Source: Eledone cirrhosa (taxonomy: Eukaryota). From it: a DNA stretch of 64,000 nt. Shown here piece after piece: positions 1 through 64,000 of the stretch (the stretch's first letter is position 1; each line of letters starts with the position of its first letter). The position numbers and the translations under genes are program-made. The notes beneath the pieces were generated by a model. That model saw only the letters and a program-made list of their open reading frames with translations. It had not been told where the DNA came from and made no database searches. Location of the stretch: contig OZ024748.1 in NCBI GenBank assembly GCA_964016885.1, forward strand, positions 31,558,001 through 31,622,000, read 5' to 3'.

Positions 1-746
<746 letters not shown>

Positions 747-748
<2 letters not shown>

Positions 749-1026
749 GGCTGCTCAGCCGTTAATTTTCATAAGGAAAGTATATACTTTCGAACGTTCA
801 ACTATCTGGCAGATGGGTAAACGGTGCTGATGATAGCTAACAAGCTTGAAACTAGTACATCGTTCCTGTGTCAGTGTTGAACAAAAAGGTGACGTGGTTG
901 CCTTAACACCGTATGGCATAAATTCAGGCTGTTCGCTTCGTTGACAAACAAACGAACAAAGCGGCCGGCGTTATAATAAACGTAGGCTAAACTGATGCGT
1001 GCATATATGTATGTATACCTGTATGC

Positions 1027-1064
<38 letters not shown>

Positions 1065-1112
1065 ATATATATATATATGTGCATGCTACTGTACGTCTGT
1101 ATACATATATGT

Positions 1113-1117
<5 letters not shown>
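747..1117 (+). mobile_element. Retrozyme-like family H, partial monomer
   Basis: Matches the 5' part of the tandem unit at 1809-3750; contains the HHR at 821-863. Confidence 0.85.
821..863 (+). ncRNA. Type-I hammerhead ribozyme, family H (copies 1883-1925, 2388-2430, 2886-2928, 3424-3466, 11537-11579 on +; 10997-11039 on -)
   Basis: ACGGUG-CUGAUGA-U-AGCU-AACA-AGCU-U-GAAAC-UA-GUA^CAUCGU; palindromic ACUAGU at stem III. Confidence 0.88.
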
Positions 1118-1524
<407 letters not shown>

Positions 1525-1537
1525 ATATATTTATATG

Positions 1538-1626
<89 letters not shown>

Positions 1627-1694
1627 GTATATATATATGTATATATATATAAGTATATATATATATATAGTATATATATATGTATATATATATG

Positions 1695-1745
<51 letters not shown>

Positions 1746-1750
1746 GTATA

Positions 1751-1808
<58 letters not shown>

Positions 1809-1810
<2 letters not shown>

Positions 1811-2088
1811 GGCTGCTCAGCCGTTAATTTTCATAAGGAAAGTATATACTTTCGAACGTTCAACTATCTGGCAGATGGGTAAACGGTGCTGATGATAGCT
1901 AACAAGCTTGAAACTAGTACATCGTTCCTGTGTCAGTGTTGAACAAAAAGGTGACGTGGTTGCCTTAACACCGTATGGCATAAATTCAGGCTGTTCGCTT
2001 TGTTGACAAACAAACGAACAAAGCGGCCGGCGTTATAATAAACGTAGGCTAAACTGATGCGTGCATATATGTATGTATACCTGTATGC

Positions 2089-2132
<44 letters not shown>

Positions 2133-2593
2133 ATATATATATATATCTGCATGCTACTGTACGTCTGTATACATATATGTATGTACGTATACATACATAC
2201 TTACATTTAAGTAAGTGCCATACTAAGAGTGAGAAATGAAATTTCGTTTTCATTTTTTTTCAACTAATCGTTTTCGGTATGCCTGACCGATTTAACTCAC
2301 TCAATATGCAAATTAGGCTGCTCAGCCGTTAATTTTCATAAGGAAAGTATATACTTTCGAACGTTCAACTATCTGGCAGATGGGTAAACGGTGCTGATGA
2401 TAGCTAACAAGCTTGAAACTAGTACATCCTTCCTGTGTCAGTGTTGAACAAAAAGGTGACGTGGTTGCCTTAACACCGTATGGCATAAATTCAGGCTGTT
2501 CGCTTTGTTGACAAACAAACGAACAAAGCGGCCGGCGTTATAATAAACGTAGGCTAAACTGATGCGTGCATATATGTATGTGTACCTGTATGC

Positions 2594-2625
<32 letters not shown>

Positions 2626-3091
2626 GTGTATATATATATATATGTGCATGCTACTGTACGTCTGTATACATATATGTATGTACGTATACATACATACTTA
2701 CATTTAAGTAAGTGCCATACTAAGAGTGAGAAATGAAATTTCGTTTTCATTTTTTTTTCAACTAATCGTTTTCGGTATGCCTGACCGATTTAACTCACTC
2801 AATATGCAAATTAGGCTGCTCAGCCGTTAATTTTCATAAGGAAAGTATATACTTTCGAACGTTCAACTATCTGGCAGATGGGTAAACGGTGCTGATGATA
2901 GCTAACAAGCTTGAAACTAGTACATCGTTCCTGTGTCAGTGTTGAACAAAAAGGTGATGTGGTTGCCTTAACACCGTATGGCATAAATTCAGGCTGTTCG
3001 CTTTGTTGACAAACAAACGAACAAAGCGGCCGGCGTTATAATAAACGTATTCTAAACTGATGCGTGCATATATGTATGTGTACCTGTATGC

Positions 3092-3184
<93 letters not shown>

Positions 3185-3629
3185 CATGCTACTGTACGTC
3201 TGTATACATATATGTATGTACGTATACATACATACTTACATTTAAGTAAGTGCCATACTAAGAGTGAGAAATGAAATTTCGTTTTCATTTTTTTTTCAAC
3301 TAATCGTTTTCGGTATGCCTGACCGATTTAACTCACTCAATATGCAAATTAGGCTGCTCAGCCGTTAATTTTCATAAGGAAAGTATATACTTTCGAACGT
3401 TCAACTATCTGGCAGATGGGTAAACGGTGCTGATGATAGCTAACAAGCTTGAAACTAGTACATCGTTCCTGTGTCAGTGTTGAACAAAAAGGTGACGTGG
3501 TTGCCTTTACACCGTATGGCATAAATTCAGGCTGTTCGCTTTGTTGACAAACAAACGAACAAAGCGGCCGGCGTTATAATAAAAGTAGGCTAAACTGATG
3601 CGTGCATATATGTATGTGTACCTGTATGC

Positions 3630-3677
<48 letters not shown>

Positions 3678-3750
3678 ATATATATATATATATGTGCATG
3701 CTACTGTACGTCTGTATACATATATGTATGTACGTATACATACATACTTA
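1809..3750 (+). repeat. Head-to-tail array of non-coding ~500-bp HHR units (family H, about 3.8 units)
   Basis: TAGGCTGCTCAGCC recurs at 1809, 2314, 2812, 3350; the period varies mainly through an internal (TA)n. Confidence 0.92.
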
Positions 3751-3766
3751 TATATATATATATATC

Positions 3767-3981
<215 letters not shown>

Positions 3982-4030
3982 GTATATATATATATACGTA
4001 TACATACATACTTATATATATATATATATC

Positions 4031-4165
<135 letters not shown>

Positions 4166-5398
4166 GTATAGCGGCGATGAATTAGTTTTGCGAGGTTTTT
4201 TATATGAAATCGTGTGTCGAAACAGATATTGTTATATTTGGGGAGGGTCATATTTGCGTAATATTGCCAGAATTAATAACAGAACACACTCACTGTTTGG
4301 TTGGTTTTCGCTTCTCGCTGTCTTTTATATATATATATCTGCGATCTAACTTACTCGGTCCTCAATGTTGCCATTGACTGACCGGCGGTCAAAAATAATA
4401 CAGATACAATATAGACAAACACATATATATATAGTTTACATAAATCTTTCGTTGCACATCTGCAACATCGTCAGTGGTGTTATATTCATTGTTCCTCCTG
4501 TTGTGTTGTATGTCTACGCCATTTTTTTTTTTTTGTTCAGTCCGTCTATATATTTATTTATTTATTTGCTTGTTTGTTTATCTTATTTTATTTTGTCTTC
4601 TTTGCGCATGCGTTTGCGTGTGTGATGTGTGACTAGTGTGTATAGTGTTGTGTCTGCTGGGTGACTAGTGTGTGTTTATGTGCTTGTGTATGTATTTATT
4701 TATCTTATTTTATTTAATTTAATTTACTTATTTATTTATACTTCTCTTAGGTCAGTGTTGTTTGTTTGGGTGTTGTTGTTGTTCCACTCATTCTTTCTGT
4801 TTAGCTTTGGTCTTCTAATTTCTATTTCACTGGCCTCTCTGATTTGCCTATCTGCTGGGTCATTCCTATGTTTAGATATTATTCTAATTTCTATGTTGTC
4901 TATGTCACCGTCATGATGTTGTCTAGCATGTTCGTATAGTACTGACCCGTTTTTTCGTCCTTTTAGTTCCCCCCAGTGTTGGTCTATCCTTTCACCTATG
5001 CTACGAGCTGTCTCACCTATGTATGTTGTTGTCGTGTTTCTGCAAGTACCCTCTGTACATCTTATGCTATAGACTACGTTTCTAGTTTTACAGTTTATCC
5101 GGTTTTATCCGGTTTTATCTAGTTTTACAGTTTATCTAGTTTTACAGTTTATCCGATGTTGCAGATGTGCAACGAAAGATTTATGTAAACTATATATATA
5201 TGTGTTTGTCTATATTGTATCTGTATTATTTTTGACCGCCGGTCAGTCAATGGCAACATTGAGGACCGAGTAAGTTAGATCGCAGATATATATATATAAA
5301 AGACAGCGAGAAGCGAAAACCAACCAAACAGTGAGTGTGTTCTGTTATTAATTCTGGCAATATTACGCAAATATGACCCTCCCCAAATATAACAATAT
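4166..5398 (-). mobile_element. PLE subfamily A2: 3' fragment (GIY-YIG remnant + pLTR, minus, 4166-5100) with an inverted pLTR copy (plus, about 5154-5398)
   Basis: Minus strand reads CKTRNVVYSIRC...YIGETARSIGER; tail encodes [15 protein letters not shown] as in family A; 4225-4470 is the reverse complement of 5154-5398. Confidence 0.85.
4439..4476 (-). ncRNA. Hammerhead-like motif, family A2
   Basis: CUGACGA-U-GUUGCA-GAUG-UGCAAC-GAAA-GAUU-UA; core and stem II clear, stem I weak. Confidence 0.6.
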
Positions 5399-5403
5399 AT
5401 ATG

Positions 5404-5526
<123 letters not shown>

Positions 5527-5591
5527 TCTTTTACCTGTTTTAGCCACCCGGCTGAGGCCATGCTGGGGAACCGCCCTTGTTGCTACACATT

Positions 5592-8500
5592 TTATCTCCA
5601 GCCTGTATAGGATGGCCACTGGTGTAAGAGGGAGTTTGTTGCTGCAGCTCTTACCTTTCCCTCGTGTCTTGCTGTGGGCTCATCCGGGATCCTGGATAAC
5701 AAGGTGTCGAGATGTTTCTTGAAGACATCCACCTTCACGTCATGCAAATCTCTCAGATCCCTCGGCAGCCTGTTGAAGAGTTGAGGGCCCTTGAATCCCA
5801 GTCTATTGCAATACCTGCTCCTTATTCTAGATGTGGAAGACGGGACCTTTGGCACCACACAATGACGTCCTGTTCGACGGTTGGTCCAGCTCCCAATGCC
5901 AAAGTGTGGTGCTAGTCCCTCCAGGATTTTCCACATGTAGATCACTGCGTATCTCTCCCGTCTTCGCTCCAAGGAATAGAGGTTCAGTTCCTTTAGCCTC
6001 TCCCAGTAGCTTGTCTCCCTCATCTTGGCAATCCTCTTGGTGTAGCTTCGCTGGATTGCCTCAAACTCCGTGGTTAGTTTGACACTATGGGGTGACCACA
6101 ACTGGGAGCAGTTGTCCAGGCGGCTTAGGACAAATGTCCTCCATAGTGTCAACATGGTGTCTCGATCTCTTGTCCGGAAAGTCCTCAAGATCCAGCCAGC
6201 GAGTCGTCTGCACATTGTCGCCACTTTCATGATGTGTGAAGAAAAAGATGCATCATCGCTAATGTCTATGCCCAGGTCTCGTATCGATTTTAACACGGGG
6301 ATATCGGTCGGTCCTGATCCTGTGTTGTTGTGTTCCACTATATTTGTGTTTGCAGGTTTGTTTGGAGGTTTCTATTGTAGGGCTTGGAATTTGCCAGCAT
6401 TAAACTGCATGTTGTTTTCTTCCGCCCATTTGTATATGGCATCCAGATCCTGCTGTAAAAGAGCAGCGCCAGCCGGGTTTTTGATTGCCTGTGCTACCTT
6501 AGTGTCATCAGCATAGCTAGTGAGGTATGTTGTCGTATGTACTACAGAGGGCATGTCTGAGAGAGCCACCAAAAACAGTAGTGGTCCCAGGACTGTCCCC
6601 TGAGGCACCCCACTTGTTATTGGTGTTTGCTTTGAGAGGGTCCCATTTGATGCGACTGCCTGGCTTCTGTCCCTTAGGAAGCCATGCAGCCACTCACCTA
6701 CTTTTCCAGTTATGCCGAGTCCATATCATTCCGTGGGCGACCTTGTCAAAGGCCTTCGCAAAGTCAAGATATATCACGTCCGCATGTGAGCTGTCTAGTA
6801 GTTGTCTCAGTACCCAGTCGTAGTGATGTAGCAGCTGTGTAAGGCAGCTTCTTCCTGGGTGGAAGCCATGTTGCATGCTAGTCAGGCGGTATTTTTCCTC
6901 GAGGAAAGTGATCAGTTTCTTTCTGATGACTCGCTCCATGACCTTACTGATATGCGACGTCAGGGAGACTGGCCTATAGTCTTTGGCCTCCGCTCTGCTA
7001 CATCCTTTATGGATAGGGCATATTATGCCTTCTTTCAGCTCCCTGGGTAGTACACCGCTAGCCAAGGAGCTTCTGAAGAGCATCTTCAGTGGAGTTGCTA
7101 AGGCCCGCTTACATATTTTTAAGAGAACTGCTGCGAATCCATCAGGTCCAGCAGCCGAGTCTGTTCTAATTTCATCAATGGCGTACACCACATCCTCCTC
7201 CGTTATGTCTATGTGGTTGATGGTTGCCATTTCTTCATGTAGTGTTGTGGCACCAAAGAACTCCTCTGGCTTCGTTATTTGCATGTGCCTCAGTGGAAAT
7301 GTGAACACACTTTTGTACTGTTCGTTCAGTATTTCACATATCTCTTGGGGGTTTTCGGTTGATGAACCGTCCGTATGGAAGAGTGGCCCAATCTTGCAGT
7401 TTACTGTGCCAGTTTCTTTTGCAAATTTAAAGAAGGCTTTAGGGTTTGTTTTAATGTTTTCTATGGCCCGATTCTCTTTCTTTGCCCTCTCATTCTCATG
7501 GGAAAGCTTGAGTGCAATCTCGGTGCCAAGTAATGCACATTTCAAATAGGATTCCTTCTTGTTTTTGTTTTGTTGACTATTCAACTGGTTTGAGAGTTTA
7601 GTTCTACGTCTCATAAGGATTTTCCTATCTCTGGGAATAAAATTTTTGAGTCTGTTTGCCTTGTTCTCCGGGACCAACTTTTTGCATATAGTGTGTATCG
7701 TTGTCATGAAGTGTTGAAATTGTGTGTTTGTGTCTTGTGTGGCGGTGTTTTCACTCCATGATTGCTTCCGGATTTCTCTCTTAATCTTTTTCCAGTTAGC
7801 CTTGTAGAAGTTAAGGCTGGATAACGTCCCGGAGCTTCTTAGTGGTTTTGTCTCTGTTGGTTCTCTTGGACCACATATCATTAGCTCTACTAAGTTATGA
7901 TCCGAGAGAATTGTTGGTGTCACCTTTACATTGTGGATGAACACTTCGTTGTTTGTAAAACAGAGGTCCAGGACATTTTCGCCTCTTGTTGGAAGGAGTA
8001 TTGCATGGACAGCCTGTGTGTGAGGGCCAGCAGGGATTCCGTCTGTCTCTGTTCTATTGACGTCATTCCAGGGAGGAGGTGGCCCTCAGGCCATTTGACC
8101 TTTGGTAGGTTGAAGTCTCCCAGCAGTAGAATGTTGAGACCCTGGTCCAGTTTGTCAAGGACCTCTTCTATCCTACTTAGGCTATCCTCAAATTTACCCT
8201 CATGACTGGGGCATCGGGCGGCCGATATGTGACACATATTACTGTCTGTAGTTGCTTCATATGTACTGAGTTTGAATGTGTCAACAGTACAATTGGTGTG
8301 ACATCTTCACGGATATACAGAGCAACCCCACCATGAGTTCTCTCCTTCCTGTCCGAACGAAATACAGTATATTTCGGTATATGTATTTCTGCATCTGCTA
8401 TACTACTTGTCAGGTGCGTTTCGGTTAGTGCCATGCATAGTGCTTGATTGCTTATGGCTAAGTCTCCCAGGTAGGAAATTTTACTCATGTTACTGAGTTT

Positions 8501-8716
8501 CACCAGGCCTCTGGCATTCAGCAGCAGCACTGGTGTGACTTTTGGAGTGCCAGTAATGGCTGTCGGTATGACACCTGGTCTGGTGACAGCGGCGGCCACT
8601 CTGGGTCCTTTAATTGTGGTGGTCTCGAGTGCTGGTGTGGATGTGGATAACCCTGGCTCTGGAGACGATGCAGCCAGGTCAGCTGTCCCACAATCTTCTC
8701 TGCCATTACTAAAAAA
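5592..8716 (-). pseudogene. LINE ORF2 (APE endonuclease + reverse transcriptase), frameshifted
   Basis: Motifs [62 protein letters not shown] across ORFs 8177-8599, 7926-8237, 6694-7944, 6372-6608, 5592-6338. Confidence 0.93.
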
Positions 8717-9458
8717 ATGTTCTGCTCTGCTGCTGCCATCTGTATCTCGTCGGCATGTGCGTGCCTTCTCCTTGTTGGTGCGGCACGCGCGACATCAGCA
8801 TACTTCTGGAGCGGCTTATTTCGGCTTTGGCTGGGGCATGTTGCGCGAGTAAGATGGGCATAGTTCGTTTGAGACCTAGGGTGGGCGAATCTGCATCCCA
8901 TCCCTGTCTCTCCATGACAGCATGTCCCGTTCTTGAAAAACTTGCACATTACTTGGGTTTTTTGGCTCCCAGTGTCTCGGTGCTTTCTGTTCTTCCTTTG
9001 AACAGTTGTCCACTGGTCCCTCTGCGCTTGGTTCTCCTTCGGAAGGTGATTTCGCTTTTCACCTTTGCCCTTTGCTTGTTGGTTGCCCGGCCTGCCCTCC
9101 CTGCCTGTGGCGGAGGGTATATCATTTTCTTTCAGGTCCGTGTTTGTGCTCTCCTCCTTTTCTTTTTCCTTTTCCTTCTCTTTCTCCTCATCCCTCTCTT
9201 CGGTTTTCTCCTCCCTGAGGACACGGCTTAGCATCGCCATATGTGGCGCTATGAGGACATACGCCTTCTCAATTTCTTTTCTCTTTCTCTCTATCTGTGC
9301 CAGGGTCCTCAGAAACCCATGGCTTTTCAGGTTCTCCGCCATCTTTTTGCTTGGTGGAGACCCATCAGCCATGGTCCACCCCTTGATCAAAACCTCTAGT
9401 TCCATCTTTGACCAGTTTCACTGACTCCTAATTTCACCTTTTTCCTGTATGCAGCCAT
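8518..9458 (-). pseudogene. LINE ORF1 with CCCH-type zinc finger (probable frameshift near the start)
   Basis: ORF 8518-9405 contains CKFFKNGTCCHGETGMGCRFAH; an upstream ATG at 9458 is in another frame. Confidence 0.75.
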
Positions 9459-10459
9459 TGCGCTGTGGAGGGGAGAAAGAGAGACAGTGGGAAGTGTAGG
9501 GTAGAGGTTAGAGAGGGACAGAGGGAGGGAGGGAGATATAAGTCCAGTGAGATATTGAAGGAGCGATCTAGAGGAAAAAAGAGAGAGAGCTTGTGCGATC
9601 CAGAGAGAGAGAAAAAGAAACAGAAGAAAAGGGGAGAGAGACAGAAGAGAGGAGCGAGAGAGATAGCGGGAAGAGTGGGGGGAAAGGTCAGAGAGAGAGG
9701 AGACAGATATGTCCGGTGAGAAATTCAAGGTGCGCTTTAGAGAGAGAAAGAGAGGGGGAGAGAGAGAGAGCTCGTGGATCTAGAGAGAGAGAGAAAGGAA
9801 GGAGAGAGATATAGAGACAGCGTCAGAAATAGCAGTTCATGAAATAAGAATAATAAATTTTAAATTAAATGAATGAATGGAAGAAACCGAATGAAAGAAA
9901 CCGAAAATGTTAAAGATATAGAAACACGATGTAAGTTGTATATAAGTTGAATTTAAATGTTTGTTTACAAATATAAATAACGGGAAACGTATAGATTGAC
10001 CATAGTTATTGTAATATCAATATATAAAAACAAGAAACAACAAACACACAAGCTCACCGAGTCAAAAACAAATAAAATTATATTAAATTATGTTACTCAG
10101 AAAAATCAAAATAATACAAGATCTACTTAAGTTAAATTAAAATTAGATTACGTACTCTGTATGGTAGTCAAGAAAAATAGAAAGCACGTGTGTGTGTTGT
10201 CTCCTATGAGGGTATCACACGGTGAAAATAAACATGTTTAAAACGCTAATATATGTAAAATATACTTCAAAATAATTGCGTCAAAGCTCAAAAACTTATC
10301 TTTTTTGTATGTTTTCCGTGTCTTCTGAAAAACTAAAGCCATACATAATTCCGATCACTGTCGATTTAAAATATTAAAATTTCAAATCTGAACGTTCAAC
10401 AATTCACGTCCTATACCAACAAGTTGCCAAGCCTATATATCTGTATATATATGTATATA

Positions 10460-10578
<119 letters not shown>

Positions 10579-10587
10579 GTATATATG

Positions 10588-10694
<107 letters not shown>

Positions 10695-10744
10695 GTATAT
10701 ATATATATATGTATATATATGTATATATATATGTATATATATAT

Positions 10745-11883
<1,139 letters not shown>

Positions 11884-12073
11884 GTATATATATATGTATA
11901 TATATATATATATGTGTGTGTATATATATATATATATGTGAATATATATATATATATATATGTGTATATATATATATATGTGTATATATATATATATATA
12001 TATGTGTGTATATATATAAATATATATGTGTATATATATGTGTATATATATATATATATGTGTATATATATAT

Positions 12074-12116
<43 letters not shown>

Positions 12117-12233
12117 AGTGTATATATATATATATGTGTATATATATATATATGTGTATATATATATGTGTGTATATATATATATATATGTGTGTGTATA
12201 TATATATATATATATGTGTATATATATATATAA

Positions 12234-12333
<100 letters not shown>

Positions 12334-12341
12334 ATATATAT

Positions 12342-12748
12342 ATCAAAGAAGAGAAATAGGACGAAGGTAAACAATTACAAAAGAATTTAATCCACGTAAT
12401 AACAATTGTTTCATCAGAATTTCAGTCCATTATTGCTACACTATGTTAAAATAGGCAATCAAGAAAGATACTGTGGCATCCGAATTTTCAAAATACAAAG
12501 TTGATTGCCTATTTTAATATAGTGTAGCAATAATGGACTGAAATTCTGACGAAACAATTGTTATTACGTGGATTAAATTCTTTTGTAATTGTTTACCTTC
12601 GTCCTATATCTCTTCTTTGATTACACTCCTCGTTTGTTCGTGTTTCCACTACAGAATCCCTACCAACCTGTCGAGTCACCTTAACGTATGTTGAGAACTT
12701 TCCTCACAACTTGTTCTACCAAGCTTTGGAATACTCCTAATAACTGAA
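12342..12748. repeat. Fold-back insertion: 121-bp inverted arms (12342-12462 / 12501-12621) plus a tail into (TA)n
   Basis: Reverse-complement match with about 3 mismatches, 38-nt spacer. Confidence 0.9.
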
Positions 12749-12766
12749 TATATATATATATATATA

Positions 12767-12819
<53 letters not shown>

Positions 12820-12902
12820 ATATATATATGTGTATATATAGATATATATGTGTATATATAGATATATATGTGTATATATATATATATGTGTATATATATA
12901 TA

Positions 12903-13003
<101 letters not shown>

Positions 13004-13018
13004 GTGTGTGTGTGTATA

Positions 13019-14281
13019 TAAAGGTGATGCACTAGATAGAGGAAATTATAGAGGTATGAAGTTGATGGACCAGGTCATGAAAGTAACAGAAAGAGTTATA
13101 GCACAGTTGATTAGGGACCGGGTGAAAATAGACGAGATGCAATTTGGGTTTGTACCAGGAAGAGGCACCACTGATGCCCTCTTCCTTGTGAGGCAATTAC
13201 AGGAAAAGTACCTAGCTAAAAGTAAGCCACTCTACTTGGCATTTGTCGACCTTGAGAAAGCCTTTGACAGAGTTCCACGTGCTGTAATCTGGTGGGCTCT
13301 TAGAAAACTAGGAGTAGATGAATGGCTTGTGAAAGCGGTCCAAGCCATGTATAGGGGAGCAGTCAGCAAAGTTAGGATTAGCAATGAGTATAGCGATGAA
13401 TTTAGCGTACAGGTTGGGGTCCACCAGGGCTCTGTTCTTAGCCCCCTCCTGTTCATCATAGTCCTGCAGGCAATAACGGAGGAGTTTAAGATCGGATGCC
13501 CATGGGAACTCCTGTATGCTGATGACCTCGCACTCATAGCTGAATCTATGGTAGAACTAGAGAATAAATTCCAACCTTGGAAGCAGGGACTAGAAAGAAA
13601 GGGTCTCAAAGTCAACATGACAAAGACTAAGGTCCTTGTAAGTAGACGAGAAAACAGAACCCAGATCCCCTCAGGGAAATGGCCTTGCTCAGTATGTAGG
13701 AAAGGTGTAGGTAGGAACTCCATTCTCTGCCCCAAATGCAAACAATGGGTACACAAGAGATGTAGCGGGATCTCAGGAAGCCTACATTTTTAATTAAGCT
13801 TCTCAGGAAGCTTAATTAAGAATGTAGGATTCACATGCAGCAGCTGTGCTGAAACAGCAAGCAAACAGCCACAGGAAACAAGTACCACCAATCTCTGGGA
13901 GGGCTCTGTAGAAACAGTAGACAGCTTCTGCTACCTAGGTGACCGAATTAGCAGCGGAGGTGTACATGGGTACAAGCTGAAGCATATAGACAATATGCCC
14001 CCACACCCCCCGCCGCAAGGTGGTCGTGGAGGTGCCACGGCAAAAAAGCACCCAGCCCACACTGTAAAGTGGACGTGTAGGCACCACGAAAAAGCACCCA
14101 GCACTAACTGTAAATGAGGTTGGTGTTAGGAAGGGCATCCAGCTGTAGAAATCAAGCCAGATCAGTTCCTGTATGAGCAAGGCATGGTCAGCCGACCAGA
14201 CACTGCCCACAACAGGACAACCCGTCTAACGCATGCTACCATGGAAGAACGGACGTAAAACTGTGATGATGATGATGATGA
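13019..14281 (+). mobile_element. 5'-truncated, internally deleted RTE-clade LINE
   Basis: [56 protein letters not shown]-like CSVC..CPKC..WVHKRC; (GAT)n tail. Confidence 0.9.
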
Positions 14282-14338
14282 TATATATATAGACACACAT
14301 ATATATATATATACACACATACATATACACACACACAT

Positions 14339-14372
<34 letters not shown>

Positions 14373-14484
14373 ATATATATACATATACGCATACATATAT
14401 ACACATATATATATACACATATATATATATACACATATACACACATACATATACACACACACACACACACACATACATACACAC

Positions 14485-14565
<81 letters not shown>

Positions 14566-14610
14566 TACACATACATACACACACATATACACATATATAC
14601 ATATATATAT

Positions 14611-17600
14611 ATATTTCGTTTCTGAATTTGTTTAGCAAGATTCTTTATCTGAAATCGTGTGTTGAAACCGATATTGTTATACTTTGGGAGGGTCATGTTG
14701 CCAATAAGAAACACACGCACCAGCTGCTTTCATTTAAATTTATTATAATAAATTTATAAATTTAGGAATTTATAAATTTCTGGTTGGTTGGTTGGTTCCA
14801 CAACCAGATAGTTGTTTATATATTGTCAACATCACTACTTACAATTAAAGACAAATTGAAAACACACACACACATAGAACAAACAACCAACCGGTAACAT
14901 GTAAATAAACAAATAAATAAACGAATATAAAGACACACAGACACCCGGATGCGGCGCATGCGCACACTGAGCACACAACACACACACAGAAACAAAATGG
15001 CGTAGGATAGAACAAAGGAGAGGCACAAAAACAAAGAAAAGTATCCCCAGTCACTGAAGAGGTCACAGAATGTGTGACGAAAGAACTTTGACAATATATA
15101 AACAACTATCTGGTTGTGGAACCAACCAACCAACCAGAAATTTATAAATTTATAAATTCCTAAATTTATTATAATAAATTGAAATGAAAGCAACTGGTGC
15201 GTGTGTTTCTTATTGGCAACATGACCCTCCCAAAGTATAACAATATCGGTTTCAGCACACGATTTCAGATAAAGAATCTTGCTAAACAAATTCAGAAACG
15301 AAATATCGTAAGCCTTAGCCAGGCTAACAAGATATAGAAAACCACCATGTTCTGTTGTCTACGAAAAACCATAACATCTCGACAACTACACTTCATAAAA
15401 GAATGTGCCTCGTCCCGAGTTTACACCAACACCATCAACACCGACGTAAGAAGATTACAACTCACCAAAAAACAAGCAGATAGGCTAAAACGAACACTAA
15501 TTCTAAACATAAAAAAGAAGATCTATAGAGAATTAAGTGATCAAGAAAAACATAAGCGTAACCTAATACAAGAAATAACTAGGATCACCATACCAAGAGA
15601 GAAACTAATATTTATAAGCCTTATACGTCCTGAAGAACAGTACATTGCTCAAGAATATGATTAGCACTTTAACAAAAAACTAAAAAGTGTCTTAAGCAGA
15701 TAAAACTAAAACTAAATCAGGATACTGTAGAGAATACCAATAGATATCCCGACAAAATTGACGGTATAAATATGGCCGACACCTCATTAACAGATGAGTT
15801 CAACAACAACAACAACACAAATATATACGGCAACACGGCAATAGACCCTGATGAATTATCTGTATTACTTCTACCACCGAAATGTGCGACATTCAAGAAT
15901 GTAAATATGATTAGTTGTCTGTCAGAAATAGAAAAATCATTTACAAAATTACGTTGGAGCCTCAAAAACAAAAACAAAAACAAAAGTAACAACATACGTA
16001 CACACATATACAACACACATCCCAACAACAACAGACACACAGACACAAACAACAATAACAACAACACACACACCAACAATAATATCATACTCAGAAACAA
16101 CAACAACAGACACGCAGACACAAACAACAATAACAACACACACAACAATAATAACACACACGGAGACAACAACAACAACAACACACATCAACAACAGCAC
16201 ACATCAACAACAACAACACACACACATTCAATGCTTCTCACCACCACAACAATCTTAACAAACACACAGACACAGAAAACAAGTAATGACAGTAGCACAG
16301 AAATCACAGAAATAAGGGAAAGTAATAGGATTAAAAGGAGAAGGGAGACTATGGACAAAGAAAATAACCAAGACGAACCCACAGACACACAAAATAGAGT
16401 AGATAATAACAATGAGCCAGTGGAAAGAGACAAGAGTAATTATGAGAGACATAGAAACAACCATGAGGCTGTTGGTTGAAATAGAAATAGAAACAACACA
16501 ACTAACAATAACAATAGCACTAGTACACATAAAGCAGCAGCCTGGAACTCTACTTTTTATAATCCCTCCGATAAGTCGTTCGACCTGCGACGAGTCCACG
16601 CTACGACTTTACCATTTAACAAACGCACGCAATTGCCGTCGCAGGTCGATGAACAAACAGAAGCACAATTTAGTATAGCTAAATCCGAACTTAGAAATAT
16701 TATAGAACAGTATAGCAAGAAGCATAATAGAATGGAGGCCCAGCAACTGGGAGAAAAATCTGCAAATGGCTTGCGTAAGCTCATGCAGCGCTCGCGTAAT
16801 GGAGAGATAGCATGCTTTCCAACAGACAAGTCTGGCAGAATGTCGGTTGACAGCCTGCCAAACTACATCCAGGCAATGCAACCCCACATCACTAACACAA
16901 GAGAGGTAACACCGCAGGAGCATGAGGATAGAGAAAAAGCCCTCAATGCCCATATGGTGATGTGGACGAATATAATGCAGCCCAACAAAAGGACTGCCAA
17001 CAACTTCCAGACCTGGAACAATGACGTGCCGGCGTTGTATGGGCTTCAAAAAGACCATAAAACGGGCAGTGACCCTGTCACCGGACCACCAACAAGACCA
17101 GTCTGTGGAGCTAACATTGCTAGTAACTACAGACTGTCCTACTTCCTCTCCCTGATCATACGCCCCATCATTGAAATGTTCCCAGATGTATGTGACAGCA
17201 CGGAGGACCTCCTCAGCAGAATCGACGAGAGTAACCGATCTAGGGACCTAACAAACTGTATAATAGGTAGTATGGATGTTGTGTCCCTGTATCCATCTAT
17301 TGACGTGGATTTTGCTGTGGAGAAATGCGTAGAAATGATCAGTGAGAGCAATGTTGAGTTCCGTGGGATTGATACCAGTGAGCTGGGACTCCTACTTAAA
17401 CTTACCTATAGTAATAATTACCTAGACACATATGACCTTAGCAACCTGTGCCCTACAAGACCAGCAAGAGGCAGACCACCTACCATTACCTCAATGGCCA
17501 AGAAAACCCACACAGATAGATGGACCAGAGCCAAACGGACACCCAAAAACCACGATGAACTGAAGAAAATGATTGCACATGCGGTAGGAGCCAGCATAGA

Positions 17601-19295
17601 ACTAACCCTTAAGGAACATATGTTCAAATTTAATGGAAAAACATATGCCCAAGAGGAAGGAGCAGCCATTGGTGTTAGCATTGCAGGCGACATAGCTAAC
17701 TTATTCATGGTATGGTGGGACAGTAGACTTAAACTTAAAGAACAATTAGAAGATCCCTTAACCCTGATAATGTACTCCCGCTACGTTGATGATATAAACA
17801 TCGTAGTTAAAACACCCCCACTAGAGAACAGTCAGGAATTAGAGAAATACAATGGAAAGCATCCAGCAAATAGCTAACTCCATCCACCAGAGTATTAGAG
17901 TTACTATAGACTACCCAAGCAAACACCCCAACCATCGATTACCTGTACTAGACACAGAGCTCTGGTTAGATACCATTAATAACAAAAGAAAAAACCTCCA
18001 TTCCCATTATTCCAAACCCATGACTTCCAAATATCTGATCCACCGAAACTCAGCTGTTTCGGACCATACCAAAATCAACATACTGATTGCAGATTTGGTA
18101 CGGGTGATGAGAAACGTGTCCCGCATGTGCAACCCCGAAGAACGAGAGAGACACATACAACACTTCATCCACCGTATGCAGTTCTCTGGTTACAATCAGA
18201 GAGATAAAATCAGAGTGTATAGAGGAGCCAGAACCAAATGGGAAAAAATGGGAAATAATGACACAAATGGGACCTGCCCCTTGTATAGGAGCAAATTTTG
18301 GAATAGAATAGAAAGAACTAGGAATAAGGCTAATAGAATAAACTCATGGTATGATAGCAATAAATACCAGAGTATAATGTTCATCGATACAACCCCTAGA
18401 GGTGAATTAGCTTACAAATTTAGAAGAGCCCTAGATAAACATAAACTCAATATTAAGATAGTAGAAAGACCAGGTACCTCCGTAAAAACACTTATTAGCA
18501 AAACATACTCTTTTCAAAGACCCCCCTGTATAGATAAGAAATGTATAACCTGTAAAATAAGCCCCCATATTAACTGTAAAACTAGAAATGTAGTGTATAG
18601 CATAAGATGTACTGAAGGACAATGTAGAGACAAAAATATAGTGTACATAGGTGAGACAGCTCGTAGTGTAGGGGAACGGATAAATGAACACTGGCGAGAC
18701 CTTCAAGATAGTAAAGAATCATCTGTACTCTACCAACATGCTAAAGTAGTACATAAGGGAAAATTAGAGAACATAGAAATAAAAATAGAATCTACACACA
18801 GAAAAGACGCAATGTTTAGACAAATCACAGAGGCAATAAACATAAAAGAATTACAACCAAAATTAAATAGAAAATATGAGTGGAACAGCAACATCACAAC
18901 TTACAATTAAGGACAAAATGAAAACACACAACCAACTGGTAACATGTAAATAAACAAATAAATAAACGAATATAAACACACACAGACACCCGGATGCGGC
19001 GCATGCGCACACTGAGCACACAACACACACACAGAAACAAAATGGCGTAGGACAGAACAAAGGAGAGGCACAAAAACAAAGAAAAGAATCCCCAGTCACT
19101 GAAGAGGTCACAGAATGTGTGACGAAAGAACTTTGACAATATATAAACAACTATCTGGTTGTGGAACCAACCAACCAACCAGAAATTTATAAATTTATAA
19201 ATTCCTAAATTTATAAATTTATTATAATAAATTGAAATGAAAGCAACTGGTGCGTGTGTTTCTTATTGGCAACATGACCCTCCCAAAGTATAATA

Positions 19296-19298
<3 letters not shown>
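14611..19298 (+). mobile_element. Full-length PLE family A: inverted pLTR (14611-14829), 5' pLTR, ORF, 3' pLTR
   Basis: Direct repeats of about 410 bp (14827-15246, 18889-19298) each with an HHR, plus a 5' inverted partial repeat; classic Penelope layout; (TA)n-rich tracts on both sides. Confidence 0.93.
15221..18910 (+). pseudogene. PLE-A single ORF (N-terminal region, RT, C-terminal GIY-YIG) with stops and frameshifts
   Basis: ATG 15221 (MTLPKYNN) is in frame with 15347; 15772 and 16633 are in frame across one TGA; motifs SMDVVSLYPSID, QEEGAAIG, RYVDD, LPVLD, VVYSIRC..YIGETARS..ERINEH. Confidence 0.9.
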
Positions 19299-19326
<28 letters not shown>

Positions 19327-19327
19327 T

Positions 19328-19380
<53 letters not shown>

Positions 19381-19582
19381 TATATACACACACACACATA
19401 TATACACACACACACATATATAAATTATAAATAAATAAATACAGACACAGAGAACCACACAAATACCCACACACACACACGCATATATATATATATATAC
19501 ATATATACACACATACACATATATATATATACATATATATACACATACACATATATATATATACATACACACATACACACAT

Positions 19583-19623
<41 letters not shown>

Positions 19624-19638
19624 TATACACATACACAT

Positions 19639-20170
19639 ATGGTGGCTGCCAACTCGTTTTCGAGTACGGCCACTACTTTATATCCATGTAGGAGAACCCC
19701 TACCGATGCGCTGAATAAGTGTGACTTTTTAGTCCAGCCAGCGACTTGAAAACTACACTTGTGACAATTATTGACACATAGTGCTGGGCCCATGGTAGCA
19801 TGTGACGACAAGTGCAGAGAGATCTCCAGATATAAAGCAATGCCTGTGCTGTGAAGCTTTTATAGTGAGCAAAGGCACTGCATCTTAACCAAGATGATAT
19901 TTACCAAAAAGAAGAACAAGTCAACATCATTGGAAACCATCAGGGTTGCAGGTGTTATATCAGAGTTTTCCTTCTAGAATTCTGCCTTGACAAAGGCTAA
20001 GCGGTCATCTCTCCTGACAGGTTTTGTTTTTAGTCCTGCAGGATGTCCAAAGTCACCCTCCTCACCAAGAAACCTTGGTGGGGTTGCCAGTTTAGTCGCC
20101 AACGACCCGACCATGGGACAGGTTGTACTGGGATACATGTTACCAGTAGCACCAACTGGTGACCTGACAT
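19639..20170 (-). mobile_element. Possible RTE-like 5' UTR or SINE fragment
   Basis: Recognition only (GAAGGAAAACTCTGA, GTCGTTGGCGACTAAACTGGCAAC); no ORF support. Confidence 0.35.
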
Positions 20171-20692
20171 ACAGCGACCCACTCCCTCCTGCTCCGCAAA
20201 GAGAGCAAAAGAGAAAAAGCAAACGGGGCGAGCGAACGAGGCGGCCGCTTTCTCGAAAGCCGATCAGAAATTTTAATGGATATTAAAAAAACCAACCTAA
20301 GCATATACGAACGGCGCTGCGGCTGATAAAGGAACACGCGCGTTTGTCCCGTCCCCGCCTGTTAGCCGTGCCTGGGACGATGAAAACCACCGCCGAGCGA
20401 CGGGCCCGGTCGAGAGAAGCGCTGTTTTCGGAAACCCGCTTCGAAAGCGAACCGGGACGCAGCTCTGCGACCTGCGGACACCGCGCGCCTGACGGGAACG
20501 GGTCGCGACGACGGATCGAAGGGGAAGTGCGTCCGATGCCGGCACCCCGCGAATCGTAACGCCGGCGAGGCGGTCGGCGGTCGACTCGTCGAAACGAGAG
20601 ACCGCCGCCGACGCGATCGCCGACGACGACGGCGCCTTAAAACAGCAGCGGACTGAGTCCCCTCGCGATCGCGGTGAACGGTCCTACCCGTA
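20171..20692. other. GC/CpG-rich hairpin-rich segment of unknown origin
   Basis: Sharp composition change; hairpins such as GGCGGCGGTC..CTCGT-TTCG-ACGAG..GACCGCCG on the minus strand. Confidence 0.6.
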
Positions 20693-20849
20693 CACATATA
20701 TATATATATATCCATACATATATATACACATACACATATATATATATATACATACACACATACACACATATATATATATATATATATACATATATATATA
20801 CACATACACATATATATACATACACACACACATATATATAAATATACAT

Positions 20850-20930
<81 letters not shown>

Positions 20931-21059
20931 TACATGTGTACACATACACACACATACATATACATACACATACATATACATACACATACATATACCCACA
21001 TACACACAAATATATACACATACAAATAAATAAGTACTCAATAAATATACGCATATACA

Positions 21060-23008
21060 CAGGCACATAAAAACAGCTCTACAGGCAGAAAATGCAGATA
21101 GGTAAGAGGTACTCACATAATGCAGATAGGTAAGAGGTACTCACATAATGCAGAGAAGTAAGAGGTACTCACATAACCATAGTGGCCGTATTTCAGGTTG
21201 AGGAGGGGTGGGGTAGGGTGGGATGGAGGTTTAGGTGCCAATAGGAGGAGGTCGTTTTTGGCCATCGGGCTTTAACACTGGCTTAAAGTATTTGAAAGTT
21301 GTAAAGTTCTTGTGCATGCAGTTCGGGCAGTGTTCAGAGAGTTTGTTCAGTAGCGGGCCCTTGGCGAATAAAATTTCGTAGCTTGGTGACATACAAAGTT
21401 CGCAGCCCTTGTGTCCTCCGTTGTAAGAGCGCGCTTTCTGGAGTATTTTACATTTAAGCGTGAAGGGGGTGGAGTTCCTTTTGAGGTTCCAAACATAGGA
21501 GGCGAGTGTTGTCTGGTTTGATTTGTCCGGTCTTCTGAAGGAGTGGGTATGGGCATACCAACGGGTCTTAAAGTTGTTGTAGGTCATGCCGATGTAAGTT
21601 TTTTTGCAATCATCAGGGCCTGAGATGACATCGCATTTGTATACGATATCATTTGTGAGGCATTTGTTTTCGAGTGGGCATGCTTCCTTATTTAGGCAAT
21701 TACACAGAGCCCCAGTCCGGGCATTGGGTTCGGAGGTGGTTGGCTTATTTAATTTTTTAGAATTGTGGTTGGCTATATTCCTAGCTAGGTTAGGTGTGGT
21801 GGAGTAGGAGAGTTTTATTGTTTTCTTGTTAAAGATGGTGTGGTACCTATGTTGTATGGGGAAGTGTAATTTCAGCAAAGTGAAGAAAATCCTAGCTATC
21901 GGTGTAGAGACCTCTCTATTGAAGGGAGGGTTGTACCAGCTAATCAGCCTATGTCTATTCCTCCTCTGCAATCTTGCGGTGGTTTCTAGGTATATTATCT
22001 TTTCTTTAAATCCGCTGCGGGCGAGGGCGTCATTGTAGTAGGAGGCAGATGCGTTAAAAAATCTTTGTTGGCGGAGAGGCCAGATATTCTAATAGAGACG
22101 CTTTTTACTAGGTTATCAGTGATGTTTTGGGGGTGGTTTGAATTAACATTAATATATCTAAGGGACTCGTTAGGTTTCTGGTACGGGTAATAGAGGGAAG
22201 TATCTAGGTCGAGAGTGACATCTAAGAAGTTGGCCCTAGTCAAATTAGATTCTATAATTATACTAAATCCTAGATTAGAGAAGAATGAGCTTAAGTTTTT
22301 CCGAAACTCATCGGTGGTTCTGGGGTTAACCGTGTGCAGGGCGAAGAAGCCGTCGTCTCGGTATAAACCTCCGGTTAGGCCGGTAAAGAGGTTCTTCAGG
22401 TGATGTAGGATGTACAAGCCCACAAGGTCGCTAATTTCAGCCGAGTCACTCGCTCCCATGCTAACGTCAATTGGGGTCTGAGATTTCTTGTTGATCCAGT
22501 AAGATCCATCGTGGTATAGAAAGGTCTTACGGGCGTGGAGGATAACAACTTGCTCAGCATCGGTAATGGTGGTAAAATTCCTGGCAAAGTTAATTGCGTC
22601 CTTCAGGAGGGGCTCCGAGATAGAGGCATAGTAGTTTTCAATGTCGAGCTGCAGGAAACGAGTGTGGTGTTTGTCGGGTAATTCTTGGAACCTTATTGCC
22701 TCAGATGTTCTGCTCCAGAGTGGAAGTGGTAAGGCAGCCCGCAATGATGGTAGAACTCTATCCAGGAACTTCTTACTGATAGAGCCGATGTCTGAACGAG
22801 TGGGGTTGATAAGTATGACTGATGGTTTGTTGAGGAAGTTTCCCTTATGGTCATTCAGGGTAAAGTGCGGTTCGGTCGCGTAATTTAAGGGACTTGGCGA
22901 TTTCTTTTCCGGCTGCGTTTGTCTCAGTCAGTGCCATCTCTATTACCTTTTTGTAGGTGGTCGTGGTGGCATTTTTTGCCAGCTTATTGTAGGTCTGTGG
23001 GTCTACCT
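21060..23008 (-). mobile_element. PLE family B1 (YRDD type, possibly Hydra clade), 5'-truncated and frameshifted; coding remnant 21231-23008
   Basis: QLDIENYYASI, MGASDSAE, GLYRDD, NFLDVTL, WYNPPFN, CNC..CPLENKC, IVYKC..YIGMT..FKTRW; about 28-bp tandem repeat x3 in the 3' UTR (21091-21177). Confidence 0.88.
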
Positions 23009-23020
23009 CATATATATATG

Positions 23021-23052
<32 letters not shown>

Positions 23053-23065
23053 TATATGTATATAT

Positions 23066-23097
<32 letters not shown>

Positions 23098-23110
23098 GTA
23101 TATATATGTG

Positions 23111-23141
<31 letters not shown>

Positions 23142-23144
23142 GTG

Positions 23145-23175
<31 letters not shown>

Positions 23176-23190
23176 GTATATATATATATG

Positions 23191-23221
<31 letters not shown>

Positions 23222-23385
23222 GTATATATATATATGTATATGTATATATATATATGTATATGTATATATATATGTATATATATGTATATATATATATGTA
23301 TATATATATGTATATATATATATGTATATATATATGTATATATATATATGTATATATATATGTATATATGTATATATATATATGT

Positions 23386-24923
23386 ATCAAACAACCCCGC
23401 ACTCGATGCCTTCGAGCTGGACCTTATGAACATGATAAGTGAAACTAAATTTAAAAAAAGAACAAATCACAACAAATTGCAAAATGACTTAAATACATTA
23501 CTTAAAAAACTAAAAGACACTAACGGTGTCATAGTAAAAGCAGACAAAACATCAAACGTATACTCTATGGACATTAACACATACAATAACTTTATTCAGC
23601 GTGAACTACATAAAAAATATAAAAAAACTAATGAATCTACACTCACCAGCATAAACATGGAGGGCCTCAAGATAGTTAATAAACTCGGAATTTCAGATAG
23701 GATCGAACCGCTTACCCCGTGCAACCCTACATTTAACCTGAAAGATCACAAAAATAACTTTGAAACTAATCCCACCATTAGATTAATATGCCCATCCAAG
23801 TCAGACATAGGTAAAATTAGCAAAAACATTCTAGATAGGGTAATCGCACAAATAAAGGGTAAACTAGAAATCAATTTATGGGGCAACACTAACGAGGCAA
23901 TTAAATGGTTCAATAAAATACAAAATAGGGAGACGTGTAACTTCATACAATTTGATATAGACGACTATTATGCATCCATATCCCCAGCTACCCTAGATAA
24001 GGCGCTTATATTTGCCCAAAATAACTCTAATCTTACCCATGATGAAATTGAAATAATAATAGCGGCTAGAAGGACTATCGTAAAATTTGAAAATAACTAC
24101 TGGGTAAGAAAGGATAGAATAAATAGCTTCGATATTACAATGGGATCAAATGATTCTGCGCAAATTACAGATATCGTGGGGCTATTCATAGCACACAACC
24201 TACATAAGGAATTCAGTAACCTCCAAGGAGGAATTTATAGGGACGACACGTTACTTATAGCTAGGAACCTAAACAACCAGAGCATGGAAAGACTAAGGAA
24301 AAATATTAGAATATTCTTCAAAAAACTAGGCCTAAGTATTACCTACGAACTAAACCATAAGAAGGTAAATTTTCTAGATGTAACTCTAAATCTAAATACT
24401 GGATTAATAGAACCTTTCCACAAAAATAATGAAAATCTTGCCTACATTAGTTACAACTCAAATCGCCCCAAATCCATAATTAAATCCGTAGCACGTAGTA
24501 TATCCCTCCGAATATCCCGCCTATCCTCAAACCTAGAAATCTTTAACGAGCATGCTGACTATTATAATGCAGCATTAAGTAGGGCCCGTCATAAAGATAA
24601 ACTACAGTATATAGTGAATAAGGACAACATAAACAATCCTAGTAATTTCTACTCCAACCGCTCACATAATAATAGGAATAGCTTGACTAGACATAGGGTT
24701 AGACATGTAACACCTAGAGTAAACGGCCAAAACACTAATAACGTAAACCCTAGAAACAATAGAAGAAACAGACAAAGAAAATACCTATGGTTCAACCCAA
24801 TATTCAACTCCTCTATAAAAACTAGACTGCCCTCTACATTCTTTAAACTAATAGATAAACACTTCCCTATCTCGCATAGATATCACAAAATACTCAATAG
24901 ATCTACTATAAAACTCTCTTTCT
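23386..24923 (+). mobile_element. PLE family B2 RT fragment (open frame, truncated at both ends)
   Basis: [43 protein letters not shown]; near-identical to the minus copy at 33717-35046. Confidence 0.9.
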
Positions 24924-24924
24924 T

Positions 24925-26566
24925 GACATAGCTAACTTATTCATGGTATGGTGGGACAGTAGACTTAAACTTAAACTTAAAGAACAATTAGAAGACAGCT
25001 TAACCCTGATAATGTACTCCCGCTACGTAGATGATATAAACATCGTAGTTAAGACACCCCCACTAGAGAACAGTCAGGAACTAGAGAAAAACACAATGGA
25101 AAGCATCCAGCAAATAGCAAACTCCATCCACCAGAGCATTAGAGTTACTATAGACTACCCAAGTAGACACCCCAACTATCGATTACCTGTACTAGACACA
25201 GAGCTCTGGTTAGATACCATTAACAACCAAAAACAAATCCTCCATTCCCATTATGCCAAACCCATGACTTCCAAACATCTGATCCACCGAAACTCGGCCA
25301 TTTCGGACCATACCAAAATCAACATACTGATTGCGGATTTGGTACGGGTGATGAGAAATGTGTCCCGCATGTGCAACCCCGAAGAACACATACAACACTT
25401 CATCCACCGTATGCAGTTCTCTGGCTACAATCAGAGAGATAGAATCAGGGTGTATAGAGGAGCCAGAACCAAATGGGAAAAAATGGTAAATAATGACATA
25501 AATGGGACCTGCCCCTTGTATAGGAGCAAATTTTGGAATAGAATAGAAAGAACTAGGAACAAGGCCAATAGAATAAACTCATGGTATGATAGCAATAAAT
25601 ACCAGAGTGTAATGTTCATCGATACAACCCCTAGAGGTGAACTAGCCTACAAATTTAGAAGAGCCCTAAATAAACATAAACTCAATATTAAGATAGTAGA
25701 AAGACCAGGTACCTCCGTAAAAACACTTATTAGCAAGACATACCCGTTCCAAAGACCCTCATGTATAGATAAGAAATGTATAACCTGTAAAATAAGCCCC
25801 CATATTAACTGTAAAACTAGAAATGTAGTGTATAGCATAAGATGTACTGAAGGACAATGTAGAAACAAAAATATAGTGTACATAGGTGAGACAGCTCGTA
25901 GTATAGGGGAACGGATAAATGAACACTGGCGAGACCTTCAAGATAATAAAGAATCATCTGTACTCTACCAACATGCTAAGATAGAACACAAGGGTAAATT
26001 AGAGAACATAGAAATAAAAATAGAATCCACACACAGAAAAGATGCAATGTTTAGGCAAATTACAGCATAAAAGAATTACAACCAAAATTAAATAGAAAAT
26101 ATGAGTGGAACAGCAACATCACAACTTACAATTAAGGACAAAATGAAAACACACACACACCAAACCAACAACATGTAAATAACAAACAACCAACCAACAA
26201 CATGTAAATAAATAAACAAATAGATAAATGAACACAAACACACACAGACACCCAGATGTGGCGCATGCGCAAACTGAGCACACAACACACACACAGAAAC
26301 AAAATGGCGTAGGAAAGAAGAAAGGAAAGGCACAGAAACAAAGAAAGGAATCCCCAGTCACTGAAGAGGTCACAGAGTGTGTGACGAAAGGACTATGACT
26401 ATATATAAACAACTATCTGGTTGTGGAACCAACCAACCAACCAGAAATTTATAAGTTTGTAGATTTGTAAATTTATAAATTTATAAATATATAATAAATT
26501 GAAGTGAAAGCAACTGGTGCGTGTGTTTCTTATTGGCAACATGACCCTCCCAAAGTATAACAATAT
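24925..26566 (+). mobile_element. PLE family A 3' portion (RT C-terminus, GIY-YIG, pLTR with HHR)
   Basis: ORF 24943-26070 matches 17707-18830; pLTR ends in (TA)n. Confidence 0.92.
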
Positions 26567-26582
26567 ATATATATATATATAC

Positions 26583-26643
<61 letters not shown>

Positions 26644-26658
26644 TATACATATATATAT

Positions 26659-27108
26659 ACAAAAAAAGTTCATTATTTAACGATCGTTTCTAGGATATAT
26701 ATGTGTTAGAATTGGCATGCATATTCAACAGATCTATGTACAAAATTATACAAAATTATACAAACTATCAAAATTAAATATACATACCAAACACATATAT
26801 ATGCCGTCTTCAGAAATAATGAAATATATTTATTGATAATAACAACAATTCAAAATTTCAGGTCTGTTTGGGAACAGAATTCAAATTGACCAATGAAAAT
26901 ACAAAAAGTTTATGCAGTTAGGTGTGTGTATATACATGTAATTAACTTCGTTCACAGATATGCATAAAGATATGTGTTCACATGCATACGCATGCCAAAA
27001 AGATGTATGTAAATACAAAAATTCAAGGCTAATGTCTCTGTCAGTTTATAATCTACAGATAAAATGCGTATAGATACATAATTATAAAATAAATATATAC
27101 AACCTTCT
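26659..27108 (-). mobile_element. Non-coding HHR element, family D
   Basis: Repeated at 62196-62652 and 48386-48934; HHR on the minus strand. Confidence 0.8.
26669..26823 (-). ncRNA. Type-I hammerhead with very long stem II, family D (copies 48572-48723 -, 48726-48880 +, 62206-62360 -)
   Basis: UUCAUUAUUU-CUGAAGA-[about 115-nt hairpin incl. AUAUAUAUGUGUU/AACACAUAUAUAU]-GAAAC-GAUC-GUU^AAAUAAUGAA; 10-bp stem I; palindromic GAUC loop. Confidence 0.82.
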
Positions 27109-27218
27109 ATATATATATATATATATATATACATATATATATACATATATATATACATATATATATATACATATATATATACATATATATATATACATAT
27201 ATATATATACATATATAT

Positions 27219-27293
<75 letters not shown>

Positions 27294-27376
27294 CACATAT
27301 ATATATATACATATATATATATACACATATATATATACATGTATATATACACATATATATATACATGTATATATAC

Positions 27377-27438
<62 letters not shown>

Positions 27439-27441
27439 TAT

Positions 27442-27524
<83 letters not shown>

Positions 27525-27581
27525 TATATACATATATATATATACATATATATATACATATATATATATATATAATATATA

Positions 27582-27658
<77 letters not shown>

Positions 27659-27712
27659 CATATATTATATATATATACATATATATATACATATATATAT
27701 ATACATATATAT

Positions 27713-27761
<49 letters not shown>

Positions 27762-27764
27762 CAC

Positions 27765-27833
<69 letters not shown>

Positions 27834-27871
27834 TATATACATATATATATACATATATTATATATATATAC

Positions 27872-27922
<51 letters not shown>

Positions 27923-27925
<3 letters not shown>

Positions 27926-28577
27926 CAATATATTTAGAAATACATGCGGACACACACATATACATGAATGCATCCGCACCAACCGTGAGTTAAGGGTGCC
28001 AACTTCATCGATGTTGCTCAATGAATGATTGGGACAGACCAATCCGGTTAAACTAGACTGAACCAGTATCAGAGTTAAAATACATTATGAAGAGAGAAGA
28101 AACATTTAGATATAAATGTATCATACCTAAACTGTATCATACCTAAAATGTATCATACCTAAACTGCTCCTAGATTCCTCGACTACGTAGTTTCGTGGCA
28201 TAAACAAAAACAATACATCATAAAGATATAGAGTCCTTGCGAGGTCTGCCGACTTATCAAGAGGATACCTCATTTTAATAGTCTCAAGAACGCGTCTACA
28301 CGACGTGAGAAAGAATCCCAAAAGGCGGAGGGGGAGATAGTCACGCGATATAACGGTCGAGAAACAGAGCTAAGCCTCTTATAACCCCGAAGAAAATACC
28401 ACGGAGGCGGAGGGGGTATTTATATCGCAGCCGTAGAAGAGGTGGTGAAGGGGGCGAGAAGTATGAGTAATGGAAGCTTTCCAGCAGTCCCCACACTTCA
28501 AAGATTGCTCGACCCGAGGGAGTTATTAACAATATATTTAGAAACACACAGATATGTGTGTTTCTAAATATATTGTA
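27923..28577 (-). mobile_element. Non-coding 604-bp terminally redundant HHR element, family E, with a terminal fold-back
   Basis: TAACAATATATTTAGAAA at 27923 and 28527; hairpin 28529-28577; second copy at 63415-64000. Confidence 0.8.
28176..28265 (-). ncRNA. Type-I hammerhead, U3-A8 variant, family E (copy 63656-63745)
   Basis: UCCUC-UUGAUAA-GU-C-GGCA...UGCC-AC-GAAAC-UACGUA-GUC^GAGGA. Confidence 0.8.
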
Positions 28578-28579
28578 AA

Positions 28580-31500
28580 AATATATTTTAAACTATATTC
28601 TAAAAAAATCAATCTTTCGAATAAAATGATCAATTTGTGAAAAACCTAAAATAATCAATTTTTTTATACTTTTCGAAATATTTACTTTTGATTTCTAAAA
28701 TTGATTTTTTAGGTTTTTCACAAATTGATCATTTTACACAGTATTTGTAAAAAATGTTTTTTTTCATAAAAATGCGTTTATACATGTTTCGACACGTTGA
28801 AAAATTTTTGAAAAATAAAAAATATATATCAATTTTCGAAATCAGAAAGTATATATTTCGAAAGAAAAAAAATCAATCTTTTTTGAAAAAAAAACAATTT
28901 TTCGAATAAAATGATCAATTTGTGAAAAACCTAAAATAATCAATTTTTTTATACTTTTAAAAATATTTACTTCTGATTTCTAAAATTGATTTTTTTAGGT
29001 TTTTCACAAATTGATCATTTTACACAGTATTTTGAAAGAATGTTCTTTTTCAAAAAAATACGTTTATACATGGTGTTTCGACACGTTGAAAAATTTATGA
29101 AATATCAATTTTCGAAATCAGAAAGTATATATTTCGAAAGAAAAAAAATCAATCGTTTTTTAAAAAAAACAATTTTTCGAATCAAATGATCAATTTGTGA
29201 AAAACCGAAAATAATCAATTTTTTTATACTTTTCGAAATATATATCAATTTTCGAAATCAGAAAGTATATATTTCGAAAGAAAAAAAAATCAATCTTTTT
29301 AAAAAAAATCAATTTTTTTGATTATTTTAGGTTTTTCACAAATTGATCATTTTACACAGTAGTGTAAAATGATCAATTTGTGAAAAACCTAAAATAATCA
29401 ATTTTTTTATACTTTTCGAAATATTTACTTCTGATTTCTAAAACTGATTTTTTTAGGTTTTTCACAAATGGATCATTTTACACAGTATTTGGAAAAAATG
29501 TTTTTTTTCAAAAAAATGCGTTTATACATTGTATTTCGACACGTTGAAAAATTTTTGAAAAATACAAAATATATATCAATAATCGAAATCAGAAAGTATA
29601 TATTTCGAAAGAGAAAAAATCAATCTTTTTTGAGAAAAAACAATTTTTCAAGTAAAATGATCAATTTGTGAAAAACCGAAAATAATCAATTTTTTTATAC
29701 TTTTCGAAATATTTACTTCTGATTTCTAAAATTGATTTTTTTAGGTTTTTCACAAATTGATCATTTTACACAGTATTTGGAAAAAATGTTTTTTTTCAGA
29801 AAAATGCGTTTATACATTGTATTTCAACACGTTGAAAAACTTTTGAAAAATACAAAATATATATCAATTTTCGAAATCAGAAAGTATATATTTCGAAAGA
29901 GAAAAAATCAATCTTTTTTGAGAGAAAACAATTTTTCGAATAAAATGATCAATTTGTGAAAAACCGAAAATAATCAATTTTTTATACTTTTCGAAATATA
30001 TACTTCTGATTTCTAAAATTGATTTTTTTAGGTTTTTCACAAATTGATCATTTTACACAGTATTTGGAAAAAATGTTTTTTTTCAAAAGAATGCGTTTAT
30101 ACATTATGTTTCGACACGTTGAAAAATTTTTGAAAAATACAAAATATATATCAATTTTCGAAATCAGAAAGTATATATTTCTAAAGAAAAAAAAATCAAT
30201 TTTTTTGAAAAAAAACAATTTTTCGAAATACTGTGTAAAATGATCAATTTGTGAAAAACCTAAAATGATCAATTTTTTTATACTTTTCGAAATATTACTT
30301 CTAAAATTGATTTTTTTAGGTTTTTCACAAATTGATCATTTTACACAGTATTTGTAAAAAATGTTTTTTTTCATAAAAATGCGTTTATACATTGTTTCGA
30401 CACGTTGAAAAATTTTTGAAAAATACAAAATATATATCAATTTTCGAAATCAGAAAGTATATATTTCGAAAGAAAAAAAATCAATCTTTTTAAAAAAAAA
30501 CAATTTTTCGAATAAAATGATCAATTTGTGAAAAACCTAAAAAAATCAATTTTAGAAATCAGAAGTAAATATTTCGAAAAGTATAAAGAAATTGATTATT
30601 TTAGGTTTTTCACAAATTGATCATTTTACACAGTATTACGAAAAATTGTTTTTTTTAAAAAAAGATTGATTTTTTTTTCTTTCGAAATATATCCTTTCTG
30701 ATTTCGAAAATTGATATATATTTTGTATTTTTCAAAAATTTTTCAACGTGTCGAAACAATGTATAAACGCATTTTTTTGAAAAAAAAACATTGTGTAAAA
30801 TGGTAAATTTGTGAAAAACCTAAAAAAATCAATTTTAGAAATCAGAAGTAAATATTTCGAAAAGTATAAAAAAATTGATTATTTTAGGTTTTTCACAAAT
30901 TGATCATTTTACACAGTATTTCGAAAAATCTTTTTTTATCAAAAAAAGATTGATTTTTTTTCTTTCGAAATATATACTTTCTGATTTCGAAAATTGATAT
31001 ATATTTTGTATTTTTAAAAAATTTTTCAACGTGTCGTAACACGATGTATAAACGCATTTTTTTGAAAAAATGTTTTTTTTCAAACAATTTTTCGAAAGAA
31101 AAAAAATCAATCTTACACAGTATTATTTTTCAAAAAAATTCGTTTATACATTATTTCGACACGTTGAAAAATTTTTGAAAAATACAAAATATATATCAAT
31201 ATTCGAAATCAGAAAGTATATATTTCGAAAGAAAAAAAATCAATCTTTTTTTAAAAAAAACAATTTTTCGAATAAAATGATCAATCTGTGAAAAACCTAA
31301 AAAAATCAATTTTAGAAATCAGAAGTAAATATTTATAAAAAAATTGATTATTTTAGGTTTTTCACAAATCGATCATTTTACACAGTATTTCGAAAAATTG
31401 TTTTTTTTCAAAAAAATTGATTTTTTTTTCTTTCGAAATATCGAAAATTGATATATATTTTGTATTTTTCAAAAATTTTTCAACGTGTCGAAATACAATG

Positions 31501-32460
31501 TATAAACGCATTTCTTTGAAAAAAAACATTTTTTACAAATACTGTGTAAAATGATCCATTTGTGAAAAACCTAAAAAAATCAATTTTAGAAATCAGAAGT
31601 AAATATTTCGAAAAGTATAAACAAATCAATTATTTTAGTTTTTTCACAAATTGATCATTTTATTCGAAAAATTGTTTGAAAAAAAACATTTTTTCAAAAA
31701 AATGCGTTTATACATCGTGTTACGACACGTTGAAAAATTTTTAAAAAATACAAAATATATATCAATTTTCGAAATCAGAAAGTATATATTTCGAAAGAAA
31801 AAAAATCAATCTTTTTTTAAAAAAAACAATTTTTCGAAATACTGTGTAAAATGAGCAATTTGTGAGAAACCTAAAATAATCAATTTTTTTATACTTTTCG
31901 AAATATTTACTTCTGATTTCTAAAATTGATTTTTTTAGGTTTTTCACAAATTGATCATTTTACACATTATTTGGAGAAAATGTTTCGACACGTTGAAAAA
32001 TTTTTGAAAAATACAATTTTCAAAATCAGAAAGTATATATTTCTAAATAAAATGATCAATTTGTGAAAAACCTAAAAAAATCAATTTTAGAAATCAGAAG
32101 TAAATATTTCGAAAAGTATAAAAAATTGATTATTTTAGGTTTTTCACAAATTGATCATTTTACACAGTATTACGAAAAATTGTTTTTCTTAAAAAAAGAT
32201 TGATTTTTTTTTTCTTTCGAAATATATCTTTTCTGATTTCGAAAATTGATATATATTTTGTATGTTTCAAAAATTTTTCAACACGATGCATTTTTTTGAA
32301 AAAAAACAATTTTTCGAATAAAATGATCAATTTGTGAAAAACCTAAAATAATCAATTTTTTTATACTTTTCGAAATATTTACTTCTGATTTCTAAAATTG
32401 ATTTTTTTAGGTTTTTCACAAATTGATCATTTTACACAGTATTTGGAAAAAATGTTTTTT
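28580..32460. repeat. AT-rich satellite, ~287-bp unit with an internal inverted repeat and repeated orientation switches
   Basis: CGTTTATACAT at about 28775, 29061, 29519, 29807, 30095; reverse-orientation units at 30600-31060 and 31380-31560. Confidence 0.9.
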
Positions 32461-32471
32461 TTTACTTTGAT

Positions 32472-35400
32472 GTATATAATGTATATAATGTTACGGCGTG
32501 AAAACCAGCTGTCATTAGGCAAAAAGTATCGTAGTGTGTATCAATTTTAAATTATAAAGATAAGCTAGTTTTTACAGTCTTTCTCTTCATCCTCAACAGT
32601 ATACATGAGTGGGACCACTGTCAAAGCTCAATAGTTGTAGAGTTAATACAGAGGTTAACGAATCAATATACGCATATATCTACGCACAAACACACATACA
32701 TATATATATATAAATATATATACACATATATACACATGCATGTGTACATAGACACATACATACACATCAATATACACTCGTACAAAAATATACATACATG
32801 CAAAGAGAAAAGCGTGCTAATTGTAATTATGGCAAAAAGAAGGTAAAGTAACATTGTAGTAGTGAAATGAGAAAAACTAGGATCTAGGATCAAATGATTG
32901 CAGCAGCTGAGAAGGAGTAAGATTATTGGTAGATGAGGTAATTACAGACAATTGTGTGGTATATACTTGTGAAGGAAATAGTATACTTAATGTATACTAT
33001 ATTTCTGTATACTATATTTCTGTGGGTAGTAGGTATCCTAATTTAAAGCTATGTTATGTTGGTTCGATTCACGGAGGTTTGAATCTTATGAATTTAGTGG
33101 CTATTCTATGTCTGCAGAAGATAGATCTTTTTAACTTATTATTAAGTAGCCTTTTAACATTTCTAAGGATATACAATAGCTCAAGATCACACAGCCCGCA
33201 ATTGGACATCCCTGTACAATAGGTTTTAGCAGCCGACAACTTCGACCAGTTGATAGTGTAGTTAGTGTTGCTGTCCTTCAATTCCCATATTTTTCTGGCG
33301 AGGGTGGTGGAACCCATAAGTGCACGGTTTTTCATTGAGTGCCTGTGCACATACCATCTTTTCTTAAAAGAACCCGCGGTGGATCCTATGTAATTCCAGG
33401 TGGGGTTACCCGAGATGACAGTGCACATGTACACCAGGCTCGAATCGAGACGTCTGTTCGCCAACGGGCACCTATCTGGGAGGTGACAGTTGCAGTTTGA
33501 GGCGCTATGTTGTGCAGCTTTTACATTCCTATTTAGTACCCTGTTATAAGTGGGTTGTGATATATGCCCAATGGGGTTTTGCTGCTGCGCGTTTGTATGC
33601 GCTTGTGGTTGTGATGTTGTGATGAGTTTGTGCTTATGTATAGGTGCAATTGATTTACTTGAGATATTTCTGTGGTTGATCTTGCGTATATGTGATTCTA
33701 TGTTAGCTGCTGTTGAGAAAGAGAGTTTTATAGTAGATCTATTGAGTATTTTGTGATATCTATGATAGGGAAGTGTTTATCTATTAGTTTAAAGAATGTA
33801 GAGGGCAGTCTAGTTTTTATAGAGGAGTTGAATATTGGGTTGAACCATAGGTATTTTCTTTGTCTGTTTCTTCTATTGTTTCTAGGGTTTACGTTATTAG
33901 TGTTTTGGCCGTTTACTCTAGGTGTTACATGTCTAGTCAAGCTATTCCTATTATTATGTGAGCGGTTGGAGTAGAAATTACTAGGATTTTTTATGTTGTC
34001 CTTATTCACTATATACTGTAGTTTATCTTTATGACCGGCCTTACTTAATGCTGCATTATAATAGTCAGCATGCTCGTTAAAGATTTCTAGGTTTGAGGAT
34101 AAGCGGGATATTCAGAGGGATATACTACGTGCTATGGATTTAATTATGGATTTGGGGTGATTCGAGTTGTAACTAATGTAGGCAAGATTTTCATTATTTT
34201 TGTGGAAAGGTTCTATTAATCCAGTATTTAGATTTAGAGTTACATCTAGAAAATTTACTTTCTTATGGTTTAGTTCGTAGGTAATACTTAGGCCTAGTTT
34301 TTTGAAGAATATTCTAATATTTTTCTTTAGTCTTTCCATGCTCTGGTTGTTTAGGTTCCTAGCTATAAGTAACGTGTTGTCCCTATAAATTCCTCCTTGG
34401 AGGTTACTGAATTCCTTATGTAGGTTGTGTACTATGAATAGCCCCACGATATCTGTAATTTGCGCAGAATCATTTGATCCCATTGTAATATCGAAGCTAT
34501 TTATTCTATCCTTTCTTACCCAGTAGTTATTTTCAAATTTTACGATAGTCCTTCTAGCCGCTATTATTATTTCAATTTCATCATGGGTAAGATCAGAGTT
34601 ATTTTGGGCAAATATAGCTGGGGATATGGATGCATAATAGTCGTCTATATCAAATTTGTATTTTATTGAACCATTTAATTGCCTCGTTAGTGTTGCCCCA
34701 TAAAATGATTTCTAGTTTACCCTTTATTTGCGCGATTACCCTATCTAGAATGTTTTTGCTAATTTTACCTATGTCTGACTTGGATGGGCATATTAATCTA
34801 ATGGTGGGATTAGTTTCAAAGTTATTTTTGTGATCTTTCAGGTTAAATGTAGGGTTGCACGGGGTAAGCGGTTCGGTCCTATCTGAAATTCCGAGTTTAT
34901 TAACTATCCATGTTTATGCTGGTGAGTGTAGATTCATTTGTTTTTTTATATTTTTTATGTAGTTCACGCTGAATAAAGTTATTGTATGTGTTAATGTCCA
35001 TAGAGTATACGTTTGATGTTTTGTCTGCTTTTACTATGATACCGTTAGACTGTAAAAACTAGCTTATCTTTATAATTTAAAATTGATACACACTACGAAA
35101 CTTTTTGCCTTATGACAGCTGGTTTTCACGCCGTAACATTATATACATTATATACCCCCCACCTAAGTAATGTCAGGGTCTCCTTAAATAGTTTATTGAT
35201 AGCATTGTTGTAATTGTTGTTATTGTTCTAATTGAATGCCATAACTACTCCATATAGTAGCCGTATTTTCTTTTCTTTTCTTGCCTGTGTATTTTCTTCA
35301 TTCTCGCATGCTCCGAAGATCTGACTGGTTATAATTCTGTATTGGCGATCGAGTAACGCAAAATTAAGCGGATAGCGATCTCTAGACATACCAGTTCAGT

Positions 35401-35490
35401 GAAACAAATGTAAGCTATGTGATTAAAAACTTTTTTGTATAGCAAACCATGTAAACCTTCTTTCCTGATTTATTATTACTCCAAGTGTTT
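32472..35490 (-). mobile_element. PLE family B2: minus-strand RT/GIY-YIG remnant (33069-35046) plus oppositely oriented 3' terminus (35047-35490)
   Basis: LVYMCTV..YIGSTAGSFKKRW; 109-bp inverted repeat 32472-32580 / 35047-35155. Confidence 0.88.
35307..35419 (+). ncRNA. Degenerate type-I hammerhead in the PLE-B2 3' terminus
   Basis: GCU-CCGAAGA-U-CUGACUGGU...ACCAG(U)UCAG-U-GAAAC-AAAU-GUA^AGC; U4C core change. Confidence 0.65.
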
Positions 35491-35507
35491 ATATATGTAT
35501 ATATACA

Positions 35508-35718
<211 letters not shown>

Positions 35719-35754
35719 ATATATACATATACATATATATACATATACATATAC

Positions 35755-35785
<31 letters not shown>

Positions 35786-35813
35786 TGTATATATATATAT
35801 ATGTATACATATA

Positions 35814-35863
<50 letters not shown>

Positions 35864-35911
35864 GTATATATATATATATATATATAATGTATATATATAT
35901 ATATATATATA

Positions 35912-36224
<313 letters not shown>

Positions 36225-36833
36225 TGTATATATGTTTATATATATATATGTATATATATTATATATATATATGTATATATATGTATATATGTATATATAT
36301 TATTATTATATATTTGAAACCACGTGTTTTCGAACTTGTGAGTACATTTTCCTTTAACTACAAATTATTATTATATACTTTCGTCTTTTCATTAACTTAA
36401 TTAATTTCAAATAACCAGAATATACATATATATATATATATATATATACTCATATTTATATATATACGCTTCTCACTCACACACAAGAAAAACAAAAAAA
36501 CAAAAATAAATCAAAAATAAATTTAAAAAAAAATATATATATATTGAAATACTTAACTAAAACACACACACACGAACTTGTGAGTACATTTTCCTTTAAC
36601 TACAAATTATTATTATATACTTTCGTCTTTTCATTAACTTAATTAATTTCAAATAACCAGAATATACATATATATATATATATATATATACTCATATTTA
36701 TATATATACGCTTCTCACACACACACAAGAAAAACAAAAAACAAAAATAAATCAAAAATAAATTTAAAAAAAAAAAAATATATATATATATATTGAAATA
36801 CTTAACTAAAACACACACACACTCAAAACTAGA

Positions 36834-38009
36834 ATGGCTAACCAGCAAAAATCCAAACAGAACTGGTCTGATAATGAAATCGACATTCTAATAAACACAT
36901 GGCATTGCCTTTCCCAAACAGAAAATATAGATGCTTCATCTCTGAACGACATTGCTAAACGTACAGTTCAATTTTTGAAAACTCGATCTGAACAACAGAT
37001 TCAAAATAAATTAAAGCAAATCGAAATTGCTTTTAAATTAATCAATAAACATTTGGATAAACTACGGTGTGTTTTCTCTTCGAATGCTGTCCAGCAGCAG
37101 CAACAACAACAACAGCAGCTACAACAGCAACAGCAACAACAGCAACAACAACAACATCAACAACAGCTACAACAACAACAACAACAGCAACAACAACAAC
37201 AACAACGACAACAACAGTGTGAACCACTCCTTGATTCATCAACAATGGCCGATCTACTAAATGAAACTATTGACCCCCCAGTAGCCTCTGTCTCACAGCA
37301 TGAAACGCCACATCCTTTCTCTGGCCCAGCAGTCCAATCATCACCACTGCCAACATCTCTGCCTACTACTACTACTACTACTACAACATTTTTGTCTACT
37401 GCTATGTCAAGGAATTTACCTTCTAATACCAGAACAAGAACTCTCCCTCCCACAGTCCACAAAGGTCGTCAAATCCTACCCAAACCATCATCTACACCTC
37501 TCACAACACCCACACCCACATACCCACCCACTCGAAACCCCATCATTTGCCGCTACTCTCTACGCTATAGAATATGTACGGATAGTGGCTGCAAATTCAC
37601 CCATTTACCTAGGACAAAACGATCTATCCCCACAAACAGCCACCACCATAATACATACTCTAATTTAACACCAACACAACCACCAATAACTCAAACAAGG
37701 AATCCACAAATCTGCCGTTTTTCCCTGCGAGACAGATTGTGTTTAGACCGGGATTGTCCCTTTACCCATCTCCCGGGGACCCGTCGGATAAATGAAAATA
37801 AAATTAAAAATAAAAGCAAAAACAAAAACCATAACCTACATAAAAATAACCACTACCACAGTCACCAACAGTCTTCTAAACAGGAAACTTCTTCCTCTTT
37901 TTTAGCCATAATGAATCTGGCAAAAGAACTGGAAAAAAACATTCGAGCTATCACCCAGCACCACCCTCCACTATCACCCCACTGCACAAACTCCCATTGC
38001 TGCCATTAA
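36834..38009 (+). CDS. LINE ORF1p: Myb/SANT-like N-terminus, poly-Q, two CCCH-like zinc fingers
   Basis: 391 aa; WSDNEIDILINTW..RSEQQIQNKLK; CRYSLRYRICTDSGCKFTH and CRFSLRDRLCLDRDCPFTH. Confidence 0.88.
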   Translation: MANQQKSKQNWSDNEIDILINTWHCLSQTENIDASSLNDIAKRTVQFLKTRSEQQIQNKLKQIEIAFKLINKHLDKLRCVFSSNAVQQQQQQQQQLQQQQQQQQQQQHQQQLQQQQQQQQQQQQRQQQCEPLLDSSTMADLLNETIDPPVASVSQHETPHPFSGPAVQSSPLPTSLPTTTTTTTTFLSTAMSRNLPSNTRTRTLPPTVHKGRQILPKPSSTPLTTPTPTYPPTRNPIICRYSLRYRICTDSGCKFTHLPRTKRSIPTNSHHHNTYSNLTPTQPPITQTRNPQICRFSLRDRLCLDRDCPFTHLPGTRRINENKIKNKSKNKNHNLHKNNHYHSHQQSSKQETSSSFLAIMNLAKELEKNIRAITQHHPPLSPHCTNSHCCH

Positions 38010-41000
38010 CAAACAAACAAATTAACAACACACCAAAACAATTAAAACCATCCACTCTCGCCTCTACATTTTTGCTTAACGCCCAAGGCATCAGCCCTTC
38101 CACCAATACTCAAAAATGGAAGATCAAATTCCTGGAGGACTGGATTGATGTCCATCCAAACCACATCCCTTTCTTCGTCCTCACTGAAACCCATCTCAGT
38201 AACCTCCACTTGGAAGCCGAGGTGAAAGTGAAAAATTTCAAAGCCATCCGTGCTGATCGCGCTGGCAGAAGAAAGGGCGGAACTGCCATTTATGTCCATA
38301 ATTCTTTCTCAACAGAGGCTATGAACATATTCACTAATGGATACTGTGAGGCAGTCACTGTATTCAGTCAAACCAACAACCTATTAGTAGTTGGGCTCTA
38401 TAGGCCACCCCAAACGCCTGTACCATGCTTCAAGGAATGCCTCAACAGCATAAAGTGTTTCATCCAAGAGTGTCACCCTGACAACATCTTAATGATGGGG
38501 GACTTCAACCTCCCCGGAGTTGACTGGTCCACAAACACCCTGCCACCAGGTTCTTCTGCCTCAACCTCTGACAGGGAAGCTGTGGAATCGCTTCTTGACT
38601 TCATGGATGATTTCTTCCTATCCCAACTAGTGCTCGAACCAACGAGGTGCCACAAAAACGTCCTAGACTTAATTTTCAGCAATCACACTGACAATATCCA
38701 CAATATTGCAGTGGAGAAAACTCTACTCTCTGATCATGACATGGTTCTCTGTGATCTGAGATTCCACCGTCCAATATACAAACCCAATGTCATTTCTCCT
38801 GTCCATCCGTTTGACGCTATGGATTTCCACAATGCAAACTGGGAAGCGATCAGTCATGATCTTGCACATGTCGACTGGTCCTTCACGCACACTCATACAC
38901 CCACTAACATCAAAAAGTCCTGGCAGACATTTGTGGACACTGTTACAAACATATGTGCTAAACACACCCCATTAAGAACTATAAACAAATCTAAGAGCAG
39001 AATCCCTAGAAATAGAAAAACACTCATCAGAAAAATTAAGAGAACGAACAAAAAAATCAACAAGCTGAAATACTGTCAGCAGCAACACATCAACTTGACT
39101 GCCATTTCATCACTAGAGATTAAAAAACATAACCTCCAAAACAACATAATGTCCCTCATCAACAATCAGAGAAGAGCTGAAGAGGCCTGGGCCATTGAGA
39201 AGATCAAACTCAATCCCAAAGTGTTCTTTTCATTTGCAAAAAAACACAAAATCACTGGCTCTACTGTTGGCCCTCTAATTGATGAAAATGGCACTCTTCA
39301 AGACAATGCTAAAACCATGGGTGAGATACTGCAGAAACAATACTGCTCTGTTTTCAGCAATCCTGATATGGCCGATCTGGGCTGTATCGGCGATGTTACT
39401 CCCCATTACACCTTATCGGACATAACGTTTGGCGCCCCTGATGTCTTGGCGGCAATAAAGGAAATCAAGCATAATTCAGCAGTAGGTCCCGATAGGTTCC
39501 CTGCTTGTGTCTTGAAGGCGTGTCAACACCAACTTGCTTCTCCTCTTGCCAATCTGTGGCGGAACTCACTGGATGCTGGATATGTGCCAGAAAACCTTCT
39601 ATCCCAGTCTGTTGTCCCAGTTTTCAAAAAGGGAAACAAATCCCTTGCCGTGAATTACCGTCCAATCTCACTCACCTCTCATATCATTAAGGTATTTGAG
39701 CGAGTGGTGAGATCGCGAATGACCCACTTCCTTGAGAGTAACAATATGCTGAACTCCAACCAGCATGGATTCCGTAATGGAAGGGATTGCCTGACGCAAC
39801 TACTGCATCACTTTGATGACATTTTGAGAGCCTTGGGAGAGGGTTCCAACACTGATGTTATCTACCTTGATTTCAGCAAGGCCTTTGACAGGGTTGATCA
39901 TAACATTCTACTGAGAAAGCTGTCCAATATTGGTGTCACTGGAAAGCTGCTGCAGTGGATCAAGAGCTTCCTGTCAAACAGAACCCAACATGTTGTAGTT
40001 GAGGGAGTCAAATCAAGCCCAGCCAAAGTCAGTAGTGGAGTCCCACAAGGCACTGTGTTGGGCCCACTTCTCTTCATCATCTATATTAATGACATCACTG
40101 ACATCATCAAACACAGCAACATTAAAATTTTCGCTGATGATTCCAAGCTCCAAAAGGTCATCAATGGCGTGGATGACCGGATAAGCCTTCAGTCAGACCT
40201 ACTGGCTGTTACCCAATGGGCAGAAAAGAACAACATGCTACTGAACGAAGACAAATTCGAACTGATCCACTTTGGAAAAGAGGATGCTCTGAAACTCCCG
40301 TACTCCCTTCCCTCCGGGGAAACTCTCGTGGCATCTAACAACATCAGAGACTTGGGAGTAACCGTGGACAGCAACATAAGCTGGACCACGCATATAAGCA
40401 GCAAAGTTGACATGGCCCGCAGAATGTGTTCCTGGATCCTCAGAACCTTCCAGTCGAGAGATTCCCGCACCATTATCCTTCTCTTCTCTACTTTCGCCCG
40501 ACCACACCTTGAATACTGTTGTCCACTGTGGTCTCCCCACACGAAACAAAGTATCATGAAACTTGAAGCTCCTCAAAGGGCAATCACGAAAAAGATAGAT
40601 GGCATGTCAGACCTTGACTACTGGGGTCGATTGGAAAACCTGAAACTTTACTCACTCCAACGTCGCCGTGAGCGTTATATTATCTGCATGATGTGGAAAA
40701 TGTTCCATCATCACTGCCCAAATGATGTTGGCATCGCCTTCAAGATACACCCAAGGCTTGGGCCCCGTGCTATCCGTCCCATTCAAAAATCTAAATCGCA
40801 ACTCATAACAACAATACGGCACAATTATTTCACCTCAATCGGCCCTGCTCTCTTCAACATCACACCAGGACACGTCAAAACAGAAACTGACCACACAAAA
40901 TTCAAGAAGTCTTTGGACAAATTCCTCCAAGTAATCCCGGACAAACCACCCACACCCGGATATGTCTCCGCAAACAGTAATTCTCTTCTCGAATGGGCCA

Positions 41001-41017
41001 TGGTGCCCAAATCCTGA
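37997..41017 (+). CDS. LINE ORF2p: APE endonuclease + reverse transcriptase (frame open from 37880; no AUG until 38321)
   Basis: 1006 aa uninterrupted; [45 protein letters not shown]. Confidence 0.96.
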
Positions 41018-41147
41018 ATTGAAAGACTTCGCCAGGTGGTGCTATTAAGTTAGACATGGCCTGGGCCAATACTGGCCAAAACATTTCAAAGTTATTCAAA
41101 GTTATATATATATGTATATTATATATATATGTATATATATATATATG

Positions 41148-41211
<64 letters not shown>

Positions 41212-41214
41212 ATA

Positions 41215-41286
<72 letters not shown>

Positions 41287-41312
41287 AATATATGTATATT
41301 TATATATATATG

Positions 41313-41395
<83 letters not shown>

Positions 41396-41451
41396 GTATA
41401 TATGTATATATATGTATATATATATATATGAATATATATATATATATACAC

Positions 41452-41501
<50 letters not shown>

Positions 41502-41606
41502 GTATACATATACATATATATACATATATATATACATATACATATATATATATATACATATACATATATATACATATACATATACATATATATATATATA
41601 CATATA

Positions 41607-41666
<60 letters not shown>

Positions 41667-41720
41667 ATATATATATATATATATATATATATAATGTATA
41701 TATATATATATATATATAAT

Positions 41721-41985
<265 letters not shown>

Positions 41986-42009
41986 TATATGTATATTTAT
42001 ATATATATG

Positions 42010-42058
<49 letters not shown>

Positions 42059-42107
42059 TTATATATATATGTATATATATATGTATATATATATATATAT
42101 GTATATA

Positions 42108-42152
<45 letters not shown>

Positions 42153-42173
42153 GTATATATGTATATATATGTA

Positions 42174-42271
<98 letters not shown>

Positions 42272-42398
42272 TATATATATATATATATATACATTATATA
42301 TATATATATATATATATATACATTATATATATATATATATATATATAAACATATATATATGTATATATATATGTATATGTATATATATGTATATGTAT

Positions 42399-42509
<111 letters not shown>

Positions 42510-42510
42510 G

Positions 42511-42563
<53 letters not shown>

Positions 42564-42570
42564 GGATATG

Positions 42571-42633
<63 letters not shown>

Positions 42634-42634
42634 C

Positions 42635-42667
<33 letters not shown>

Positions 42668-42693
42668 GAATATATATATATATATATTATATA

Positions 42694-42725
<32 letters not shown>

Positions 42726-42785
42726 GATATATATGTATATATATTTATATATATATGTATATATATGTATATATAAATATATATG

Positions 42786-42928
<143 letters not shown>

Positions 42929-43055
42929 TATATACATATATATATATACATTATATATATATATATATATATATATACATTATATATATATATATATATA
43001 TACATATATATATGTATATATATATATATGTATATGTATATATATGTATATGTAT

Positions 43056-43167
<112 letters not shown>

Positions 43168-43168
43168 G

Positions 43169-43294
<126 letters not shown>

Positions 43295-43310
43295 GATATA
43301 TATATATATG

Positions 43311-43390
<80 letters not shown>

Positions 43391-43432
43391 GATATATATG
43401 TATATATATTTATATATATATGTATATATATG

Positions 43433-43558
<126 letters not shown>

Positions 43559-43559
43559 A

Positions 43560-43590
<31 letters not shown>

Positions 43591-43594
43591 GATG

Positions 43595-43644
<50 letters not shown>

Positions 43645-43650
43645 TATAGA

Positions 43651-43694
<44 letters not shown>

Positions 43695-43696
43695 TG

Positions 43697-43746
<50 letters not shown>

Positions 43747-43763
43747 CATATATATATATATAT

Positions 43764-44173
43764 GGAAAGTTATATTTAAATTGTTGGGTTACAACTAGTA
43801 AATATTTATAACTGATATAAAAGCACTCAACAAGTATTTGGAGTATATTTACGATATTAAATAAATGGAAACTATACTTATAAAACCATATTTATTTCAT
43901 TATATATATTTCAGGGATATCATATTAACAATATGTTATGCCTTCTTCAGACAAAATACAATATAGACAGTTTTATAGATAAATAGATTTGACATACCAT
44001 TCAACATCGACTTTTATTGAAAAAGTTGATTTGGCAGTGAAAAAATTGTAAACAGAAAGAAAGAAAGAAGGAAAGAAAGAAAGAAAACGAAGAAAAAGAA
44101 GAAAAAAGAAAAAGAAGAAATGCATGCAACAAAATAGAGAGATGGAAAGATAGATAAAGAGAAGAACTTCATG
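43764..44173 (-). mobile_element. Non-coding 410-bp HHR element, family I (copies 46523-46934, 50041-50455)
   Basis: Three near-identical islands in the same orientation, each preceded by homologous complex (TA)n. Confidence 0.85.
43893..43958 (-). ncRNA. Type-I hammerhead, family I (copies 46652-46717, 50171-50236)
   Basis: UAUUUUGU-CUGAAGA-AGG..CAUAUU-GUU-AAUAUG..CCU-GAAA-UAUAUA-UA^AUGAAAUA. Confidence 0.8.
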
Positions 44174-44189
44174 TATATATATATATATA

Positions 44190-44441
<252 letters not shown>

Positions 44442-44443
44442 TG

Positions 44444-44490
<47 letters not shown>

Positions 44491-44491
44491 G

Positions 44492-44616
<125 letters not shown>

Positions 44617-44635
44617 GTATATTTATATATATATG

Positions 44636-44666
<31 letters not shown>

Positions 44667-44667
44667 G

Positions 44668-44716
<49 letters not shown>

Positions 44717-44776
44717 GTATATATGTATATATATGTATATATATATATATGAATATATATATATATATATATACAC

Positions 44777-44826
<50 letters not shown>

Positions 44827-44933
44827 GTATACATATACATATATATACATATATATATATACATATACATATATATATATATACATATACATATATATAC
44901 ATATACATATACATATATATATATATACATATA

Positions 44934-44985
<52 letters not shown>

Positions 44986-45040
44986 ATATATATATATATA
45001 TATATATATATAATGTATATATATATATATATATATAATG

Positions 45041-45339
<299 letters not shown>

Positions 45340-45340
45340 G

Positions 45341-45405
<65 letters not shown>

Positions 45406-45424
45406 GTATATTTATATATATATG

Positions 45425-45507
<83 letters not shown>

Positions 45508-45526
45508 GTATATATGTATATATATG

Positions 45527-45668
<142 letters not shown>

Positions 45669-45712
45669 TCTATATATATATATACATTATATATATATAT
45701 ATATATATACAT

Positions 45713-45743
<31 letters not shown>

Positions 45744-45814
45744 TATATATATATATATATATATACATATATATATGTATATATATATGTATATGTATAT
45801 ATATGTATATGTAT

Positions 45815-46060
<246 letters not shown>

Positions 46061-46061
46061 C

Positions 46062-46153
<92 letters not shown>

Positions 46154-46197
46154 GATATATATGTATATATATTTATATATATATATGTATATATATG

Positions 46198-46349
<152 letters not shown>

Positions 46350-46353
46350 GATG

Positions 46354-46403
<50 letters not shown>

Positions 46404-46409
46404 TATAGA

Positions 46410-46449
<40 letters not shown>

Positions 46450-46451
46450 TG

Positions 46452-46483
<32 letters not shown>

Positions 46484-47028
46484 AATATATATATATATGT
46501 ATATACATATATATATATATATGGAAAGTTATATTTAAATTGTTGGGTTACAACTAGTAAATATTTATAACTGATATAAAAGCACTCAACAAGTATTTGG
46601 AGTATATTTACGATATTAAATAAATGGAAACTATATTTATAAAACCATATTTATTTCATTATATATATTTCAGGGATATCATATTAACAATATGTTATGC
46701 CTTCTTCAGACAAAATACAATATAGACAGTTTTATAGATAAATAGATTTGACATACCGTTCAACAGCGACTTTTATTTGAAAAAGTTGATTTGGCAGTGA
46801 AAAAATTGTAAACAGAAAGAAAGAAAGAAGGAAAGAAAGAAAGAAAACGAAGAAAAAGAAGAAAAAAGAAAAAAGAAGAAATGCATGCAACAAAATAGAG
46901 AGATGGAAAGATAGATAAAGAGAAGAACTTCATGTATATATACATATATATATATACATATACATATATATATATATACATATACATATATATACATATA
47001 CATATACATATATATATATATACATATA

Positions 47029-47084
<56 letters not shown>

Positions 47085-47183
47085 GTATATATATATATAT
47101 ATATATATAATGTATATATATATATAATGTATATATATATATATAATGTATATATAATGTATATTTATATATATATATATAAT

Positions 47184-47352
<169 letters not shown>

Positions 47353-47356
47353 AATG

Positions 47357-47409
<53 letters not shown>

Positions 47410-47428
47410 GTATATTTAAATATATATG

Positions 47429-47511
<83 letters not shown>

Positions 47512-47548
47512 GTATATATGTATATATATGTATATATATATATATGAA

Positions 47549-47615
<67 letters not shown>

Positions 47616-47720
47616 GTATACATATACATATATATACATATATATATATACATATACATATATATATATACATATACATATATATACATATACATTTACA
47701 TATATATATATATACATATA

Positions 47721-47760
<40 letters not shown>

Positions 47761-47813
47761 GTATATATATATATATATATATATATAATGTATATATATA
47801 TATATATATAATG

Positions 47814-48159
<346 letters not shown>

Positions 48160-48178
48160 GTATATTTATATATATATG

Positions 48179-48259
<81 letters not shown>

Positions 48260-48278
48260 GTATATATGTATATATATG

Positions 48279-48380
<102 letters not shown>

Positions 48381-48385
48381 TATGT

Positions 48386-48934
48386 AGATAAATCTACCAA
48401 GAGTTTACGGTAGTGTCCAATCCGTATGAAGAACTCAATGTATTCCGGATATCATGGAAAGAAGAGATGTAATGAAAAATCACTTTCGGTGAAAGATAAA
48501 CGGTATACAGAGTCAAGATAAAATATTAAACAAATAATGAATAAACAATTCCTTATATTAAACAAAAAAAGTTCATTATTTAACGATCGTTTCTAGGATA
48601 TATATGTGTTAGAATTGGTATGCATATTCAACAGATCTATGTACAAAATTATACAAAATTATACAAATTATCAAGATTAAATATACATACCAAACACATA
48701 TATACGCCGTCTTCAGAAATAATTATTCATTATTTCTGAAGACGGCGTATATATGTGTTTGGTATGTATATTTAATCTTGATAATTTGTATAATTTTGTA
48801 TAATTTTGTACATAGATCTGTTGAATATGCATACCAATTCTAACACATATATATCCTAGAAACGATCGTTAAATAATGAACTTTTTTTGTTTAATATAAG
48901 GAATTGTTTATTCATTATTTGTTTAATATTTTAT
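48386..48934. repeat. Fold-back of family D: 206-bp arms (48518-48723 / 48729-48934)
   Basis: Near-perfect palindrome; both arms share variants absent from the other D copies. Confidence 0.92.
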
Positions 48935-49035
48935 ACATATATATATATATATATATATACATTATATATATATATATATATATATACATATATATATGTA
49001 TATATATATGTATATGTATATATATGTATATGTAT

Positions 49036-49157
<122 letters not shown>

Positions 49158-49158
49158 G

Positions 49159-49289
<131 letters not shown>

Positions 49290-49290
49290 C

Positions 49291-49323
<33 letters not shown>

Positions 49324-49330
49324 GTATATG

Positions 49331-49731
49331 TAGGAGGTGAGTTTTATTGTAGTACAATAAAGCAATGCAGATATCGGATAAGAAGCACTCTACAGTTTGT
49401 GGGACTGGAGTATGCATAATATAAGATCAAAAGATGGTTAAAGGAGTTCAATATATTTTATTATGCGCATTTCAAAAACAAACATCATCAAACAATAATA
49501 TTTGTGTTTTCATCAGATAAAACAGGAGAACATGATATGAAGGCTAAAAAAACACTTGTTGATAGTTGATTTAAAACTGCACTATCAACAAGTGTTTTTT
49601 TAGCCTTCATATCATGTTCTCCTGTTTTATCTGATGAAAACACAAATATTATTGTTTGATGATGTTTGTTTTTGAAATGCGCATAATAAAATATATTGAA
49701 CTCCTTTAACCATCTTTTGATCTTATATTAT
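49331..49731. repeat. Fold-back HHR element, family J: 151-bp arms (49416-49566 / 49581-49731)
   Basis: Direct reverse-complement match, 14-nt spacer. Confidence 0.92.
49625..49691 (+). ncRNA. Type-I hammerhead, family J (mirror copy 49456-49522 -)
   Basis: UUUUAU-CUGAUGA-AAA..CAAAUAU..AUGUUUG..UUU-GAAA-UGCGCA-UA^AUAAAA. Confidence 0.75.
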
Positions 49732-49754
49732 ATATATGTATATATATATATATA

Positions 49755-49786
<32 letters not shown>

Positions 49787-49830
49787 GATATATATGTATA
49801 TACATTTATATATATATATGTATATATATG

Positions 49831-49866
<36 letters not shown>

Positions 49867-49879
49867 TTATATATATATG

Positions 49880-49937
<58 letters not shown>

Positions 49938-49943
49938 TATAGA

Positions 49944-50021
<78 letters not shown>

Positions 50022-50455
50022 GTATATATATAATATATATGGAAAGTTATATTTAAATTGTTGGGTTACAACTAGTAAATATTTATAACTGATATAAAAG
50101 CACTCAACAAGTATTTGGAGTATATTTACGATATTAAATAAATGGAAACTATAATTTATAAAACCATATTTATTTCATTATATATATTTCAGGGATATCA
50201 TATTAACAATATGTTATGCCTTCTTCAGACAAAATATAATATAGACAGTTTTATAGATAAATAGATTTGACATACCGTTCAACATCGACTTTTATTTGAA
50301 AAAGTTGATTTGGCAGTGAAAAAATTGTAAACAGAAAGAAAGAAAGAAGGAAAGAAAGAAAGAAAGAAAACGAAGAAAAAGAAGAAAAAGAAAAAAGAAG
50401 AAATGCATGCAACAAAATAGAGAGATGGAAGATAGATAAAGAGAAGAACTTCATG

Positions 50456-50594
<139 letters not shown>

Positions 50595-50606
50595 GCATAT
50601 ATATAT

Positions 50607-50728
<122 letters not shown>

Positions 50729-50741
50729 AGATATATATATG

Positions 50742-50876
<135 letters not shown>

Positions 50877-50885
50877 GTATATACA

Positions 50886-53800
50886 TATATTGTTATACTT
50901 TGGGAGGGTCATGTTGCCAATAAGAAACACACGCACCAGTTGCTTTCACTTCAATTTATTATATATTTATATTTTTATAAATCTACAAACTTATAAATTA
51001 TAAATTTCTGGTTGGTTGGTTGGTTCCACAACCAGATAGTTGTTTATATATATAGTCATAGTCCTTTCGTCACACACTCTGTGACCTCTTCAGTGACTGG
51101 GGATCCCTTTCTTCATTTCTGTGCCTTTCCTTTCTTCTATCCTACGCCATTTTGTTTCTGTGTGTGTGTTGTGTGCTCAGTTTGCGCATGCGCCACATCC
51201 GGGTGTCTGTGTGTGTGTGTTCACTTTTCTATTTTTCTATTTGTTTATTTATTTATTTATTTATTGTTGGTTGGCTGTTTGTTCTATGTGTGTGTGTGTT
51301 TTCATTTTGTCCTGTGTGTGTTTTCATTTTGTGTGTGTTTTCAATTGTAAGTTGTTTTGTTCTATGTGTGTGTGTGTTTCATTTTGTCCTTAATTGTAAG
51401 TTGTGATGTTGTTGTTCCACTCATATTTTCTATTTAATTTTGGTTTTAATTCTTTTATGCTTACTGCCTCTGTAATTTGCCTAAACATTGCGTCTTTTCT
51501 GTGTGTGGATTCTATTTTTATTTCTATGCTCTCTAATCTACCCCTGTGTTCTATCTTAGCATGTTGGTAGAGCACAGATGATTCTTTATTATCTTGGAGG
51601 TCTCGCCAGTGTTCATTTATTCGTTCCCCTATACTACGAGCTGTCTCACCTATGTACACTATATTTTTGTTTCTACATTGTCCTTTAGTACATCTTATGC
51701 TATACACTACATTTCTAGTTTTACAGTTAATATGGGGGCTTATTTTACAGGTTATACATTTCTTATCTATACATGAGGGTCTTTGGAACGGGTATGTCTT
51801 GCTAATAAGTGTTTTTTACGGAGGTACCAGGTCTTTCTACTATCTTAATATTGAGATTATGTTTATTTAGGGCCCTTCTAAATTTGTAGGCTAGTTCGCG
51901 CCTAGTTGTATTGATGAACATTACACTCTGGTATTTATTGCTATCATACCATGAGTTTATTCTATTGGCCTTGTTCCTAGTTCTTTCTATTCTATTCCAA
52001 AATTTGCTCCTATACAAGGGGCAGGTCCCATTTATGTCATTATTTACCATTTTTTCCCATTTGGTTCTGGCTCCTTTATACACTCTGATTCTATCTCTCT
52101 GATTGTAGCCAGAGAACTGCATACGGTGGATGAAGTGTTGTATGTGTCTCTCTAGTTCTTCGGGGTTGCACATGCGGGACACATTTCTCATCACCCGTAC
52201 CAAATCAGCAATCAGTATGTTGACTTTGGTATGGTCCGAAATGGCCGAGTTTCGGTGGATCAGATGTTTGGAAGTCATGGGTTTGGCATAATGGGAATGG
52301 AGGATTTGTTTTTGGTTGTTAATGGTATCTAACCAGAGCTCTGTGTCTAGTACAGGTAATCGATGGTTGGGGTGTCTACTTGGGTAGTCTATAGTAACTC
52401 TAATGTCCTACTTCCTCTCCCTGATCATACGCCCCATCATTGAGATGTCCCCAGATGTGTGTGACAGCACGGAGGACCTCCTCAGCAGAATCGGCGCGGG
52501 TAACCGATCTGGGGACCTAACAAACTGCATAATAGGCAGTATGGATGTTGTGTCCCTGTATCCATCTATTGACGTGGATTTTGCTGTGGAGAAATGCGTA
52601 GAAATGATCAGCGAGAGCAAGGTTGAGTTCTGTGGGATTGATACCAGTGAGCTGGGACTTCTACTTAAGCTTACCCATAGTAATAGTTACCTAGACACTT
52701 ATGACCTTAGCAACCTGTGCCCTACAAGACCAGCAAGAGGCAGACCACCTACCATTACCTCAATGGCCAAGAAAACCCACACAGATAGATGGAACGGGTG
52801 GACCAGAGCCATACGGACACCCAAAAACCACGATGAACTGAAGAAAATGATTGCACATGCGGTAGGGGCCAGCATAAAATTAACCCTTAAGGAACATATG
52901 TTCAAATTTAATGGTAAAACATATGCCCAAGAGGAAGGAGCAGCCATTGGTGTTAGCATTGCAGGCGACATAGCTAACTTATTCATGGTATGGTGGGACA
53001 GTAGACTTAAACAAAAACTTAATGAACAATTAGAAGACAGCTTAACCCTGATAATGTACTCCCGCTACGTAGATGATATAAACATCGTAGTTAAGACACC
53101 CCCACTAAAGAACAGTCAGGAACTAGATAAAAACACAATGGAAAGCATCCAGCAAATAGCAAACTCCATCCACCAGAGCATTAGAGTTACTATAGACTAC
53201 CCAAGTAGACACCCCAACCATCGATTACCTGTACTAGACACAGAGCTCTGGTTAGATACCATTAACAACCAAAAACAAATCCTCCATTCCTATTATGCCA
53301 AACCCATGACTTCCAAACATCTGATCCACCGAAACTCGGCCATTTCGGACCATACCAAAATCAACATACTGATTGCGGATTTGGTACGGGTGATGAGAAA
53401 TGTGTCCCGCATGTGCAACCCCGAAGAACTAGAGAGACACATACAACACTTCATCCACCGTATGCAGTTCTCTGGCTACAATCAGAGAGATAGAATCAGA
53501 GTGTATAAAGGAGCCAGAACCAAATGGGAAAAAATGGTAAATAATGACATAAATGGGACCTGCCCCTTGTATAGGAGCAAATTTTGGAATAGAATAGAAA
53601 GAACTAGGAACAAGGCCAATAGAATAAACTCATGGTATGATAGCAATAAATACCAGAGTGTAATGTTCATCAATACAACTAGGCGAACTAGCCTACAAAT
53701 TTAGAAGGGCCCTAAATAAACATAATCTCAATATTAAGATAGTAGAAAGACCTGGTACCTCCGTAAAAACACTTATTAGCAAGACATACCCGTTCCAAAG

Positions 53801-54748
53801 ACCCTCATGTATAGATAAGAAATGTATAACCTGTAAAATAAGCCCCCATATTAACTGTAAAACTAGAAATGTAGTGTATAGCATAAGATGTACTAAAGGA
53901 CAATGTAGAAACAAAAATATAGTGTACATTGGTGAGACAGCTCGTAGTATAGGGGAACGAATAAATGAACACTGGCGAGACCTCCAAGATAATAAAGAAT
54001 CATCTGTGCTCTACCAACATGCTAAGATAGAACACAGGGGTAGATTAGAGAGCATAGAAATAAAAATAGAATCCACACACAGAAAAGACGCAATGTTTAG
54101 GCAAATTACAGAGGCAGTAAGCATAAAAGAATTAAAACCAAAATTAAATAGAAAATATGAGTGGAACAGCAACATCACAACTTACAATTAAGGACAAAAT
54201 GAAAACACACACACACATAGAACAAACAACTTACAATTGAAAACACACACAAAATGAAAACACACACAGGACAAAATGAAAACACACACACACATAGAAC
54301 AAACAACCAACCAACAATAAATAAATAAATAAATAAACAAATAGAAAAATAGAAAAATGAACACACACACACAGACACCCGGATGTGGCGCATGCGCAAA
54401 CTGAGCACACAACACACACACAGAAACAAAATGGCGTAGGATAGAAGAAAGGAAAGGCACAGAAATGAAGAAAGGGATCCCCAGTCACTGAAGAGGTCAC
54501 AGAGTGTGTGACGAAAGGACTATGACTATATATATAAACAACTATCTGGTTGTGGAACCAACCAACCAACCAGAAATTTATAATTTATAAGTTTGTAGAT
54601 TTATAAATTTATAAATATATAATAAATTGAAGTGAAAGCAACTGGTGCGTGTGTTTCGTATTGGCAACATGACCCTCCCAAAGTATAACAATATCGGTTT
54701 CAACACACGATTTCAGATAAAGAATCTTGCTAAACAAATTCAGAAACG

Positions 54749-54754
<6 letters not shown>
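50886..54754. mobile_element. PLE family A inverted insertion: minus arm 50886-52405, plus arm 52404-54754
   Basis: About 1.5-kb inverted repeat; RT ORF 52403-53704; GIY-YIG ORFs on both strands; both 3' ends run into (TA)n. Confidence 0.93.
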
Positions 54755-54802
<48 letters not shown>

Positions 54803-54821
54803 GTATATTTATATATAAATG

Positions 54822-54889
<68 letters not shown>

Positions 54890-54921
54890 TGTATATATAT
54901 GTATATATGTATATATATATG

Positions 54922-55015
<94 letters not shown>

Positions 55016-55037
55016 CATTATATATATATATATATAC

Positions 55038-55078
<41 letters not shown>

Positions 55079-55153
55079 TATATATATATATATATATATA
55101 TACATATATATATGTATATATATATATGTATATGTATATATATGTATATGTAT

Positions 55154-55303
<150 letters not shown>

Positions 55304-55304
55304 G

Positions 55305-55529
<225 letters not shown>

Positions 55530-55530
55530 A

Positions 55531-55563
<33 letters not shown>

Positions 55564-55574
55564 GTATATATATG

Positions 55575-55702
<128 letters not shown>

Positions 55703-55704
55703 CG

Positions 55705-55841
<137 letters not shown>

Positions 55842-55852
55842 GTATATATATA

Positions 55853-56849
55853 TAAGGGAGAGAATTGGGAGTGTGTAACACTCCACTTATCAAATAGGCA
55901 GTATATGGTTAGCTCAATGTCAGAGGACAGAGCCGTAATACAATTAACAACAAAGAGCGCTTAGAACATAGGTGTGTATGTATAAGTATATATGTGTATG
56001 TATAAGTATACATATACTGTCTCTGGACTAACCCTAATGTTGCGTACATTCTTGTGATGCCGGATTGTTGCTCAATGTTATGATTGTTGCTCAATGTTAT
56101 GATTTTGTGGTTATCCGCTTTGGAAGCTATTTGTTATGCACTGTTGCTGAGTTTTCTTCGCTTTGGAAGCTATTTGTTATGCACTGTTGCTGAACTTTCT
56201 TATATTACATTAAATGGTATGCATGAGAACCTGCTTCACCCGACTGTGTTTTACCACCTGCACTTGCCCGCTTCTGCTCACTAATATGCGCCTCAGTTAT
56301 TTGCCTCTTGATGTTCGTGCTGCTGTATGTGAATTTGCCTGCAACCTTCCCAGCATATGCTCCTGCTTGTGATATGGATACACCTTGTTGACCAGTTAAT
56401 TCTTGCCTGAGTGCTCAACTCTGTGAATGCACGTATGTGTATTGAACTTTGTAGTGTAAACTTTTTCGGATTGCCTAACCGCTCAACTCTATGAATGCAC
56501 ACCTGTGGATTGAACTTTGGAGTGTGAACTTCTGGGACTGTCCAACCTGGGATGTTTCCATTGCATTGTAATGGTCAACTCAATCTATTGCGGACATAGC
56601 ATCTGTTCACGGAAAATCTCATTTGAACACTCTATTGTTGAACTGTGGCTAACTGCAACACCTAAGGCGTTCGTGTCCTGATATATTCCATATATCACCA
56701 TGAGTCAACACTAGTGTCACCTTAGGATTTCTATAATAATATTATTTTACATGCCCTAATAATTACCATCTTGATTACCCTTATTACATTTTTTTACCCC
56801 CAGTTACATCTTTATAAATATACATTACTTGGACTGATATATGTATATA

Positions 56850-56910
<61 letters not shown>

Positions 56911-58098
56911 TTATATATGCGTTTCTTTTATATATATTTTTTATATATATTTTTGTATATATATCTTTGTGTATTTTATGTGTTGTACGTTTATCCTTTG
57001 TTGAACATAGCTTGATAGCTTATGCATTTGCCTGTCTTATCTTTACCCACACCTTCCTTTATGGTGTATATTTTACTCCATTTTCTTTGGTGTATTGTTG
57101 TTCTTTTATTTTTATCTATCTTCTGGTGTATATTTTAATTTACCTTTTATTATATTATTTTATTTTATTTTACTTTATTTTATTTTATTTTATTTTATTT
57201 TATTTTATCATATTTTTTATTTTTTATTATTTATTATTTATTATTTTTTATTATATTTTTTTACTATTTATCTTTCATCGATTTTTTAGCTATTTTTATC
57301 TATTTCTTATTTATTTTTTATCTATCTTTTAGCTATTTTTATCTATTTTTTATCTATTTCTTATCTAATTTTTATTTATTTTTTATCTATTTTTTATCTA
57401 TTTCTCATCTATTTTTATCTACCTCTTATCTATTTTCTATTTTTTATCTATCTCTACCTCTTAACTTGTGCCCATCCGTATATATGTTATTTGTATTAGT
57501 GTATACTGTATGTGTTGCATACGGGTGCTTGTGTGTAGGTGCATGCGGGTGCTCATGCTTATGCATATAATTGTATGTAGCTGTATGTTAACGTAACCCT
57601 GCCCAACTGTGAGTGATAACATCTCTTATTTTTTATTATTTATTTTTTTATTATTTATTTTTTATTTTTTATTTTTTATTTATTATTTATTTATTATCTA
57701 TTATTTTTTATTTTTTATTTATTATTTTTCATTCTTCATTTTTCATTTTTCATTCTTATTTTTATTTTTATTTTTATTTTTATTATTAATAGTATTATTA
57801 TTTTTATTATTATTTTTATTCTTAATCTTATTCTTTTTTTATTCTTTATCTTATTCTTAATTTTATGTTTATTTTATTTTATTTTACTCCTCTTATTTTG
57901 CTCCTTTTACTTTACTCCTTAAACTCCTCCCAACTTATGGTATCCCCACATATATTCTTCTGTTTTGGCTTTGTCAATGCTTGTATACTTTGTATTTACT
58001 CTTTATGCTCTGAAGAGTCCCACTTCTAGTGTGGACGAAACACTGTTAGCAATTAAAGATATACCTATGTTCTAAGCGCTCTTTGTTGTTAATTGTAT
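55853..58098 (+). mobile_element. Non-coding ~2.2-kb HHR element, family L, with a 36-bp inverted repeat (55938-55973 / 58063-58098)
   Basis: ATACAATTAACAACAAAGAGCGCTTAGAACATAGGT and its reverse complement; HHR near the right end; internal (TA)n and T-rich simple repeats. Confidence 0.7.
58006..58051 (+). ncRNA. Type-I hammerhead, family L
   Basis: UGCU-CUGAAGA-GUCC-CAC-UUCUA-GUG-U-GGAC-GAAAC-ACU-GUU^AGCA. Confidence 0.82.
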
Positions 58099-58103
58099 GT
58101 ATA

Positions 58104-59294
58104 TAATATCAAGATAAGCAGAACAAGTAAAATTCAACCAATTTTTCAAAATAAATCAAAATTAATATACAATTAAAATTAATCAAAATTAAAAAATATA
58201 ATATAAATATTTACCTATTCAAATGGCCCTAACTGTACAGTTTCACTTTGCAAAACATTAGATATCACGTAGATATTAATGGAAAAGCAAAGATCATCAG
58301 AGAAGCATTTTCCTATTCTAGGGTTAAAAACCCCAGGAACAACAAAATATATGACCTCACTCCAACTAATACAGGTCTGAAAGGTCGTGAAAGTGACCCA
58401 TAAATATGTTGGTGTATAGTGAAGGCGGGAAATCATAGACTAGCCGTCTATGATCGCTACCAAAAAAGATTTTTAGTAACTAAAAAGAACGACAAGATTT
58501 TTCTCTACATACTGGAGAATATTGAATAAGGTTAATATATATCTGAGGGTACAATGTACCCCCGGAAATATATAGTGTGTCTATGATTTAAGGTGGTTCT
58601 ATGGTAATAATTTGATATACCAGAACTTAATATCAAGATAAGCAGAACAAGTAAAATTCAACCAATTTTACAAAATAAATCAAAATTAATATACAATTAA
58701 AATTAATCAAAATTAAAAAATATAATATAAATATTTACCGATTCAAATGGCCCTAACTGTACAGTTTCACTTTGCAAAACATTAGATATTACGTAGATAT
58801 TAATGGAAAAGCAAAGATCATCAGAGAAGCATTTTCCTATCCTAGGGTTAAAAACCCCAGGAACAACAAAATATATGACCTCACTCCAACTAATACAGGT
58901 CTGAAAGGTCGTGAAAGTGACCCATAAAGACGTTGGTGTATAGTGAAGGAGGGAAATCATAGACTAGCCGTCTATGATCGCTACCAAAAAAGATTTTTAG
59001 TAACTAAATAGAACGACAAGATTTTTCTCTACATACTGGAGAATATTGAATAAGGTTAATATATATCTGAGGGTACAATGTACCCCCGGAAATATATAGT
59101 GTATCTATGATTTAAGGTGGTTCTATGGTAATAATTTGATATACCAGAACTTAATATCAAGATAAGCAGAACAAGTAAAATTCAACCAATTTTTCAAAAT
59201 AAATCAAAATTAATATACAATTAAAATTAATCAAAATTAAAAAATATAATATAAATATTTACCTATTCAAATGGCCCTAACTGTACAGTTTCAC
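58104..59294 (-). repeat. Head-to-tail array of 524-bp non-coding HHR units (family F, about 2.3 units)
   Basis: TAATATCAAGATAAGC at 58104, 58628, 59152. Confidence 0.93.
58227..58304 (-). ncRNA. Type-I hammerhead, family F (copy 58751-58828; partial 59275-59294)
   Basis: UUCU-CUGAUGA-U-CUUUGC...GCAAAG-U-GAAAC-UGUACA-GUU^AGGG; palindrome AACUGUACAGUU. Confidence 0.8.
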
Positions 59295-59295
59295 A

Positions 59296-59439
<144 letters not shown>

Positions 59440-59442
59440 TTG

Positions 59443-60020
<578 letters not shown>

Positions 60021-60041
60021 ATATATATGTATATATATATA

Positions 60042-61921
<1,880 letters not shown>

Positions 61922-61923
61922 TG

Positions 61924-64000
<2,077 letters not shown>

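Follow-up and report, generated by a model that had tools for sequence, protein, structure and literature searches.

What is the array at 1809-3750, a tandem repeat of units of about 500 nt that each carry a hammerhead motif: an ordinary satellite, or an insertion copied from RNA, and in the latter case by which enzyme and from what template? We addressed this question in the window, the whole 64-kb stretch of DNA analyzed here (C8:31558001-31622000 of a 3.0-Gb assembly), where TRF reported the array with a period of 498. Our reading, to which we give a probability of roughly 0.7, is that the repeat (family H) is likely a non-LTR retrozyme copied by the reverse transcriptase (RT)/endonuclease of a Penelope-like element (PLE), probably from a circular monomer RNA. 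The four type I hammerheads listed by an earlier sequence-only reading were recovered at the spacings it gave (505, 498, and 538 nt), with motif starts at 1883, 2388, 2886, and 3424.

1883-1925, plus strand: hammerhead 1, type I, with a CUGAUGA core, a helix II with a U-U base and an AACA loop, and predicted cleavage after 1919.
2388-2430, plus strand: hammerhead 2, with a broken stem I pair (2429) and cleavage predicted after 2424.
2886-2928, plus strand: hammerhead 3, predicted cleavage after 2922.
3424-3466, plus strand: hammerhead 4, predicted cleavage after 3460.

Each motif in the array had a CUGAUGA/GAAA/UA core, a helix I of 6-7 bp, a helix II of 4 bp with U-U at its base, and a helix III formed by the palindrome ACUAGU, in agreement with the CUGANGA / GAAA / UH core, three helices, and open helix I of the type I hammerhead. 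Hammerhead 2 was missed by a strict scan because G>C at 2429 breaks one stem I pair. Family H had no match in Rfam at the gathering score, and the 150 of 216 weak matches listed contained no hammerhead and were TA-driven miRNA models. The identity of the predicted ribozyme is based on its core consensus and on covariation with a sister family, H2, described below. Six of 17 ribozyme pairs were changed on both sides in the H versus H2 alignment, a count that, like that for the whole monomer, derives from essentially two lineages; the core was unchanged between the families. Position 17 of the H2 ribozyme was U or C in 135/135, and the invariance of the H2 core (0/11 positions variable, P about 0.09) was weak evidence when taken alone. 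The palindromic helix III suggests cleavage as a dimer, by analogy with palindromic helix III motifs that cleave as dimers within multimers (PMC4209133).

Other hammerhead repeats were also seen. At 59950-61700 of the window there was another hammerhead tandem repeat with a period of 629-634 nt, motifs at 60101, 60730, and 61359, and a long helix III. More hammerhead families, with TATATA or TGCGCA as helix III, were located at 43950, 46709, and 50228 (minus strand) and at 49462-49685, within a 10-kb (TA)n region. Around position 7445 of locus L037 were eight tandem hammerheads belonging to yet another family, in which helix II has U-U at its base and helix III is the palindrome ACGCGU. No motif was found by the hammerhead scan in two further repeats of the window, an AT-rich tandem repeat of 283-288 bp and a spaced repeat of ~524 bp (29365-31070 and 57900-59250). 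LINE-type RT frames were present at 5592-9417 (minus strand), 37880-41017 (plus strand), and 12990-13793 (plus strand), the second of which was open over 1,045 aa.

The exact 38-nt ribozyme core of H had 10,262 matches genome-wide compared to 0 for the reversed control, and tandem core pairs at a spacing of 456-517 nt numbered 1,217 + 4,579 = 5,796. The dispersal proposed by the sequence-only reading, as opposed to arrays restricted to this locus, was borne out by these matches and by the copy at 10750-11790 of the window. The number of core matches thus places family H among the dispersed non-LTR retrozymes, a known class, and the retrozyme identity first read from the array agrees with its layout of non-coding, head-to-tail monomers of ~500 nt, instead of an LTR layout, with one type I hammerhead per unit and thousands of copies. 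Open reading frames of 150 or more aa over the array were (TA)n read-throughs only, and an ORF of PLE-type RT plus GIY-YIG was absent from the monomer. The loci examined comprised 51 stretches covering the first 100 listed core matches, 13 more, 40 that were mostly multi-unit arrays, and 18 further ones; as they were chosen by core matches and multi-unit arrays, the array set is enriched for long arrays and intact ribozymes. Family H was abundant in DNA-type run X3 and gave two contigs in run X6. Two RNA-type runs, X1 and X2, from other than this organism, at 4% of words, gave no family H contigs, which is no proof of absence. On C3, from 12271876 to beyond 12320800 (L195-L197), an array of H units of at least 48 kb carried G at ribozyme position 17 (predicted inactive); this is a retrozyme turned satellite.

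The array and its surroundings contained the following features, in which S and L denote the two sites at which H insertions were found to end.

1809-3750, plus strand: family H insertion, single-armed, 3.8 monomers, 5'-truncated at monomer position ~170, with the fixed S site as its 3' end.
1385-1810, no strand: target (TA)n on the 5' side, adjoining a PLE pseudo-LTR (pLTR; 1112-1384) at its S-type 3' end.
3751-4170, no strand: target (TA)n on the 3' side, containing a locally duplicated S end at 3984-4020.
747-1118, plus strand: partial H copy with a fifth hammerhead (821-863) and the same 5' junction as at 1809.
10750-11790, no strand: head-to-head insertion of an older subfamily, whose minus arm ends at S (~10750) and plus arm at L (~11790), with the inversion point at ~11111.
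10997-11039, minus strand, and 11537-11579, plus strand: hammerheads of the 10750-11790 insertion.

As had been claimed, both boundaries of the array were at TA inside (TA)n, the start being TA/GGCTGC (1809-1811) and the end ACTTA/TATA (3750). Of the statement that the units differ mainly in their internal (TA)n, the variation in length and interruptions of this run was confirmed, but a few SNPs contributed too. On its far side, the (TA)n at 3751-4170 met another PLE, a minus-strand element, at its 3' end, so the array, which has one arm and ends at S, sits in (TA)n flanked by the 3' ends of two PLEs. The copy at 747-1118 belonged to a local duplication of PLE pLTR, (TA)n, and the 5' part of H, in which the duplicated upstream pLTR was identical at 269/273 positions, and another H copy just upstream of the window had its 5' junction in common with the 747-1118 and 1809 copies. 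The three full units of the array had a mean pairwise difference of 1.1%, and since they have diverged to this extent, the locus alone says little about the template.

Insertion ends were then mapped on a reference that runs from the end of the internal (TA)n, with cleavage after reference position 280. We found that 3' ends clustered at reference ~58-64 (S) and ~109-124 (L), ~60 nt apart. Among 199 non-edge 3' ends, 82 were S, 94 L, 17 in the internal tract, and 6 elsewhere. The sequence-only reading had suggested testing whether arrays begin at permuted positions; 176/199 of the 3' ends were at two fixed sites, away from the cleavage site, and only the 5' ends were scattered. Its proposal of insertion into (TA)n was upheld, with 170/176 of the S and L ends adjoining (TA)4+ and with 2-3 nt of TA/TAT common to junction and tract. 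Genome-wide, there were 3,246 S junction matches and, on the forward strand, 1,616 L junction matches, the reverse-strand count for L being inflated by overlaps. The corresponding features of the monomer were as follows.

2199-2212, also 2696-2709 and 3234-3247, plus strand: small predicted hairpin with the S end site, a candidate for reverse-transcription start 1.
2213-2270, plus strand: "tail" of ~60 nt separating S from L, in which an AU-rich hairpin is predicted at 2233-2254.
~2265, plus strand: L end site in unit 1, a candidate for reverse-transcription start 2.
2096-2146, plus strand: internal (TA)n of unit 1, the predicted tip of a long hairpin, dispensable and absent from H2.
2601-2643, 3099-3181, and ~3637-3692, plus strand: internal (TA)n of the other units.

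Most insertions had two arms in head-to-head orientation (72/127 non-edge blocks). Both outer ends were S or L in 57 of the 72 (15 dropped), and these comprised 55 S+L, 2 S+S, and 0 L+L blocks, a pairing with P of about 2e-14; of the S+S exceptions, L035 was nested. When the insertions were ascertained independently of the ribozyme, by junction positions on C1 0-81 Mb (69 S and 68 L), 25/27 outward-facing neighbours were again S+L, and of the two exceptions L212 resolved into two S+L insertions and L120 was a nested locus. The smallest insertion, of ~140 bp (L198), had both ends without ribozyme or internal tract. The inversion points showed 0-4 nt of overlap, a palindrome, or short filler in most of the 29 resolved. 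Thus H copies showed the 5' truncation and adjacent inverted copy of PLEs, with the tail on one end only. Target-site duplications, which in non-LTR retrozymes exceed 4 bp where they occur, were not resolvable inside (TA)n, and the local data held no clean pre-insertion (empty) site. At L037 and L110, the flanking DNA of one side reappeared inverted beyond the other side of the insertion.

Two further possibilities were considered. One was that the RT adds (TA)n de novo, raised because TA was missing 5' of 19/32 single arms with a non-tract 5' end. It is disfavoured: repeats lying beyond the 3' tract also have TA flanks in their other copies, and the 5' flanks are interrupted within other repeats, which is the pattern of target deletion. 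The other, that a single cDNA folding back is the general source of the second arm, was rejected, as the arm lengths were unequal.

The fixed ends also bear on how reverse transcription is primed. In the sequence-only reading, the internal (UA)n of the RNA would pair with the (TA)n target and prime the RT, and arrays would begin at permuted positions. When the 9 tract-ended or gapped cases were inspected, 5 proved to be later insertions with an S or L piece beyond, and for 4 (arms L054, L061, L066, and L086) no downstream piece was found, so that at most about 4/199 ends, which would fit this route, may lie in the tract. Against it, 176/199 ends were at S or L, the 140-bp insertion had no tract, and an older H copy that was inspected had only (TA)6. 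The sister family was most telling. H2 is a diverged repeat found beside one H locus (L115:1660-2110, minus strand), and also on C1 and elsewhere, with a monomer of 466-469 nt that is 57% identical to H in a global alignment and arrays of up to 31 units. It has no internal tract, its longest run being (TA)2. A pattern of shared motifs gave 6,624 matches, and 98/100 of those listed were H2; the 11 candidates from a DNA similarity search were a severe undercount relative to this. Among 37 H2 blocks, 27 were two-armed, both ends were S or L in 24, and 24/24 of these were S+L. Since H2 has the same ends and TA targeting without the tract, it leaves the (UA)n-priming idea unsupported and largely refutes it as the main route, and we regard that route as very improbable. 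The related idea that the internal (TA)n seeds new target sites stood at the DNA level, given the 5/9 inspected cases of later insertion in the tract, but not as priming by (UA)n. An insertion of 362 bp from another hammerhead-like family occupied L044:4156-4519, inside the internal (TA)n of H; it too had two arms, with a short end and a long end.

The H and H2 monomers had congruent predicted circular folds, and 26/90 predicted pairs were changed on both sides between them, again from essentially two lineages. A z-score of -11 for the fold was set aside as evidence because (UA)n self-pairing inflates it. One short motif was kept between the families.

2306-2313, also 2804-2811 and 3342-3349, plus strand: ATGCAAAT motif, conserved between H and H2 and nearly invariant.

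ATGCAAAT may correspond to the snRNA octamer, and it is possibly an internal promoter element. This reading serves as a lead only, because the motif also pairs in a predicted hairpin. Retrozymes have been described as seemingly promoterless (PMC7761336), and an snRNA-type promoter has been cited for newt satellite 2 (PMC2220036).

With ends and folds in hand, spread as an ordinary satellite through DNA mechanisms, such as unequal exchange or extrachromosomal DNA circles, can be weighed. The array of at least 48 kb on C3 and the local duplications are what such mechanisms would produce. Nevertheless, they would not produce 3' ends that are fixed while the 5' ends scatter, arms that pair S with L strictly, or covariation in RNA structure, which makes such spread hardly credible as an explanation of the family; the satellite mechanism is refuted as a means of dispersal and stays as a secondary process.

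We next compared the insertions with those of PLEs, which are described as leaving copies that are inverted and truncated at the 5' end, with a tail on one of the ends (PMC8557442, PMC3846280). By analogy, the anatomy of H insertions is the PLE "tail" signature. In vitro, the anole PLE PAc started reverse transcription at two internal sites and extended both strands (PMC11167929). H insertions very probably arose through PLE-driven twin priming at S and L. A coding PLE at 14.6-19.3 kb of the window showed a similar arrangement, its inverted pLTR ending at the long site and its direct pLTR ~60 nt earlier, both in (TA)n. Its frame had a CX4CXXC motif before GIY-YIG, as listed for Neptune and Nematis (PMC8557442). 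Other families in the examined loci also had TA-abutting ends, some of them paired. Pfam gave only a weak RVT_1 match on one PLE frame, and no autonomous PLE with sequence homologous to H, in its pLTR or elsewhere, was found in 0.95 Mb of loci. At 14617-19295, 24900-26560, 51050-54750, and 4148-5393 of the window there were coding PLEs with broken frames, whose pLTRs contain hammerheads and whose ends in (TA)n form the same short/long pairs. RT and GIY-YIG-like frames at 21231-24931 and 33069-34711 (minus strand), with no hammerhead found downstream, possibly belong to another PLE clade. The PLE frames at 18.4-26.3 kb were 100% identical in amino acids, at a constant offset, to those of L132/L031 about 34 kb upstream, and this match is a recent segmental duplication or an assembly duplicate.

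We then asked which RNA was copied. If cleaved linear RNA were the template, 5' ends would be expected at the cut, but none were in excess: there were 3 stops at the cleavage site versus 5.1 expected over 396 passes, and 2/128 5' ends fell within reference 275-287, in a set that was biased to intact ribozymes, by which the loci were mostly found, and non-uniform overall (KS P=0.007). Arms crossed the cleavage site up to 19 times. The median difference within arrays was 0.47% versus 3.1% between arrays (44 arrays), both arms of an insertion had the same tract type, and at L100_101 (C1:125.826-125.833 Mb) two monomer types alternated strictly and in phase on both arms. One of the L100_101 monomer types has an expanded, variable A-run. 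The rolling-circle reverse transcription put forward by the sequence-only reading therefore gained indirect support. The template was probably circular RNA, as judged from the lack of a 5' pile-up at the cleavage site, the homogeneous arms, and the conserved ribozyme.

Two linear templates were weighed against the circle. In the first, PLE twin priming at S and L copies an uncleaved linear read-through multimer, DNA duplication regenerates array length, and the ribozyme matters little for transposition. Such a template would agree with PAc in vitro, where ribozyme cleavage was not needed, mutants inserted normally, and unprocessed RNA was used (PMC11167929). Expansion at the DNA level is evident, as long H2 arrays had periodic variants confined to one arm, typical of DNA duplication; together with the G17 array on C3, these make multimers possible without circles. 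The L094_95 arms had a common variant pattern offset by one unit, which fits no simple monomer circle and fits a longer mixed template. Eleven young arrays had the same modal sequence at 353 columns, so the homogeneity of arrays could stem from a homogeneous linear source. However, cleavage shortens linear templates, and ribozyme-dead variants would thus be expected to spread; instead, the fold was kept with compensatory changes in two abundant families. In a check free of ribozyme bias, copies without the A before the cut (A17) in the tested context were only 216, versus 98 at a control position and more than 10,000 intact copies. Among the non-A17 copies listed, 55/100 were in one satellite, and the 30 inspected comprised 28 point variants and 2 truncations. 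We therefore consider the uncleaved multimer unlikely. Mirrored variants between arms, tried as proof of a linear template, were suggestive in two loci only and absent in 17 further loci.

In the second, cleaved linear monomers are copied and the RT, on reaching a monomer's 5' end, jumps to the 3' end of that monomer or of a different one, yielding seamless multimers without a covalent circle. The predicted fold brings the monomer ends close, and jumping would explain the mixed-unit arrays L109, L123, and L094_95. It is nonetheless quite improbable, since stops or junction changes at the cleavage site were not in excess and most arrays were homogeneous across both arms.

For the circular template, the following sequence of events may be proposed. 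The array would be transcribed, monomers cut by dimeric hammerheads through the palindromic helix III, and the monomers ligated to circles. As the junctions suggest, the PLE protein would bind the tail region of ~60 nt and nick (TA)n on both strands, and the two TA-3' ends would prime on UA/UAU at two internal sites. The sequence anatomy is that of the expected products, which appear as head-to-head arms, one ending at S and the other at L, joined with 0-4 nt of overlap or short filler, with single-armed copies occurring too. Each RT would then copy upstream across the ligation junction, complete anywhere from 0.1 to many turns, and stop at scattered positions. Local variant patterns show that DNA duplication later lengthens some arrays, and that the internal (TA)n slips and draws later insertions. 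A more specific version falls somewhat short of an even bet in our view: a PLE dimer may load once on the tail of one circle, with two RTs starting at its two sides, one per target strand, and chasing each other round the circle, which may carry its own snRNA-type promoter element. If true, the PLE tail, the inverted arms, and the retrozyme multimers would come from one reaction, and a non-coding substrate of 460 nt would be available for testing PLE integration on a ribozyme circle.

The retrozyme class is already known, and what matters here is the insertion anatomy that ties retrozyme integration to PLE chemistry. Integration of animal retrozymes and the origin of the PLE tail and inverted repeats are stated as open questions (bioRxiv 10.64898/2026.07.22.740005, PMC11167929, PMC8557442). 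Thousands of young insertions in two sister families give a quantitative rule of one arm per start site, the 140-bp insertion locates the cis-element by needing only the tail region, and the RT appears to pass the ribozyme site without stopping. Together, this anatomy makes the question of circle versus linear RNA testable with short RNA.

Like H, the non-LTR retrozymes of metazoans (Cervera and de la Pena 2020, PMC7229834: axolotl HHR_Amex2, coral, mussel, and newt satellite 2) are tandem repeats without coding capacity that carry type I hammerheads, occur in thousands of copies, are low in GC, and have a self-paired fold; as a further likeness, U-U at the helix II base and a helix III of two pairs are described for the ribozyme of HHR_Amex2. 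Compared to their monomers of 150-450 bp, that of H is longer (450-540 nt) and has an internal microsatellite and (TA)n targeting. Paired inverted arms with two fixed ends, as in H, do not figure in the part of that account available to us. Expression is shown for those retrozymes. Paired S+L arms of a retrozyme were unreported in the titles and abstract openings searched, where coverage was thin for subscription papers and early PLE work. A recent preprint (bioRxiv 10.64898/2026.07.22.740005) makes the same proposal as we do for H, that retrozymes are non-autonomous PLE derivatives mobilised by PLEs. It argues from co-occurrence and homology of pLTRs in Xenopus and prefers local amplification to account for arrays, and its main text, as far as seen, has no analysis of ends; for H the insertion ends are shown and no homologous PLE was found. 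Chlamys MRC1-type elements (PMC8557442) are, like H, non-autonomous PLE passengers with multicopy head-to-tail insertions, but they resemble their autonomous partners at the 3' end and their clade is described as having no canonical hammerheads. The EN+ PLEs (Penelope/Poseidon, Neptune, and Naiad; PMC8557442, PMC3846280, PMC11167929) share with H the 5' truncation, a neighbouring copy that is inverted and likewise 5'-truncated, a tail confined to one end, two internal RT starts, AT-rich or (TA)n targets, and, presumably for H, nicking and extension of both strands. They differ in that H has no ORF and a tail of ~60 nt versus the 30-40 described for PLEs. Finally, PAc in vitro showed no difference in start site between strands (PMC11167929), whereas the pairing of S with L in H is near-absolute.
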